Part shown: piece by piece, positions 1 to 64,000 of the stretch
Numbering within the stretch: the stretch's first letter is position 1
Layout: each line of letters begins with the position of its first letter
From: an uncultured Aliarcobacter sp.
Lineage (GTDB): Bacteria; Campylobacterota; Campylobacteria; Campylobacterales; Arcobacteraceae
Assembly (NCBI GenBank): GCA_963664305.2
Contig: CAXXLV010000001.1
Location: forward strand, 1-64,000
Length of the DNA: 64,000 nt
Reading direction: 5' to 3'
Notes under the pieces: model-generated
What the model saw: the letters and a program-made list of their open reading frames with translations, nothing else
Told to the model about the DNA's origin: nothing
Databases searched by the model: none
Translations under genes and position numbers: made by a program

Positions 1-3000
1 GATAATGCATAACTTAATGTTGCTGCCGTTCCACCTACATCTGCTCCCATATCTTGAGTTAATGTAAATAGAGTTGCAAACGATGCACTTGCTGTATCTG
101 ATACTACATCTGTATTTGTATCTATTGTATCAGCATCTTGTGTTGTTAATGTTGGTATTGTTGTTTCTGTTACACCTACATTTACTGTTGGAGTAGCATC
201 ATCGAAGCTTATTGCTCCAGAAATATCTATTGTTTCTGAATCTGTTCTTTGATCTCCATCTCCATCTGTGATTGTTGCACTTGCTGTTAAGTTAATTGCT
301 CCAGTTTCATTTAATAATAATCCTACATTTGTTACTGAATTATCATCTGTTAATGTATCTGCATCATTTCCATCTACTTCTGTTAAATGATCGATTGGTC
401 CATTTTGAGTTAGAGTTACTGTTCCTGTACTTGCATCAACTGCTACTGTAAAGATTGGCTCTGTTACTCCTGCTACTGTACCTGTTACAACACCATTTAC
501 TAAAGATAATGTTATCTCTTCTCCATTACTTGTTAAGCTTGTTGTTGTACCTTCTGCTAGTGATAATGCATAACTTAATGTTGCTGCCGTTCCACCTACA
601 TCTGCTCCCATATCTTGAGTTAATGTAAATAGAGTTGCAAACGATGCACTTGCTGTATCTGATACTACATCTGTATTTGTATCTATTGTATCAGCATCTT
701 GTGTTGTTAATGTTGGTATTGTTGTTTCTGTTACACCTACATTTACTGTTGGAGTAGCATCATCGAAGCTTATTGCTCCAGAAATATCTATTGTTTCTGA
801 ATCTGTTCTTTGATCTCCATCTCCATCTGTGATTGTTGCACTTGCTGTTAAGTTAATTGCTCCAGTTTCATTTAATAATAATCCTACATTTGTTACTGAA
901 TTATCATCTGTTAATGTATCTGCATCATTTCCATCTACTTCTGTTAAATGATCGATTGGTCCATTTTGAGTTAGAGTTACTGTTCCTGTACTTGCATCAA
1001 CTGCTACTGTAAAGATTGGCTCTGTTACTCCTGCTACTGTACCTGTTACAACACCATTTACTAAAGATAATGTTATCTCTTCTCCATTACTTGTTAAGCT
1101 TGTTGTTGTACCTTCTGCTAGTGATAATGCATAACTTAATGTTGCTGCCGTTCCACCTACATCTGCTCCCATATCTTGAGTTAATGTAAATAGAGTTGCA
1201 AACGATGCACTTGCTGTATCTGATACTACATCTGTATTTGTATCTATTGTATCAGCATCTTGTGTTGTTAATGTTGGTATTGTTGTTTCTGTTACACCTA
1301 CATTTACTGTTGGAGTAGCATCATCGAAGCTTATTGCTCCAGAAATATCTATTGTTTCTGAATCTGTTCTTTGATCTCCATCTCCATCTGTGATTGTTGC
1401 ACTTGCTGTTAAGTTAATTGCTCCAGTTTCATTTAATAATAATCCTACATTTGTTACTGAATTATCATCTGTTAATGTATCTGCATCATTTCCATCTACT
1501 TCTGTTAAATGATCGATTGGTCCATTTTGAGTTAGAGTTACTGTTCCTGTACTTGCATCAACTGCTACTGTAAAGATTGGCTCTGTTACTCCTGCTACTG
1601 TACCTGTTACAACACCATTTACTAAAGATAATGTTATCTCTTCTCCATTACTTGTTAAGCTTGTTGTTGTACCTTCTGCTAGTGATAATGCATAACTTAA
1701 TGTTGCTGCCGTTCCACCTACATCTGCTCCCATATCTTGAGTTAATGTAAATAGAGTTGCAAACGATGCACTTGCTGTATCTGATACTACATCTGTATTT
1801 GTATCTATTGTATCAGCATCTTGTGTTGTTAATGTTGGTATTGTTGTTTCTGTTACACCTACATTTACTGTTGGAGTAGCATCATCGAAGCTTATTGCTC
1901 CAGAAATATCTATTGTTTCTGAATCTGTTCTTTGATCTCCATCTCCATCTGTGATTGTTGCACTTGCTGTTAAGTTAATTGCTCCAGTTTCATTTAATAA
2001 TAATCCTACATTTGTTACTGAATTATCATCTGTTAATGTATCTGCATCATTTCCATCTACTTCTGTTAAATGATCGATTGGTCCATTTTGAGTTAGAGTT
2101 ACTGTTCCTGTACTTGCATCAACTGCTACTGTAAAGATTGGCTCTGTTACTCCTGCTACTGTACCTGTTACAACACCATTTACTAAAGATAATGTTATCT
2201 CTTCTCCATTACTTGTTAAGCTTGTTGTTGTACCTTCTGCTAGTGATAATGCATAACTTAATGTTGCTGCCGTTCCACCTACATCTGCTCCCATATCTTG
2301 AGTTAATGTAAATAGAGTTGCAAACGATGCACTTGCTGTATCTGATACTACATCTGTATTTGTATCTATTGTATCAGCATCTTGTGTTGTTAATGTTGGT
2401 ATTGTTGTTTCTGTTACACCTACATTTACTGTTGGAGTAGCATCATCGAAGCTTATTGCTCCAGAAATATCTATTGTTTCTGAATCTGTTCTTTGATCTC
2501 CATCTCCATCTGTGATTGTTGCACTTGCTGTTAAGTTAATTGCTCCAGTTTCATTTAATAATAATCCTACATTTGTTACTGAATTATCATCTGTTAATGT
2601 ATCTGCATCATTTCCATCTACTTCTGTTAAATGATCGATTGGTCCATTTTGAGTTAGAGTTACTGTTCCTGTACTTGCATCAACTGCTACTGTAAAGATT
2701 GGCTCTGTTACTCCTGCTACTGTACCTGTTACAACACCATTTACTAAAGATAATGTTATCTCTTCTCCATTACTTGTTAAGCTTGTTGTTGTACCTTCTG
2801 CTAGTGATAATGCATAACTTAATGTTGCTGCCGTTCCACCTACATCTGCTCCCATATCTTGAGTTAATGTAAATAGAGTTGCAAACGATGCACTTGCTGT
2901 ATCTGATACTACATCTGTATTTGTATCTATTGTATCAGCATCTTGTGTTGTTAATGTTGGTATTGTTGTTTCTGTTACACCTACATTTACTGTTGGAGTA

Positions 3001-6000
3001 GCATCATCGAAGCTTATTGCTCCAGAAATATCTATTGTTTCTGAATCTGTTCTTTGATCTCCATCTCCATCTGTGATTGTTGCACTTGCTGTTAAGTTAA
3101 TTGCTCCAGTTTCATTTAATAATAATCCTACATTTGTTACTGAATTATCATCTGTTAATGTATCTGCATCATTTCCATCTACTTCTGTTAAATGATCGAT
3201 TGGTCCATTTTGAGTTAGAGTTACTGTTCCTGTACTTGCATCAACTGCTACTGTAAAGATTGGCTCTGTTACTCCTGCTACTGTACCTGTTACAACACCA
3301 TTTACTAAAGATAATGTTATCTCTTCTCCATTACTTGTTAAGCTTGTTGTTGTACCTTCTGCTAGTGATAATGCATAACTTAATGTTGCTGCCGTTCCAC
3401 CTACATCTGCTCCCATATCTTGAGTTAATGTAAATAGAGTTGCAAACGATGCACTTGCTGTATCTGATACTACATCTGTATTTGTATCTATTGTATCAGC
3501 ATCTTGTGTTGTTAATGTTGGTATTGTTGTTTCTGTTACACCTACATTTACTGTTGGAGTAGCATCATCGAAGCTTATTGCTCCAGAAATATCTATTGTT
3601 TCTGAATCTGTTCTTTGATCTCCATCTCCATCTGTGATTGTTGCACTTGCTGTTAAGTTAATTGCTCCAGTTTCATTTAATAATAATCCTACATTTGTTA
3701 CTGAATTATCATCTGTTAATGTATCTGCATCATTTCCATCTACTTCTGTTAAATGATCGATTGGTCCATTTTGAGTTAGAGTTACTGTTCCTGTACTTGC
3801 ATCAACTGCTACTGTAAAGATTGGCTCTGTTACTCCTGCTACTGTACCTGTTACAACACCATTTACTAAAGATAATGTTATCTCTTCTCCATTACTTGTT
3901 AAGCTTGTTGTTGTACCTTCTGCTAGTGATAATGCATAACTTAATGTTGCTGCCGTTCCACCTACATCTGCTCCCATATCTTGAGTTAATGTAAATAGAG
4001 TTGCAAACGATGCACTTGCTGTATCTGATACTACATCTGTATTTGTATCTATTGTATCAGCATCTTGTGTTGTTAATGTTGGTATTGTTGTTTCTGTTAC
4101 ACCTACATTTACTGTTGGAGTAGCATCATCGAAGCTTATTGCTCCAGAAATATCTATTGTTTCTGAATCTGTTCTTTGATCTCCATCTCCATCTGTGATT
4201 GTTGCACTTGCTGTTAAGTTAATTGCTCCAGTTTCATTTAATAATAATCCTACATTTGTTACTGAATTATCATCTGTTAATGTATCTGCATCATTTCCAT
4301 CTACTTCTGTTAAATGATCGATTGGTCCATTTTGAGTTAGAGTTACTGTTCCTGTACTTGCATCAACTGCTACTGTAAAGATTGGCTCTGTTACTCCTGC
4401 TACTGTACCTGTTACAACACCATTTACTAAAGATAATGTTATCTCTTCTCCATTACTTGTTAAGCTTGTTGTTGTACCTTCTGCTAGTGATAATGCATAA
4501 CTTAATGTTGCTGCCGTTCCACCTACATCTGCTCCCATATCTTGAGTTAATGTAAATAGAGTTGCAAACGATGCACTTGCTGTATCTGATACTACATCTG
4601 TATTTGTATCTATTGTATCAGCATCTTGTGTTGTTAATGTTGGTATTGTTGTTTCTGTTACACCTACATTTACTGTTGGAGTAGCATCATCGAAGCTTAT
4701 TGCTCCAGAAATATCTATTGTTTCTGAATCTGTTCTTTGATCTCCATCTCCATCTGTGATTGTTGCACTTGCTGTTAAGTTAATTGCTCCAGTTTCATTT
4801 AATAATAATCCTACATTTGTTACTGAATTATCATCTGTTAATGTATCTGCATCATTTCCATCTACTTCTGTTAAATGATCGATTGGTCCATTTTGAGTTA
4901 GAGTTACTGTTCCTGTACTTGCATCAACTGCTACTGTAAAGATTGGCTCTGTTACTCCTGCTACTGTACCTGTTACAACACCATTTACTAAAGATAATGT
5001 TATCTCTTCTCCATTACTTGTTAAGCTTGTTGTTGTACCTTCTGCTAGTGATAATGCATAACTTAATGTTGCTGCCGTTCCACCTACATCTGCTCCCATA
5101 TCTTGAGTTAATGTAAATAGAGTTGCAAACGATGCACTTGCTGTATCTGATACTACATCTGTATTTGTATCTATTGTATCAGCATCTTGTGTTGTTAATG
5201 TTGGTATTGTTGTTTCTGTTACACCTACATTTACTGTTGGAGTAGCATCATCGAAGCTTATTGCTCCAGAAATATCTATTGTTTCTGAATCTGTTCTTTG
5301 ATCTCCATCTCCATCTGTGATTGTTGCACTTGCTGTTAAGTTAATTGCTCCAGTTTCATTTAATAATAATCCTACATTTGTTACTGAATTATCATCTGTT
5401 AATGTATCTGCATCATTTCCATCTACTTCTGTTAAATGATCGATTGGTCCATTTTGAGTTAGAGTTACTGTTCCTGTACTTGCATCAACTGCTACTGTAA
5501 AGATTGGCTCTGTTACTCCTGCTACTGTACCTGTTACAACACCATTTACTAAAGATAATGTTATCTCTTCTCCATTACTTGTTAAGCTTGTTGTTGTACC
5601 TTCTGCTAGTGATAATGCATAACTTAATGTTGCTGCCGTTCCACCTACATCTGCTCCCATATCTTGAGTTAATGTAAATAGAGTTGCAAACGATGCACTT
5701 GCTGTATCTGATACTACATCTGTATTTGTATCTATTGTATCAGCATCTTGTGTTGTTAATGTTGGTATTGTTGTTTCTGTTACACCTACATTTACTGTTG
5801 GAGTAGCATCATCGAAGCTTATTGCTCCAGAAATATCTATTGTTTCTGAATCTGTTCTTTGATCTCCATCTCCATCTGTGATTGTTGCACTTGCTGTTAA
5901 GTTAATTGCTCCAGTTTCATTTAATAATAATCCTACATTTGTTACTGAATTATCATCTGTTAATGTATCTGCATCATTTCCATCTACTTCTGTTAAATGA

Positions 6001-6349
6001 TCGATTGGTCCATTTTGAGTTAGAGTTACTGTTCCTGTACTTGCATCAACTGCTACTGTAAAGATTGGCTCTGTTACTCCTGCTACTGTACCTGTTACAA
6101 CACCATTTACTAAAGATAATGTTATCTCTTCTCCATTACTTGTTAAGCTTGTTGTTGTACCTTCTGCTAGTGATAATGCATAACTTAATGTTGCTGCCGT
6201 TCCACCTACATCTGCTCCCATATCTTGAGTTAATGTAAATAGAGTTGCAAACGATGCACTTGCTGTATCTGATACTACATCTGTATTTGTATCTATTGTA
6301 TCAGCATCTTGTGTTGTTAATGTTGGTATTGTTGTTTCTGTTACACCTA
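1..6349 (-). repeat. Tandem array of 561-bp (187-aa) coding repeats, at least 11.3 copies
   Basis: GATAATGCATAACTT recurs at 1, 562, 1123 and every 561 bp to 5611 and 6172; identity ends at 6349. Unit: GVTETTIPTLTTQDADTIDTNTDVVSDTASASFATLFTLTQDMGADVGGTAATLSYALSLAEGTTTSLTSNGEEITLSLVNGVVTGTVAGVTEPIFTVAVDASTGTVTLTQNGPIDHLTEVDGNDADTLTDDNSVTNVGLLLNETGAINLTASATITDGDGDQRTDSETIDISGAISFDDATPTVNV. Confidence 0.97.
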
Positions 6350-7295
6350 TATCAAGAGTTGGTACAGAATCATTTACAACTATTCCAAATGTACCAGTTG
6401 CAGTATCTCCGTCAACATCAGTTACAACATAATTAACTGTAAAATCAATGTTATCTTCTGTAGTAGCATCTGGATGACTTATTGCTGCAATTTGATTAAC
6501 ATCATATGTATATGTTCCACCTGCATTATTTAATGTAACAGTCATAACAGCAACACCATTTTGAGAAATAGTCATTACATTTCCAGCTACACTTGAAGTT
6601 AATCCTAAAGTAGCATCAGCTGTAATACTTGTTAGAGCAACAGAACCTGCCCCATTTAATCCAAAATTTACTGCTAATGGATTCCCTATACTATCCACAC
6701 CTAAAGTATCATCATCTAATGAAACCAAAGGATTAGCACCAGTAGTAGGAACATCATCAATACTATTAGTAAGAACTGTTTCATCAATAACCGTAGTAAC
6801 AACTTCAGCATCTCTTAAATCAGTAGTGATATTAGTTTCACCAGCAGTTCTATCTTCCAATCTTAAAGGAACAATTCCAACTGGGTCAGTTGTTGTTTGA
6901 TCACCACCAGCAGCTGCTGCATCTAAGTTTTCGATTTGAGCTAAAGTAAGATTAGCTTGTTCATTATTTTGATTTGGAGTATCTTGTAGATTACTTGTTG
7001 CTTGTTCTAATAAGTCGCCAACTTCATTGTTTTTAACAACAGTATCTTCTGGAATTTCTCCAGATAATAATGTAATATCAAAAAGTTGTTCATTACTTCC
7101 AACTACTTGGATTTCTGATGAATTATCAACTAAAGCAACTCTAATTAAATTAGAATTACTATTTGATGAACTTCCAACTATCACATCACCTTCGCTTAGC
7201 ATAGCGCCCACTTTAGCAACTTCTAAAGTTCCATCTGGATGTTTTATAAAAAACGAACCATTTTCGAATGTAATTTTTCCAATTGTATTAGCCAT
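1..7295 (-). CDS. Giant repetitive T1SS-secreted adhesin (LapA/RTX-like, retention module plus DUF5801/T1SS-143-like repeats); partial, runs off the window start
   Basis: Hand translation: ATG at 7295-7293 with RBS AGGAG ~7303-7307; MANTIGKITFENGSFFIKHPDGTLEVAKVGAMLSEGD...LDAAAAGGD...; frame stays open through the repeats to position 1 (~2430 codons in window). Absent from the ORF track, presumably because it has no stop codon in the window. Confidence 0.93.
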   Translation of the reverse strand, partial: MANTIGKITFENGSFFIKHPDGTLEVAKVGAMLSEGDVIVGSSSNSNSNLIRVALVDNSSEIQVVGSNEQLFDITLLSGEIPEDTVVKNNEVGDLLEQATSNLQDTPNQNNEQANLTLAQIENLDAAAAGGDQTTTDPVGIVPLRLEDRTAGETNITTDLRDAEVVTTVIDETVLTNSIDDVPTTGANPLVSLDDDTLGVDSIGNPLAVNFGLNGAGSVALTSITADATLGLTSSVAGNVMTISQNGVAVMTVTLNNAGGTYTYDVNQIAAISHPDATTEDNIDFTVNYVVTDVDGDTATGTFGIVVNDSVPTLDIGVTETTIPTLTTQDADTIDTNTDVVSDTASASFATLFTLTQDMGADVGGTAATLSYALSLAEGTTTSLTSNGEEITLSLVNGVVTGTVAGVTEPIFTVAVDASTGTVTLTQNGPIDHLTEVDGNDADTLTDDNSVTNVGLLLNETGAINLTASATITDGDGDQRTDSETIDISGAISFDDATPTVNVGVTETTIPTLTTQDADTIDTNTDVVSDTASASFATLFTLTQDMGADVGGTAATLSYALSLAEGTTTSLTSNGEEITLSLVNGVVTGTVAGVTEPIFTVAVDASTGTVTLTQNGPIDHLTEVDGNDADTLTDDNSVTNVGLLLNETGAINLTASATITDGDGDQRTDSETIDISGAISFDDATPTVNVGVTETTIPTLTTQDADTIDTNTDVVSDTASASFATLFTLTQDMGADVGGTAATLSYALSLAEGTTTSLTSNGEEITLSLVNGVVTGTVAGVTEPIFTVAVDASTGTVTLTQNGPIDHLTEVDGNDADTLTDDNSVTNVGLLLNETGAINLTASATITDGDGDQRTDSETIDISGAISFDDATPTVNVGVTETTIPTLTTQDADTIDTNTDVVSDTASASFATLFTLTQDMGADVGGTAATLSYALSLAEGTTTSLTSNGEEITLSLVNGVVTGTVAGVTEPIFTVAVDASTGTVTLTQNGPIDHLTEVDGNDADTLTDDNSVTNVGLLLNETGAINLTASATITDGDGDQRTDSETIDISGAISFDDATPTVNVGVTETTIPTLTTQDADTIDTNTDVVSDTASASFATLFTLTQDMGADVGGTAATLSYALSLAEGTTTSLTSNGEEITLSLVNGVVTGTVAGVTEPIFTVAVDASTGTVTLTQNGPIDHLTEVDGNDADTLTDDNSVTNVGLLLNETGAINLTASATITDGDGDQRTDSETIDISGAISFDDATPTVNVGVTETTIPTLTTQDADTIDTNTDVVSDTASASFATLFTLTQDMGADVGGTAATLSYALSLAEGTTTSLTSNGEEITLSLVNGVVTGTVAGVTEPIFTVAVDASTGTVTLTQNGPIDHLTEVDGNDADTLTDDNSVTNVGLLLNETGAINLTASATITDGDGDQRTDSETIDISGAISFDDATPTVNVGVTETTIPTLTTQDADTIDTNTDVVSDTASASFATLFTLTQDMGADVGGTAATLSYALSLAEGTTTSLTSNGEEITLSLVNGVVTGTVAGVTEPIFTVAVDASTGTVTLTQNGPIDHLTEVDGNDADTLTDDNSVTNVGLLLNETGAINLTASATITDGDGDQRTDSETIDISGAISFDDATPTVNVGVTETTIPTLTTQDADTIDTNTDVVSDTASASFATLFTLTQDMGADVGGTAATLSYALSLAEGTTTSLTSNGEEITLSLVNGVVTGTVAGVTEPIFTVAVDASTGTVTLTQNGPIDHLTEVDGNDADTLTDDNSVTNVGLLLNETGAINLTASATITDGDGDQRTDSETIDISGAISFDDATPTVNVGVTETTIPTLTTQDADTIDTNTDVVSDTASASFATLFTLTQDMGADVGGTAATLSYALSLAEGTTTSLTSNGEEITLSLVNGVVTGTVAGVTEPIFTVAVDASTGTVTLTQNGPIDHLTEVDGNDADTLTDDNSVTNVGLLLNETGAINLTASATITDGDGDQRTDSETIDISGAISFDDATPTVNVGVTETTIPTLTTQDADTIDTNTDVVSDTASASFATLFTLTQDMGADVGGTAATLSYALSLAEGTTTSLTSNGEEITLSLVNGVVTGTVAGVTEPIFTVAVDASTGTVTLTQNGPIDHLTEVDGNDADTLTDDNSVTNVGLLLNETGAINLTASATITDGDGDQRTDSETIDISGAISFDDATPTVNVGVTETTIPTLTTQDADTIDTNTDVVSDTASASFATLFTLTQDMGADVGGTAATLSYALSLAEGTTTSLTSNGEEITLSLVNGVVTGTVAGVTEPIFTVAVDASTGTVTLTQNGPIDHLTEVDGNDADTLTDDNSVTNVGLLLNETGAINLTASATITDGDGDQRTDSETIDISGAISFDDATPTVNVGVTETTIPTLTTQDADTIDTNTDVVSDTASASFATLFTLTQDMGADVGGTAATLSYAL

Positions 7296-7396
7296 AACTC
7301 AACTCCTTAATTGATTTTTATATAATTGAGTATATAGCTTTTTATTAAACTTGTCTATTGTACTTGGGTGCAAAAAAAGAGGAATTTTTTAGTTTT

Positions 7397-7762
7397 TTAT
7401 ACTTCTTTTATAAATCTTTTTTCTATCTCTTCTTCACTTAATTGAAGGTTTTCTTCATTTAAAAATCCGAAATAATAAGTCTCATCAGCTTTTTGTACTT
7501 CTATAACTAAGATATTTTCATCTTTGTGATTTAAAACAAATTTTTCTATAGCTTCAAGTGCAGAATTTTTCCAATATTTTTCAATTTCAGCATTATTTCC
7601 TGCATCAAAAAATAAACAATCTTCACACATTGAAAATATATAATTTCCTGCACCTTCATAAATTTCAAAAGAGTTATTATCATTATCTAATTTTTCATTT
7701 GTGAAAGGGCAATATAATTTAAATGTTCCCATTTTTTTTGGGTTTATTACAATTTTATTCAA
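7397..7762 (-). CDS. Hypothetical acidic protein (CPFT and CEDC motifs)
   Basis: 121-aa ORF, TTG start with AAGGA RBS upstream. Confidence 0.75.
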   Translation of the reverse strand: MNKIVINPKKMGTFKLYCPFTNEKLDNDNNSFEIYEGAGNYIFSMCEDCLFFDAGNNAEIEKYWKNSALEAIEKFVLNHKDENILVIEVQKADETYYFGFLNEENLQLSEEEIEKRFIKEV

Positions 7763-7803
7763 AATTTAATCCTTTTTTTGTGGAATTATACAACATCAAT
7801 AAT

Positions 7804-8541
7804 TTATTTCAAAACTACTTTTATATCATCCATACTTTTAAAATCTATAAACTCATTTAATAAAGCTACTAATTGCACAACCTCACTATTTTTCATTCTA
7901 ATACAACCACTTGATTCATAACTTCCAATAGTTTTTTCATTGATTGTTCCGTGAATTCTAAAAGTTTCTTTTCCATCAACCTTATGAGTTAGATTTATTT
8001 TTGCACTTCCCATATAATTTAATTTATCTCCACCTTTAACAACTTTAGGAAGTTCTATTCCTCTTTTTTTAAAACTTTGTATCGTATCCTCTGTTGGATA
8101 CCAAACTGGATTTAAAGTTATAGAAGTGATTTGTCCAACTCCTAAAGGTTTTTTTATATCTTTTCTTGCTGTTGAAACTTTATAAGTCTTAAGATTTTTA
8201 GTTTTATTATCATATTTTGCTTTTACATACATCAAATTTTTTGAAGAATCAACTTCTATTATCAAAGTATCATAAGCTCCCATTTCGGACAATAGATTAT
8301 CTACTTTTTTAAAAGTTGATAATTTTGGAGTATATCTATCAAAAATTTTTGTTCCAATAGTTGAAAAATCACCAAGAAATTTCTCTTCATCAAAAGAAAA
8401 TTTTTTTGTATTTATTTGTTCTTTTAAATATTTTGAAGATTTTTCTAAAAACTCTTTTGTTTCTAAAATAGAATCTTTTTCATTATTTGCATATAAACTA
8501 AAAGAAAAAACAACTAAAGATAAAAAAATCTTTTTTATCAC
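7804..8541 (-). CDS. L,D-transpeptidase (YkuD family), exported
   Basis: Signal peptide; NPVWYP and catalytic FRIHGT...ESSGCIRM motif. Confidence 0.92.
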   Translation of the reverse strand: MIKKIFLSLVVFSFSLYANNEKDSILETKEFLEKSSKYLKEQINTKKFSFDEEKFLGDFSTIGTKIFDRYTPKLSTFKKVDNLLSEMGAYDTLIIEVDSSKNLMYVKAKYDNKTKNLKTYKVSTARKDIKKPLGVGQITSITLNPVWYPTEDTIQSFKKRGIELPKVVKGGDKLNYMGSAKINLTHKVDGKETFRIHGTINEKTIGSYESSGCIRMKNSEVVQLVALLNEFIDFKSMDDIKVVLK

Positions 8542-8702
8542 TCAGTTGCCTCATGAATAGATTGTTTTACAGAGTGATAAACATCACTTGAAGTATCTTT
8601 TGTAGCTTCCCAAGCTCTGTTACTATCTTGTTTTATTCCTGTCCAAGTTGCACAACCTTGAAATATAACTATAAGAATAGTTAATAATACATATTTTATC
8701 AT
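8538..8702 (-). CDS. Small entericidin (EcnA/B)-like lipoprotein, 54 aa
   Basis: Hand translation MIKYVLLTILIVIFQGCATWTGIKQDSNRAWEATKDTSSDVYHSVKQSIHEATE*; lipobox FQG-C; AGGAG RBS; stop overlaps the GTG start of the L,D-transpeptidase (GTGA). Confidence 0.85.
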   Translation of the reverse strand: MIKYVLLTILIVIFQGCATWTGIKQDSNRAWEATKDTSSDVYHSVKQSIHEATE

Positions 8703-8833
8703 TACTTAACTCTCCTAAAAAATAAAATTATATTTATAGTTATACCATTTTTTAATATTAAAGAAAATTAAGCATTTAGGGCATTTCATTAATTAGTTTT
8801 TAGATACAATTGCCAAAAAAATTTAGGATTATT

Positions 8834-9985
8834 ATGACTGAACAATTAGAAACTTCTTTATGCCATATTGCAAAATTTGCACCATTTGATGATGTTAGTG
8901 GTGCTTCACATTTTCCAATTTATAATACTGGAACTTTTGATTTAAAAAAACAAACTGGCGATAAAATCTATGATTATACAAGAAGTGATAACCCTACTAG
9001 AGAAGTTTTAGAAAACCTTTTTACTCATGTTGAAGGTGGAGCTGGTTGTGTTTGTACTCACACTGGAATTGCTTGTGTATCTTTATTATTTGAAACTGTT
9101 TTAAAAGCAAATTCACATATTTTAGTTGAAGCTGATTGTTATGGTGGAACATTTAGACTTTTAAAAATCTTTAAAGAAAAATATAATATTACAGTTCATT
9201 TTGCAAACTTTTTAGATTTTGAAATGTTAGAACATATTTTAAAAACAAATCCTATTGATTTAGTTTTATGTGAAAGCCCAACAAATCCTGGTTTAAAAAT
9301 TATAGATTTAAAACAAGTAGCTGATTTATCTCACAAATACAATGCTTTATTTGCAGTTGATAACTCACTTGCTACATTTATTTCTCAAAGACCTTTAGAA
9401 TTTGGAGCAGATTTTTCACTTTTCTCAACAACAAAATATATTTCAGGTCATGGAAGCGTAGTTGCTGGTGCAATAGTTGCCGCAACAAAAGAGTTAAGCC
9501 AACAAATCCACTACTATGCAAATGCTCATGGAAGAAGTCAAAATCCAATGGATGTATTTTTAATTAGTCTTGGAATTCCAACTTTAAAAATAAGAATGAT
9601 TGAACATGAAAAAAATTCAATTACAATTGCAAAATTCCTTGAAGAACAAGATTACATAAAAAAAGTAACTCACCCTGCACTTCCATCACACCCTCAGTAT
9701 GAATTAGCTAAAAAACAGATGCAGTTTATTCCAGGTGTTTTTTGTGTAGATTTTTCTAGTGTTGAATTAGCAGAGAAATTTATTGAAAATACAAAAATAT
9801 TTGGTGAAAAATGTTCATTTGGAAGTCCAGATAGTAGAGTTGAAATTCCTGCAAAAATTTCACACGCAAGTTTTTCTAAAGAAGAGTTAGCAGCTATTGG
9901 AATAAGTGATAGTACAGTTAGATTTTCTATTGGTTTAGAAAGTATAGAAGATTTAATAAATGATATTAAACAAGCAGTAAAATAG
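8834..9985 (+). CDS. PLP-dependent trans-sulfuration enzyme, probably cystathionine beta-lyase
   Basis: YDYTRSDNPTR, ESPTNP, VDNS, FSTTKYISGH (PLP Lys); start moved to ATG 8834 behind an AGGA RBS. Confidence 0.88.
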   Translation: MTEQLETSLCHIAKFAPFDDVSGASHFPIYNTGTFDLKKQTGDKIYDYTRSDNPTREVLENLFTHVEGGAGCVCTHTGIACVSLLFETVLKANSHILVEADCYGGTFRLLKIFKEKYNITVHFANFLDFEMLEHILKTNPIDLVLCESPTNPGLKIIDLKQVADLSHKYNALFAVDNSLATFISQRPLEFGADFSLFSTTKYISGHGSVVAGAIVAATKELSQQIHYYANAHGRSQNPMDVFLISLGIPTLKIRMIEHEKNSITIAKFLEEQDYIKKVTHPALPSHPQYELAKKQMQFIPGVFCVDFSSVELAEKFIENTKIFGEKCSFGSPDSRVEIPAKISHASFSKEELAAIGISDSTVRFSIGLESIEDLINDIKQAVK

Positions 9986-11485
9986 ATGAATCAAGAAGTT
10001 TTTTGTCACATTCCTTGCGGTCAAACATTACCTTTAAATAATGTTCATGCTGTATCAGTTAGTATGCCAACACTACAAGATGTGATTGATTATGAAGAAC
10101 AAACACCAGAGATTTTAGAAAAAATCACTATTGCATATCCAAGATTTATTATTCATCCATATTTAAAACTTTTGGCAAATTATCTAAAAGAAAAATATAA
10201 AGTTTGTGATAATTATGAAGTTGTACTTTTAAGTTCACAAAAGGCAGTTGATGTTGTAAGTTCAACATATTTTATTCATAATAAAATAGAAATAAATGAA
10301 CCTTTTGGAGTAATTTTAGTACAAAAAGGAACAACGCAACTTCAAAAAGTTTTAAAATTTATTCAACATGTGGGATATAATTTATCTTCTAGACTTGCAG
10401 AAGATTATTTATATAAAGTTGGATTAATAAATAAACTTCATAATGAAGATTTAGAAAATGAATCAAAAGCAAAAGAGATTTTGATTTCAAACTTAGCAAA
10501 TGCTTATAAACAGCCACTTGAAAATATCTGTTTAAATCCTTCTGGTATGAATGCAATGTATTGTGTTTTAAAAGGAATTAAAAATATTCAAGCAAAAAAT
10601 GGAAGACCTATTTTAGTACAACTTGGATGGCTTTATCTTGATACAATGAATATAGTAAATCACTATTTTGAAGAGAGTAAAATCTTTTATGATGTAACAA
10701 ATCTTGATTTATTAGAAGAGTTTTTAAAAAAAGATGGTTTAAAAGTTTCAACAATAGTTACAGAAATCCCAACAAATCCACTAGTACAAACAGTGGATTT
10801 AGAAAGATTAAAAAATCTTTGTGATACATACAATATTCCTTTGGTTATTGATTCAACATTTGCAACGCCATATAACTTAGATTTGAACTCTTATGCAGAT
10901 ATTTATATTGAATCATTAACAAAATTTGCTTGTGGAAATGCAGATGTTTTGATGGGAGCAATTATTTTAAATCAAAACTCGAAAATATCTCATATTTCTC
11001 AAGAGTTTTTCAAACATGCAGATGAGCCATATATCAAAGATATTCAAAGAATGGCTTTTCAAATCAAAGGTTATGAAAAAAGAGTAAAACAAATAGGAAG
11101 TAATACAAAAAAACTGGTTGAATATTTTCAAAAATCAGATTTTATTGATGAAATATTTTATTGTTTACAAGAAAAATATGCAACAAACTATAAAAAACTG
11201 ATGATTGATGAAGATTCATATACAGGAATAGTTTCTGTTACATTTAAAAAAGAGTTTGCTAAAGTTTATGACTCTTTAGCTTTTGCAAAAGGTCCAAGTC
11301 TTGGAACTGAGTTTACACTTTTGATGCCATATACTTACCTTGCCCATTATGATTTAATTACTTCAAAAAAAGGACAAGCGTTTTTAAAACAAATTGGACT
11401 TCCTATAAATCTTCTTAGAATTTCAGTTGGAACTGAAAATATAGAAGAGATAAAAAAAGAGTTTGAAAAAATAAACTCTTTATAA
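9986..11485 (+). CDS. PLP-dependent trans-sulfuration enzyme, long Str2-like cystathionine gamma-synthase
   Basis: HAVSVSMPT, YPRFIIHP, EIPTNP, ESLTKFACG, KGPSLGTEFTL, LLRISVGTE. Confidence 0.85.
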   Translation: MNQEVFCHIPCGQTLPLNNVHAVSVSMPTLQDVIDYEEQTPEILEKITIAYPRFIIHPYLKLLANYLKEKYKVCDNYEVVLLSSQKAVDVVSSTYFIHNKIEINEPFGVILVQKGTTQLQKVLKFIQHVGYNLSSRLAEDYLYKVGLINKLHNEDLENESKAKEILISNLANAYKQPLENICLNPSGMNAMYCVLKGIKNIQAKNGRPILVQLGWLYLDTMNIVNHYFEESKIFYDVTNLDLLEEFLKKDGLKVSTIVTEIPTNPLVQTVDLERLKNLCDTYNIPLVIDSTFATPYNLDLNSYADIYIESLTKFACGNADVLMGAIILNQNSKISHISQEFFKHADEPYIKDIQRMAFQIKGYEKRVKQIGSNTKKLVEYFQKSDFIDEIFYCLQEKYATNYKKLMIDEDSYTGIVSVTFKKEFAKVYDSLAFAKGPSLGTEFTLLMPYTYLAHYDLITSKKGQAFLKQIGLPINLLRISVGTENIEEIKKEFEKINSL

Positions 11486-11487
11486 AT

Positions 11488-12153
11488 TTAAAAAAATAAT
11501 CTATAACCAACCCCATATTCAGTTAGAAGATATCTAGGATTAGCTCCATTATCACCAAGTTTGATTCTTATATTTTTAATATGATAATCTAAACTTCTAT
11601 CACTTTGAATAATTGAAGATAAAAAATCTGTTAATTTTTCTCTTGTTATTGTTTGATTTTTATTTTTTATTAAATATGAAAGTATTTCAAATTCTGTTTT
11701 TGTTAGTTTTAAAGGATTATCGTCAAATAAAATCATGTTTTCATCTATTTTAAAAAGAGTGTTTTTTGGCTCTTTTAATGCAAAAGTTGAACTATTTTTT
11801 ATTTGAACCCAAATTCTAGCCTCTAACTCCTCAGGATCAACTGGCTTTACCATATAATCATTTACACCTAATTTAAAAGCTTGTAGTTTTGTATTTCTAT
11901 CAGAATAAGCACTTATAATCAAAACAGGAAGATTAATCTTATTTCTATTTAAAAATTTCAACACTTCAAAGCCATTAAAATCTGGTAAATTTATATCCAA
12001 TAAAACTACACAATATTTATTAATACTTATATTTGAAACAGCATCTGTTACTGTATTTACAATATCAACACAAAAATCATACTCTTGAAGAAATTCTTTA
12101 ATTAATAAAGCACTACTTTCATCATCTTCAATCAATAAAATCTTATATTTCAT
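11488..12153 (-). CDS. OmpR/PhoB-family response regulator
   Basis: IEDD, LLDINLP, KP receiver motifs; winged helix ending GVGYRL. Confidence 0.95.
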   Translation of the reverse strand: MKYKILLIEDDESSALLIKEFLQEYDFCVDIVNTVTDAVSNISINKYCVVLLDINLPDFNGFEVLKFLNRNKINLPVLIISAYSDRNTKLQAFKLGVNDYMVKPVDPEELEARIWVQIKNSSTFALKEPKNTLFKIDENMILFDDNPLKLTKTEFEILSYLIKNKNQTITREKLTDFLSSIIQSDRSLDYHIKNIRIKLGDNGANPRYLLTEYGVGYRLFF

Positions 12154-12370
12154 AATATACCCTATACACTTATTCCTTGTATTTTATTAATATTTAACTT
12201 ACTTTAGTATTTAAATTATAAATATTTATTGATTTTATAACTAATAAAACTCTTTAAAAAGATCTAAAAAAATATTTATAACATATCCATTCATTAAAAA
12301 TAAATAATAATTTTTATCAAAAAGCAAAGTTTTATATATTAAAAAAAATTTAAAACTTTTATTTAAGTTA

Positions 12371-12410
12371 AACTCAGATTCCTCAGTTTTTACCTTCAGT
12401 TACCTTAGAT
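12371..12410. promoter_or_regulatory. Four imperfect ~10-bp direct repeats; candidate OmpR-family binding site
   Basis: aactcagatt cctcagtttt taccttcagt taccttagat between the divergent response regulator and MCP. Confidence 0.5.
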
Positions 12411-12491
12411 TTGTAATATAAGATTATGTTATTAGATTTCATTTAAGATACATTTATTTGAAATATAAGATTAACTTAAATAGGAGTTTTT

Positions 12492-14450
12492 ATGTTAACA
12501 AAAATAAATACAAAGAAAAAATTATTGATTTTCCCTGCCATGTTTATCTTTATAATGCTTTTGTCAGGAATTACTTACAATTACTTTAGTAAGTTTGAGA
12601 ATTCAGAAACTAAAGTAGCTTTAGAAACTGAAGAATTTATTCAACAATTATTAAAAGGAAGAATTGCTGTTTATCAATTTTTACGTACACCAAATGATGA
12701 AAATGCACAAAAAGTAAGAGATAACTTTGATAATTTAGAAAAAAATGTTTTAGAATTAAGAGAAGAAGTTACTGTGGAGAAAAATAAAATCTTATGTGCT
12801 GAAATAATCAAATATTCAAAAGAGTATAAAAATAATTTTGATTTATTTGCTCCTACTCTCATAATTGATTTTAAAAATAACAAATCTGAATCAACAGATA
12901 TTAAAATTATAATAAAAAAAATGGTTGATGTAGGAATCTTATTAGAAGAAAAAATTAATGAAATAAATAAAAGTGCGTTAGACATAAAAGAAAAATCTCA
13001 CGATACACTAAATAATGTCTTAGTATTAATAGTTATATTTTCAATATTATTTTTTATATTTGTATCTTTATATGTTTCAAAAGTAATTATTCACTCTTTA
13101 GACAACTTCAAATCAGGATTAATATCGTTCTTCTCATACTTAAATAGAAGTTCAAATCAAATCTCTTTATTAGATGATACAGCAAAAGATGAATTTGGTG
13201 AAATGGCAAAATTTGTTAATGACAATATCAAACAAATTGAAAAAACAATCAACCAAGATAACCTATTAATTGATGATGCAAAAATAGTAATGAGTAGAGT
13301 AAATAATGGATGGTATGGACAATTTATTGAAAAATCAACAGCAAATACATCATTAGAAGAGTTTAAAAATAATGTAAATCAAATGATTGAAAGTACAAGA
13401 AAAAGATTTGAAGAAGTAGATGTAATCTTAGAAGAGTACTCAAAACTTGATTATAGAAAAGCATTAAAAATGCATCCAAATGATGAAAAAGGTGGAGTGT
13501 TTGAAAGATTAGTTGTTGGTATTAATACTCTACAAGATTCAATCACACAAATGCTAGTAGATAATAAAACAAATGGATTAACGTTAGATGCAAGCTCGGA
13601 TATATTACTAGTAAATGTAGATAAATTAAATCAAAGCTCAAATGAAGCAGCAGCTTCTTTAGAAGAAACAGCAGCAGCAATAGAAGAGATAACATCAAAT
13701 GTTAGAAATAATACAGAGAATATTGCAAAAATGGCTAAGCTTTCAACAGAAGTAACAAACTCGGCAAATCAAGGTGAAAAATTAGCAAATCAAACAACTA
13801 ATGCAATGGATGAAATCAATAATCAAGTTAACTTGATTAATGAAGCAATTACTGTAATTGACCAAATAGCATTCCAAACAAATATTCTTTCTTTAAACGC
13901 AGCAGTAGAAGCAGCAACTGCTGGAGAAGCAGGAAAAGGATTTGCCGTTGTAGCACAAGAAGTAAGAAACTTAGCATCTCGTTCAGCAGAAGCAGCAAAA
14001 GAGATAAAAACAATAGTAGAAAATGCAACAAGTAAAGCAGATTATGGGAAACAAATAGCAGGGAATATGATAGAAGGATATAAACAATTAAATGAAAATA
14101 TCCAACATACAATAAATTTAATCTCAGATATTCAAAACGCTTCAAAAGAACAATTACTAGGAATTGAACAAATAAATGATGCAGTAACACAATTAGACCA
14201 ACAAACACAACAAAATGCAATGGTGGCAAGTCAAACACATGATGTAGCAGTAATAACAGACCAAATAGCAAAACTTATCGTAAATGAAGCTGATGCAAAA
14301 GAGTTTGTAGGTAAAAATGAAGTAAAAGCAAAAGATATAAATTTAGGAAATAAAAAAGAGAGTTTCATACCTGCAAAAAAAACAACTTCAAAACCTGGGG
14401 AAAAACAAATCAAAGCAAAAATAAATGATGAAGAATGGGAAAGTTTTTAA
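12492..14450 (+). CDS. Methyl-accepting chemotaxis protein with periplasmic helical sensor and C-terminal EWESF pentapeptide
   Basis: Two TM helices, [30 protein letters not shown] signalling tip. Confidence 0.96.
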
Positions 14451-14483
14451 ACTCTTTCCCAAATAAAAAAACAAGGTTCGAAT

Positions 14484-16520
14484 ATGCTTGATGATATGGA
14501 AATTATAGTAGAAAGTACAGGTGCCTTAGTATATATAATAGATTTATCAACTCACGAAGTAATTTATGCAAACTCAAAATGCAAAAAGGAGTTTGGAGAA
14601 GTTACTGGAAAAATTTGTTATGAAGTTTTACAAAAAAATCAAATAAAACCTTGTGAATTTTGTCCTCTTCAACAACAAAATAAAAATCCAATTTCTTTAC
14701 CTTTTGGAACAACTTATGAATGGGAAAATAAAAACTCTATAAATGGAAAATATTATCTATTCACAGATAGAATCACAAAATGGAAAGATGGAAGAAAAGT
14801 AAAAGTTCAAATTGGAATTGATATAACTAAACAAAAAAGTTTAGAAAAACAGATGATTAAAGAAAAAGATACTTTTATAAAATCATTTAAAACTATAATA
14901 GATTCAACAATAGAGGGAATTATAGTTTATGATGAAAACAAAAAGTGTTTACAAGTAAATGCTGTTGCACCAAAACTTTTAGGTTATAAAAAAAGTGAAA
15001 TGATTGGGAAAGATGCCCTTGATTTTATTGCTCCTTCTTCTTTTAGTTTAGTAAAAGAGGTGATAAACAATCAAAACCAAGAACCCTATGAAGCTCAAAT
15101 GATAAGAAAAGATGGTTCAATATTTCCTGTAATTTTAAGAGGAAAAGATTTAGATTTTTTAGGTAGAAAAATTAGAATTTCTGCAATCATTGATATAACA
15201 GATATCAAAAAAAAAGAAGCTGAAATTTCACAACTTGCTTATTATGATAATTTAACTGGAATTCCAAATAGATTTTTATTAAAAGAGTTATTATTTCAAA
15301 TGACAAAAAGAATAAAAAGAACTGGTAATTTTGGAGCTCTTTTATTTATTGACTTAGACCATTTTAAAATCATAAATGATACAAAAGGTCATAGTATTGG
15401 AGATATAGTATTAATTGAGACTACAAAAAGGATTCAAAATGTTTTAAGACAAAGTGACATATTAGCTAGACTTGGTGGAGATGAATTTATAGTTGCTATT
15501 GAATTTTCAAATAGTGATAAAAATTTAGTATTAAATCATTTAAATGATATTTCAAATAAAATTCTTGAAGAGATAAAAAAGCCCTATTTTATCTATAATT
15601 ATGATTTTAGATTAACTGCAAGTATAGGAATAATTCTATTTAAAGATGATTTTTACACTATTGATGATTTAATGAAATTTGCAGATACTGCAATGTACAC
15701 TTCAAAAGAAAAAGGAAGAAATACTTATAGTTTTTTTGACCCAAAATTACAAAAACTTTTAGAAGAAAAAACCGACTTAACAAATAAACTACGAGAAGCT
15801 ATTGATGATGACAACATACTAATTTATTATCAACCTCAAATAAGCCATAAAAATAATAAAAGTAAAATTTCAGGAGTAGAAGCTTTAGTAAGATGGAATG
15901 AAAAAAAGAAAGGAATTATAACACCTGATAAATTTATACCTTTAGCAGAAGAGACAGGATTAATAATACCTTTGGGAAAATTAATTTTAAAAAAAATATT
16001 TATACAACTAAAAAAATGGGAAGATGATTTAGAAAAAAAAGATTGGAGAGTATCAATTAATATAAGTTATAAACAATTTGAAGAAAAAAATTTTGTTGAT
16101 GATTTAAAATTTTTAGTAAAAGAGTATAAAATAAATCCAAAAAAAATTAGATTGGAATTAACAGAAAATCTATTAATAAAAAATACCCAAGAGACTTTAG
16201 ATAAAATAAAAGAGTTACACCATTTAGGAATAAGTCTATCTATTGATGACTTTGGAACAGGTTACTCCTCTTTGGCATATTTAAAACAACTTAGTATAAA
16301 TGAATTAAAAATTGATAAATCTTTCACAAAAAATTTATTAAATGATACAAATGATTTAATTATAATAGAAACTATCATCTCTATTGGCAAAAAATTTAAT
16401 CTTGATGTAATTGCTGAGGGGGTAGAATCAAAAGAAGAGTATCAAAAACTCTTATCTATGGGATGCAAACATTTCCAAGGCTACTTTTTTGGTAAACCTG
16501 TAAGTGCCAATTTTTTATAA
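14484..16520 (+). CDS. PAS-PAS-GGDEF-EAL diguanylate cyclase/phosphodiesterase
   Basis: RLGGDEF, VEALVRW, DDFGTGYSS, AEGVE, QGYFF all intact. Confidence 0.95.
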   Translation: MLDDMEIIVESTGALVYIIDLSTHEVIYANSKCKKEFGEVTGKICYEVLQKNQIKPCEFCPLQQQNKNPISLPFGTTYEWENKNSINGKYYLFTDRITKWKDGRKVKVQIGIDITKQKSLEKQMIKEKDTFIKSFKTIIDSTIEGIIVYDENKKCLQVNAVAPKLLGYKKSEMIGKDALDFIAPSSFSLVKEVINNQNQEPYEAQMIRKDGSIFPVILRGKDLDFLGRKIRISAIIDITDIKKKEAEISQLAYYDNLTGIPNRFLLKELLFQMTKRIKRTGNFGALLFIDLDHFKIINDTKGHSIGDIVLIETTKRIQNVLRQSDILARLGGDEFIVAIEFSNSDKNLVLNHLNDISNKILEEIKKPYFIYNYDFRLTASIGIILFKDDFYTIDDLMKFADTAMYTSKEKGRNTYSFFDPKLQKLLEEKTDLTNKLREAIDDDNILIYYQPQISHKNNKSKISGVEALVRWNEKKKGIITPDKFIPLAEETGLIIPLGKLILKKIFIQLKKWEDDLEKKDWRVSINISYKQFEEKNFVDDLKFLVKEYKINPKKIRLELTENLLIKNTQETLDKIKELHHLGISLSIDDFGTGYSSLAYLKQLSINELKIDKSFTKNLLNDTNDLIIIETIISIGKKFNLDVIAEGVESKEEYQKLLSMGCKHFQGYFFGKPVSANFL

Positions 16521-16538
16521 AAAATCAAAAGGATAAAG

Positions 16539-19391
16539 TTGAAACTTGTTCTAATCTTTTTATTATTTATCTCTTTTTTATATTCAAAAGATTTAAAACC
16601 TATTTCTATTCAATTAAAATGGAAACACCAATTTCAATTTGCAGGATTTTATGTAGCAAAGGAGTTAGGACTATATGAAAAATATGGCTTAGATGTTAGT
16701 TTTGAAGAATTTGATGGAAGTTTTGACCCATTAAATAGAGTTTTAGAACAAAAAAGTAATTTTGGTATAGATGATTCCTCGTTGGTGTATCATAAACTAA
16801 ATGGAAATGATGTTGTTGCTCTTTTTGCTATTTTTAAAACTTCTCCTATTGCCCTATTAAGCCAAGAAAAATTCAATACCATTAAATCTTTAAAAAACAA
16901 AGATATTGAATTTTCATCAAATGAAATTTCAAATATTTCAATTAATGCTATTTTTAAAAGTCAAGATATTCACGTAAATAATATAAAACACACATTCTAT
17001 TCAAAAAGTTTTAAAGAAAAAAAATCTGATGCTATTGTTGGATATTTATCAAATCAACCCCATATTTTGGACAAAGAGAATATAAAATATAATATTTTTT
17101 TACCAAAGGATTATGGATTTGATTTTTATGGAGATATGATTTATACATCATTAGAATTTGCAAAACAAAATCCAATTATAGTAAAAAATTTTATTGAAGC
17201 AACTAAAAAGGGATGGGAATATGCTTTTAAAAATATTCCTTATAGCGTAGATTTAATTTATGAAAAATATAACTCTCAAAATAAAAGTAAAGACTCTTTA
17301 TTTTATGAAGCAAATATACTCAAAGAGTTTAGTGATTATGAAAATAAAGAGTTTGGAGAAATTGATAAATTTAAAGTAAAAGAGATTGCAAATACTATAA
17401 AACTTATCTATCCCCAAAGATTTAGGAATAATGATTTAAATGATTTTATTTGGAATAACAAAGTTGCTTTAATAGATTACTACAAAAAAAATTATTTACA
17501 ATTTAATAAAGATTTTACTGTTTGTATTCAAGATAATCTTTTCCCAATTGATGGAATTGACAATAATAGACTGGTGGGAATTTCTGGTGAAATATTAAAT
17601 ACAATTTCTGAAAAATTTGAATTTAATTTAAAACCAATAAATGCAAAGAATTACCAAGAATCTATCCAAAATGTTTTTGAAAATAAATGTAACATTCTTA
17701 CAATAAGTGCAGAAGATTCATATAAACAATATAAAATCATGGATAGAACCAATTTTTATTTAGAATCAAATTTAGCCATTATTACAAAAATTGACAAACC
17801 ATTTATAGAAAATAACAATAATTTAAATGAAAAAAAATTTGTTGTTAGATATGAAGTTATAAAAAAGTATTTACTCTCTTATTATCCAAATATACAAGTA
17901 GAAATTATTAAAGATTTAGAAAGAATTTCTACAAAATTAAAAGATGATGAAATAGATGGATTTATAACTGATAATATAACTGTTGATAGAATGATTCAAA
18001 AACTAGGTTTCAATGAATTTAAAATTTCAGGATTTATAAATAAAGAACCAATAAAAATCGCATTTGCAGTTTCTAAAGATAAACCTGAATTACGTGAAAT
18101 ATTAAATTTAGGTTTAAGTTATTTTTCAAAAGAAGATATAGAAGCTATTGAAGAAAAATATAAAGTTACTAGATATTCAACTATTATAAATAAAAATCTG
18201 ATTTGGAAGATATTAATTCTATTTACAATTATCTCTTTAACTATTTTATTTTCTATCTTTTTTTTAAAAAGAAAAAATGATGAATTAAATGAATGGTTAA
18301 ATTCAACAATTGAAGGTGTTGCACTTTTTGAAAATAAAAAATTATTAAGGGCAAACACTCAACTTCTAAAAATTTTGGGTTATGATAATTTTAAAGAGAT
18401 ACAAAATAAAACATATTTTGATTTTATTTCTCCAAAAGACCATCATATAATAAAAGAAAAATTAAAAGAAGATCAAGAAGCTTATGAACTTACATTTATA
18501 AAAAAAGATGGTTCTTTAATGGATGGATTGGTAAAAGGTCACAATATAAAAGGTTCAACAAATAAAAGAATTAGTGTAATAATTGATATAACCGAATTAA
18601 AGAAAACTCAAAGAGAGTTAAAAGAGTTAAATCAAACTCTAAACTTGAGAATAGAAGATGAGTTACAAAAGAATCATGAACAAAGAGTTATTATGTTCCA
18701 ACAAGCTAAACTTGCAGAAATAGGTTCTATGATAAATATGATTGCTCATCAATGGAGACAACCTTTAAATAATATCTCTTTACTTGTTAATACAATAATT
18801 ATCAAATATAAAAAGGATACTTTATCTGTTGAAATGTTAAATAAATTAAAAGAGAATTTTCAAGAACAAATAAATTATTTATCAAATACCATTGATGATT
18901 TTCAAAACTTTTTTAAACCAAAAAAAGATAAAGAAATTTTTGTTATAAATGAAATTATTTTATCAACTTTAAATTTGATAAAACCCAAATTTGAAAAAAA
19001 TAGAATAAAAACTAACTTTAATTCAATAACAAATATCAACTACTTTGGTTACAAAAATGAGTTAGCCCAAGTATTATTAACTATTTTAAATAACTCTTTA
19101 GATGCTTTTGAAGAGAATAATGTTTTAGATAAATTAATAGAAATTGATTTAGAAACCCTTAAAGAAAATATAATCATAAAAGTAAGAGATAATGCAGGAG
19201 GCATAAAAGAGGAAAATCTAAAAAAAGTTTTTGATTTATATTTTTCAACAAAAATAGAAAAAAATGGAACAGGATTAGGATTATATATCAGTAAAACTAT
19301 TATTAATAGACATTTTAAAGGTGAAATTAAAATCCATAATATAAAAAAAGGAGCTGAAATTATTATTACTTTTCCTAAAAACAACATTTAA
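16539..19391 (+). CDS. Sensor histidine kinase with NMT1/THI5-like and substrate-binding periplasmic domains plus PAS
   Basis: QLKWKHQFQFAGFYVAKE N-terminus; AHQWRQPL H-box; DNAGG, GTGLGL. Confidence 0.93.
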   Translation: MKLVLIFLLFISFLYSKDLKPISIQLKWKHQFQFAGFYVAKELGLYEKYGLDVSFEEFDGSFDPLNRVLEQKSNFGIDDSSLVYHKLNGNDVVALFAIFKTSPIALLSQEKFNTIKSLKNKDIEFSSNEISNISINAIFKSQDIHVNNIKHTFYSKSFKEKKSDAIVGYLSNQPHILDKENIKYNIFLPKDYGFDFYGDMIYTSLEFAKQNPIIVKNFIEATKKGWEYAFKNIPYSVDLIYEKYNSQNKSKDSLFYEANILKEFSDYENKEFGEIDKFKVKEIANTIKLIYPQRFRNNDLNDFIWNNKVALIDYYKKNYLQFNKDFTVCIQDNLFPIDGIDNNRLVGISGEILNTISEKFEFNLKPINAKNYQESIQNVFENKCNILTISAEDSYKQYKIMDRTNFYLESNLAIITKIDKPFIENNNNLNEKKFVVRYEVIKKYLLSYYPNIQVEIIKDLERISTKLKDDEIDGFITDNITVDRMIQKLGFNEFKISGFINKEPIKIAFAVSKDKPELREILNLGLSYFSKEDIEAIEEKYKVTRYSTIINKNLIWKILILFTIISLTILFSIFFLKRKNDELNEWLNSTIEGVALFENKKLLRANTQLLKILGYDNFKEIQNKTYFDFISPKDHHIIKEKLKEDQEAYELTFIKKDGSLMDGLVKGHNIKGSTNKRISVIIDITELKKTQRELKELNQTLNLRIEDELQKNHEQRVIMFQQAKLAEIGSMINMIAHQWRQPLNNISLLVNTIIIKYKKDTLSVEMLNKLKENFQEQINYLSNTIDDFQNFFKPKKDKEIFVINEIILSTLNLIKPKFEKNRIKTNFNSITNINYFGYKNELAQVLLTILNNSLDAFEENNVLDKLIEIDLETLKENIIIKVRDNAGGIKEENLKKVFDLYFSTKIEKNGTGLGLYISKTIINRHFKGEIKIHNIKKGAEIIITFPKNNI

Positions 19392-19487
19392 TAATTTTTA
19401 AGGAATAAATATTGCATATGAATAAAAATGCAAAAAATGGCTTTCTTTTATACACTTAAATCTTTAAATACGAAAGAAATAATAAAA

Positions 19488-20867
19488 ATGAAAATAAAAT
19501 ATAAACTACTTTTCCTATTTTTTGTTGCACAAATAGGATTTATCATCATTGCAATTACGGCACTAAATTCTGGAACTGATTTAACAATAATCTTCACCTC
19601 ACTTTTTTCTCTATTTTTAGGATTGATTTGTTTTTCATTTTTTCGCTCTATCACAGAAGATTTTAAAAATTTCAACAAATCATTTGAAAATTTTTCAAAC
19701 TTTATAAATTCAAAAAACAATAAATTTATTCCTTATGAGATAGAAGGTAATAGTGGTGTTGCTCAACTATCAAGAAAATTAAATGAAATATCACTAGAAA
19801 TTGATAAAAGAATGAAATATGACATGAAAGTTTTAGGGGAAATTGTAATAACTATGGACAGAGTTGAACAAGGAATTTATAGTTCAAGAATAAAATCAGA
19901 AACAACAAATCCAATGATTATGACGCTAAGAAACACTATAAATAAAATGTTAGATGAAGTTAGCAAAGATATGAACAATCTTGTAAATATTTTGGATTCT
20001 TATTCAAAAGATGATTTCACAAAACAAGTTGAAATTGATGAAAAAGTAAAAGGTGAAATGTTAAAAGTATTAACAAGCATAAACTTTTTAGGAGAAACCC
20101 TAAGTCTTAATGCTAAAAAGAATTTAGATAATGGTTTGATATTAGAAAAAAATTCTAAAAACATGATTGAAAGTGTAAACTTCTTCGGACAAAAAGCAAA
20201 TGAACAAACTTCTTCTTTAGAAAAAACAACAAATACTCTCTCACAAATTACAGATACTACAAAAAATAATACAGAAAATGCACAAAAAATGCATGAGTTA
20301 GGAAAAGTAGTAAAAGTTGCAGTTACAAATGGTCAAGATTTAGCTTCAAAAACTGCTAATTCTATGGACCAAATAAACAAAGAAATTACATTTATAACAG
20401 AAGCAATATCAATTATCGACCAAATTGCATTTCAAACAAATATTTTATCACTTAATGCAGCCGTTGAAGCTGCAACTGCTGGAGAAGCTGGACGTGGATT
20501 TGCAGTTGTTGCAGCAGAAGTGAGAAATCTTGCAAACAGAAGTGCAGAAGCTGCACGTGAAATAAAAGGAATAGTTGAAAATGCTACGACAAAAGCAAAT
20601 GAAGGGAAAAAAATAAGTGATATGATGATTGAAGGTTATGAAAAATTAAATATGGATATCAATCAAACGATAGAGATTATTCAAGATGTAAGTAGTTCAA
20701 GTAATAAACAACTAGAAGGTATTGAAGAAATAAATAGAATGATAAATGTATTAAACCAATTATCCTTAGAAAATGTTAATCAAGCAAAAAATGTTGCAAA
20801 AATTACAACTACAACACAAAAAATGGCTGAAGAACTTGTATCTGAAGCAAAAAATAAAAAATTCTAA
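19488..20867 (+). CDS. MCP without a periplasmic sensor domain (CetA-like)
   Basis: Two closely spaced TM helices then the signalling domain; likely start ATG 19488 (track gives 19428). Confidence 0.9.
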
Positions 20868-20882
20868 TCAAAGGAGTTTATT

Positions 20883-21278
20883 ATGAGTAACAATGAAACT
20901 TTATTAAGTGAATATGCTTTTTTAGTAAGTGAAACTAATGAAAAAGGTATTATAACTTTTGCAAATAACGATTTTTGTGAAATTGCCGGTTTTACATTGG
21001 ATGAATTAATAGGAAAACCTCACAATGTTGTAAGACATTCAGATATGCCTAAAAGTGCTTTTAAAGATTTATGGGAAACTGTAAAAAAAGGAGAAATCTG
21101 GACTGGTTATGTAAAAAATAGAACTAAAGATAATGGTTATTATTGGGTTTTTGCAACGGTTTATCCTTTTGAAGGTTGTGATGGAGAAAAAGGTTATTTA
21201 AGTTGTAGAAAAAAAGCTTCTCAAGAAGAGATAGAAATTTATGAAAATCTTTATAAAGAGTTAAAAGAAAAAGATTAA
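20883..21278 (+). CDS. Stand-alone Aer-type PAS domain protein (CetB-like)
   Basis: GIITFAN..F, GKPHNVVRHSDMP..F..LW, W.GYVKN, YYWVFA. Confidence 0.9.
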   Translation: MSNNETLLSEYAFLVSETNEKGIITFANNDFCEIAGFTLDELIGKPHNVVRHSDMPKSAFKDLWETVKKGEIWTGYVKNRTKDNGYYWVFATVYPFEGCDGEKGYLSCRKKASQEEIEIYENLYKELKEKD

Positions 21279-21435
21279 AAACTCAAACATTAAATTAACA
21301 ATTTTTTTCTAAAATTTCACAAATGGTCATAAAATAATTTATCAACTATACAAAATAAATTTTATGTACAAACAGTCTCATCCTACTAATTTTCTGAATG
21401 TAATCTCTAAATTTAATAAGAAGTGACCATTTTAT

Positions 21436-22302
21436 TTAATACAAATTTTTATTTATAAAATAACAATTATCTAAAAATGAACTATTCAAAATATATACTA
21501 TTATAGAAATCATTAATACAAAAACGACTATTCCATAAAAGTATCCATTGTTTGAAAAACTTTTAAAAATATTTCTTTTATTAAACTTTTTTCTAATCAA
21601 AGATGGTTTGTTAAATTTGACCATTACATTTTCACAGGCAACTTCACAAAGTCCACATTGAACACATCTTATATCAAAACCTGCTTTTATATCAAGGTCA
21701 TCAATAGGACAGATTTTTACACATTTTTCACAACTTATACAACTCTCTTTATCAAAAAACTCAAAAGTTTGTTTTTTCTCTTGTGGCAAAATCGCACTTA
21801 CAAAAAAATAAGGGCATAAAATAGAACAATACCACGCACGAAATACTAAAAATATACTTGTAAATCCTGTTGTTAAAATTCCAACAAAAATTGAAGCTGT
21901 ATCAAATTTTGTAAAATTTAAAAACAAATCAACAGCTGATGTAAAATACGAAATAGTTGAAAATGCCAAAATAAAAGCAAATGACATAATCGTAAAAAAA
22001 AGGACAAAAGGATTTTTTAGTTTCATAGCAATAATCGAAGCAAGAGAAGTTGGACAAAAATATCCACAAAAAAATCTTGATATTGTTAAATTTAATCCTA
22101 CTAATAATCCAATAAAAAGAGAAATTACAATATAAATCAACTGATGAGTTGAAGCTTCAAAAGCCATGAATAAAAACTCAAATCTATGAAACTCAAAATT
22201 GAACATCAACAAATGAATATCATTAAAACTTAACCATGGAAATAGAATATACAAAAAAAAGGTAATCAATAATGATGGAACTAAAATCTGTTTTTTTGCC
22301 AT
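21436..22302 (-). CDS. Membrane 4Fe-4S protein (CcoG/FixG/NapH-like)
   Basis: FCGYFCP, YCSILCP, CISCEKCVKICP, CVQCGLCEVAC. Confidence 0.9.
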   Translation of the reverse strand: MAKKQILVPSLLITFFLYILFPWLSFNDIHLLMFNFEFHRFEFLFMAFEASTHQLIYIVISLFIGLLVGLNLTISRFFCGYFCPTSLASIIAMKLKNPFVLFFTIMSFAFILAFSTISYFTSAVDLFLNFTKFDTASIFVGILTTGFTSIFLVFRAWYCSILCPYFFVSAILPQEKKQTFEFFDKESCISCEKCVKICPIDDLDIKAGFDIRCVQCGLCEVACENVMVKFNKPSLIRKKFNKRNIFKSFSNNGYFYGIVVFVLMISIIVYILNSSFLDNCYFINKNLY

Positions 22303-22754
22303 AAGTCTATCCTTTGTTCAGGTGGTAAAGTACCATTTTCATATAGATTGTTTTTTAGATTATTTATCAATCTACTAATCAGATTTTCGTTAAAAGTGTG
22401 ATATCTTTTTACAAGTTCGCTTTTTTTATCAAAAATCAAAATATAAGGCACACTTTTTGTCACTCCAAAATTTTTAGAATCATTAAGTGAAATAGATATT
22501 GTTTTTAGATTAGAAGTTTGTTTTATTGAAGTTGGAATATCTTCATCTACAAAAAGTAAAGTTATGAAAATCTCACTATTTTTTTCTCCTAAAGAGACTA
22601 AATAATCATTTGTCTTAATACAAACAGGACACCATGAAGTTACAAAAGCAACTATATTTATTTTATCTTTTTCTAAATTTTCTAAAGAAAAAGAGGTAGC
22701 AAGAGCCACCTCTTTTAGTATTAAAAATAGAAAAATTATCTTGACAATTTTCAT
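22281..22754 (-). CDS. Exported thioredoxin-fold (TlpA-like) protein
   Basis: Signal peptide, SWCPVC, cis-Pro VP. Confidence 0.85.
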   Translation of the reverse strand: MKIVKIIFLFLILKEVALATSFSLENLEKDKINIVAFVTSWCPVCIKTNDYLVSLGEKNSEIFITLLFVDEDIPTSIKQTSNLKTISISLNDSKNFGVTKSVPYILIFDKKSELVKRYHTFNENLISRLINNLKNNLYENGTLPPEQRIDLWQKNRF

Positions 22755-24079
22755 TTATTTGTATCTTTTAAAGAAAGAATCCAATCCACAAGTATTAAAG
22801 CTTCATCAGCTGTTACATCTTGAGCTGGCATTGGAATAACATCATATTTATTTACACTTCCATATTGAATAGAGTGAATTAAAACATCTTTGTTTCTTTC
22901 TTTATTTGAAACTTCTAAATAAGAAGGTCCAACCAATTTAACATCTACACTATGACAAGCTAAACACCCTTTTGATTCAGCTAAAATTACTGGATTTTTT
23001 AAATCTATTGCAGGCTTATTAGCTAATTCTTCTTTATATTTTTTATATTCTGCAATTGAAGCTGTCATAAACTCAGAAGTAGCTTGAGCTTGAAGTGCAA
23101 GTGGTTCTTCAAAAGATACAACTCTTACACCTTCTCTTGTTGTTGCCATTAAAAAAATTGAAACTACCACAAGAGCTATTGCTCTTAAAGCTGTTTGAGA
23201 AGTTACTACCTCATCATTAAATTTATTTAATACATATAAAAATGCAATAATTAAAAATATTGAAGAGATAAATGGTAAATAAATAAATCCTGTATGCATT
23301 AAAGCTTCACTAATACGTGCTGTAAATACAAATGGTAATAAAGGCATTACAACAATATTTAAAGGAGTTGCAAGTAAGAACCATTTTTTACCTTGGCTAA
23401 TTGCAATTTTTCCTATTTCAATCTCACCTTTTTTTACCCATCTAGCACCTATAAATATCATAACAACACCTGTTGCCATAAATGCTGTTAAAAAGAAATT
23501 TAAAAGTCTAAATCCAGTAACAGGAGTAAACATAATGTCCCAAATATTATTTATAGTTGCAAATAATTCTGGTTGCATATAAAGATTTGTCATTGACATA
23601 AATACAAAAGGTAAAGTAAAAAATGCTAATACAGCTGATAATCCAATTGCTATATGAAAACCTTTATGATTTTGTAAAGCATGCCATGAAAATTTATAAG
23701 CATAAGAAAGTAAAAAGGCAATGATATTTCCATAAATAATATGTAAAATATGTGGACTAACTTTCAAAATTGCTGTATAAAAAAATCCTGTAAAAAGTAC
23801 AGAGATTACAAGTAAAGGAGCAACTCCCCATAAAGCACCCATATTTTCTGATACTGTTGTGTAGTTTGTCATTCTATATGCAAACTTATCATAATTTGAA
23901 TCTTTTTTAAATACACCCATAATATTATAAATAACAGAAGCAGTTGAAGCACCAATTAACATATAAATAAAACAGATATGAACAACAAAAACTATAATTC
24001 CTAAAATACTAAAAAACTCTAAAGGAAGTCCTAAAGTTGGTGTAATTAATGGAATATCAAATGGTAATTTCCAATTCAT
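22751..24079 (-). CDS. CydA-like polytopic membrane protein with C-terminal class I cytochrome c
   Basis: ~9 TM helices, TM1 His (VVHICF), TTREGVR, GCLACH...VGPSY...IPMP. Confidence 0.8.
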   Translation of the reverse strand: MNWKLPFDIPLITPTLGLPLEFFSILGIIVFVVHICFIYMLIGASTASVIYNIMGVFKKDSNYDKFAYRMTNYTTVSENMGALWGVAPLLVISVLFTGFFYTAILKVSPHILHIIYGNIIAFLLSYAYKFSWHALQNHKGFHIAIGLSAVLAFFTLPFVFMSMTNLYMQPELFATINNIWDIMFTPVTGFRLLNFFLTAFMATGVVMIFIGARWVKKGEIEIGKIAISQGKKWFLLATPLNIVVMPLLPFVFTARISEALMHTGFIYLPFISSIFLIIAFLYVLNKFNDEVVTSQTALRAIALVVVSIFLMATTREGVRVVSFEEPLALQAQATSEFMTASIAEYKKYKEELANKPAIDLKNPVILAESKGCLACHSVDVKLVGPSYLEVSNKERNKDVLIHSIQYGSVNKYDVIPMPAQDVTADEALILVDWILSLKDTNK

Positions 24080-25476
24080 TTTATAACTCCTTTAGTATTT
24101 AAAGATTTAATATAAGCTGCAAGTGCATCTTTTTCAGCTTCAGTTCCAACAAATGGAGGCATATATGGAGTTCCACCACCAGGAAGATTATTTAACCTAT
24201 TTCTAATAGCATCATGAGACCAACCTGTTGTTAAGAATTTAAGTCCATTAATACCATTTTGGGTATGACAGATACGACACTCTATTTGGAAAATAGACTT
24301 CCCTACTTCAATAATATTTGATTTATCTTCATTTACTCGTTTTTTCTTTTCATCTAAAAAAACAGCATGTTCTAAAATACCAACCTTATTTAAGTATGGA
24401 ACATCTGTAACTCTAATTCCATTTGAATACATATAGTTATAAATTAAAAAAGGTTTTCGTATAAACTCTCTTACTCTTTCTTCATATCCCCAAAGTACTA
24501 AAAATCCAGCAACCATTAAACTAGCTGCTAAATAAGGCATTCTTTTTGGAGAAAAGTAAGCAATAATTGTTGTGATAATAATACTTCCACCAATACCAAT
24601 AGCAATAAGATACATTAAATCAAATCTATCTTCAAATGCTCTTGTCATAACAGCTGTTGGTATCATGGCAAGTGCTGCTGCTGGAATTTCTGTGTAATAC
24701 CAATAACCAAAGATTGCACTAATAGGCACTGTAATCAGCATAATTCCAGCTAAAAATTTTACTAATCTTGCTTTTGCTTCCTTGTCTTCTTCATTTTTTG
24801 AAAAAGTTGCGATGATCCAAGTCCACATTATTGCAAGTGCTGCTGCAAATGCTATTGATGTAAATGTTCTAAAGGCAAGTGAAGGCCACCAAGTTGGATT
24901 AAATAAAGCATTGTTATAGTTTACATTTCCAGGATAAACTTGAGGGTCAACCCAAGGTTGTCCATCAAAATTTGGAGTAAGCATAAATGCTAAAATTGCA
25001 GTGATAATAACCATAGTTAACCATGAAGAAATAGCATAATAAACACCAATTCTTATAGTTTTAGCTCTACCTTGTGGTGTTTCTTGATTTTTTTTCCAAC
25101 TCATAAATAGTAAAAGTAAAAGTACAACTTCAAAGTTAAATACAATCCACTCTATAAACCATTTCCAGAAAAATACTCTAATAAGCCCACCTATTGCATT
25201 TGGACTTAAAATATTGGCATGAATCCACATACCAACACCTGTTAATGCTCCAACTGATGTAGATACAATAAAGAAAACCATAACAACTTTAAATGTTAAG
25301 TTATATGCTGCCATATCGTTTTTCTTATTTGCCCACCAAGCCATTGCAGCTAATACAATAGATCCACCAACTGCTCCTCCATGAGATACAAAAACATGAA
25401 TAATTGCGTTTATAGCCATTAGCATTCTTTGACCTATAAAAGGCATCTCAAAAATGGGGTAATCAAACATACCCAA
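24076..25476 (-). CDS. Cytochrome bd subunit I-like protein with C-terminal c-type heme
   Basis: IIHVFVSH, VGALTG, IEWIVFNFE, AFMLTP, FNP, ERVREFIRKPF (GWxxxExGRQPW-like), CRICH...YMPPF. Confidence 0.88.
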   Translation of the reverse strand: MGMFDYPIFEMPFIGQRMLMAINAIIHVFVSHGGAVGGSIVLAAMAWWANKKNDMAAYNLTFKVVMVFFIVSTSVGALTGVGMWIHANILSPNAIGGLIRVFFWKWFIEWIVFNFEVVLLLLLFMSWKKNQETPQGRAKTIRIGVYYAISSWLTMVIITAILAFMLTPNFDGQPWVDPQVYPGNVNYNNALFNPTWWPSLAFRTFTSIAFAAALAIMWTWIIATFSKNEEDKEAKARLVKFLAGIMLITVPISAIFGYWYYTEIPAAALAMIPTAVMTRAFEDRFDLMYLIAIGIGGSIIITTIIAYFSPKRMPYLAASLMVAGFLVLWGYEERVREFIRKPFLIYNYMYSNGIRVTDVPYLNKVGILEHAVFLDEKKKRVNEDKSNIIEVGKSIFQIECRICHTQNGINGLKFLTTGWSHDAIRNRLNNLPGGGTPYMPPFVGTEAEKDALAAYIKSLNTKGVIK

Positions 25477-25559
25477 ATCCTCCCTATATATATATTTGCT
25501 TATGCAAATGCTATTTTAATGCTACTGTGTTAATTATTCGTTTGTGTTTTTTAGGGATT

Positions 25560-26225
25560 TTAAATGTTGATTTTATAACCATTTACTCTATTTGAGATAA
25601 TGATATCATTTCCTAGAATTTGTCTAAGTTTATGTATATGAAAACGGATTACACCATTTTTATTATTACTATTTGCAGGATAAACTCCATTTTCTAAATT
25701 TTCAGAAGAGACAAAAAAACCTCTAAATTTAAGTAAATAATCTAAAATTAAAAGAGGTTTTTCTCCTAAATGAACTTCTGTTTTATCAATCAAAATTTTT
25801 TTATGAAATATCTCATATTCGATATTTTTTCTTATATGAATAGAATCTGAATAAATTTTGAATTGTCTTCTAATAAGTGCTTTTATACGCAATAAAATCT
25901 CTTTTTCATCTATATTTTTTATAATACATTCATCACAGCCAGATAAAAAAGATGGTTTAATAATATTTGGAATTGAAGCTATAACCATTTTCATAGTCAT
26001 ATCATGATATTCATTTAATAATTGAATTAACTGAAATCTAGGAAGAGATTTTTCATTTATATTTATTAGATACAAATCATATAAATTATTATAAATACAT
26101 TCCAAAAATTCACTATTATTACTACAAATATCTACTGAAAAATCATTATTTCTTAAAATTTCTATAATTTGAGAAATCGAATTATCACTACTTTCTAAAA
26201 CTAAAATTTTTAATACCTTCAACAA
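25560..26225 (-). CDS. Atypical OmpR-family response regulator lacking the phospho-acceptor Asp
   Basis: LVLESS replaces the acidic pocket, YLININ replaces LLD; winged helix ending NGYKI. Confidence 0.85.
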   Translation of the reverse strand: MLKVLKILVLESSDNSISQIIEILRNNDFSVDICSNNSEFLECIYNNLYDLYLININEKSLPRFQLIQLLNEYHDMTMKMVIASIPNIIKPSFLSGCDECIIKNIDEKEILLRIKALIRRQFKIYSDSIHIRKNIEYEIFHKKILIDKTEVHLGEKPLLILDYLLKFRGFFVSSENLENGVYPANSNNKNGVIRFHIHKLRQILGNDIIISNRVNGYKINI

Positions 26226-26327
26226 CTCTCTCCAATTTTACGATTAATAAAATTGTAAAATAAATCTATTAATTATCTGTTAGTTGAAATAGTATAGAAT
26301 CACAAAAAAATTATATTTGGTAAAAAA

Positions 26328-26882
26328 ATGATAAAACAAGCACAAAAAAACAATATAACAAATATCTCTTTTCTTATATTTAATGCTATTCACAATATTG
26401 CAAACACACTAACTGGTGAAAATGAAGAAAAAAAAATACTAAAAACTTTAGACTTTTATATAACTATGGAGATTAATAGATTAAGTTATAACAATATCTA
26501 TACTTATGAAATAGAAAATCAAATAGTTGCTTTGATTCTTGTTTATAATTCAAATGATGTAAAAAAGCTTGATACTCCTATTTTAGAACATCTAAAAACA
26601 AAAAATATTTATTTAGACTCATTTGAAAAAGAGTGTTTTGAAGATGAATTTTATATAGATACAGTTAGTGTTAGTCCAAATTTTCAAGGAAAAGGAATAG
26701 CAAAAGAACTATTTATTTATATAGAAGAAAAAGCAAAAGAGTTGGGATTTGATAAAGTTTCATTGCTTGTTGATTTTGAAAATCCAAAAGCTTTAGCTTT
26801 ATATGAAAAACTAGGATTTCAAAAAAACAATATTTTAGAAGTTTCAAACCACAATTATCATCATATGATAAAAATGGTCTGA
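26328..26882 (+). CDS. GNAT N-acetyltransferase
   Basis: VSVSPNFQGKGIAK, N.KALALYEKLGF. Confidence 0.92.
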   Translation: MIKQAQKNNITNISFLIFNAIHNIANTLTGENEEKKILKTLDFYITMEINRLSYNNIYTYEIENQIVALILVYNSNDVKKLDTPILEHLKTKNIYLDSFEKECFEDEFYIDTVSVSPNFQGKGIAKELFIYIEEKAKELGFDKVSLLVDFENPKALALYEKLGFQKNNILEVSNHNYHHMIKMV

Positions 26883-26887
26883 ATTAT

Positions 26888-28339
26888 TTAAAAAGCTTTT
26901 GAATTTAAAAGTAAAAATAGAGCTAAAATAAACATAAAAATTGGAGCAATAATTTCTAAAATATTTGCAAATTTTTGTGATTTATTTGAAACTTTATGAA
27001 GAGTTACTCCTAAAAAAGATGAAGCAAAAATCACTGTTGCCATTCCTAAACTTATACTAATACTTGACAAAATCACGGAAAAATATGTTTTTAATAAAAA
27101 CGCATAAACAAAAAGTAAAACTGTTCCAGGACAAGGTATTATTCCAGCTGTTAAAACAAAAATCAAATCTTGTTTTTTACTTCTTTTTGTATCTATTATT
27201 GGTTTATTTTGACTTGTTCTTACAAAATTCATATTTTGTAGATTTAGTGAAAATTTTGTAGTTTCTAAAGGCACACTACAAGAACAACAAACACATGATT
27301 TTTTAGTTAATTTTCTATATAAAATATATAAAGCTAAAAGCATTATAATAACTGCACAAAATGCTGTTATATAAGAAATTGAATTTTCCATAAATCTATT
27401 TAAAACACTTTCAAGTACAAAAACAGAAAATAAAACTAAAATCAAAGCTCCAATAATATGAACAAATGCTGTAACCAATGAAATAACAAAAGCTTCTAAA
27501 TAAGAACTTTTTTGAGAAGAAAAATATGAAAATGCTAAAGCTTTTCCATGACCTGGACCAAAAGCATGAATAACTCCATATAAAAATGAAGCCATAAGTA
27601 AAAATATTAAAGCAAATTTATCTCCATTTTCTATATCAACTAAATACCTTTTTATATTTTTTACAAATTTATCCAATAAATTTTCATCTTTTATTTGTTC
27701 GTTCTTAACTTGAACTATCTCTTCTTTTTTATCTTCAATTTTTTCTTCTTTTTTTACTTCAGTGATATTTTCTTGAAGAGTTAAAGTTGGAGCATTTATA
27801 GTATATGAAACTTCATTTATATCAGTACTTTTAGAGATTTTATAAGGAATATTAAATAACTGTTTTTTATCTTCAAATACAATTAGAAAATAACTCAAAT
27901 CATCAAAAATCTTTATTGTTAAAATATTTTTATCGTAAATTTTATAGTTTAAATCGATTTTATAATCAAATGATAGATTTGAATTTTTGTAACTTAGTTT
28001 ATAATCTTTTACTTCAAAAGGAAGAGAGTTTTTATTTTTTTCATTAGTATAAGAGATTGTTGTAAGAAAATTTTTTGGTTTTATATAATCAATTAAAGAT
28101 TGTTCGATGAGTTTCAACTCTTTTTCTTCAAAAGTTCCATTTAAATTTAAATCATAAATTTTAAATAACTCTTCTTGAAACTCTTTTGCAAAACTCCAAT
28201 TTACTTTTAGAGTTTTTATATACTCTTTATCTGCTTTTACTTGTGTTGTAACATGAGTTTTTGGACTATAAATGGAGCATAAAGAACATCCAAAAAGGAT
28301 GCCTTTAAAAAAAATCAGTATTAATAAAAGACGAATCAT
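26888..28339 (-). CDS. DUF1007-like periplasmic domain fused to a NicO/RcnA-type metal transporter (ZevA-ZevB-like fusion)
   Basis: Signal peptide then CSLC; YGVIHAFGPGHGK, GIIPCPG; Cys-rich loop CVCCSC. Confidence 0.82.
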   Translation of the reverse strand: MIRLLLILIFFKGILFGCSLCSIYSPKTHVTTQVKADKEYIKTLKVNWSFAKEFQEELFKIYDLNLNGTFEEKELKLIEQSLIDYIKPKNFLTTISYTNEKNKNSLPFEVKDYKLSYKNSNLSFDYKIDLNYKIYDKNILTIKIFDDLSYFLIVFEDKKQLFNIPYKISKSTDINEVSYTINAPTLTLQENITEVKKEEKIEDKKEEIVQVKNEQIKDENLLDKFVKNIKRYLVDIENGDKFALIFLLMASFLYGVIHAFGPGHGKALAFSYFSSQKSSYLEAFVISLVTAFVHIIGALILVLFSVFVLESVLNRFMENSISYITAFCAVIIMLLALYILYRKLTKKSCVCCSCSVPLETTKFSLNLQNMNFVRTSQNKPIIDTKRSKKQDLIFVLTAGIIPCPGTVLLFVYAFLLKTYFSVILSSISISLGMATVIFASSFLGVTLHKVSNKSQKFANILEIIAPIFMFILALFLLLNSKAF

Positions 28340-29265
28340 TTATAACTATTTGCTATTTCATTTGCCGTTTTTAATAAATCATTTGACCAGTTTTCAGATA
28401 AAGGGTCAATTGCAACAACATTTGCTCCAATATTTTTAGAGATAGTTTGTGCACTTTTTTGAGAAAATTGAGGAGAAACAAAAACTATTTTTATATTATG
28501 TTTTTTAGCCTCTTCTATTAATTCAACTAATTCATTAGGTTTTGCCTCTTTTCCTTCAATTTCAATAGAAATTTGTTCTAACTCATATCTTTTTGCAAAA
28601 TATCCCCAAGATGGATGAAAAACCATAAAAGCTTTATCTTTATATGGAGATAATATATTTTTAATCTCTTTGTCTAACTCATCAAGCTCTTTTATAAATT
28701 CATCATAATTTGTTTTATAAAAATCACTATTTTGTGCATCTACTTTTATCATAGCTTCATAAATATTTTTTGCTTGAATTTTTACTAAAATAGGGTCTAA
28801 CCAAATATGTGGGTCTAAACCCGTATGGTCATGAGCATGTTCTTCATGTCCATCTTCTTCATGGTCATCATGTTTTGCTTCATCTTCATGCTCATGTTTT
28901 ACATCAGAATTTACTTTTTCATCATGATGTTCATGTTTAGGCATTTCCATTTTTTCAATACCAATTGTTGTATCTACAAATAGAGTATTTTTTGCACTTT
29001 GTTTAAATTTTTCTAACCAAACTTTTTCTGTTGTATCACCTGCTAAAAAATAAACTTTTGAAGCAACTAAAGATTTCATTTGAGATGGTTTTGGCTCATA
29101 ATTATGAGGAGATACTCCTGGTTTAACCATAACATTTATCTCATATTTATCTTTTACAATTTTTTGAACAAAATATTTTTGAGGTAAAATATTTACAGTT
29201 AACTCTGGCTTGTTTGCATATAGAAATGATACAAATATCATAAATAAGAATATTACTCTTTTCAA
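28336..29265 (-). CDS. znuA: Zinc ABC-type substrate-binding protein
   Basis: SPHNYEP, His/Glu/Asp-rich loop, DPHIWLDP, FHPSWGYF. Confidence 0.9.
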   Translation of the reverse strand: MKRVIFLFMIFVSFLYANKPELTVNILPQKYFVQKIVKDKYEINVMVKPGVSPHNYEPKPSQMKSLVASKVYFLAGDTTEKVWLEKFKQSAKNTLFVDTTIGIEKMEMPKHEHHDEKVNSDVKHEHEDEAKHDDHEEDGHEEHAHDHTGLDPHIWLDPILVKIQAKNIYEAMIKVDAQNSDFYKTNYDEFIKELDELDKEIKNILSPYKDKAFMVFHPSWGYFAKRYELEQISIEIEGKEAKPNELVELIEEAKKHNIKIVFVSPQFSQKSAQTISKNIGANVVAIDPLSENWSNDLLKTANEIANSYK

Positions 29266-29282
29266 AATTTTTCCTTTTAAAT

Positions 29283-29349
29283 TTGCAACTAGGTTGCAAT
29301 AATTTTTGTGATTTTAATCCAACTTTTCTTTAATGCAACTTAGTCGTAA
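29283..29349. promoter_or_regulatory. Candidate Zur operator: 7-3-7 palindrome plus a degenerate second copy
   Basis: TTGCAAC-TAG-GTTGCAA at 29283-29299; ATGCAAC-TTA-GTCGTAA at 29333-29349; between divergent znuA and the Fur-family gene. Confidence 0.7.
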
Positions 29350-29385
29350 AACTAATTTTAAAAAAAAATTGCTATAATCTTAACT

Positions 29386-29763
29386 ATGAATATATTAGAT
29401 AATTTAACAAACATTACAAATATCAAGCTTACAAGTGCTAGAAAATCTATTTTAGAACTTTTGGTAAATTCAAATAAACCTTTATCATATGAAGATATGA
29501 GAGAGTATATTTCTATGGACAAAGCAACATTTTATAGAAATATTACTATTTTTGAAGAGGAAAATTTGATTAGTTCTTTTGAATCAAATGATAAAAAAAG
29601 ATACTTTGAGATTAAAAAAAATCAACATTCTCATTTTATCTGTTCAGAGTGTTCAAAAATAGAGTGTATTCATGAAAAATTAGATTTTGTTATGCCCGGA
29701 TATAAAATCGAAAATATTATTATCAAAGGTATATGTAAAAATTGTATGGAAGGAAAAGAATGA
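29386..29763 (+). CDS. Fur-family transcriptional regulator, probably Zur
   Basis: LTSARKSIL, ATFYRNI, HSHFICSEC, GICKNC; divergent from znuA. Confidence 0.88.
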   Translation: MNILDNLTNITNIKLTSARKSILELLVNSNKPLSYEDMREYISMDKATFYRNITIFEEENLISSFESNDKKRYFEIKKNQHSHFICSECSKIECIHEKLDFVMPGYKIENIIIKGICKNCMEGKE

Positions 29764-31052
29764 TAAAAAAATTTTTAGTTATTGAAGACTTTATTTCAAA
29801 AGAAGCATTAAGTGGAATTATTCTATTTATTGCAACTGTTGCAGCTGTTATTGTTGCAAATTCTAGTTTAGGTCAAGAATATTACAATTTATGGCATATG
29901 CCATTAGGAGTGACATTAGGTGATAGAACTATTTCTATGACTTTAACTTATTGGATAAATGATGGTCTTATGGCTCTATTTTTCCTTATGGTTGGACTTG
30001 AAATAAAAAGAGAGATGATAATAGGTGAACTTTCAAGTGTAAGTAAAGCCTCTTTCCCAATTGTTGCTGCAATTGGAGGAATGGTAATCCCAGCTTTGAT
30101 TTATGTTGGATTTAATACTGAAAATCCTATGGGATTTGGTATTCCAATGGCAACAGATATTGCCTTTGCATTAGGTATTTTAATGCTTTTAGGTACAAAA
30201 GTAAATCCAGCTGTTAAACTATTTTTAGTAGCTCTTGCTGTTGTTGATGACTTAGGTGCTGTTTTAGTAGTTGCAACTGTTTATACAAGTGAAATTAAAT
30301 TTGAATATTTTTTACATGCAGGAATTGCATATGGACTTATTTGGTTTTTAAATTATAGTGGTGTGAAAAAAATCTTACCATATTTGATTTTAGGAATTTT
30401 CTTATGGATATTTATTCATGAGATTGGAATTCATGCGACAATTGCTGGAGTTTTACTAGCTTTTGCAATTCCTATTAGTTCTAAAATAGATGAAAAAGAG
30501 TTTATTCAAAAAACAAGAAATTCCGTTGATGAATTTGAAAAAAATATAGATGAAATTCCTATTTTAAATCATCATCAAACAGATGCATTAGAGAGTATTG
30601 CTTATGGATATGATAAAGTTCAAAATCCATTAGTTAGACTTGAGCATAATCTTCATGGTTTATCTGCATTTTTTATTATGCCATTATTTGCTTTTTCAAA
30701 TGCGGGAGTTTTAATCGATTTCTCAACAGTTTCTGCAAATCTAATGATAGTTTCTGGTGTTGTTTTTGGTTTATTAATTGGAAAACCAATAGGTATTTTT
30801 GGATTTACTTATCTTTTAACAAAACTAAGAATTATCAAAAAACCTGAAAATATCAGTTGGTTTGAAGTAATTGCAGTTGGTTTCTTAGGTGGTATTGGAT
30901 TTACAATGTCAATTTTCATCACTCATTTAGCTTTTGTTGATGAAGGAATTATTGCTGCTGTTAAACTTGGAATCTTCGGAGCTTCATTTATAGCTGCGAT
31001 ATTTGGTATTTTATTAATTTTAGCAAGTAGTAGAAAAAAATATAACTCTTAA
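29760..31052 (+). CDS. nhaA: Na+/H+ antiporter NhaA
   Basis: WINDGLMALFF, GLEIKRE, MATDIAF, LAVVDDLGA, GIGFTMSIF; ATG 29760 overlaps the upstream TGA. Confidence 0.96.
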   Translation: MIKKFLVIEDFISKEALSGIILFIATVAAVIVANSSLGQEYYNLWHMPLGVTLGDRTISMTLTYWINDGLMALFFLMVGLEIKREMIIGELSSVSKASFPIVAAIGGMVIPALIYVGFNTENPMGFGIPMATDIAFALGILMLLGTKVNPAVKLFLVALAVVDDLGAVLVVATVYTSEIKFEYFLHAGIAYGLIWFLNYSGVKKILPYLILGIFLWIFIHEIGIHATIAGVLLAFAIPISSKIDEKEFIQKTRNSVDEFEKNIDEIPILNHHQTDALESIAYGYDKVQNPLVRLEHNLHGLSAFFIMPLFAFSNAGVLIDFSTVSANLMIVSGVVFGLLIGKPIGIFGFTYLLTKLRIIKKPENISWFEVIAVGFLGGIGFTMSIFITHLAFVDEGIIAAVKLGIFGASFIAAIFGILLILASSRKKYNS

Positions 31053-31077
31053 AAAAATAAAAACTCTTTAAGAGTTT

Positions 31078-32325
31078 TTATTTTTTTCCTAAAACTCTTT
31101 TCATAAATAAAGAAGCTGTCAAATCACCTGTTACATTTATTGTAGTTCTACACATATCCAATATTCTATCAACTCCTAAAATAAGAGCTATTCCTTCAAA
31201 CGGAACTCCAATACTTTGTAAAATTGTAGCTAAGATTACTATTCCAACTCCTGGAGTACTAGGTGTTCCAATAGATGCACCAACTGTAGTTATTGCCAAT
31301 ACAACTAACTCAAAAAATGATAAATCAATTCCAAAAAGTTGAGTTAAAAATATAGCTGCACTTACTTGATAAAGTGCGGTTCCATCCATATTTATAGTTG
31401 CACCTAAAGGAATTACAAATTTTGAAATAGTTGGAGGAATATTTAGTTTTGTTTCTGCTGTATTTATAGATAAAGGCATAACAGCAGCTGAACTTGAAGT
31501 TGAAAAAGCCATAAGTTGAACCTCTTTTATCTTTCCTAAAAATTCAAAAGGTTTCATATTTGATGTTAAATATACAATTATCAAATAAAAACTCAAAAGT
31601 AATACTAAGCCAAATAAAACAGTTAAAATATACATAAACATTGAAGAAATTGCTTGAAAACCTATCTTAATGGTAATATTACATATAAGTCCAAAGACAG
31701 CATAAGGAGCTAATTTCATAGCCCATTCAACTATTTTCATAGAAAAAGCTTGGATTGATTTTGATAAATCAACTAAAGGTTTTGACTCTTCTTCTTTTAA
31801 GTTTAAAAGAGCAATTCCTATAAAAATCGCTAATATCACAAAAGCTAAGATATTTCCTGCTAATTCAGCTTTTGCAACACTAACAGGTATTAAATCAACT
31901 ATCATATCTGGAATTGAGATATTTTCTATTGTTTTTGCTACTTGAGTATTTGCTAGATTCATTTGAGATATAACATCTTTAGAAACATAAGAGCCAGGAT
32001 TGATTATAGTTGTATTTATTATTCCTAAAATTACTGCAACAAAAGTTGTCAAAATAAAATAAGGAAAGATATAAAATCCCAATTTCTTTAAAGTTTCTAT
32101 ATTTTGAGCACTCATTATTCCTAAAATTATTGAGCTAACAACTAAAGGAATAACTATCATTTTTATAAGAGCTAAAAAGATATTTCCAATAAGTGCTATC
32201 CAAGGAGCCAAAATAAAAGAAGTTTTTTCATCAACTATTGCAAATGCACTAGGAGATAAAAGTAATCCTAAGATTAAACCTAAAACCATTCCAAGAATTA
32301 CTTTAAACCACAACTTTTTTAGCAT
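31078..32325 (-). CDS. Dicarboxylate/amino acid:cation symporter (DAACS)
   Basis: AFSTSSSAA, GATINMDGT, GVDRILDMCRT..NVTGD. Confidence 0.95.
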   Translation of the reverse strand: MLKKLWFKVILGMVLGLILGLLLSPSAFAIVDEKTSFILAPWIALIGNIFLALIKMIVIPLVVSSIILGIMSAQNIETLKKLGFYIFPYFILTTFVAVILGIINTTIINPGSYVSKDVISQMNLANTQVAKTIENISIPDMIVDLIPVSVAKAELAGNILAFVILAIFIGIALLNLKEEESKPLVDLSKSIQAFSMKIVEWAMKLAPYAVFGLICNITIKIGFQAISSMFMYILTVLFGLVLLLSFYLIIVYLTSNMKPFEFLGKIKEVQLMAFSTSSSAAVMPLSINTAETKLNIPPTISKFVIPLGATINMDGTALYQVSAAIFLTQLFGIDLSFFELVVLAITTVGASIGTPSTPGVGIVILATILQSIGVPFEGIALILGVDRILDMCRTTINVTGDLTASLFMKRVLGKK

Positions 32326-32356
32326 TTTTCTCCTTGGTATTTAATTTTTAATTATA

Positions 32357-34327
32357 TTAAAAACTTTCCCATTCTTCGTCACTTTTATTTGAAGAAACTA
32401 CTACTTTTTTTTCAATCTTTTTTTCAATTTTAAAATCATCTTTTAAATCTAAAACTTTCGCTTTAACACTATCTTTTCCAATAAATTCTTTATCGTTTGC
32501 ATTTTTTACAACTCTATTTGCAATAACTAATGTACTTTGAGCAACTTGTTTAGTTTGCATTGCTACATTTGCATTTTGTTGTGTTTGTTGGTCGAGTTCA
32601 GCTACAGCACCATTTATTTGCTCAATTCCAGCAAGTTGTTCTTTTGAAGAATTTTCAACATCTTTAATTAAATCTATTGTTTTTAAAATAGATTCATTTA
32701 AACCTTTATATCCAACTATCATATTATTTGCAATTTGTTTTCCATCATCTGCTTTTGATGTTGCAATTTCAACAATATGTTTGATTTGTTTTGCAGCTTC
32801 AGCACTTCTTGATGCCAGATTTCTCACTTCTGCTGCAACAACTGCAAATCCACGTCCTGCTTCACCTGCAGTTGCAGCTTCAACTGCTGCATTTAATGAA
32901 AGAATATTTGTTTGGAAAGCTATTTGATCAATAATAGAAATTGCATCAGTTATTGCATTCACTTGAGTATTTATCTCTTCCATTGCTAATGTTGTTTGAT
33001 TTGCTAACTTTTCACCTTGACTTGCTGAAGTTGTAACTTCATTTGCATAACTTGACATTTCAATAACTTTTTCATTATTGCTTGCAATATTTGAAGTTAT
33101 CTCTTCAAGAGCTGCTGCTGTTTCTTCTAAAGAAGCTGCTGCTTGAGTAGATGAAGAACTTAGAGTTTCAACATTTGACATTAAAATATTTGAACTATTT
33201 TGAAGTGTTAAACCATTTGATTTATTTTCAACTAACATATCACTTATTATATCAGCTAGTTTATTTAAACCTACCGTAACTTCACTATTACATCCTTTAA
33301 TTCTATGTGTAAAATCAAGTTTTGAATACTTTTCAAGAGCAAGTGAAATATCATTTATGTTTGTACAAACTTTAACTTGTAAGTTCAATAACATTTCATT
33401 GATTTCTTCTCTTAAATTTTCCAAATTTGCTGATTCTGTTTTATTTAAAAGTCTTTTATTTAAATAACCATGTTTTATATCTTCAACTATATTATGAACT
33501 TCTTTTAAGAATATGTTATCAGAGTCAATTATTGATTTTGTTTTAGAGATATTTACATTTATAACTTTTGACATTTTTCCAAATTCATCATTTGTTGAAT
33601 CATCTAAAGTTTTTACATTATTCGTTTCTTTATTTAAGTAAGCAAAAAAAGACAACAATCCATTTTGGAAATCTTCAATAGAAGATGAAATTCTTTTTAT
33701 TAAAATACCAAAAATAATTAGATTTAATCCAATAATTAAAAAACCTAAAACAACTAAATTCATTTGAGTAAAATCTATTGTACTTTCTATTTCTAAAGAT
33801 TTTTCACTATTTTCTTTAAAATTATTTGTTATCCAAACTTCTAATCTATCTGTTAATTTTTCAGCAAATGGGTCAAGTTCTTCCATGATTTTATTTCCTT
33901 CTTCAGGACCGTATTTTACGTAAGTATTTGCCATTTTTAGCCCTACTTCATAAAATTTATTAAAATCAATTTTAAACTCTTCTAAATCTTTACTCAACTC
34001 TTTTTTATCTTTATATTCAATTAACATTTTGTCTAATAATTCATTTGCTTTTGTCGAATAATCTTTTGCAATATTGAATCCATCATCAAATCCTTCTGCT
34101 CCTCTTGTAGCAGAAACATCAGTTAGCCATTGCTGAACTTGAATAACATCTTTTTGTAATTCTAAAAAGTTAAAAACTCTTGGTAAAATGTCATGTTCTT
34201 TCTCTTTTACCCTATTTTCTACAGAAGATAGTTGCAAAATATTTACAAATAAATTTACAACAGAAATAAATACTATTAAGACTCCCGATGAAATCAGTAT
34301 TTTCTTAATCGAATAATTTTTTAACAT
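32357..34327 (-). CDS. Methyl-accepting chemotaxis protein with C-terminal EWESF
   Basis: VIQVQQWLTDVSAT helical sensor; MCP signalling tip. Confidence 0.95.
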   Translation of the reverse strand: MLKNYSIKKILISSGVLIVFISVVNLFVNILQLSSVENRVKEKEHDILPRVFNFLELQKDVIQVQQWLTDVSATRGAEGFDDGFNIAKDYSTKANELLDKMLIEYKDKKELSKDLEEFKIDFNKFYEVGLKMANTYVKYGPEEGNKIMEELDPFAEKLTDRLEVWITNNFKENSEKSLEIESTIDFTQMNLVVLGFLIIGLNLIIFGILIKRISSSIEDFQNGLLSFFAYLNKETNNVKTLDDSTNDEFGKMSKVINVNISKTKSIIDSDNIFLKEVHNIVEDIKHGYLNKRLLNKTESANLENLREEINEMLLNLQVKVCTNINDISLALEKYSKLDFTHRIKGCNSEVTVGLNKLADIISDMLVENKSNGLTLQNSSNILMSNVETLSSSSTQAAASLEETAAALEEITSNIASNNEKVIEMSSYANEVTTSASQGEKLANQTTLAMEEINTQVNAITDAISIIDQIAFQTNILSLNAAVEAATAGEAGRGFAVVAAEVRNLASRSAEAAKQIKHIVEIATSKADDGKQIANNMIVGYKGLNESILKTIDLIKDVENSSKEQLAGIEQINGAVAELDQQTQQNANVAMQTKQVAQSTLVIANRVVKNANDKEFIGKDSVKAKVLDLKDDFKIEKKIEKKVVVSSNKSDEEWESF

Positions 34328-34384
34328 AAAAAACCTTTAAATCCAAATTTGGGGCGGAAGTCTATAATAATTTTTCTTAATATT

Positions 34385-35089
34385 TTATCTTGGATAAAAA
34401 CAATTATTTATATCTATTGTTATTCCATTTATATATTCTGGACAATCCGTTGCCAACCAAACAATAGCTTTTGCAACTTCTTCTGGTTGGGCAAATCTAT
34501 TTGTTACAACTGCTGCTTTAAATGCAGCTTTTCTAGCATCATCATTATCTTTTTGCATATCAGTTTCAGCAGCACTTGGAGCAACACAATTTACAGTAAT
34601 TCCATGAGGTCCTAAAAGTTTTCCATAGATTTTTGTAGCATTTATAAGTGCAGCTTTTGCCATACCATACCAAACATCTGGATGTCCTATTTGTCCTGCA
34701 ATTGATGCAGTATTTACAATTCTTCCATATTTTTGTTTTTTCATATGCTCAGAAAAAATATTCATTAATTCAACTGGAGTATATAAATCTACATTCATTA
34801 TATGATCACGTGCCTCTTTTGGATAGTTGTTATAAGTATATTTTGGTTGCATATATCCTGCATTGTTAATTAAAATATCAATATTTCCAACTGTATTTGC
34901 TAATTCTTTTAATCCATCAACATCTGATAAATCATATTCAATACAAGTAACATTTTCAACACCAACTAATGGACAAGTTTCAAAATCTCTTGCAACAATA
35001 ACTATTTCATATCCAAACTCTAACATAGCTCTTGAAACTGCTAATCCAATTCCTTTATTTCCACCTGTTATTAATACTTTTTTTGACAT
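34385..35089 (-). CDS. Short-chain dehydrogenase/reductase
   Basis: TGGNKGIG, NNAG, YGMAK. Confidence 0.93.
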   Translation of the reverse strand: MSKKVLITGGNKGIGLAVSRAMLEFGYEIVIVARDFETCPLVGVENVTCIEYDLSDVDGLKELANTVGNIDILINNAGYMQPKYTYNNYPKEARDHIMNVDLYTPVELMNIFSEHMKKQKYGRIVNTASIAGQIGHPDVWYGMAKAALINATKIYGKLLGPHGITVNCVAPSAAETDMQKDNDDARKAAFKAAVVTNRFAQPEEVAKAIVWLATDCPEYINGITIDINNCFYPR

Positions 35090-35205
35090 TTTCTCTCCTT
35101 ATATTTTCTCGTAATTATAAAACCATTGATTTTAATCATTTTATTAAAATTTAAATTGTGTTAGAATAAAAAAGTTTTTAATTTTAAAAATATATCAGGA
35201 ATTTA

Positions 35206-37107
35206 ATGAATCAACAAAATGAACAATCGCTACTTAGTATAATCAAATATTCACCTCTAATTATTATTATCACAATATCAATCATACTTTCAAGTTTTAT
35301 TTATAAAGAAGAAAAATCATCTTTAGAAAGAGAACAACTTAAAATTCGAGCAGAATATATAAAAAGTCATAAAGAAAAAATAGAAAAAGAAGTTAATGGT
35401 TTATATGAATTTATTGTAAAAACTCAAAAAAGAACAGAAGAAAAATTAAAAGAAAATATCAAAAATAGAGTTTATGAAGCACATAGTATTGCTATGACAA
35501 TTTATAATGAAAATAAAGACAAAAAGTCAAAAGAAGAAATTATAAAAATGATAAAAGATGCTCTTGTTAATATTAGATTTAACAATCAAAGAGGTTATTT
35601 TTTCATCTATTCTTTTGATTATGAGTGTATTTTATTACCAATAAATAGAAAACTTGAAGGAACAAGTTTTTATAACTTTCAAGATGGAGATGGTAATTAT
35701 CTTACAAGAAATATAATTGAACAAGTAAAAAAAGAGAAAGAAGGTTTTTTAACTTGGTCATATCAAAAACCAAACGATAGTACAAAAACTTACAAAAAAA
35801 TTGGTTTTAATATCTATTTTGAGCCTTATGATTGGTTTATTGGAACTGGTGAATATTTTGTAGATTATGAAAATGATGTTAAACAATCAGTTTTAGAATA
35901 TCTTTCAACTATTGCACAAGATAAAAAAGATTACTTTTTTATTTTAGATTTCAATGAAAAAATACTATTTCATTTCAAAAAAGAGTTGATAAATAAAAAA
36001 GCAAAAGATATAAAAAATATTGATGTAAGTAAAACATTTGATGATATGGTAACTATTGCTAAACTGGGAGAAGGATTTCTTACATATAACTATCAAGATT
36101 TATCAAATGGTACTTTTATGACAAAAACCTCTTATATAAAAGGTTTAAACAATTGGCAATGGCTAATTGGAAAAGGTTTTTATCAAAATGATTTAGAAGA
36201 AATCATCCATAAAAAAATAGTTGATTTAGATAATGATTATAAAGAAGAGATGACAGATATTTTTTCAATTTTTCTTTTCTTCACTATTATTCTGATTTTT
36301 ATTTCAATCTATATTTCTAAACTTTTAGAGAAAAAATTTGATATCTATAAAAAAGAGATAAATAAATATATAAAAGAAAATAGTAGACAACAACAGATTT
36401 TAGCCCAACAATCAAAAATGGCTGCAATGGGAGAGATGCTTGGAAATATTGCACATCAATGGAGACAACCATTATCTGTCATTTCAACAGTTGCAACAGG
36501 AATGAGATTACAAAAAGAGTTTGGAAAATTAGATGATAAAAATTTTGAAGAAGCAATTGATTCTATAACAAATTCAACAACATACCTTTCACGAACAATT
36601 GATGATTTTAGAAACTTTTTTAGAACTGATAAAGATGAATCTTTTTTTATAATAAAAGACTCTTTTGAAAAAGTTTTAAAACTTACTGATTCTCAATTTA
36701 AAAATCATGATATTACTATTAAAAAATATATTGAAGATATTGAAATTCATGGTTTTGAAAATGAATTTATTCAAGTTTTAATAAACATTTTAAATAATTC
36801 AAAAGATGCACTCTTAAATAAAGATTATCAAAGATATATAATAATTAGTGCTAAAAAAGAGAATAATATGTGTATTATCAAAATTACTGATAATGGTGGA
36901 GGAATAAAAGATAAAATTTTAGACAAGATTTTTGAGCCATATTTTACAACTAAACATCAATCATCTGGTACAGGAATTGGACTTTATATGACCAAAGAGA
37001 TAATTGAAAAACATATGAGTGGAACTGTAAATATAAATAATGTAAAAATTTCTCCAAATGAATTTGAATATTCGGGTACAGAGGTAGTTATAAAACTAAA
37101 AATTTAA
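35206..37107 (+). CDS. Cache-domain sensor histidine kinase
   Basis: GYFFIY...WFIGTGEY Cache; AHQWRQPL; DNGGG; GTGIGL. Confidence 0.94.
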   Translation: MNQQNEQSLLSIIKYSPLIIIITISIILSSFIYKEEKSSLEREQLKIRAEYIKSHKEKIEKEVNGLYEFIVKTQKRTEEKLKENIKNRVYEAHSIAMTIYNENKDKKSKEEIIKMIKDALVNIRFNNQRGYFFIYSFDYECILLPINRKLEGTSFYNFQDGDGNYLTRNIIEQVKKEKEGFLTWSYQKPNDSTKTYKKIGFNIYFEPYDWFIGTGEYFVDYENDVKQSVLEYLSTIAQDKKDYFFILDFNEKILFHFKKELINKKAKDIKNIDVSKTFDDMVTIAKLGEGFLTYNYQDLSNGTFMTKTSYIKGLNNWQWLIGKGFYQNDLEEIIHKKIVDLDNDYKEEMTDIFSIFLFFTIILIFISIYISKLLEKKFDIYKKEINKYIKENSRQQQILAQQSKMAAMGEMLGNIAHQWRQPLSVISTVATGMRLQKEFGKLDDKNFEEAIDSITNSTTYLSRTIDDFRNFFRTDKDESFFIIKDSFEKVLKLTDSQFKNHDITIKKYIEDIEIHGFENEFIQVLINILNNSKDALLNKDYQRYIIISAKKENNMCIIKITDNGGGIKDKILDKIFEPYFTTKHQSSGTGIGLYMTKEIIEKHMSGTVNINNVKISPNEFEYSGTEVVIKLKI

Positions 37108-37184
37108 TTACAATTAAATTTATTTAATCATCTTATTAGAACTTGATTTATGTTAAAATTTGGCAAATGTGAAATAGGAAATAA

Positions 37185-39074
37185 ATGACTTATAAAAATG
37201 AAAAATATCTTATAAATATAATAAAGTATACGCCTTTAATATTTATCATCTCTCTTTCTTTAATCATTACTCTTTTTTTATACTTTGAAAAACAAAAAGA
37301 ATTGGAAATTGAGAAAAAATCAATAGAAAAAGAATTTATAGAAAAAAATAAAGAACTTGTAAAAAATGAAGTTGAAAATCTTTATGACCAAATCATAAGA
37401 ACTCAATCCAAAACTGAAAATAAATTAAAAAATAGTATTAGAGAAAGAGTTATAGAAGCAAATAATATAGCACTTAGAATTTATAATGAAAATAAAGATA
37501 CTAAATCAAAAGAAGAAATTACAAAAATGATAAAAGATGCATTAGTTGATATTAGATTCAACAATGGTCGAGGTTATATTTTTATTTATACTTTTGATTA
37601 TGAGTGCATTTTACTTCCTATAAATAGAGCTAATGAAGGACAAAGTGTATATGATTTTCAAGATTCAAATGGTTTTTATTTAGGTAGAGAAATTGTAAAA
37701 AGTTTACAAAATAAAGATGAAGCTTTTTTAACATGGTATTATCCAAAACCTGATAATTTAGACAAAAAAGACCTGAAAAAAATTGGTTTTAATATCCATT
37801 TCAAACCTTATAACTGGTTTATTGGAAGTGGAGAATATGTAGAAGATTTTGAAGAAAACATGAAAAAAGATGTTTTAGAACACATTTCAAATTTAAGAGC
37901 AAATAAAAATGATTATTTTTTTATCTTAAATTATAAAGATAAAACTGTCTTTCAAAAAATTGATGATTTAGTTGATAGAAGTTTTCAAAAATTTGATAAT
38001 AAAGATGAATATTTATTATTTGATGAGATTTGGGATTTATCAAAAAATGGTGGTGGATTTATCACATATGATTATAAAACTTTAAATGAAAATATTTCTT
38101 TAACAAAAACAAGTTATGTAAAAGCATTATTTAGTTGGAATTGGATTATTGGAAAAGGTTTTTTCCATAATCATATAAATAGTATCATTGAAGAAAAAAG
38201 TTTTGAATTAAACAAAAAGTTTAATGAAAAAATAAAAAATATTCTATCAATTAGTGTAATTTTAACAATTTTATTATTGATTATCTCAATTTATATTTCA
38301 CGAAAATTAGAAAAAAAGTTTTTAGACTACAAAATAGAATTAAAAAAACAACAACATATCCTTGCTCAACAAGCAAAAATGGCAGCAATGGGAGAAATGC
38401 TTGGAAATATTGCCCATCAATGGAGACAACCATTATCAGTTATTACAACTGTAGCAACTGGTATGAAACTTCAAAAAGAGTTTGAAAATCTTGATGATAA
38501 AACTTTTGATGAAGCAATAGACAATATAACTAATTCAGCTAAGTATTTATCAAAAACTATTGATGATTTTAGAAACTTTTTTAAATCAGATAAAAACGAA
38601 ACCTATTTTAGTGTAAAAGAATCTTTTGAAAAAGTATTTAAACTAATAGATGTACAGTTTAAAAATCATGAAATTATTTTCATAAAAGATATAAATGATT
38701 TCCAAATTTATGGTTTTGAAAATGAATTTATTCAAGTGTTAATAAATATTTTAAATAATGCAAAAGATGCTCTCTTAGATAAAGAAAATCCAAAACTTAT
38801 TTTTATAACTACAAAAAATGATAAAAATAATCTAATCATAACTATAAAAGACAATGGTGGAGGAATTGAAAATGATATTTTAGACAAAATATGTGAACCA
38901 TATTTTACAACTAAACATCAATCAACAGGTACAGGTATTGGACTTTACATGACTGAAGAGATTGTCGAAAAACATATGAATGGGAGTTTAGATATACATA
39001 ATTCTACATTTATTTACAATAACATTGCATATACGGGAGTTGAAGTTACGATTTTATTAAATCAAGAGAATTGA
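37185..39074 (+). CDS. Cache-domain sensor histidine kinase (tandem paralog)
   Basis: Same architecture and motifs as 35206..37107. Confidence 0.94.
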   Translation: MTYKNEKYLINIIKYTPLIFIISLSLIITLFLYFEKQKELEIEKKSIEKEFIEKNKELVKNEVENLYDQIIRTQSKTENKLKNSIRERVIEANNIALRIYNENKDTKSKEEITKMIKDALVDIRFNNGRGYIFIYTFDYECILLPINRANEGQSVYDFQDSNGFYLGREIVKSLQNKDEAFLTWYYPKPDNLDKKDLKKIGFNIHFKPYNWFIGSGEYVEDFEENMKKDVLEHISNLRANKNDYFFILNYKDKTVFQKIDDLVDRSFQKFDNKDEYLLFDEIWDLSKNGGGFITYDYKTLNENISLTKTSYVKALFSWNWIIGKGFFHNHINSIIEEKSFELNKKFNEKIKNILSISVILTILLLIISIYISRKLEKKFLDYKIELKKQQHILAQQAKMAAMGEMLGNIAHQWRQPLSVITTVATGMKLQKEFENLDDKTFDEAIDNITNSAKYLSKTIDDFRNFFKSDKNETYFSVKESFEKVFKLIDVQFKNHEIIFIKDINDFQIYGFENEFIQVLINILNNAKDALLDKENPKLIFITTKNDKNNLIITIKDNGGGIENDILDKICEPYFTTKHQSTGTGIGLYMTEEIVEKHMNGSLDIHNSTFIYNNIAYTGVEVTILLNQEN

Positions 39075-39076
39075 GT

Positions 39077-39364
39077 TTAACCATTAATTAAACTCATAAC
39101 TCTTTTTCTTTCATCAATTTTACAATTTGTTATATCTTTTTTAGTTTTTGAATTAATTATACAAGTTAGAGTTTTATCTAACAAATTAGTTCTATCTTCC
39201 AATTTATCATTTTTTGATGCTTCTATTCTTTTTATATATTCAAAAATCAGATTCTCTTTCTCTTTTTCTAATTCATGAATATTTTCATTTGCATATAAAT
39301 CAAAAATAATAAAAAATGGTATTAATTTATTCTTCAAAGAAGCCCTTTTCTTGAATAATATCAT
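39077..39364 (-). CDS. Hypothetical protein
   Basis: 95-aa ORF with two Cys filling the gap after the MauG-like gene; start uncertain. Confidence 0.55.
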   Translation of the reverse strand: MILFKKRASLKNKLIPFFIIFDLYANENIHELEKEKENLIFEYIKRIEASKNDKLEDRTNLLDKTLTCIINSKTKKDITNCKIDERKRVMSLING

Positions 39365-39410
39365 ACATAAATATAATAAATCATTAAGAAAAATAACTTC
39401 TTTTTTTAAT

Positions 39411-40532
39411 CTATTTTTCTAATAGATATTCGTATTTTTTATCAGTTAATAATTTCATAAAAGCAACTAATGCTTCAATTTTTCTATCATTTAAAGCATT
39501 TGCTTTTAATTCTTTTAATGAAATAGTATCTTTAACCTCAGCATCATCCCAAACTTTTCCAGTTTCTGGATTTATAGTTCTATCTTTATTGTTGTATTTA
39601 TCATAAAATTCAACAACAGTTTTTAAATCTTTAAATACACCATTATGCATATAAGGAGCAGTTACAGCTACATTTCTTAGCGTTGGAACTTTATGTTTTC
39701 CTTTTTGATTTATATCTGTTACATTTGGATTTGCTAACAAACCTTCATCGATAGCTTTTACACCATTTTTAGCTCTTAACTCTTTATTTTCTGGTGTTCC
39801 GATATTATGATATTCATAATTTGTAAAAGTTTCTCCCTCTTTATCTTCACCTTTTAATACATGGCAATTTGCGCATGAGTTATTATTGTTTGAGAAAAAT
39901 ATTGATTTTCCTAAATCTTCAAGTGGAGTTAAATCATATTCACCTTTTAAATATCTATCATATTTTGAATCAAATGGAGAAAATTCTTCTGTTCTTTCAA
40001 AACTTGCAATTGCAACAGTCATCGCATCATAAGCTTTATTTTCATCTTTGAAAATATCTTCACCAAAAATATTTTTAAATGATTTTACATATAAATTGTT
40101 TTCTTTAATTCTTTCAACAACTTCTTTTTTACTTGCCATTCCCATTTCAATTGGATTAAGTGGAGGTCCACCAGCTTGTTCTTCTAAAGTTGCTGCTCTT
40201 CCATCCCAAAACTGTCCACCAACATATTTTTGTTTTTTCTCATCAAAATGAAATTTTGGAGAAAATTTTGCATAAGATGCAGTTGGAGCTTCTCTATCAC
40301 CTAAAGATTTTCCATCATCACCAAGTGAAGCCATTTTTGAAATACCATTTTCCCTATCATCAACAAATCCTGCGTTTGGATTATGACATGTTGAACAGCT
40401 TTGTGTTTTATTATGCGATAAATTCACATCAAAATATAAAGATTGACCTAAAGCCTCTTTTGATAAAACATCACTAGCATTTAGACTTGAAAAAGCTAAA
40501 AGCACCGAAATTAATAAATTTGATTTTTTCAC
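39411..40532 (-). CDS. Di-heme cytochrome c peroxidase superfamily protein, MauG-like
   Basis: CSTCH, CANCH, GGQFWDGRA, LNPIEM, TFTNYEYHNIG, PYMHNG, FYDKY, INPETG. Confidence 0.92.
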   Translation of the reverse strand: MKKSNLLISVLLAFSSLNASDVLSKEALGQSLYFDVNLSHNKTQSCSTCHNPNAGFVDDRENGISKMASLGDDGKSLGDREAPTASYAKFSPKFHFDEKKQKYVGGQFWDGRAATLEEQAGGPPLNPIEMGMASKKEVVERIKENNLYVKSFKNIFGEDIFKDENKAYDAMTVAIASFERTEEFSPFDSKYDRYLKGEYDLTPLEDLGKSIFFSNNNNSCANCHVLKGEDKEGETFTNYEYHNIGTPENKELRAKNGVKAIDEGLLANPNVTDINQKGKHKVPTLRNVAVTAPYMHNGVFKDLKTVVEFYDKYNNKDRTINPETGKVWDDAEVKDTISLKELKANALNDRKIEALVAFMKLLTDKKYEYLLEK

Positions 40533-41437
40533 TAAATCCCCCTTTTTTTTAGTAAATTTGAAAATGGTCTTAAAATTAAATCTTTTAAAGATATATAATC
40601 ATTCATTTGTTCACGTCTTAAACCAAATTTTAAAACTCTCACATCTTTTGACAAAAATAAAGAACCAAAAATTCTGTCCCATATAGCAATATAACCACCA
40701 TAATTTTTATTAAAATGCTTTTTATCATGATGGATTTGATGCTGTTTTGGAGAAAATAACCACTTCTCTAAAACAGCTCCATATGAAAATGGCACATGTG
40801 AATGTCTTAAATTTGAACCAAATATAGAGAATATAAATAAAAATATATTAACTCCAAAAACCATATAAATATCTATTTTTGCTCCAAATAGATAAATAAA
40901 AACTCCTGTAACAACACCTACACTTAAAGAGTATCGAAGTCCAAAAAGAAAATTTTCAACGGGATGAACTCTATAAAATGTTACTGGTGTTAAAACCTTT
41001 GCACTATGATGTACTTTGTGAAATTCCCAAAGAACTGGAATAGTATGTAAAAATCTATGTAACCAATATCTTGTAAAATCACTAACAATAAAAACACTAA
41101 GTGTGTACATCAAAACGATTTGTTTATATGAAAAGAACTCATTTTCATAATAATCAAAATATAAATACAACTCTTTATTTACAAATAAAGCTACACTTTT
41201 TGCACTCATTATAAAAGGTATTAACAACATCATATTTATAAAATATGATAAAAAAATATAGTAATAATCAAGTTTTGCACTTGGATGTAACCACAACTTT
41301 GAAGAAGTGATTACCCTACTATTTTTTTTAGTCACATAAAAATAGATAATTGCTAAAAATATTGAACTTAAAATATAAAGCCAATATAGTCTTTTACTTG
41401 GATTTGTTAAATAATCAAGTGCAAGAAGTTCATCCAT
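40532..41437 (-). CDS. Sterol desaturase/fatty acid hydroxylase family membrane di-iron protein
   Basis: His boxes HRFLH, HKVHH, HSH, HQIHH; NYG...WDRIFGS. Confidence 0.92.
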   Translation of the reverse strand: MDELLALDYLTNPSKRLYWLYILSSIFLAIIYFYVTKKNSRVITSSKLWLHPSAKLDYYYIFLSYFINMMLLIPFIMSAKSVALFVNKELYLYFDYYENEFFSYKQIVLMYTLSVFIVSDFTRYWLHRFLHTIPVLWEFHKVHHSAKVLTPVTFYRVHPVENFLFGLRYSLSVGVVTGVFIYLFGAKIDIYMVFGVNIFLFIFSIFGSNLRHSHVPFSYGAVLEKWLFSPKQHQIHHDKKHFNKNYGGYIAIWDRIFGSLFLSKDVRVLKFGLRREQMNDYISLKDLILRPFSNLLKKRGI

Positions 41438-41441
41438 CTAA

Positions 41442-42389
41442 TCAATCTCCATCCGCATCTAAAACATTAGCTGTAAGTCCTAGTTTTACAATCAATGATA
41501 AATAATATGCATTGTGTAATTCTCTTAAACTAGTAAATAAATCTTTTGCATCTGAAAAATCATCTTTTTTCAATTTCATTAAATTTGCTTTTGCTTCATT
41601 TATTTTTAAAAGTGCAACTTCTAACTCTTTTTGTGCATCTAATTTTTTAGAAACATCTGCAAATCCATAATAATCTTTCTTCTCTAAGATTTCTCTATGT
41701 GCATCTAAAATTGCATCAATTGCTGCAAACGAATTTTGACTTAAGAAATATTCAGCTCTGTCATTTTTTGGGTCATTTTTGAATTTTGAAGATAACCCAC
41801 CAGCATTTCCAACTCTCCACTCTTTTAATCTATATGAACTTGCAATTAAAGTATTAATGATAATTGCATTTTCAAGTTTTTCATCTTTTGGTTTTGATGT
41901 TAAATACTCTTCATATGCACCTTTTATATCTTCTAAATGAGAAATTAAAGAATCCAAAATAACTTTTGCCAACTCTTTTTCTCTTTGTGTTACCTCTTTA
42001 TCATTGTATAAAACATACTCTAATGCATTTACAGTTTTAAAAGAGTTTTTAAATAAAGCTTTTTTTGGCTCATCTTTTCCTTCAATAACCCTTTGTATTT
42101 GAGAATTTAAATCCTCTTTTAGGTTATTAAAAACATCCATAAATCTTGGTGTATCTAAATAAGTATCATCTAATTCTCCAGCAAAATAAATTGCTTCAAC
42201 TTTTTTCCAAGATTTGATAAAATTCGTAAAATTTTTATCATTTATATCTTCTTTTAAAGTTTTAGCATCTTTTATTGCTACTTCTACATTTGGAATAGAT
42301 ACATTTTTAACTATATTTAAAAGTGCTCTATCTTGTGCAAATATCATTGATGTACAGAAAAACATCAAAAATAAAATCTTTTTTATCAT
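41442..42389 (-). CDS. Imelysin-family protein with degenerate motif
   Basis: Signal peptide, helical, TVNALEYVLY, C-terminal DADGD. Confidence 0.8.
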   Translation of the reverse strand: MIKKILFLMFFCTSMIFAQDRALLNIVKNVSIPNVEVAIKDAKTLKEDINDKNFTNFIKSWKKVEAIYFAGELDDTYLDTPRFMDVFNNLKEDLNSQIQRVIEGKDEPKKALFKNSFKTVNALEYVLYNDKEVTQREKELAKVILDSLISHLEDIKGAYEEYLTSKPKDEKLENAIIINTLIASSYRLKEWRVGNAGGLSSKFKNDPKNDRAEYFLSQNSFAAIDAILDAHREILEKKDYYGFADVSKKLDAQKELEVALLKINEAKANLMKLKKDDFSDAKDLFTSLRELHNAYYLSLIVKLGLTANVLDADGD

Positions 42390-43780
42390 TATAATTCCTC
42401 TAAAAATTTAATCAATTTTTCTCTTTGTTCTTTTGGTAAATTCATATAGTTTTCTTTACTATTTTTTGCTTCACCACCATGCCATAAAATTGCCTCTTGA
42501 AAACTTCTAGCTCTTCCATCATGTAAAAGTCTAGGTTTTTCTTTATTTATTTTTTCATGTAAAGCTAATCCCCATAAAGGAGCTGTTCTCCATTCACTTC
42601 CACTTGCCATAAATTCAACTCTACCATCAGCTAAATCATCACCCATATCATGTAATAAAAAATCTGAAAATGGTGACACTTTAAAATCATATTTTGTATC
42701 AAAACTTGGAATGTGACATTTTGAACATGAAATTGCTTCAAATAAAACTAAACCTTCTTCATACTCTTTTGTTTTTTTAGGCGAATATGCTTTTATATTT
42801 TTTAAATAGTAAGAAACAGCCTCTAATCTTTCATCTGGTAAATCTATCTCTTCTTTAGCTTTAGGAGCTTCATTACACTCTTTTTGAAATTCTGTACAAT
42901 TATCATTTGGGAAAATAGTTGTAGTTAATCCCATATCATTGTTTGCAGCACCGGCAACTTGTTCTTTTAAAAATGCCACACTTGCTTTCCAAGTATAAAT
43001 TCCAAGCTCTGTTTTTTTTGTAATATTTGAATAAACATAATTTGCTCGACCAGATATTCCATCATTATTATCATCATTTTCATCAATGTGTTTTAAAATA
43101 TCATCTTTTGAAATAAGATTGATTAATCCCATTCCATTTAAACTAGGTGCAATTCTATATGAAATATTTGCATCTTTATGCAATTCTCCATAATTTAAAT
43201 TTTCTAGATTATATTTTGGTTTTAATAAAGTTTGTTTTTCACCATCAGGAAAACTCACTTCAATCTCTTCAAAATCTATTTTGATTTTTCCTTCAAAATC
43301 TACTCCAAAAATACCATTTATAGCCAACTGATTTCCATAAACTGGTTCAGGAATAAAACCTTTATATTTCAAAAGTTCTTGATGTTCAGGACTATTATCT
43401 GATCTTATTGATAATCTTGCAACTAATGATCTTGAAGTCATATTTTGCTCTGCAATTAGAGTTCCTCTTCCATTTTTAGGATGACAATTTACACAAGTAT
43501 TTGCATTAAAAAGTGGTCCTAAACCATCACGTGCCGTTGTAACACTTGGAGCTTCAACCCATGGAATTGTAAAAAAACTTCTTCCAAGAATAAATTTATC
43601 ATATTCACTATCACTCAATGATGAAATAGGATTTAGCAATAAAGAACTATTTTTATCACTTGATAAAAATTTACTATCACTATTAACTGCAAAAAGCCCT
43701 GTAGCAAATATTGCTACAAGGCTTTTTAATAAAATTACTTTTTTAATAGTTAAAAAATTAGATTTTTGTTTCTTCAGCAT
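42389..43780 (-). CDS. Di-heme oxidoreductase (DHOR/DUF1111 family)
   Basis: DGLGPLFN, CVNCH, CSKCH, DFLLHDMG, EWRTAPLWG, LHDGRAR...AILWHGGEA. Confidence 0.92.
   Translation of the reverse strand: MLKKQKSNFLTIKKVILLKSLVAIFATGLFAVNSDSKFLSSDKNSSLLLNPISSLSDSEYDKFILGRSFFTIPWVEAPSVTTARDGLGPLFNANTCVNCHPKNGRGTLIAEQNMTSRSLVARLSIRSDNSPEHQELLKYKGFIPEPVYGNQLAINGIFGVDFEGKIKIDFEEIEVSFPDGEKQTLLKPKYNLENLNYGELHKDANISYRIAPSLNGMGLINLISKDDILKHIDENDDNNDGISGRANYVYSNITKKTELGIYTWKASVAFLKEQVAGAANNDMGLTTTIFPNDNCTEFQKECNEAPKAKEEIDLPDERLEAVSYYLKNIKAYSPKKTKEYEEGLVLFEAISCSKCHIPSFDTKYDFKVSPFSDFLLHDMGDDLADGRVEFMASGSEWRTAPLWGLALHEKINKEKPRLLHDGRARSFQEAILWHGGEAKNSKENYMNLPKEQREKLIKFLEEL
43691..43727 (-). terminator. Intrinsic terminator-like hairpin inside the 5' coding region of the DHOR gene
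   Basis: Minus-strand RNA AAAAAGCCUUGUAGCAA-UAU-UUGCUACAGGGCUUUUU, fully paired with one G-U. Confidence 0.75.
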
Positions 43781-45107
43781 CCGTTACATCTTCAGTAGTT
43801 AGACTAATTCCATTAGCAGCTGCAACATTAACCATTTCATCACCAAGTTTTCTCATCTCATTTTTAAGTTTTACAATAACTTTTGATTGTTCATTTTCTG
43901 GTCTGATTTGATAATCAAAATGAGCTTTAGTTTTTGCAACTTCATCAATACTATTGATTTTATCTTCAATAGATGCCATTAATTTTTCAATTCTAGCTTT
44001 TGTTTCAGCATCAGTTGCATCTAAAAGAGCTTTTCCATATTTTTTACCATTATAAGTTGCAGTTAAAATATTTTTAAACCCTAAATAGTTATTTGCAATA
44101 TCTCTGTGTGTATTATCTGAAAAACAAGAGTGTTCATCTTCTTCACTTGGAGTTAAAACTGCAACTGCAATTCTTTCATTTGCTAATTCAGATTTAATAA
44201 ATACTCCCATTCCTGCAATAATTTGTTTCATTGCTTCAGAACTTTCAATATTTTTTGAAGCTTCTTTTCCTTTTAACTCACCTTTTAATGCAGCTTGGTA
44301 TAAACCATTATTTCCTTTTACATTTTTTTCCCAAGCAGAAGTAATAACAGCTAAATCATCTACAAGTTTTGTTGTTGATGCTTGTAAATAAGCCAATCTT
44401 CTTTTTGCATTTTTATCAGTTGTAAAATCTGTAAGTGGTCTTTGTCCCGCTGTCATAGCACCTGGAGTTACAGCATCTGTCATAAAGTTTGAATAATCTT
44501 GGTCTTGTCCCCATAATAAAAATTCAATTGCATGGTAACCAGTTGAAACATTTGCATCACCACCATTTTCATTTAATTCACCTAAAGCATCAGCTGTAAT
44601 TTTTGTTACATCTACTTCTTTTGATTCTTCTCCACCTGGATTAAATTTTCCAACAGTATCAATAATATTTCCTGAAGTTAATTTTCCATCAGCATCAATT
44701 GTATAATCAATCATATTTTCATCTAATGGCCAAGCATTAATTTGTCCTTCTAATGAACCATAAGCTTCAGAAACCCATCCCTCTTCTGCATCAACAGGAC
44801 CATTTGCAAGTCTAAAGATTTCAGTTTGTCCATAAGACTCTCTTGATTCTAACCAAGCTTTTTTTGCAGCATCAAGATTTACTTGTGTAGGATTTTTGCT
44901 AAATGTATCTATTGCTGTTTTTAAAGCTTTTGCATCTTTTAAAGCATCACTATAATTTGCTAAAGCAATATCTGAATATGCTTGTAAGATAGATTTTACT
45001 TGAGTTACTTCAAGTTTTTTTGGTTCAGTATTAGTTGCAGCATTAGAAGTTAATGCAATAGCTGCAACAACAGAAAACGAAACTAACACTTTTTTAGTTA
45101 AATTCAT
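43758..45107 (-). CDS. Imelysin-family iron-regulated protein (IrpA/IcmP-like)
   Basis: INAWPLDE, GYHAIEFLLWGQD (GxHxxE), EDEHSCFSDNT. Confidence 0.93.
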   Translation of the reverse strand: MNLTKKVLVSFSVVAAIALTSNAATNTEPKKLEVTQVKSILQAYSDIALANYSDALKDAKALKTAIDTFSKNPTQVNLDAAKKAWLESRESYGQTEIFRLANGPVDAEEGWVSEAYGSLEGQINAWPLDENMIDYTIDADGKLTSGNIIDTVGKFNPGGEESKEVDVTKITADALGELNENGGDANVSTGYHAIEFLLWGQDQDYSNFMTDAVTPGAMTAGQRPLTDFTTDKNAKRRLAYLQASTTKLVDDLAVITSAWEKNVKGNNGLYQAALKGELKGKEASKNIESSEAMKQIIAGMGVFIKSELANERIAVAVLTPSEEDEHSCFSDNTHRDIANNYLGFKNILTATYNGKKYGKALLDATDAETKARIEKLMASIEDKINSIDEVAKTKAHFDYQIRPENEQSKVIVKLKNEMRKLGDEMVNVAAANGISLTTEDVTDAEETKI

Positions 45108-45186
45108 AATCTAATTCCTTTTGTTAATTTTAATATTAATTATCATAATGAATTAAATCAAAAAAAAACTTTATCCTCTCTTAAAG

Positions 45187-45201
45187 TGATAATTATTATC
45201 A
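45187..45201. promoter_or_regulatory. Fur box (perfect 7-1-7)
   Basis: TGATAAT-T-ATTATCA upstream of the imelysin operon; weaker copy TAATATT-A-ATTATCA at 45131-45145. Confidence 0.8.
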
Positions 45202-45208
45202 TAAATAT

Positions 45209-47284
45209 TTAGAATATACTTTTTAAATTATTTATAATATCTTTTGTTTTCTCATCTTTTATATTTTTATCTAGAACTTTATTTAATTTTTCTTCTATTT
45301 TATCTCTATTTTTTTCTATCTCATTTTTTAATAATTCTTTAGTATCTAAAGAGATATTTGGTTTTTTCATATCACCTTTTAATGTAATTAAAAAACTACT
45401 AGTTTTAATTTGAGTATTTAATTTTGCATCAATTAAATTTTTCTCAAAATCAAGTAATGCATCTGTTGTATTTATTTGTGTATTTGGACTTTGCATATTT
45501 AGATTTGATATAACTTGTTTTTCATTTATATTACTATCAATTTTAACTGTTTCATATATCTCTTTTGTTAAATCGAATTTTGCTAGTTGACTTACAATAT
45601 TTGAATAATCATTTGGTAAAAAATGTCCATTTAAAAGATTTGCTTTTAATTTTCCTTTTTTTGTCAATAATTCATATTCTAAATTTACATTTGCTTTTGA
45701 ATCAAATATCTCTGGTTTATTCATTCTATATAATAACTCTTTCATATTTGCGTCATCTAATTTCAAGTTAAAAATGTCATCTTTTAAATTAAAATCCAAT
45801 TTTCCACCAGCAAAATTTGAATTTCCAGTTAAGAAAAGAATATTATCCACAGATTTAACCTCACCTTTTAAATCTATATCTCCTCTTAAATCTGTATTTG
45901 TTAAACCTTTGATTTTTTCTAAAGCTAATATATTTAAAAAATAATCACTAGTAAATGATTTATTATCTAGATTATAAACTGCTTTTTCTAAATTTAATTT
46001 TCCAATATTTGATAAAACATCAATTTTAGAAATAGCTTGATTTGGAACTAATGAAGTATTTATTGTTGAATCAAAAGTTATTACATCACTCAACTCTTGT
46101 TTATAAACTGCATTTACAACTTCATTTATGATTTTTGCATTTGATATTTTTGAAACTATTAATCCATCTAATTTTTCTAATGAACTGTTTTTAACATCAG
46201 CATTTACATTAAAATCACCCGTTAAATAAACTGGCTCATTTAACATATGTAAAACTTTTTCTATTTTTGCATTTTCGATTTTAAAATTAATATTTTGAGC
46301 AATAGAATCTTTTAAATCTAATTTATATGTAGTTGTACTTTCAAAAATATTTGAAGTTCCATCAATTGATACAACAGAATTTTCCATAGAAACTTTACCT
46401 ATATTTGAAAATTCTCCATTTAATTTTCTTCCTAAAATCCCCTCTAATCTATTTAAATTTTTTATATCAACTTTATAGTCACTAAAAAGTTTTTTATTGT
46501 TTAAATCTATTATTGTTTTATCTAAGTAAATATCTGCAATAGATGTTAATAATTCAGATTTTACTTCTGCCCTATTTCCAAATAAAGAAGCATTTATATC
46601 CCCTTGGAAATTTATTGGTGAAGATAAAGTTTGATTGAACTCTTTATTAAAAATATCATTATTCAATATACCTTTTGATAGATTTGCTACAAAAACTCCA
46701 TCTAAATTGTTTACATCAATATTTTTAATATTTGCGTTAATGTTTAAATATCCTTTTAAATATTGTGGTTTATTTGCTAAAGCTAATAGTTCTTCAATTT
46801 TTCCATCTTTTAAATCTATTTGAACATTGTTTACTTCAAACTTATTTAGATTTATATAATATTTTGTTTGACTACTTGCAAGATTTGAGAATCCTTGGAT
46901 AATTGCATCTTGATTATTTCCTTTAAAAATACCATTTGTATAAAATTTTCCTTTTAAATCTTGATGCATTAAATTTTTTAATGTAGATAAATCATCAATT
47001 TTTATATCATATTTTAAATCTACACTCTTTTTAAAAATTGATAAATCACCAGAAATATTGATATAAGAATCTTCATTAATAACGGCATTAAAATCTATAG
47101 ATTTTAGGGTTAATATAAAATTATTTACTTTTAACTTCACTTTTTCTTGTTCATTATTTACTTTACTTTCTATATATGAAGAAATGATGCTATTTCCGTA
47201 TTTAGTAAATAAAGTTCCATATATTGAACCAATAATCAAAACTATTAAAATTGTTAATGAGAAAAATAATTTTTGCATAAGCAC
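45209..47284 (-). CDS. Membrane-anchored beta-rich periplasmic protein (AsmA-like), function unknown
   Basis: N-terminal TM, internally repetitive beta-strand pattern, C-terminal LKGDMKKPNISLD; ATG 47278 is an alternative start. Confidence 0.75.
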   Translation of the reverse strand: MLMQKLFFSLTILIVLIIGSIYGTLFTKYGNSIISSYIESKVNNEQEKVKLKVNNFILTLKSIDFNAVINEDSYINISGDLSIFKKSVDLKYDIKIDDLSTLKNLMHQDLKGKFYTNGIFKGNNQDAIIQGFSNLASSQTKYYINLNKFEVNNVQIDLKDGKIEELLALANKPQYLKGYLNINANIKNIDVNNLDGVFVANLSKGILNNDIFNKEFNQTLSSPINFQGDINASLFGNRAEVKSELLTSIADIYLDKTIIDLNNKKLFSDYKVDIKNLNRLEGILGRKLNGEFSNIGKVSMENSVVSIDGTSNIFESTTTYKLDLKDSIAQNINFKIENAKIEKVLHMLNEPVYLTGDFNVNADVKNSSLEKLDGLIVSKISNAKIINEVVNAVYKQELSDVITFDSTINTSLVPNQAISKIDVLSNIGKLNLEKAVYNLDNKSFTSDYFLNILALEKIKGLTNTDLRGDIDLKGEVKSVDNILFLTGNSNFAGGKLDFNLKDDIFNLKLDDANMKELLYRMNKPEIFDSKANVNLEYELLTKKGKLKANLLNGHFLPNDYSNIVSQLAKFDLTKEIYETVKIDSNINEKQVISNLNMQSPNTQINTTDALLDFEKNLIDAKLNTQIKTSSFLITLKGDMKKPNISLDTKELLKNEIEKNRDKIEEKLNKVLDKNIKDEKTKDIINNLKSIF

Positions 47285-47458
47285 AACCCTTTTGATAAAG
47301 TGAGAAAATTATAACAAATTGTTTATAAAAATAACTATTTAAAATCGCTTTAGCTAATTTTTAGTTTTCTTTCTTTATAATCTCGTCCACAAAGTGTTAA
47401 GTAGGGATACGCAAGCCGAACAGACTTTGGAAATAAAAATTTATATAAGGAAAAAGAA

Positions 47459-47773
47459 ATGAAAAAAATCGTTCTTTTAATGCTAGCTATCGCTGGTTTT
47501 GCATTCGCTGCTGATGAAGCTGTTGTAAATGAAACTTTAAAAGCATACTCTGTAGTTGCTGCTGGAATTGGATTAGGTCTTGCTGCACTTGGTGGTGCTA
47601 TTGGTATGGGTAATACTGCTGCTGCAACTATTGCTGGTACTGCTAGAAACCCAGGTTTAGGTGGAAAATTAATGACAACTATGTTCATTGCTTTAGCGAT
47701 GATCGAAGCACAAGTTATTTATGCACTTGTTGTTGCTATGATTGCATTATATGCAAATCCATTTTTAGGGTAA
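47459..47773 (+). CDS. atpE: F0F1 ATP synthase subunit c with N-terminal extension
   Basis: GLGLAALGGAIGMG, ARNP, MIEAQVIYAL. Confidence 0.96.
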   Translation: MKKIVLLMLAIAGFAFAADEAVVNETLKAYSVVAAGIGLGLAALGGAIGMGNTAAATIAGTARNPGLGGKLMTTMFIALAMIEAQVIYALVVAMIALYANPFLG

Positions 47774-47803
47774 TCTTTAAATCTACAGATTTAATAAAAC
47801 TCG

Positions 47804-47839
47804 AAAGGTCAAGAAGTTTTCTTCTTGACCTTTTTTTTT
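47804..47839 (+). terminator. Rho-independent terminator of atpE
   Basis: AAAGGTCAAGAAG-TTTT-CTTCTTGACCTTT followed by a T-tract. Confidence 0.9.
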
Positions 47840-47844
47840 GTCTA

Positions 47845-47863
47845 TTTGACACCTTTTTGACAC
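47845..47863. promoter_or_regulatory. Direct repeat with 11-bp period; candidate OmpR/PhoB-type box
   Basis: TTTGACAC-CTT-TTTGACAC just upstream of a TAAAAT -10-like hexamer and the MCP. Confidence 0.5.
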
Positions 47864-47907
47864 TCTTTAAAAGTAAAATTCCTTTTTAAATATAAAAAGG
47901 AAAAAAG

Positions 47908-50031
47908 TTGAAAAGCACTACTATAAAAAATAAACTTCTTATTTTGACTCTTCTTAGTATTTCTATCTCATTTATTATATTAGGATTTTATAACACTTAT
48001 AATAATTACAGTTCAGAATATAATTTAATTAAACAAAAAGAGTTAGATTTAGCACAAGAAACTTCAAAATCTATTAACAATTATTTACAATCAAAAATCG
48101 ATATTGTTGAAGCTGTTGCAAGCGAAATCTCAGCACTACCTTTAGATGTAAAAAATAAAGAGATTATTGATAAATTAAGATTAGGAAATCTTGCTGGAAA
48201 GTTCTCAGGATTATATCTTGGAATTGGAGAAAATGGTAATTTTTTACAATTTGATGGTTCATTTAGAACTCCTCAAACACATGATTATGATTCAAGAAAA
48301 CGACCATGGTATAAAAAAGCCGTAGAAACAAATAATTCAGGTATTAGTGAACCTTATATAGATTTTTCTACAAAAAAACTAGTTATTTCAGTATCAGCAC
48401 CTATAAAAAAAGATGGAAAAATTATTGGAGTTATTGGTTCAGATATTTCACTTGATACAGTTATAAATACTGTTTTAAATATAAATCTTGAAGAAGAAGG
48501 TTTTGCATATTTAACTGATTCTTTAGGAAAAACAATAATTCATAAAGATGAAAAAGAGTTTGAAAAACAAAGTGAAATATATCAACAAGTAAAATCAAAT
48601 AATCAATTACATTTTTCTGAAGCATTACTAAATAATAATCCTCAATTAATCGCATACTGTAATATCCCTATTACAGATTGGAAGTTGATTATTCAACTAG
48701 ATAAAAACGCCATTTCTAAAAAAATCAATAAAAATCTAGTAAAAGAAATATTTTTATATGTTTTCCTACTGATTATTATTCTTGGAATTTTATTTTATGC
48801 TTTAGTTAAAATTTTATCTCCATTAAAAACTTTTGAAAATGGATTAAATTTCTTCTTCAAATATCTAAAAGGTGAAGAAAAAAATATCATTAAGTTAAAT
48901 ATTAATACAAATGATGAATTAGGGAAAATGGCTTTTGAAATTGATAAACAAATGGAAATTATTGCAAAAAATTTAGAAGAAGATAAAGCTCTTATAGATG
49001 AAGTTAAAAATATCGTAAATAGAGTAAAAGAAGGTAATTTAGATTTACAAATAAAACAAGAAAGCTCAAATGAATCTCTTAATGAATTAAAAAGTATGTT
49101 AAATGATATGATAAAAACTATTAGTGTAAATGTTAATCAAGATATTAATAGTATTTTAACTTCACTTGAAGAGTATTCAAAATTAAATTTTGTTAATAAT
49201 GTACAAAATCCAACAGGTAATGTTGCAATTGGGTTAAATAATTTATCAAATATTATAAATCAAATGCTTCAAGAAAATAAATCAAATGGTATTGTCTTAG
49301 ATGAAAGTTCAAATCTTTTACTTAATAATGTAAATTTATTAAATAAAGCATCAAATGAAACAGCGGTATCTTTAGAAGAAACAGCTGCAGCTCTAGAAGA
49401 GATAACAAGTACAGTAATAAATAATACAGAACGAATTTCAATAATGGCAAATCATTCAAAAGAGTTATCTATTTCTATAGAAGATGGACAAAAACTTGCA
49501 AATATCACAGTTGAATCAATGGATTCAATTAATGAACAAACACAAGCAATTGCAGATGCGATAACAATAATTGACCAAATAGCATTCCAGACAAACATTC
49601 TTTCTTTAAATGCAGCTGTTGAAGCAGCAACTGCTGGTGAAGCAGGACGTGGATTTGCTGTTGTTGCACAAGAAGTTAGAAATTTAGCATCAAGGTCAGC
49701 AGAAGCTGCAAAAGAGATTAAAGAGCTAGTAGAAAATGCAACAAGTAAGACTGATAGTGGTAAAAAAATAGCTGATGACATGATAAAAGGATATGTTAAA
49801 TTAAAAGAAAATATATCTAAAACTACTGAAGTTATCCATGATATTTCAATTTCATCAAAAGAACAAAGAACCAGCATAGAACAAATAAATGATGTAGTTA
49901 CAAAACTAGATAGACAGACTCAAAACAATGCCTCAATAGCAACTCAAACACATGATATTGCAATAAACACATCAAATATTGCACAAAAAATATTAGCAAC
50001 AGTAAACGAAAAAAAATTTAGAGATAAATAA
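47908..50031 (+). CDS. dCache-domain methyl-accepting chemotaxis protein
   Basis: YDSRKRPWY...SEPYID...GVIGSD dCache_1; MCP signalling tip. Confidence 0.95.
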
Positions 50032-50095
50032 CTAAAACTATCATAATACTTGATATGAATTTAAGTATTATGATAGTAACATTTCAATCCTATTT

Positions 50096-50180
50096 GCGGA
50101 CGTGGTGGAATGGTAGACACGCCATCTTGAGGTGGTGGTGAGCTAAGCTTGTGCGGGTTCAAGTCCCGCCGTCCGCACCA
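50096..50180 (+). tRNA. tRNA-Leu (anticodon GAG)
   Basis: GCGGACG...CGTCCGC-A-CCA acceptor stem, CCATC-TTGAGGT-GGTGG anticodon arm, long variable arm, GGTTCAAGTCC T-loop. Confidence 0.96.
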
Positions 50181-50211
50181 AAAAATTAACTCCTAATCAT
50201 TTTATAAATAA

Positions 50212-52540
<2,329 letters not shown>

Positions 52541-52675
52541 TAACTCTTTTTTTATTTCCATTTGAGGAAAAAGTTTTTCCAATAATAAATATTATTAATA
52601 ATGTTTTAAGTTTATTCCTATATAATTCCAATACAAAATATATAAAAATTTATAAAATAAAAAAGGATTTAAAAA

Positions 52676-53272
52676 ATGTTAGTTACAAAAAAAGCTCCAG
52701 ATTTTACAGCAACAGCTGTACTTGCAGATGGTCAAATTGTTGAGAATTTTAATTTATATGAAAATATTGGTGAAAAAGGTGCAGTATTATTTTTCTGGCC
52801 TTTAGATTTTACGTTTGTTTGTCCATCTGAAATTATAGCTTTCTCTAAAAGAGTTGATGAATTTGAAGCAAGAGGAATTCAAGTTATAGGTTGTTCAGTT
52901 GATTCTCAATTCTCTCACTTTGCATGGAGAGAAACAGCAGTTGAAAATGGTGGAATTGGAAGAGTAAAATTCCCAATGGTTGCAGATTTAAGTAAACAAA
53001 TTTCTAGAGATTATGATGTATTATTTGGTGATTCTGTGGCACTTAGAGGTTCATTCTTAATTGATAAAGATGGAACTATCAGACATGCAGTAATCAATGA
53101 TTTACCACTTGGAAGAAATGTTGATGAAATGATTAGAATGGTAGATGCAATGTTATTTACAAATGAGCATGGTGAAGTTTGTCCTGCTGGTTGGGCAAAA
53201 GGTGACGAAGGTATGAAAGCAAATACTGCTGGTGTTGCTGAATACTTAGCTAAAAATGAAAATAAATTATAG
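52676..53272 (+). CDS. ahpC: 2-Cys peroxiredoxin
   Basis: DFTFVCPSE and GEVCPAGW. Confidence 0.96.
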   Translation: MLVTKKAPDFTATAVLADGQIVENFNLYENIGEKGAVLFFWPLDFTFVCPSEIIAFSKRVDEFEARGIQVIGCSVDSQFSHFAWRETAVENGGIGRVKFPMVADLSKQISRDYDVLFGDSVALRGSFLIDKDGTIRHAVINDLPLGRNVDEMIRMVDAMLFTNEHGEVCPAGWAKGDEGMKANTAGVAEYLAKNENKL

Positions 53273-53280
53273 GATTCATC

Positions 53281-53598
53281 ATGGGAAAATATTTAGAATT
53301 AAATCAAAATAATATAGAAGATACGATAAAAGAAGGTGTGTCATTAGTTGACTTTTGGGCACCTTGGTGTGGACCTTGTAGAATGTTAGCTCCAACTATT
53401 GACCAATTAGCTGAAGATTTTGAAGGAAAAGCAAATATTTGTAAAGTAAATACAGAAGAAGAACCTGATTTAACTGCACAATATCAAGTAAGATCTATTC
53501 CTACTATTCTTTTCTTTAAAGATGGAAAAGTTGTTGATCAACTAATTGGTGCTACAAATAAAACTACTCTTGAAGAAAAATTAAATAAATACTTATAA
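53281..53598 (+). CDS. trxA: Thioredoxin
   Basis: WAPWCGPC, SIPT. Confidence 0.95.
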   Translation: MGKYLELNQNNIEDTIKEGVSLVDFWAPWCGPCRMLAPTIDQLAEDFEGKANICKVNTEEEPDLTAQYQVRSIPTILFFKDGKVVDQLIGATNKTTLEEKLNKYL

Positions 53599-53603
53599 AA
53601 TTT

Positions 53604-53632
53604 GAAACTAAAGACAATTTGTCTTTAGTTTC
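53604..53632 (+). terminator. Terminator-like hairpin after trxA
   Basis: GAAACTAAAGAC-AATTT-GTCTTTAGTTTC. Confidence 0.7.
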
Positions 53633-53729
53633 CCTCCGAATATCCCAAAAAACCTTAAATAGCCACTTAAAGTCAAGTTTTACTAATTATAAAAATACTA
53701 TAATTCTCAAAAATCTATAAAGGAATTTT

Positions 53730-55628
53730 ATGTCAAATTTTTATAAATATCTATTTATAATTTTATTTTTACCTATTTTAATATTTGCAGAAGATATTCA
53801 AACGCCAACTACTCCTATAAAACTTTTAACAAAAGAGACTCAACAACAAGCAACTTTAAAACCTATTGAGCAATCTAATAGCGAAGAAATCACACAAAAT
53901 ATTGAAGAACAAATTGATTCACAAAGTAAAATAGTTGATGAAATCATAAATAATATAAATAATGAATCATATTTAGCAACTTTACCTGATAAAAATTATT
54001 ATGATAATGAGATTAATTTTTTAACAAATAGAATAAATGCAAATAATCTTCAAGGAAATTCACTTGCAGTTAAAAGAGATGAAATAAAAGTTGAATTTTT
54101 AAAAGAAAAATCTACTTATGAAACAACTCTAAAAAATATCATTATTGGAAAACAAGAGTTTAGAAATAAAAAATATTTTGAAGATCTTTTAAATACAAAT
54201 ATTAAATTTATTCAAACTTTTAATTTAGATGAATATAAATCTTTATATGAAAGTGAATTAAAAAATGTAAATACAAATAAAGTTTCTTCTGATTTAGTTG
54301 ATAATTATATAGAACTTTACAATCAAAAACATACTCAACTTTTTGTTTTGCAATACTTATATTCAAATATACAAAAATTTAGAGCATCAAACTTTTTTAT
54401 TGATGAGTTTAATCTAAAATATTTAATGAATAAAATTGATAATATAAAAGGTATATCTTTTATCTCTTCATTAACTTCTTATCATTTAAATTTTTCAATT
54501 GGTGAATTAACTATTGCTTCATTGATAATTCTATTTTTTAGATTAATAAATAGATATTTAATAGTTTTAATCACAAATTTTTTATCAAGATTTTTTATTA
54601 AAAACAAAAATCAGAATTTAGAAGAAAATATTTTATATCATCTAAAAGATGCCATAAATTCACCTTTAATTTATAGTTTATATCTTTTCTCATTACAACT
54701 TTCAATGTTTATTTTAGTAAAAGACCAAACTTTCATAAACAACGTAATGCCTTGGATAAATACAATTTATATGGCTTTATTAACTTGGGCAATTTATGCG
54801 ATTTTAGACAATAGTATCTCTATATATGCACAAAATTTACTTGAAAAATATCAAAATGTAAGAAAAGAGATGATTGTTTTTATTTTAAAAATAATCAAAG
54901 TAGTGTTAATTTTGATAGTTGTTTTATTTTTATTTACTCAACTAGGAATTGATGTAAAAGCCATTGCAGCTTCTCTTGGAGTTGGGGGTATTGCTATCGC
55001 ACTTGCTGCAAAAGATACACTAGCAAACTTTTTTGCTTCATTAAATATTATGACTGATAACTCTTTTTCTCAAGGTGATTGGATTAGAACAGATGATTTT
55101 GAAGGAACTGTTGTTGATATTAGAATGAGAACAACAAGAATTAGAACATTTGATAATGCGATGATTACTGTTCCAAATTCACAAATCGCAAATGCTCATA
55201 TTATGAACTGGTCAAAAAGAAAAATTGGACGAAGAATAAAAATGAGTATTGGTATAACATATGAAAGTAAAATGGAAGATATTGTTAGATTAAAACATGA
55301 TATTCAAGATATGTTATTAAATCATCCAAAAATTGCATCTAATAAAACGATTAACATCTCAAAAACAAAAGCTTTTGAAGCTATAAAAAAAGAGGATTTA
55401 GAAGGTATAAAAAATACTTTATTAGTTTTTATTGATGAATATTCTAGTTCATCAATTGATATTTTAATTTATTGTTTTTCAAAAAGTCCAGTATGGGAAG
55501 AATGGTTAGAAACAAAAGAAGAAGTTATAGTTGAAATTGCAAAACTTGTAGAAAAGAATAACTGCGAATTTGCCTACCCTACTCAAACTCTTCATATAAA
55601 AAACGAAGAAAAAATAGAAGAAATTTAA
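53730..55628 (+). CDS. MscS-family mechanosensitive channel with periplasmic N-terminal domain
   Basis: LGVGGIAIALAAKDTLANFF, GDWI, TRIRTFD...VPNS, FAYPTQ. Confidence 0.94.
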   Translation: MSNFYKYLFIILFLPILIFAEDIQTPTTPIKLLTKETQQQATLKPIEQSNSEEITQNIEEQIDSQSKIVDEIINNINNESYLATLPDKNYYDNEINFLTNRINANNLQGNSLAVKRDEIKVEFLKEKSTYETTLKNIIIGKQEFRNKKYFEDLLNTNIKFIQTFNLDEYKSLYESELKNVNTNKVSSDLVDNYIELYNQKHTQLFVLQYLYSNIQKFRASNFFIDEFNLKYLMNKIDNIKGISFISSLTSYHLNFSIGELTIASLIILFFRLINRYLIVLITNFLSRFFIKNKNQNLEENILYHLKDAINSPLIYSLYLFSLQLSMFILVKDQTFINNVMPWINTIYMALLTWAIYAILDNSISIYAQNLLEKYQNVRKEMIVFILKIIKVVLILIVVLFLFTQLGIDVKAIAASLGVGGIAIALAAKDTLANFFASLNIMTDNSFSQGDWIRTDDFEGTVVDIRMRTTRIRTFDNAMITVPNSQIANAHIMNWSKRKIGRRIKMSIGITYESKMEDIVRLKHDIQDMLLNHPKIASNKTINISKTKAFEAIKKEDLEGIKNTLLVFIDEYSSSSIDILIYCFSKSPVWEEWLETKEEVIVEIAKLVEKNNCEFAYPTQTLHIKNEEKIEEI

Positions 55629-55632
55629 ACTT

Positions 55633-56019
55633 CTATTTTTCTACTAATAAATCAGCTTTTGAACGAATCTTTTTTTTATATAAAAACTCTTTTTCTCTAT
55701 CTGTAAACTTTTCTTCTTTGATTGGTTCTCTTACTTTTTCTTTTTTTACTTTTTTCTCTTCAATTTTTTCTTCATTTTTAAACATTGTTAAAAGTAGATA
55801 TATTGAAAAAACTAAATTAAAAATAATAATCACCCATTTTGAAATAAGTGCAATTTCTAAATATTGAAGTTTATCTTTTAGTTTTAAATACTCAACAACA
55901 TCACCATAAATTATATTTGCAAACAAAGCAATGATTAAAAGAAGTGCAACAAATGTGACTCTTTTTCTAAATTTGAATAAGTAATACCAAAAAACTGCGG
56001 ATTTTACTTGCTTGAACAT
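55633..56019 (-). CDS. Hypothetical membrane protein
   Basis: 128-aa ORF with two TM segments. Confidence 0.75.
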   Translation of the reverse strand: MFKQVKSAVFWYYLFKFRKRVTFVALLLIIALFANIIYGDVVEYLKLKDKLQYLEIALISKWVIIIFNLVFSIYLLLTMFKNEEKIEEKKVKKEKVREPIKEEKFTDREKEFLYKKKIRSKADLLVEK

Positions 56020-56028
56020 CTTTAATTC

Positions 56029-56343
56029 CTAGACAAAAAAGTTTAAACCAAGAGCAGCAAGTGCAACCACTAAAGATTTTGTTTTTAAATCATCAACTAT
56101 TTTTCTCTCTTCATCAGCAATTATTATTTCTAACTCTTCATCACTATAATCATCAAAAGTTTTATGATTTTCAACAAGTCTAGCTTTTGTTGCAAGAACA
56201 GCTTTTTCTCTAATTTTTGAATTTATTGCATCTTTTAATTGTTGGCTTTTTATTTTTGGATAATCAAATGCTTTTGTGGCATTTTCACTCGCTATATTTA
56301 ATAACTTATTAGAATTTTCTTTTAATTTATCTTTTATTCCCAT
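56029..56343 (-). CDS. Hypothetical protein with C-terminal hydrophobic tail
   Basis: 104-aa ORF, 9 bp from the next gene. Confidence 0.75.
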   Translation of the reverse strand: MGIKDKLKENSNKLLNIASENATKAFDYPKIKSQQLKDAINSKIREKAVLATKARLVENHKTFDDYSDEELEIIIADEERKIVDDLKTKSLVVALAALGLNFFV

Positions 56344-56489
56344 GTTTTTTCCAATTAAATTTATTTTATTCTAGCATTTAACAATTAACAAAATTTTAAA
56401 AAAGTGATTTTTTATAAAGATAAAGATATTAAATAATGGCTTTAAATAGCCATTATTTATAAAAAGTTTTCTAAATTTTAGAAAACAAC

Positions 56490-56603
56490 TTAAAGAATAT
56501 ACTCCCAACGTGGATAAGCTGCTGCTATTGCTTTCATTTCATCAAATTTAAATACTTTGATGATTTTGAATCTTCCACTTGTTAAAAATGCTTTTATTCT
56601 CAT
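56490..56603 (-). CDS. Small 37-aa protein
   Basis: MRIKAFLTSGRFKIIKVFKFDEMKAIAAAYPRWEYIL*; AGGA RBS at 56611-56614; hairpins downstream at 56466-56486 and 56431-56458. Confidence 0.65.
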   Translation of the reverse strand: MRIKAFLTSGRFKIIKVFKFDEMKAIAAAYPRWEYIL

Positions 56604-56733
56604 TTTTGAATCCTAGTATTTTCGTATGAAAATAATATTAAATTTTAAATAATAATATACTTAAATAATATATATTTTTATATATTTTTTTTAAATTTAT
56701 GATATACTTTTGCATATTATTTTTGGAAGTAAG

Positions 56734-56955
56734 ATGGATAAGGATAATTTCAAATTATTATTAAAAAAGGCAAACTTCAATAAACGCACATTTTCTGAGC
56801 ATTTGGGGTTAAAATATCAAAGTGTAAACTCGTGGGGAAACAATGGAAGGAACATTCCTTATTGGGTTGAGTCTTGGCTACATTTGTATATTGATAACAA
56901 CAAATGTAAACAAATAAAAGATATGTTAAAAGATAGTGGGATTTGTAATCAGTAA
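56734..56955 (+). CDS. Small XRE/Cro-like helix-turn-helix protein
   Basis: MDKDNFKLLLKKANFNKRTFSEHLGLKYQSVNSWG...IPYWVESWL; ATG 56734 preferred over TTG 56710. Confidence 0.8.
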   Translation: MDKDNFKLLLKKANFNKRTFSEHLGLKYQSVNSWGNNGRNIPYWVESWLHLYIDNNKCKQIKDMLKDSGICNQ

Positions 56956-57062
56956 ATTATTTAATCTCTTAAAAAATAAGTTTTTTAAAGAGAAAGCCGT
57001 AACAAAGTCTTATTTAAGTATACTATACATTAAATACGCAAATTTTAAATAAGGGAAGATTA

Positions 57063-57362
57063 TTGGAAGCACAATATGAAAAAATCATTGTACTAATTAT
57101 TGTAATTACAGCTTCAGCAATGACATGGAAAATGGTAAAAGATTTTTATAGCACAAAATTTCATAAAATTTTTGCCCATTTAATAGCAGTAATCACTGGT
57201 TCGTTTATGCTGTTATCTTCAATGATTTTATTTGTACCTAAAAACTATCAAAGAGGCGCAGGCCCCGAAGTAGAACTAACTTTTGTAGGTGTTTTAACTG
57301 TAATTGTAATGTTAGCAGTTTTATATCTATTCTTCAAATATATACCAAATAACAAAAAATAA
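57063..57362 (+). CDS. Hypothetical three-TM membrane protein
   Basis: 99-aa ORF with RBS, directly upstream of proA. Confidence 0.7.
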   Translation: MEAQYEKIIVLIIVITASAMTWKMVKDFYSTKFHKIFAHLIAVITGSFMLLSSMILFVPKNYQRGAGPEVELTFVGVLTVIVMLAVLYLFFKYIPNNKK

Positions 57363-57383
57363 ATTTTAATTGTAGGAATTACT

Positions 57384-58618
57384 ATGCAAGCATTTTTAGA
57401 AGAGGCTAAAAAATCTAGCCGAACTATTGCAAATCTAAGTACTGCTGTAAAAAATAAAGTTTTAAACGAAATGGCAGATGCTTTAATGAATCATTGTGAT
57501 TTTATAATATCACATAATGAAAAAGATATGAGTGAAGCAAGATTAAATAATTTAGGAGAAGCTTTACTTGATAGATTACTTTTAACAGGTGATAGAGTAA
57601 AAGATATGGCTGATGCAATTAGACAAATTGCATCTCAAACAGAACCTGTTGGAAGAATTTTAGATGGTTGGGTTACAAAAGATGGATTAAATATTCAAAA
57701 AGTATCTATTCCAATTGGAGTAATTGGAATCATTTATGAAAGTAGACCAAATGTAACAAGTGATACAGCAGCTCTTTGTTTTAAAAGTGGAAATGTATGT
57801 GTTTTAAAAGGTGGGAAAGAAGCCGAACACTCAAATAAAGCAATTGCTATGGTTTTAAGAGAAGTATTAACAAAAAACAAACTTCCAGAACAAGCTATTT
57901 CACTACTTCCTGATTCAAGTAGAGAAGGTGTTGCAAAACTTATAAAACAAGATAAATTTGTTGATTTAATTGTACCACGAGGTGGAGAAGCATTAATAAG
58001 ATTTGTAAGTGAAAACTCATCTATACCAGTTATTAAACATGATAAAGGAATTTGTCATATTTATATCGATAAAGATGCAGCTGCTGCAAAAATCATTGAT
58101 ATAGTAACTAATGCAAAATGCCAAAGACCAAGTGCTTGTAACTCTATAGAAACTCTGTTAATTCACGAAGATATAGCTCCATACATAATAAATGGATTAG
58201 AAGATGCATTTTCAGAAAGAGGAACTATTTTAAAAGGTTGTGCAGAAACTTTAAAATACATCAAAGTAATTCCAGCAACTTTAGAAGATTTTGATACAGA
58301 ATATTTAGCAAATATTTTAAATATTAAAATTGTAAAAAATATGGATGAAGCAATTACACATATTCAAAGACATGGTTCAGGACACTCTGAATCAATTTTA
58401 AGTGAAAACTATACAACAGTAAATAGATTTTAAATGAAGTTGATGCTGCTTGTGTTTATGCAAATGCAAGTACAAGATTTACTGATGGTGGAGCATTTGG
58501 ACTTGGAGCTGAAGTTGGTATTTCAACAAACAAACTTCATTCAAGAGGACCAATGGGAATAAATGATTTAACAACATTTAAATATAAAGTTTACGGTTCA
58601 GGTCAAATTAGAAATTAG
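57384..58618 (+). pseudogene. proA: Gamma-glutamyl phosphate reductase interrupted by a 1-nt frameshift at ~58428-58431 (real lesion or sequencing error)
   Basis: IYESRPNVT, LKGGKEA, PSACNSIE, GSGHSESI; after AGA-TTT-TAA the shifted frame reads [42 protein letters not shown]...GQIRN* ending at 58618. Confidence 0.9.
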
Positions 58619-58625
58619 GAAAAAA

Positions 58626-60509
58626 ATGAAAAAAATATTTTTAACACTATGTAGTGTTTTTGTTGCTCTATTCTTTTGGTACTTTTTAGGAGCAAAAGCT
58701 ATATTAAAAGATGATTCAAACTCTTTTTCAAAACTTCAATGTGTTTCGTATGCACCATTTGCAAAAGATGAATCACCTTTCTTATTTGATAAAGGTTTAG
58801 TAATTTCAGAAGAACAAGTAAGAAATGATTTGAAACTTCTTTCTAAATACACAACTTGTATTAGAACTTATTCAACAGTTGGTTTAGAACTTGTTCCAAA
58901 AATTGCACGTGAATTTAATCTTCAAATGCTAATGGGTGCATGGGTTAGTTCAGATGAAAAACAAACAAAAGATGAAATATCAACTCTAATTAAATTAGTA
59001 AATGAAAATCCTGAAATTGTAAAAGCTGTGATTGTTGGAAATGAAGTTTTATTAAGAGGAGATATCTCTGATAAAAAACTTTATGAATATATTCAAGAGG
59101 TAAAAACTGCTCTTCCAAATGTAAAAGTAACTTATGCAGATGTTTGGGAATTTTGGTTAAAACACCCAAGTATCAAAGAAGTAACTGATTTTGTAACTAT
59201 TCATATTTTACCTTATTGGGAAGATGACCCAATGAATATAGATGAATCAATCAAACATTTAGCTGATGTTAGACATGAAGTTGAACAAATTTTAGGAACT
59301 TCAAATATTTTAATTGGTGAGACAGGTTGGCCAAGTGAAGGAAGAATGAGAGAAGATGCCTTACCAAGTAAAATCAACCAAGCAAAGTTTGTAAGAGATT
59401 TTGTCTCTTTAGCTCAAGAGAAAAACTGGAATTATAATATCATTGAAGCATTTGATCAACCATGGAAAAGAGTTAGTGAAGGTGCTGTTGGTGGTTTCTG
59501 GGGATTATTTGATAAAGATAGAGAAGATAAAAATGTATTTAGTGGAGATGTTTCAAATTTCCCAAATTATAAATATTTAGCATTAGGTTCATTAGTTTTA
59601 ATCCTTATTTTTTCTTTATTACTTAAAGATAAAAATATTTCAACTAAAAAAATCTTCCTATTTACTTTTGTAAATACTTCTTTTGCAATACTTTATATGT
59701 TGCAAGTTGAACAATATAATATTATTGCTAGAAACTATTTAGAGTTTTTATGGGCATTCTTTGTATTATTAACACAAATTTTTGTTTATTATTTTATGCT
59801 TTCATACATAATAAAAGAAAAAAGAACAGATGTTATTCCAAGTCTATTTTTCTATTTAGCTTCATTTATTGCTTTCATTTTAACTATGAATTTAGCTTTC
59901 AATGGAAGATATGAAAATTTTGAAATTTATGGATTTATCATTTTAGCTATTTCGTTTATTTGGTTATATAAAAATCAATATTCAAAATTAAATTTTGGTA
60001 AATTTGAAAAAGTATTAGCGGTAGTTTTAGTTATTGGTTCGATTATTACAATATACAATGAAACTTTTTTAAATATTTTCTCTAATATTTGGGTTATTTT
60101 AGCATTAGTATTTGCTTATATTTTAAATAAAGGTACAAGTAAAAATATCTCTTTATGTGATTTAAAAGAGTTAGGAATTTATACATTAGTATTTGCAGCA
60201 ATATTCCTTGCATTTAAATACGGATTTGTATCAAATAAAGCTCTAGCAATTGAGTGTAATCTAAACTCTGCATCTTTATCTTGTGAGATAAAAGATTTTA
60301 TGGGAGCAGCTGTTTATTTTGGTTATATTGGATTTGTTACTATTTTAGTAGCTGTGATTGCATTTATAACAAATAAAAAGTCATACTCTTTAATTGCCCT
60401 ATTCTTTAGTGTTGGTTCACTAATTCTTACAAATACGTTCTTAGGTTCGATTTCATTTTTAATAGCTGTTTATCTTCTTACTAAAGATAAAACAAAAAGT
60501 TTAAATTAG
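58626..60509 (+). CDS. GH17 beta-glucan transglycosylase with C-terminal membrane domain (NdvC-like)
   Basis: CVSYAPF, IRTYS, VGNEVLL, HILPYWE, IGETGWPSEG, EAFDQPWK. Confidence 0.88.
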   Translation: MKKIFLTLCSVFVALFFWYFLGAKAILKDDSNSFSKLQCVSYAPFAKDESPFLFDKGLVISEEQVRNDLKLLSKYTTCIRTYSTVGLELVPKIAREFNLQMLMGAWVSSDEKQTKDEISTLIKLVNENPEIVKAVIVGNEVLLRGDISDKKLYEYIQEVKTALPNVKVTYADVWEFWLKHPSIKEVTDFVTIHILPYWEDDPMNIDESIKHLADVRHEVEQILGTSNILIGETGWPSEGRMREDALPSKINQAKFVRDFVSLAQEKNWNYNIIEAFDQPWKRVSEGAVGGFWGLFDKDREDKNVFSGDVSNFPNYKYLALGSLVLILIFSLLLKDKNISTKKIFLFTFVNTSFAILYMLQVEQYNIIARNYLEFLWAFFVLLTQIFVYYFMLSYIIKEKRTDVIPSLFFYLASFIAFILTMNLAFNGRYENFEIYGFIILAISFIWLYKNQYSKLNFGKFEKVLAVVLVIGSIITIYNETFLNIFSNIWVILALVFAYILNKGTSKNISLCDLKELGIYTLVFAAIFLAFKYGFVSNKALAIECNLNSASLSCEIKDFMGAAVYFGYIGFVTILVAVIAFITNKKSYSLIALFFSVGSLILTNTFLGSISFLIAVYLLTKDKTKSLN

Positions 60510-60519
60510 ATTTTTTTAG

Positions 60520-60544
60520 AAGATTGTGCGAAATGCACAATCTT
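60520..60544. terminator. Hairpin between convergent genes
   Basis: AAGATTGTGC-GAAAT-GCACAATCTT. Confidence 0.75.
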
Positions 60545-61206
60545 TATTTTTTATTTGATGGAGAGATGTTTGGTGCATCTTCTTCATTATCTTCACTACC
60601 AATTATCTCTTCAATTGGTTTTACAGGGAAAGATGGAAGTTTAAATTTATCATCTTTAATATCTACATTAAAAACAGCAAATTTTGCTTGTTGAATTTGA
60701 ACCATACCTAAAGATTGACTAACTTGTTTTAATGGTACAGTTTTATAAACCCAAATTTTATCTTCACCTAATTGCCAAACATCACATTTGTATCCTAATA
60801 TCTCTTCAGTTCCTAGATTTTTAGCACCCATTTGAACAAAAGAATCATAAGTTTTAATATTTTGAATTGGATTTTCTTCATCTAAAACTAACTTTTGAGA
60901 ATAGATAACCTCATCATTAAAATCAACAGTAAGTAGCTTTTCATTAACAATTTTAGAGATAGTTCTTTCTTCTTCTTTTTCTCCCATTATTGTTTGAATA
61001 ATTCTTTCATCTGTTAATTCTAAATTACCAAAATCTTTAAAATACAATTTACTAGTTCCACTTATAGTATCACCTTTTGCTCCACCTTCAGTATTACCAA
61101 TAATTTCATATTCAACAATTCCTGATTTGATGTCATATCTGTTTCCTGCAAACAAATCAACTAAACCTACTAACAAAAATATAAGTATATATTTTAATTT
61201 TCCCAC
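60544..61206 (-). CDS. Exported hypothetical protein (DUF4412/LolA-like fold suspected)
   Basis: Signal peptide; LGTEEILGYKCDVW; DDKFKLP. Confidence 0.7.
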   Translation of the reverse strand: MGKLKYILIFLLVGLVDLFAGNRYDIKSGIVEYEIIGNTEGGAKGDTISGTSKLYFKDFGNLELTDERIIQTIMGEKEEERTISKIVNEKLLTVDFNDEVIYSQKLVLDEENPIQNIKTYDSFVQMGAKNLGTEEILGYKCDVWQLGEDKIWVYKTVPLKQVSQSLGMVQIQQAKFAVFNVDIKDDKFKLPSFPVKPIEEIIGSEDNEEDAPNISPSNKK

Positions 61207-61331
61207 ACTTTTTTCCTCTTATAAATTGGCGAAATTATACTGCTAATAAAAAAAATATGCAATATATTTTTTAGATACCACCAAATAAACACCATATTTT
61301 TTTAAGATAAAAAAAACAAAAGGAGCTTTAT

Positions 61332-62648
61332 ATGTCTTATTCTAAAAAAAGATATTTAGTATACTCTATTAGCACAATTTTAATAATGCTAATACCATTT
61401 ATAACAATAAATGACAATCATTTATTATTGTTATCTTTTGACAAATTACAATTTCATTTTTTAGGAATTGTATTTAATGTTAGTGAACTTTATGTAATGC
61501 CATTTTTACTTATGTTCCTATTTATAGGTATTTTTGCTATGACTTCTATGTTAGGAAGAATTTGGTGTGGGTGGGCATGTCCGCAAACTATTTTTAGAGT
61601 TATCTATAGAGATTTAATAGAAAGTACTATCTTAGATTTAAGAAGAATTAAAAACAAACAAAAAGAGATAGACTACAATAAAAAATCAAATCAAATTAAA
61701 AAATATATATCTTTAATTTTATGGGGAATTATTACTTTGATAATCTCTTCAAACTTTATGTTATATTTTGTTCCACCTGAAGATTTTTTTGCTTATATAC
61801 AAGACCCTTTAAATCATAGTTTTATGATTTTATTTATTATAAGTGTTGCCCTATTTTTAATCTATGATATTGTTTTTATGAAAGAAAACTTCTGTGTTTA
61901 TGTTTGTCCATATTCAAGAATTCAATCAGTTTTATATGATAACAATACAAAACAAGTAACTTACGATTTTAATCGTGGTGGAAAAGTTTATGAAAATGGT
62001 GAAAAATCTATTTTTAAAGTAAAACAATGGAGTAATAATGAACAATGCACAACTTGTGAAGCTTGTGTAAAAGTTTGTCCAACTCATATTGATATTAGAA
62101 AAGGTTTACAAGTTGAATGTATAAACTGTCTTGAATGTAGTGATGCATGTGCAACTGTTATGCAAAAATTTGGAAAAGAATCTCTAATAAATTGGGGAAG
62201 TACAAATAAAGTAATAAATAAACAAAACATCTCTATTTGGACAAAAAGAAATATTACATATTTTGCTTCTTTATTTTTATGTATATTTTTAGCATTTTAT
62301 TTCTCACTGGAAAAAGAAGATTTTTTAGTAAATGTAAATAAAACAACAGAACTTTACAAAAAAAATGAAGATGGAACAGTTTCAAATAACTATATTTTAA
62401 CTTTCCATAACACACAAGATAAAGCTTTGACTTTTGATGTAAAACTAAAAGATGATAAAAACTTTAAAATAAAAAGATTTGAAAAGTTCCCATTAGAAGC
62501 TGGAACTAAATCTAAAAAAATATTAATTATTGAAACGACTAAAGATTTTGATAAAAACATAAATAAAACATCAAATGTTTATATAGAAATATTTTCACAA
62601 GATAGTGAATTTAAAATTGTAAAAAAACTAGCTTTTATTCATCCATAA
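61332..62648 (+). CDS. ccoG: Cytochrome c oxidase accessory protein CcoG (FixG)
   Basis: GRIWCGWACPQT, FCVYVCPY, CTTCEACVKVCPTHIDIR, CINCLECSDAC. Confidence 0.95.
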   Translation: MSYSKKRYLVYSISTILIMLIPFITINDNHLLLLSFDKLQFHFLGIVFNVSELYVMPFLLMFLFIGIFAMTSMLGRIWCGWACPQTIFRVIYRDLIESTILDLRRIKNKQKEIDYNKKSNQIKKYISLILWGIITLIISSNFMLYFVPPEDFFAYIQDPLNHSFMILFIISVALFLIYDIVFMKENFCVYVCPYSRIQSVLYDNNTKQVTYDFNRGGKVYENGEKSIFKVKQWSNNEQCTTCEACVKVCPTHIDIRKGLQVECINCLECSDACATVMQKFGKESLINWGSTNKVINKQNISIWTKRNITYFASLFLCIFLAFYFSLEKEDFLVNVNKTTELYKKNEDGTVSNNYILTFHNTQDKALTFDVKLKDDKNFKIKRFEKFPLEAGTKSKKILIIETTKDFDKNINKTSNVYIEIFSQDSEFKIVKKLAFIHP

Positions 62649-62649
62649 T

Positions 62650-63981
62650 CTAAATAGCTTTTTCAAAAAAGAGGGAAAAACAAGCTCCCTCTTTTTTATT
62701 TTCAACTAAAATTTTTCCAGAAAAACTCTCTTCTATAATCATTTTTACTAAATAAAGTCCAAGTCCAGTTCCTAGTTCTTTTGTCGTAAAATATGGTTCA
62801 AAAATCTTTTTTATATTTTTTGCTTTTATTCCACCACCATTATCTAAAACTCTTATTTTAACCTCAGCAGAATCACAAAAGATATCTATTTTTATTTTTG
62901 GATTTTTTTTATTTTTTAAAACATCTATTGAGTTTGAAACTAAAGAAAAAACAACTTGTGAAAGTTCATTTTTAACTCCAAAAATCTGAATATCCTCAAA
63001 AGTTTCAAAATTCACTTCTAACTCTATATTATTACTTTTTAAATCTGCACTTAATATAGTTATTGCATTATTTATAGCTTCTTTTACACTAAATAAAATT
63101 TTTTCTTTTGATTCAACATAAAACTCTTTAAAATCATCAATTGTTTTTGATAAAAAAACTACTTGTTCATTTGCTTGATTTATTTTTTTATCAAAATAGA
63201 TTTCATCTAAATTTTTACTTTCAAATCGCTTTTTTAAATTTATTAAAATATATGAAATATTGTTTAATGGTTGTCTAAATTGATGGGTAATATTTGCTAT
63301 CATTTCTCCAGATTTTACAAATTTTGATTGCTGTAAAACCATCTTCTCAAAGTTCTTATTTTGTATTTTCAAATCATTATATTTATATGCAATTGAAATC
63401 GTAAAAAGCATAGCTTCAATTGCAAAAACCACTAAAACTAAATCAAAATATCCCATTTGATTATAAAAATTTTTAAAATCAAAAAAGAAAAGTAAAATAC
63501 AAAAAATTGACCAACCAATAACATATATCAATGTTGGTTTAAAACCTTGTTTTAAATTAAAAATAATAGATATAAATAAAATGGCATAAATAATTGTATA
63601 AGGTAAATATTCAAATAAAATATAGTGATAAAAAGCCGTTAAAATTACTACATTTAATAAAAAAGTATTAAATACAAGCTCTTTAAAATTTGTGATTTTT
63701 GGTAAAAAATTTCCTTCATAATAATTTATTGCAAATATAACAGCGAATATAGAAGCTATAACTAAAGAAAACTCTTGGACAAGAATATTTATTTCAAAAA
63801 GTTTACTATATGAGATTATAAAAATCAAAGAAAATATCTGCATAAAACAATAACTAATATAAAATATCTCTTTTGAATATAAATATCTAACAAATGTATA
63901 TACAATTGTCATAATTAATATTCCAAAAGTTATTCCATAAAATAGAACTATATTTATATCAAACATCAATTTTATAACCAC
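62650..63981 (-). CDS. Multi-TM (7TM-DISM-like) sensor histidine kinase
   Basis: Hydrophobic N-terminal half; THQFRQPL, DNGGG, GTGLGL. Confidence 0.92.
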   Translation of the reverse strand: MVIKLMFDINIVLFYGITFGILIMTIVYTFVRYLYSKEIFYISYCFMQIFSLIFIISYSKLFEINILVQEFSLVIASIFAVIFAINYYEGNFLPKITNFKELVFNTFLLNVVILTAFYHYILFEYLPYTIIYAILFISIIFNLKQGFKPTLIYVIGWSIFCILLFFFDFKNFYNQMGYFDLVLVVFAIEAMLFTISIAYKYNDLKIQNKNFEKMVLQQSKFVKSGEMIANITHQFRQPLNNISYILINLKKRFESKNLDEIYFDKKINQANEQVVFLSKTIDDFKEFYVESKEKILFSVKEAINNAITILSADLKSNNIELEVNFETFEDIQIFGVKNELSQVVFSLVSNSIDVLKNKKNPKIKIDIFCDSAEVKIRVLDNGGGIKAKNIKKIFEPYFTTKELGTGLGLYLVKMIIEESFSGKILVENKKEGACFSLFFEKAI

Positions 63982-64000
63982 TGTTTGTAAGATTTAAAAT

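Follow-up and report, generated by a model that had tools for sequence, protein, structure and literature searches.

A haem-c-fused pair of CydA-like paralogues of probable OR-C1 type in an uncultured Aliarcobacter

In a 64,000-nucleotide stretch of DNA from an uncultured Aliarcobacter sp., hereafter called the window, we identified a four-gene operon encoding two paralogous proteins of the CydA fold, each with a C-terminal cytochrome c domain, followed by a thioredoxin-like (Trx) protein and a membrane ferredoxin. Judged against the published description, the locus very probably has OR-C1-type architecture, and it is an additional member of this already described family. OR-C1 (OR-C1a/OR-C1b) was defined by phylogenomics in a preprint whose consulted sections already propose cytochrome c as its electron donor (Murali, Gennis & Hemp 2021, bioRxiv 10.1101/2021.01.16.426971). 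As far as can be judged from sequence, the encoded proteins most likely function as a terminal reductase fed by cytochrome c, with O2 as the probable substrate.

The operon and its two CydA-fold subunits

The ORF listing of the window contains four overlapping minus-strand genes spanning positions 21436-25476 (Table 1), in agreement with an initial sequence-only reading of this DNA. The overlaps are 4, 4 and 22 nt in the order A/B, B/Trx and Trx/ferredoxin, which suggests translational coupling. Every motif quoted in that reading for subunit A, subunit B and the Trx-like protein was present in the ORF translations. Because homologues of subunit A are 464 aa long with the N-terminus MFDYP, and the genome search matched 24079-25470, the true start of subunit A is probably the ATG at 25470 (464 aa), not the TTG. 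Contigs from RNA libraries covered the operon and its flanks alike, and DNA carry-over is possible. The operon features lie far beyond chance, since subunits A and B have 461 and 209 database relatives, respectively, at E<=1e-3, and the B gene adjoined the A gene at 53 of the 53 related loci in which 400 nt or more lay downstream of A (56 loci in total, of which 3 without room downstream of A were set aside). This adjacency spans Campylobacterota, Spirochaetota, Aquificota and Pseudomonadota.

Table 1. Operon genes and linked regulator (positions in the window)
Feature	Position	Strand	Basis
Subunit A (OR-C1a-like)	24076..25476	-	ORF, 466 aa from TTG; CydA-fold + C-terminal cytochrome c
Subunit B (OR-C1b-like)	22751..24079	-	ORF, 442 aa; CydA-fold paralogue + cytochrome c551-like domain
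Periplasmic thioredoxin-like protein	22281..22754	-	ORF, 157 aa; WCPVC; hydrophobic signal-like N-terminus
Shortened CcoG/FixG/NapH-family membrane ferredoxin	21436..22302	-	ORF, 288 aa; Fer4_18, Fer4_5
Linked OmpR-type response regulator, atypical receiver	25560..26225	-	Pfam Trans_reg_C

Both large subunits resemble CydA in HMM as well as structural searches, as the sequence-only reading had supposed. Subunit A matched Geobacillus CydA (5doq_A) with an E value of 1.2e-7, or 1.1e-11 with the A profile (residues 10-236), and subunit B matched it with 4.2e-5, or 8.6e-4 with the B profile. A Foldseek search of the PDB using the AF2 model of subunit A (8 TM helices, moderate pLDDT of 73) returned CydA chains as all of the top 10 hits (E 1e-6 to 5.4e-4, TM 0.46-0.57). 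The model of subunit B (pLDDT 82, 8-TM) likewise returned CydA chains as all of the top 10 (E 2.6e-6 to 6.3e-4), and then c551 chains; CydB chains ranked after CydA chains in these lists. However, the Pfam model PF01654 (Cyt_bd_oxida_I) gave no match to subunit A even at E<=10 and reached only E 2.8 with subunit B (6.9 bits against the gathering cut-off of 26.2), which reflects divergence, not a lack of homology. In a six-frame search of the genome, the sole PF01654 match was the canonical cydA of contig 2, and the A and B profiles gave no significant match to this genome's own qOR1-type CydA. Alignment of the A profile to the B profile with hhalign covered 388 columns with 96.3% probability and an E value of 1.7e-9, as expected for full-length paralogues.

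The only Pfam match in subunit A was Cytochrome_CBB3 (390-456, E 1.9e-9), corresponding to a C-terminal mono-haem cytochrome c domain whose haem c site is formed by CRICH at 400-404 and Met439 (CRICH...YMPPF). The site in subunit B comprises CLACH at 372-376 and Met417 (CLACH...IPMP), and its C-terminus matched cytochrome c551 with an E value of ~1e-13, or ~1e-22 with the B profile. This match and the hhalign result bear out the proposal that the 442-aa partner is a diverged paralogue carrying a cytochrome c. The loops TM1-2, 3-4, 5-6 and 7-8 of subunit A, delimited from the sequence and the AF2 helices, are rich in Lys/Arg, which puts both the N-terminus and the cytochrome c domain on the periplasmic side.

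Residues were mapped by hand-counting HMMER alignments of subunit A to Geobacillus CydA, in which H27 (in TM1) corresponds to H21, E109 and E116 (in IEWIVFNFE) to E101 and E108, E337 to E378, and R340 to R381. The motifs FMLTP and REFIRKPF are also present. The block containing E337 and R340 aligns weakly to CydA (domain score -0.8) and rests on the motif. We take H27, E109, E116, E337 and R340 to be the equivalents of E. coli H19, E99, E107, E445 and R448, partly via the genome's own CydA, so that the b595/d-site residues would be kept in subunit A. Six residues separate E109 and E116. In the CydA alignment, no His or Met of subunit A corresponds to the haem b558 ligands H186 and M393. The sequence-only reading had placed an Arg at the position of the b558 His; the His is indeed gone, but both HMMER alignments pair H186 of Geobacillus CydA with F202, immediately before the invariant R203. 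The AF2 model of subunit A has only 8 helices, and no long periplasmic loop that would represent a Q-loop connects TM6 with TM7. Because neither the b558 ligands nor the Q-loop is retained, the locus was not classed as qOR.

Across 23 sequences, H27, H32, E109, E116, R203, E337, R340 and P342 of subunit A are invariant. Among 107 diverse full-length cluster representatives, R203 is present in all 107, E109 in 106, E116 in 105, H27 in 104, and E337 and R340 in 100 each. The B alignment shows that subunit B lacks both TM3 Glu residues equivalent to E109 and E116.

Partner proteins, regulator and genomic setting

The Trx-like protein matched Pfam AhpC-TSA (1e-7), with Redoxin and Thioredoxin under the cut-off. 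Compared with TlpA/ResA/DsbE-type periplasmic thiol-disulfide oxidoreductases, it scored far under the cut-off against all NCBIfam subfamilies (e.g., DsbE, 15.8 against 123) and gave only weak thioredoxin matches in the PDB. The ferredoxin matched Fer4_18 (2.6e-12) and Fer4_5, and its two CX3CP motifs (CGYFCP, CSILCP) and two 4Fe-4S motifs (CISCEKCVKICP, CVQCGLCEVAC) line up with those of full-length CcoG. It scored 93.1 bits against TIGR02745 (CcoG/FixG/RdxA), for which the cut-off is 316.7, over profile positions 124-319 of 435, and had no Pfam match to the FixG_C Ig-like domain (PF11614). A full-length CcoG encoded in the window (61338-62642) has FixG_C and is 26% identical to the short ferredoxin; the genome contains two full-length CcoG genes in all besides the short one. 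The operon ferredoxin is a shortened CcoG/FixG relative, not an equivalog. The earlier description of a CPVC thioredoxin-like protein followed by a FixG/NapH-like ferredoxin agrees with the WCPVC motif and AhpC-TSA match of the former and with the Fer4_18 and sub-cut-off TIGR02745 matches of the latter.

Genes for the Trx-like protein and the ferredoxin follow the A-B pair in 23 of 24 Campylobacterota loci, the exception being one Sulfuricurvum locus (L021), and in none of 21 loci of other phyla. Among 184 Arcobacteraceae genomes, the short ferredoxin and type 1 subunit A occur in exactly the same 14, about 2.6 kb apart. In a congeneric genome, the same chromosomal slot is occupied by a divergent two-gene OR-C variant (type 2), which has no Trx and ferredoxin genes and whose partner subunit lacks haem c. 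Because the other phyla, L021 and the type 2 variant have neither protein, the core enzyme should work without them, and we read both as lineage-specific maturation or redox-maintenance helpers, not as core subunits.

The linked response regulator matched Trans_reg_C with an E value of 6.4e-9 and Response_reg with 21 bits against a cut-off of 30. In an alignment to DrrD (1kgs), its receiver has the phospho-acceptor Asp replaced by Asn and the second acidic residue by Ser, and it matched HP1043 (2hqr) with an E value of 2.2e-4. The regulator gene lies upstream of A in L002-L007; in L008 its place is downstream of the ferredoxin gene, and a homologue adjoins the type 2 operon in L065-L067. This atypical regulator probably controls the four-gene operon.

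The locus contains no cydB, as had been noted. The terminal oxidase genes found elsewhere in the host genome are one ccoN and one canonical cydAB, the latter on contig 2. No NorB-like haem-copper protein scored above the Pfam cut-off in the genome, in which ccoN was the only such match. A haem-copper Pfam match of 22.8 bits was also observed in an ABC-transporter context.

Proposed function and alternative explanations

We consider it reasonably probable that the locus encodes an OR-C1 complex with a buried bd-type site, electron entry through c haems, O2 as the most probable oxidant, and helper proteins. The complex would be a heterodimer of the two paralogous CydA-fold subunits, B standing in for CydB. 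A two-haem bd-type active site with H27 and E337 as ligands would lie in subunit A, and protons would reach it from the cytoplasm via E109 and E116. With the module for haem b558 and quinol entry (H186, M393 and the Q-loop) lost, electrons would instead enter from the periplasm via covalent c haems, one at the C-terminus of each subunit, and would probably be supplied by the bc1/soluble cytochrome c branch. At the buried site a small oxidant would be reduced, most probably O2 to water, resulting in a third terminal oxidase alongside cbb3 and the canonical quinol bd. That O2 is the physiological substrate, which extrapolates from canonical bd oxidases, we regard as about an even prospect.

The same architecture might act on NO or another small oxidant (H2O2, nitrite) as a cytochrome-c-fed detoxifying or respiratory reductase at the oxic-anoxic interface. 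In Pseudomonadota, the neighbours of the A-B pair comprise a His-kinase with a Fis-HTH response regulator, truncated globins after the pair (cluster c19, 5 loci; L039 and L043 tested with Pfam) and sigma-54 activators, also after the pair (cluster c27, 3 loci; L037 and L039 tested), which point to redox or O2/NO physiology. The globins and activators would suit NO chemistry, but only a minority of loci have them, and they fit O2 sensing or handling equally well. The named hosts of the pair include Azonexus, Zoogloea, Sulfuricella, Methylotenera, Sulfuricurvum and Thiothrix, which belong to groups counted as nitrate-respiring; this and the lack of a NorB-like protein above the Pfam cut-off are also in line with NO as the substrate. 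However, the sampled neighbours of the pair at 56 loci included no nir, nor or nos genes, and conservation falls on the residues that in bd oxidases make up the O2-reducing site and the proton channel. We consider a substrate other than O2 of this kind rather unlikely. A further explanation, that A and B are decaying or non-functional CydA duplicates with CxxCH motifs arisen by chance, would account for the failure of the Pfam CydA model. In the window, and equally in related loci from four phyla, the ORFs are nevertheless intact, and mean column identity is 64% in the A alignment and 60% in the B alignment, with dozens of invariant residues in members down to ~40% identity. Furthermore, 455 cluster representatives (50% identity clusters) match the membrane domain at E<=1e-3, and the cytochrome c domains match the solved c551 and c6 folds. 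Decay is extremely improbable and effectively refuted by this conservation.

In Campylobacterota, all four proteins could also form one machine, with the Fe-S and Trx proteins as stoichiometric redox subunits and electrons crossing the membrane between periplasmic c haems and cytoplasmic 4Fe-4S clusters (or menaquinol), instead of an oxidase assisted by two helpers. The overlapping genes, the near-constant presence of both partner genes in this phylum and the identical distribution of the ferredoxin and type 1 subunit A would be expected of such a machine, as would a dedicated ferredoxin paralogue beside two full-length CcoG genes; NapH/NosH-type relatives have been proposed as quinol dehydrogenases. 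However, both partners are missing from all 21 loci of other phyla and from L021, the type 2 variant holds the same slot without them, the conserved proton-channel Glu residues favour chemistry at the buried haem site, and CcoG, where characterised, serves in assembly, as a cupric reductase, and not as a subunit. We consider the one-machine explanation improbable. It is similarly doubtful that, in this phylum, a four-subunit complex connects periplasmic c haems and a bd-type site with cytoplasmic Fe-S clusters (or menaquinol), in which case the family-specific invariant residues H32 (the second His of TM1) and R203 (universal) may hold an extra cofactor. If true, it would be a type of respiratory enzyme without a characterised counterpart, beyond a donor-swapped bd oxidase.

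To our knowledge, quinol is the electron source of all characterised bd oxidases. The favoured cytochrome-c-fed bd-type enzyme would couple copper-free, bd-type oxygen chemistry, which also tolerates NO and sulfide, to the bc1/cytochrome c branch, and would add another class of cytochrome c oxidase. The family, diverse with its 455 clusters at 50% identity, has hosts that live at oxic-anoxic interfaces and is biochemically uncharacterised. According to the consulted part of the CemR study, deletion mutants have already been made in Aliarcobacter, namely in A. butzleri (PMC11334517). The 2021 hypothesis is therefore directly testable in this group, and the lineage-specific helper genes and the swap with the OR-C variant at one slot provide natural comparison strains.

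Comparison with known systems

In the consulted sections of the preprint, OR-C1 consists of a CydA homologue with ~8 TM helices, no quinol site and a C-terminal periplasmic CxxCH extension, and an adjacent 'b' paralogue without E99/E107; six residues lie between the Glu residues, and the family is found in bacteria only (10.1101/2021.01.16.426971). Subunits A and B share the helix number, the CxxCH motif, the missing quinol site, the Glu spacing and the Glu-less 'b' paralogue, and nothing in the locus contradicts membership as there described. The earlier assignment to a quinol-site-less, haem-c-fused OR-C group thus matches this description point by point. The words thioredoxin, ferredoxin, Epsilonproteobacteria and Campylobacter do not occur in the main text of the preprint, and the Campylobacterota module of Trx and short CcoG, the atypical regulator and the variant with a haem-c-less partner may be new beyond that text. 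A literature search found no biochemical characterisation of OR-C family members and no characterised orthologue with an unrelated function; papers from 2024 and 2026 cite OR-C as a phylogenetic class only.

CydAB (qOR; Geobacillus thermodenitrificans 5DOQ, E. coli 6RKO) has the same fold as A and B. Of its b595/d-site and proton-channel residues, A retains the TM1 His, both TM3 Glu and the E..R.P motif. Its pseudo-symmetric two-subunit design is likewise proposed for A and B. However, CydAB has the b558 ligand pair, the Q-loop and one more helix, all of which A and B lack, and its second subunit is CydB, whereas here it is a CydA paralogue and both subunits carry a c haem site. The divergence is so great that PF01654 does not score A and B. 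In CydAA' of Caldivirga maquilingensis (qOR4a/qOR4b), as described in the same sections of the preprint, a CydA paralogue also replaces CydB and the 'b' subunit has no quinol site, but that enzyme, which the preprint characterises, is archaeal, lacks haem c and retains a quinol site in its A subunit (10.1101/2021.01.16.426971). The OR-N 'bd-like oxidases' of Nitrospirota, compared by their description in the preprint, are uncharacterised quinol-site-less CydA relatives whose first four helices are shared, but their helices number 10 or 14, they bear no fused haem c and their operon partners differ (10.1101/2021.01.16.426971).

The likeness to cbb3 (CcoNOP) is functional and not by descent. The fold of the catalytic subunit is unrelated, CuB is not expected in the present complex, and the ferredoxin here lacks FixG_C. 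In both systems, however, electrons would pass through membrane-anchored periplasmic c haems in microaerobic hosts, a CcoG-family ferredoxin is genetically linked to the enzyme, and the cytochrome c of subunit A falls in the Pfam family of cbb3 subunit III.

Operon layout and CydA homology

Four overlapping genes for a cytochrome-c-fed bd-like complex had been proposed by the sequence-only reading, and four overlapping minus-strand ORFs were found, in which every motif quoted there could be located. They encode two CydA-fold subunits with a C-terminal cytochrome c domain (A and B), a thioredoxin-like protein (Trx) and a short CcoG/FixG-like protein (the ferredoxin), and consecutive ORFs overlap by 4, 4 and 22 nt. 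Because the homologues of A have 464 aa and begin with MFDYP, the ATG at 25470 is a likelier start of A than the TTG.

Features of the operon and its surroundings in the window
Feature	Position	Strand	Description
A	24076-25476	-	ORF, 466 aa from TTG
B	22751-24079	-	ORF, 442 aa
Trx-like protein	22281-22754	-	ORF, 157 aa
Ferredoxin	21436-22302	-	ORF, 288 aa
Response-regulator gene	25560-26225	-	83 nt upstream of A, same strand as operon
Three genes converging on the operon 3' end	16539-21278	+	950-aa sensor kinase with NMT1 and SBP_bac_3 periplasmic domains and PAS; 479-aa methyl-accepting chemotaxis protein; 131-aa stand-alone PAS protein
Metal-homeostasis cluster	26888-29763		Upstream of the regulator; NicO/DUF1007 fusion, ZnuA-type binding protein with His/Asp/Glu-rich insert, Fur-family regulator
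Full-length CcoG/FixG gene	61338-62642	+	TIGR02745 435 bits, FixG_C present; separate from the operon paralogue
Compositional segment	1-6000		G+C about 35% (22-30% elsewhere in the window); AT skew strongly negative

Consensus scans of 20800-26500 returned 31 promoter-like sites, where shuffles predicted 38, and three terminator-like sites, where 1.5 were expected, every one intragenic; the operon boundaries are therefore not definable by such scans. Contigs from three metatranscriptome runs of one study (X5, X11 and X14) cover all four operon genes at no less than 92% likeness, as do contigs from X1, which is probably a DNA run. Because the same RNA-library contig sets also cover the flanking genes and many are just 90-95% alike, they are not evidence of transcription. 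They are compatible with operon expression rather than proof of it, DNA carry-over or relatives being possible sources.

Pfam detected a cytochrome c domain alone in A (residues 390-456, E 1.9e-9) and gave no significant match for B. The model PF01654 did not match A and scored E 2.8 against B, and, run against the complete genome in six frames, it matched only the canonical cydA on another contig, with cydB adjoining. In a phmmer search of solved structures, the first ~200 residues of A and B matched CydA of Geobacillus thermodenitrificans (5doq_A) with E values of 1.2e-7 and 4.2e-5, respectively, and the profiles of A (23 sequences) and B matched the same chain at 1.1e-11 and 8.6e-4. The AlphaFold2 models of A (pLDDT 73, pTM 0.67) and B (pLDDT 82, pTM 0.71) both have eight long helices that lead into a small helical domain. 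Foldseek searches of the PDB returned CydA chains throughout the top 10 for each model and CydB chains next, with TM-scores of only about 0.5; the C-terminal domain of B matched cytochrome c551. Judged by these matches and the predicted folds, the CydA homology of both proteins, as originally proposed, is clear despite the failure of Pfam. Since neither profile scored significantly against the genome's own qOR1-type CydA and CydB, the link rests on the Geobacillus-type enzyme and the fold. The description of B as a diverged paralogue of A also held: profile-profile comparison aligned the two over their full length (96.3% probability, E 1.7e-9, 388 columns).

Conserved residues and topology

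Residues of A were assigned by hand-counting from HMMER alignments to Geobacillus CydA, and their conservation was taken from 107 matches of at least 400 aa, out of 150 listed, aligned to the A profile; the 43 shorter matches were omitted as fragments. The E. coli equivalents are H19, E99, E107, E445 and R448, according to the literature and to the genome's own CydA aligned to 6rko_A.

Key residues of A; E337, R340 and P342 lie in a statistically weak alignment stretch and are convincing only as the motif E-x-x-R-x-P
Residue of A	Geobacillus CydA	Conserved
H27	H21	104/107
H32		90/107; Gln in 14
E109	E101	106/107
E116	E108	105/107
F202	H186 (b558 ligand)	
R203		107/107 diverse representatives
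E337	E378	100/107
R340	R381	100/107
P342	P383	

An Arg had been proposed to stand where CydA has the His ligand of haem b558. The His is indeed lost, but the invariant R203 lies one residue off, directly after F202, which is the residue that pairs with H186. Neither a Q-loop nor a counterpart of the Met ligand was found in A, which agrees with the earlier statement on the Q-loop. B is without both TM3 Glu, and its R191 aligns with R203 of A. Its TM1 residue H34 was placed by hhalign opposite H32 of A, not H27. H32 of A and H34 of B thus represent a second TM1 His, five residues past the haem ligand, which is the sole TM1 His retained in B. Residues 32/203 of A and 34/191 of B are family-specific invariant positions with no canonical CydA counterpart. 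H86, considered as an extra ligand candidate, lacks conservation beyond the type 1 clade (type 1 being the A-B-Trx-ferredoxin operon as in the window).

In the sequence and the model helices, the loops TM1-2, 3-4, 5-6 and 7-8 are rich in Lys/Arg; by this pattern, N-terminus and cytochrome c domain both lie on the periplasmic side. Covalent haem attachment needs a periplasmic location.

Distribution and gene neighbourhood

Among the candidates scored, relatives at E<=1e-3 number 461 for A and 209 for B. An exhaustive search with the membrane domain of A alone gave 455 clusters (50% identity) at E<=1e-3, 275 at <=1e-10 and 52 at <=1e-30. The 107 proteins of the conservation set carry 0 to 8 CxxCH motifs (none in 9, one in 60, two in 18 and eight in 14), in agreement with the "up to 8" in the accessible text of the preprint by Murali, Gennis and Hemp.

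A scan of one genome per species gave 56 related loci. Their hosts include Campylobacterota (Aliarcobacter and Arcobacteraceae, Sulfuricurvum and Sulfurimonadaceae, Sulfurovum) as well as Leptospiraceae, Hydrogenothermaceae and Sulfurihydrogenibium, Magnetococcales, Zoogloea, Azonexus, Thiothrix, Sulfuricella, Methylophilaceae, Acidovorax and Alphaproteobacteria. B directly follows A in all 53 loci that extend 400 nt or more beyond A; the remaining three end too early. Of the 24 Campylobacterota loci with 2400 nt or more of downstream sequence, 23 carry Trx and ferredoxin genes after the pair by phmmer (E<=1e-5), all except L021, and none of the 21 loci from other phyla does. In a quick IQ-TREE tree of subunit A, midpoint-rooted and with SH-aLRT support only, Campylobacterota and Pseudomonadota sequences fall into separate groups, and the divergent two-gene variant (type 2) forms a very distant clade.

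In 12 Pseudomonadota loci (L041, L043-L052 and L054), ORFs of one BLAST cluster lie directly upstream on the opposite strand. In L044 (4034-5873), the only one of the 12 tested, they encode a His kinase with a PilS-like 6-TM domain and a receiver/Fis-HTH regulator, a pair that we take to be RegB/RegA-like. The downstream genes are variable and include truncated globins, tested in L039 (8799-9167) and L043 (8797-9336), a DUF2244 membrane protein in L044 (8939-9415), sigma-54 activators in L037 and L039, and TonB-dependent receptors in L049 and L012. Such neighbours may point to the circumstances in which the enzyme operates.

Within Arcobacteraceae, the A profile matched 61 of 184 genomes at E<=1e-20, in two score classes. 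The high class (746-766 bits) comprises 14 genomes, namely the window genome, twelve congeners and G069 from another genus, and exactly the same 14 of 184 genomes carry the short ferredoxin at E<=1e-25, ~2.6 kb from A. The low class (193-224 bits, with split hits in one case) comprises 47 of the 184 genomes and represents type 2. At the four type 2 loci examined (L064-L067), the A-like protein has 445-455 aa and one CxxCH, matches the A profile with 100% probability (E 1e-42, 29% identity) and keeps the equivalents of H27, H32, E109, E116, R203 and E337/R340 but not H86. Its 397-aa partner, without CxxCH, is a distant homologue of B (85.5% probability, E 5.7e-6, first 204 columns), and Trx and ferredoxin genes are absent from these four loci.

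In the congeneric genome G001 (L065:5411-8894), the type 2 pair adjoins the orthologous regulator (E 3.5e-118), and the upstream ORFs correspond, by order and length alone, to the GNAT, NicO/DUF1007, ZnuA, Fur and NhaA genes that flank the operon in the window. Therefore, one chromosomal slot appears to hold either variant, which suggests cassette replacement. In L066 and L067, too, type 2 has a regulator homologue beside it. Locus L011, from a Sulfurovum MAG, holds both variants back to back and divergent, with a type 2-like A/B pair on the minus strand (654-2000) and a type 1 A-B-Trx-ferredoxin set on the plus strand (2587-6863).

The regulator is a 221-aa OmpR-type protein whose receiver domain is weak (21 bits, cut-off 30). 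In an alignment to DrrD (1kgs), the phospho-acceptor Asp is replaced by Asn and the second acidic residue by Ser, and the protein also matches the atypical H. pylori HP1043 (2hqr). These substitutions suggest that it is probably phosphorylation-independent, like HP1043. Its gene accompanies the operon either upstream of A (L002-L007) or downstream (L008) and accompanies type 2 as well, which makes it the likely controller of OR-C genes in Arcobacteraceae.

Proposed function and relation to known systems

A FixG/NapH-like ferredoxin and a CPVC thioredoxin-like protein had been read from the operon, and both identifications were upheld. The ferredoxin matched TIGR02745 with 93 bits, below the cut-off of 316.7, and shares 26% identity with the full-length CcoG of the window. 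Both CX3CP and both 4Fe-4S motifs are conserved, and the Ig-like FixG_C domain, present in the full-length copy, is missing. By sequence, the 288-aa protein is best described as a compact ferredoxin of the CcoG/FixG/NapH family; two further, full-length CcoG genes are present in the genome. Trx has a hydrophobic N-terminus, a WCPVC motif and a thioredoxin fold, with no match to curated subfamilies.

The absence of Trx and the ferredoxin outside Campylobacterota and their dispensability for type 2 argue that they are lineage-specific accessories. Maturation of c-type cytochromes in Campylobacterota follows System II, for which thiol reductants are needed in the periplasm, and a reasonable reading is therefore that Trx is a dedicated reductant for the two membrane-anchored apocytochrome domains. 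NapH and NosH are proposed quinol-linked donors, and CcoG is involved in metal handling. By analogy, the ferredoxin may serve to relay reductant, to donate electrons from quinol or to handle metal. A role of the Trx and CcoG-like pair in copper-site assembly, on the TlpA/CcoG analogy from haem-copper oxidases, was discarded, as no evidence of copper was found.

From their invariable adjacency, their paralogy and the analogy with CydAB and CydAA', we infer an A-B heterodimer. The ligands of the two-haem site and the cytoplasmic proton path have been kept, the quinol/b558 module has disappeared, and each subunit has acquired a periplasmic c haem. The simplest mechanism would run from cytochrome c to O2. 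Electrons would enter from a periplasmic cytochrome c at the haem c on B and/or A, pass to the b/d-type haems of A and reduce O2 there, with protons from the cytoplasm. As the genome already has a cbb3 oxidase (one ccoN) and a quinol bd oxidase (cydAB), the operon enzyme would be its third oxidase. A weak COX1-like match on contig 2 (22.8 bits) proved to be a membrane protein of 523 aa encoded next to an ABC ATPase and was rejected as a candidate haem-copper oxidase. The truncated globin and sigma-54 activator neighbours in some Pseudomonadota, together with the lack of any NorB above the cut-off in the window genome, hint instead at NO or another small oxidant as the substrate. Cytochrome-c-fed reduction of O2 remains the simplest account.

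A literature search, with subscription journals outside its coverage, found no biochemical characterisation of OR-C enzymes, which the accessible portions of papers from 2024 and 2026 cite only as a phylogenetic class. The "cytochrome bd-like" enzyme in the available text of the CemR paper is canonical CioAB and was rejected as an equivalent of the window locus; that of a Gallionellaceae paper mentions cydAB alone. The accessible text of the preprint by Murali, Gennis and Hemp (bioRxiv 10.1101/2021.01.16.426971) describes OR-C1a as a CydA clade without a quinol site, typically with eight helices and a C-terminal, periplasmic haem c extension, and with an adjacent OR-C1b paralogue. E99/E107 are kept in the "a" but not the "b" subunits, the two Glu are six residues apart, as in the Geobacillus enzyme, and cytochrome c is the proposed donor. 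The window locus is therefore a further member of a known family that is defined by phylogenomics and without biochemical characterisation, possibly with some undescribed lineage-specific features, and its host group is suited to decisive experiments. Each OR-C1 feature described in that text is also present here, a match by description rather than by the HMMs of those authors, which supports the original interpretation of a quinol-site-less, haem-c-fused relative of the bd oxidases.

Follow-up and report, generated by a model that had tools for sequence, protein, structure and literature searches.

Five tightly coupled minus-strand genes of an uncultured Aliarcobacter sp., located below a putative Fur-type box, form a variant of the known imelysin-DHOR-imelysin-DUF1513 module. 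We assign a probability of roughly one half to the reading that their products constitute a Fur-repressed system of periplasmic Fe(II) oxidation and capture which feeds FbpABC, with the desaturase-like FAH protein as an accessory oxygenase. The following features were assigned in the window, i.e., the whole stretch of 64,000 nt that was analysed:

45187..45201, no strand, putative Fur-type palindrome, perfect 7-1-7, 80 nt before the imelysin-A start
43758..45107, minus strand, imelysin A, IcmP/LruB type, 449 aa (PF09375, E 7.6e-67)
42389..43780, minus strand, DHOR / DUF1111 di-haem c protein, 463 aa (PF06537, E 8.4e-70)
41442..42389, minus strand, imelysin B, IPPA/PA4372 type, 315 aa (PF09375, E 4e-25)
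40532..41437, minus strand, FAH-superfamily membrane di-metal protein, 301 aa (PF04116, E 1.4e-25)
39411..40532, minus strand, MauG-clade di-haem c protein, 373 aa (PF03150, E 5.4e-48)

From imelysin A to the MauG-like gene, the junctions are a 23-nt overlap, a 1-nt overlap, a 4-nt gap, and a 1-nt overlap. ORFs, junctions, and box match confirm the arrangement described in the first-pass annotation, namely five tightly coupled genes below a perfect 7-1-7 Fur box. Its statement that no Ftr1/EfeU permease or TonB receptor is adjacent holds as well: ORF and profile calls at the locus revealed no adjoining TonB receptor, and FTR1 is absent not only beside the cassette but genome-wide (control positive in 4 of 14 genomes). 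A 95-aa ORF downstream and a 691-aa gene upstream were excluded from the cassette, since many relatives lack them or carry them elsewhere. Sequencing runs yielded small-share contig sets of relatives only. One metatranscriptome contig among them spans FAH to DHOR; contigs of this kind show neither a single transcript nor its level.

The Fur-type box and regulation

The box TGATAATTATTATCA is one of only two perfect 7-1-7 sites in the genome (2.78 Mb), which contains 15 sites with one mismatch. Seven boxes with at most two mismatches occur in the window versus a mean of 2.66 in shuffled sequences, a marginal excess reached by 5 of 100 shuffles. The true support for the putative box is its conservation across cassettes rather than this count. 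A box with at most one mismatch was observed close to the start of imelysin A in 35 of 61 cassettes (for the most part from Arcobacteraceae, with one contig present twice) versus 0.2% of shuffles, in contrast to a single one of the 61 before the internal fifth gene. Boxes before gammaproteobacterial cassettes are weak (3-5 mismatches), and a promoter scan was no better than chance (47 matches versus 40.4 in shuffles). Elsewhere in the genome, near-perfect boxes precede fbpA-like, TonB-receptor, PepSY-TM, and exbB-exbD-tonB genes.

In A. butzleri LMG 11119, RNA-seq after 90 min of host-cell contact (PMC9927503, Suppl. Table 4) revealed the induction of four consecutive genes together with feoB (+2.71 logFC), i.e., 01953 imelysin (+2.40), 01954 hypothetical (+2.41), 01955 imelysin (+1.76), and 01956 fatty acid hydroxylase (+2.09), which were equated with the cassette by annotation and gene order only. 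Locus 01957, at the fifth-gene position, is not among the entries of this list, and in another strain an imelysin was down after 30 min (-2.11). The conserved putative box and the co-induction of the four matching genes with feoB lend support to a probable iron-type regulation, as claimed earlier.

It is distinctly unlikely that the operon mainly serves peroxide defence under PerR-like control, with H2O2 removal and Fe(II) sequestration instead of uptake. Such a role would be in line with the presence of two peroxidase-type di-haem proteins, a box with one mismatch upstream of katG at 50223, and four Fur-family matches in the genome, but the G and C in the box of the operon follow the Fur-type consensus and presumably do not fit that of PerR. 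Furthermore, similar boxes are found before iron importers, co-induction was with feoB, and the fifth slot can be filled by a multicopper oxidase, an enzyme without H2O2-removing activity.

Conservation and relation to known systems

The cassette is common to Arcobacter-type bacteria and near-core in Aliarcobacter, with gene order intact in 27 of the 28 same-genus genomes fetched and in 32 Arcobacteraceae loci. The same order recurs in SUP05, Psychromonas, and Moraxella. Synteny of all five families is supported. The fifth slot is swappable: seven of 14 SUP05-family cassettes end in a MauG-like gene, whereas in the other seven a Tat multicopper oxidase, with CueO as its nearest match (296 bits, under cut-off), stands in its place, and the cassette in locus L082 is devoid of the MauG-like gene. 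This swap suggests an electron-sink role for the fifth gene. Neighbours across loci encode FbpA-type ferric binding proteins, bacterioferritin, flavodoxin, Fur, FTR1, and TonB systems; within 8 kb, FbpA-type genes occur in 6 and FTR1 in 3 of 30 cassettes. These neighbours argue against the very unlikely case that the substrate of the cassette is an organic ligand or a metal other than iron (copper, manganese, lanthanide), with no more than shared regulation linking the system to iron. The CueO relationship of the swapped oxidase would speak for such a substrate, as would the binding of Cu, Zn, and Fe by EfeM and the Sm3+ in an EfeO structure (PMC9174327). Price et al. (10.1101/072470) likewise call the substrate uncertain.

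Compared to the imelysin-DUF1111-imelysin-DUF1513 operon (P. aeruginosa PA4370-PA4373 icmP, V. cholerae VC1264-, Azospirillum; PMC3143127, 10.1101/072470), the first three genes and their order are alike, with a GxHxxE imelysin first, a His-less imelysin third, Fur-type control (predicted here), and no permease in the operon. In contrast, the cassette lacks DUF1513, carries FAH fourth and a near-fixed oxidase gene fifth (MauG-like or multicopper oxidase), and its imelysins A and B represent a distinct sequence subtype. DUF1513 (PF07433) was not found in the genome (control genome G361 positive), and FAH and DUF1513 never share a locus (0 of 60 DHOR loci, 0 of 80 FAH loci). The proposal that FAH and the second di-haem enzyme occupy the DUF1513 position is correct insofar as FAH stands fourth, but the MauG-like protein does not substitute for DUF1513, as it is also found with DUF1513-type operons (Azospirillum, L157/L284, L282) and is replaceable by a multicopper oxidase. 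A MauG-like gene was nearby in 1 of 43 DUF1513-type DHOR loci. For the DUF1513 version of the operon, 10.1101/072470 reports cofitness.

The ferrous-iron uptake systems EfeUOB/EfeM likewise combine imelysin-fold metal-binding proteins with a haem peroxidase, and the cassette may work like it, by oxidation followed by ferric capture; the EfeUOB analogy and metal binding by EfeM are treated in PMC9174327. Unlike EfeUOB, the genome lacks EfeU/FTR1, and the cassette has no cupredoxin domain and contains haem c enzymes (PF06537, PF03150) but no DyP-type EfeB peroxidase.

Imelysin A, a relative of IcmP (PDB 7xrx, E 5e-54), is likely a periplasmic metal-binding protein, with the GxHxxE motif and an acidic EEDEH loop both present in 27 of 27 aligned homologues. 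In case of imelysin B, the motif His is lost (GxHxxE in 0 of 28 homologues), the acidic C-terminus is conserved (terminal DxDGD in 21 of 28), and the profile matches imelysins of DUF1513 operons (prob. 99%). DHOR homologues occur in 98 of 401 Pseudomonadota genomes sampled; two CXXCH motifs are present in 25 of 25 homologues, and a search for a solved relative at E<=0.1 returned none.

The FAH lineage

FAH matches PF04116 with 90.6 bits (cut-off 31), and ten His are invariant across 91 diverse homologues, among them H127, H131, H140, H143, H144, H212, H233, H236, and H237 of the His boxes HxxxH, HxxHH, lone H, and HxxHH. Although the His-box membrane di-metal motif is common to FAH, the ornithine-lipid hydroxylase OlsE, and other PF04116 enzymes (Scs7p), FAH remains far under the OlsE equivalog cut-off (NF052566, 60.2 bits versus 475). 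Scs7p is the top fold match of the AF2 model (pLDDT 96), but a weak one (Foldseek E 1.0, TM 0.30; VIA Z 3.9, rmsd 5.8, 168 aligned). In the ESM Atlas, relatives appear only as ‘sterol desaturase’ clusters.

Judged from homology and gene context, FAH is a member of a separate, unstudied lineage tied to iron loci in many aquatic bacteria. Across six phyla, members adjoin imelysin, DUF4856, TonB-receptor, or FbpABC genes in 77 of 80 loci, and in 401 genomes all 12 top-tier homologues are located in iron-module loci. Fusions of an N-terminal FAH to imelysin (6), TonB receptor (7), FbpA-type (3), and MauG-like (4) proteins were found among 29 long homologues scanned. DUF4856 as a hidden imelysin, which would unify the FAH partners, was not supported: beyond the signal peptide, profile-profile probability did not exceed 5%, and the 50 best fold matches of the DUF4856 model (pLDDT 91.5) included no imelysin (best Z 8.3, a generic helical bundle). 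No row for this FAH was present in the supplements of PMC11069385, which list iron-induced imelysins, or in the readable files of PMC7190382. SAR11_1239, next to sfuC, is induced but unannotated in PMC2864753 and not mappable to FAH.

The linkers of the fusions retain the partner's signal or lipobox sequence (judged by eye), and the fusions therefore look like read-through of coupled genes. Together with the charge bias of FAH, the retained signal peptides indicate a cytoplasmic C-terminus, and the di-metal His site likely faces the cytoplasm. The earlier proposal that the desaturase-like protein is the membrane component is weakened, as FbpABC or FTR1 adjoin several cassettes and FeoB and FbpA/B are encoded elsewhere in the genome. 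In its explicit form, with FAH as the missing inner-membrane step, i.e., an iron conduit or an Fe(III) reductase/release site replacing EfeU or DUF1513, we regard it as unlikely. The absence of FTR1, the mutual exclusion of FAH and DUF1513 within loci, the 12 iron-module homologues, and the resemblance of the fusions to EfeU-EfeO fusions (PMC3143127) favour this role. It is opposed by one whole locus type with FbpABC directly after FAH, by FTR1 or FbpA flanking 9 of 30 cassettes, by invariant residues, mostly His, that belong to the enzyme family, by the read-through appearance of the fusions, and by four genomes (G547, G354, G679, G573) in which a DUF1513 operon and an iron-linked FAH are encoded apart from each other. 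A permease role is countered by adjacent FbpABC or FTR1 and by the intact, likely cytoplasmic His site; the supply of a modified lipid or ligand by FAH, also suggested in the first-pass annotation, appears to fit better.

The MauG-like protein and the proposed mechanism

The closest solved relative of the fifth protein is P. denitrificans MauG (E 1e-107, 48.6% identity). Both belong to the same well-supported clade and share two CXXCH motifs (here C46/C49/H50 and C220/C223/H224), the Tyr axial-ligand position (Y310 for MauG Tyr294), and the distal Gln/Pro/Glu; equivalents of Tyr294, Gln103, Pro107, and Glu113 are kept in all cassette members aligned. Unlike MauG, the cassette protein has Glu for Asn66, an Asn-rich loop in place of Trp199, an iron-type operon setting, and no mau operon or MADH: tblastn detected no MauA/MauB (MADH subunits) in the genome (control P. 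yeei locus positive). TIGR03791 does not separate the two, scoring 106 bits for the cassette protein and 96.8 for P. denitrificans MauG itself versus a cut-off of 443.85. Paracoccus MauG is nested in the non-mau clade in two quick trees (96* branch), with the alternative not rejected (AU p 0.247).

MauG post-translationally oxidises Trp in preMADH, and MbnH does likewise in MbnP. The close relationship to MauG, the kept MauG residues, the missing MauA/MauB substrate, and invariant Trp residues in imelysin A would allow the MauG-like protein to oxidise a Trp of imelysin or DHOR post-translationally and thereby build a metal site. This is hardly probable, given that the surface relay Trp199 is absent in every non-mau member aligned, that the Trp93 position varies (W/Y/L/H), that a copper oxidase can replace the gene, and that most imelysin operons have no MauG-like gene nearby.

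In the preferred reading, the cassette likely captures iron in the periplasm independently of siderophores. Fur would release the operon at low iron, the imelysins would bind metal, with iron held by imelysin A at HxxE and acidic sites, and the oxidation of Fe(II) to Fe(III) would fall to DHOR together with the MauG-like di-haem enzyme. The electron sink at the fifth slot, H2O2 for the MauG-like protein and O2 for the copper oxidase, would also limit Fenton chemistry. Fe(III) would be handed to the FbpA/FbpB importer encoded elsewhere in the genome, where one fbpA copy carries its own box. FAH would not be an iron pore but an accessory oxygenase whose di-metal site faces the cytoplasm, and may hydroxylate or desaturate a membrane lipid or acyl ligand, which is the weakest step. 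Why a cell starved of iron would pay for three haem or di-iron enzymes is not explained by the model. Against it also stand 16 of 23 MauG-clade genes in the 401-genome sample without an imelysin-module neighbour within 1.5 kb, the L082 cassette without a MauG-like gene, the weak gammaproteobacterial boxes, and PIBO and IPPA, which bound neither ferric iron nor haem by thermofluor (PMC3143127). Complex prediction for DHOR and the MauG-like protein gave a score of 0.01, which speaks neither for nor against a complex.

It is tempting to speculate further, though we consider it doubtful, that iron uptake without siderophores relies, in aquatic bacteria from six or more phyla, on the FAH lineage as a core part that has gone unrecognised. 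The di-iron site of these proteins would perform the inner-membrane step, either by receiving, reducing, or releasing iron or by synthesis of an iron-binding lipid, and would do so for imelysin, DUF4856, TonB-receptor, and FbpABC modules, and the high-valent di-haem chemistry of MauG would have been recruited from an iron-oxidising peroxidase like that of this operon. Imelysin-DHOR operons are widespread. The natural swaps, FAH for DUF1513 at slot four and MauG-like protein for multicopper oxidase at slot five, render the cassette testable, and due to its near-core occurrence in Aliarcobacter, A. butzleri is usable as a model. The comparison brings to light a large MauG-clade group without methylamine dehydrogenase, and a lineage of membrane di-metal enzymes whose sole annotation is ‘sterol desaturase’ and which mark iron-uptake loci of marine bacteria, including the SAR11 family, SUP05, Alteromonadales, and Oceanospirillaceae.

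Cassette layout and occurrence

ORF calls and family searches of the window bore out the five-ORF layout, the family assignments and the tight junctions proposed in the first-pass annotation. The 7-1-7 Fur-type palindrome (hereafter box) is indeed perfect, and the genome holds two such boxes.

39411-45107, minus strand: cassette of imelysin A, DHOR (DUF1111 di-haem c protein, PF06537), imelysin B, FAH and MauG-like genes
40532-41437, minus strand: slot four, desaturase-like membrane di-metal protein of the fatty-acid-hydroxylase superfamily (FAH, PF04116)
39411-40532, minus strand: slot five, MauG-clade di-haem c protein
45187-45201: box

Most genus members have, immediately before the cassette, a 691-aa gene without Pfam or NCBIfam match (45209-47284), whose stop is situated 7 nt from the box. 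A 95-aa ORF of no family (39077-39364, 46 nt downstream) occurs near the cassette in some relatives only. Positions 1-6000 have a GC content of 0.35 and a strong AT skew, the window background being about 0.25.

DHOR was observed in 34 of 36 same-genus genomes versus 0 of 24 from other families, and, in a draw from the phylum, in 11 of 15 family members versus 1 of 285 others. The regions retrieved came from 28 of these 34 genus members, five further genomes of the family and an outside genome, plus a second copy. The anticipated co-occurrence of all five families held: among the genus genomes 27 of 28 keep the order intact, as do 5 of 5 other family members. An exception is given by G013, in which the order is broken within DHOR; here (L058) an opposite-strand 343-aa ORF adjoins the truncation point and the last three cassette genes are absent from the fetched stretch. 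L051 (G302), from another Campylobacterales family, shows an imelysin-DHOR-unknown (404 aa)-FTR1 variant.

A 91-sequence FAH alignment was used to scan GTDB, and out of 593 confirmed stretches the best 80 were kept. The cassette, whole or cut by a contig end, accounts for 30 of these, which come from Arcobacteraceae, Sulfurospirillum, Sulfuricurvum, SUP05, Moraxella and Psychromonas. The cassette FAHs fall into a single clade (98, 33 rows) in which gammaproteobacterial members appear at two places among Campylobacterota; this is thus one cassette, likely spread by transfer, rather than many independent assemblies. In L089-L092 the FAH and MauG-like genes are separated by an inserted gene whose product, of 444-466 aa, weakly matches an outer-membrane beta-barrel; in L056, L088 and L091 porins come before the cassette.

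The imelysin-DHOR-imelysin core is already described in the available parts of PMC3143127 and 10.1101/072470, and the accessible part of PMC6405878 mentions neither imelysin nor desaturase. For the FAH/MauG variant and the iron-linked FAH lineage no published description was found in a search outside which most subscription papers and bioRxiv supplements lay. The cassette is real, and its FAH/MauG version of a known, unexplained iron module is new.

Fur-type boxes and expression

In 35 of 61 cassettes the region around the imelysin-A start carries a box at no more than one mismatch (0.2% in shuffles), compared with 1 of 61 before the fifth gene; in gammaproteobacterial cassettes the box is weak. 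Several of the 17 best boxes of the genome precede genes for an FbpA-type protein, a TonB receptor, PepSY-TM, exbB-exbD-tonB and katG, others being near unrelated genes. At 50320-53598, katG and, after it, ORFs resembling peroxiredoxin and thioredoxin lie behind a one-mismatch box (50223-50237), making Fur/PerR cross-control possible.

In Suppl. Table 4 of PMC9927503, A. butzleri LMG 11119 loci 01953 (imelysin, logFC +2.40), 01954 (hypothetical, +2.41), 01955 (imelysin, +1.76) and 01956 (fatty acid hydroxylase, +2.09) are induced together with feoB (+2.71) after 90 min of host-cell contact, a condition distinct from iron limitation, the four loci being equated with the cassette by annotation and order alone; 01957 is absent from that list. 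A. butzleri-named proteins share 85% identity with the window FAH, which marks the host as Aliarcobacter-like.

Alternative genes in slots four and five

In known imelysin-DHOR-imelysin operons the fourth gene is usually DUF1513. Sixty DHOR loci were fetched, 59 from the 98 DHOR-positive among 401 Pseudomonadota genomes and one from another search: 43 contain DUF1513 without FAH, 4 FAH without DUF1513, 13 neither and none both, and DUF1513 was found at none of the best 80 of 593 FAH loci, these counts including kin and thus non-independent loci. Certain genomes hold a DUF1513 operon and FAH at separate sites. In one DUF1513-type operon an ApbE flavin transferase gene is situated between imelysin and DHOR (L159:5575-6633).

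The closest solved relative of the slot-five protein is P. denitrificans MauG (E 1e-107), with 6nx0, 6e1c and canonical peroxidases far behind. All aligned cassette members keep both CXXCH motifs and the equivalents of Gln103, Pro107, Glu113 and Tyr294, while the Trp93 position varies; the Trp199 equivalent is absent from every aligned member outside mau operons, and MauA/MauB were not found in the genome. Paracoccus MauG is placed inside a clade (99-100) with slot-five-type proteins, a nesting not statistically required. Since it scores just 96.8 bits on TIGR03791 (L147:8893-10056; cut-off 443.85), this model describes another MauG lineage. MauG-clade genes occur in DUF1513-type operons too, and 16 of 23 members in the 401-genome draw have no imelysin gene within 1.5 kb. 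Stand-alone members L289, L290, L295, L296 and L298 carry Lys or Leu at the Tyr294 position, two of them with a periplasmic binding protein gene (PF01497) downstream.

In the SUP05 family, FAH occurs in 17 of 81 genomes, 14 times in this cassette and three times as DUF4856-FAH-FbpABC. The fifth gene of these 14 cassettes is MauG-like in seven and a twin-arginine multicopper oxidase in seven, the latter being close kin and probably reflecting one event. That a likely H2O2-reducing enzyme and an O2-reducing one can replace each other gives the best clue to slot five, which would accordingly be an electron sink.

The FAH lineage and a proposed role

Two further FAH locus types were observed: DUF4856-imelysin-TonB receptor-FAH in Alteromonadales (in variant order in Nitrospirota, Bdellovibrionota and Bacteroidota) and DUF4856-FAH-FbpABC in Oceanospirillaceae, the SAR11 family and Nisaea.

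Examples of the two marine locus types
DUF4856-imelysin-TonB receptor-FAH: L100, L102, L105, L107-L110 and others
DUF4856-FAH-FbpABC: L095, L111, L116, L118, L133, L143, L273-L275

A literature search using DUF4856 found no publication on these loci. DUF4856 has a confident predicted fold, yet no clear known-fold match, and is preceded by a box at up to one mismatch in 6 of 41 loci. Among the best 80 of 593 FAH loci, 77 have a cassette or iron-module neighbour or fusion, the exceptions being three Aureispira loci. Of the FAH matches in the unbiased draw of 401 genomes, all 12 with at least 345 bits sit in these iron-module loci, against none of the 23 middle-tier matches that were fetched (out of 26) and none of 10 distant paralogues, with neighbour profiles derived from iron loci and a Pfam scan of the middle tier restricted to nearest neighbours.

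Among the 150 best 50%-cluster FAH representatives 29 are long, with N-terminal FAH joined to a MauG-like protein (4), imelysin (6), TonB receptor (7), FbpA-type protein (3), creatininase (4), EEP domain (1) or nothing clear (4); many full-length members stand behind several fusions. By eye, the linkers retain signal or lipobox sequences; they suggest that coupled genes were read through and that the C-terminus of FAH is cytoplasmic. Together with loop charge bias, they would place the invariant His site in the cytoplasm. Because of this placement, and of FbpABC or FTR1 beside the FAH gene, we prefer to read FAH as an accessory enzyme, not a pore.

The genome encodes FbpA/FbpB and FeoB. For two imelysins, iron and haem binding were not detected, according to the available part of PMC3143127. 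By analogy to EfeUOB, for which oxidation and then ferric capture is modelled (PMC9174327, in part), the cassette may act in the periplasm: Fe(II) would be oxidised, and the ferric iron captured and passed to FbpA/FbpB, a role to which we give roughly an even chance.
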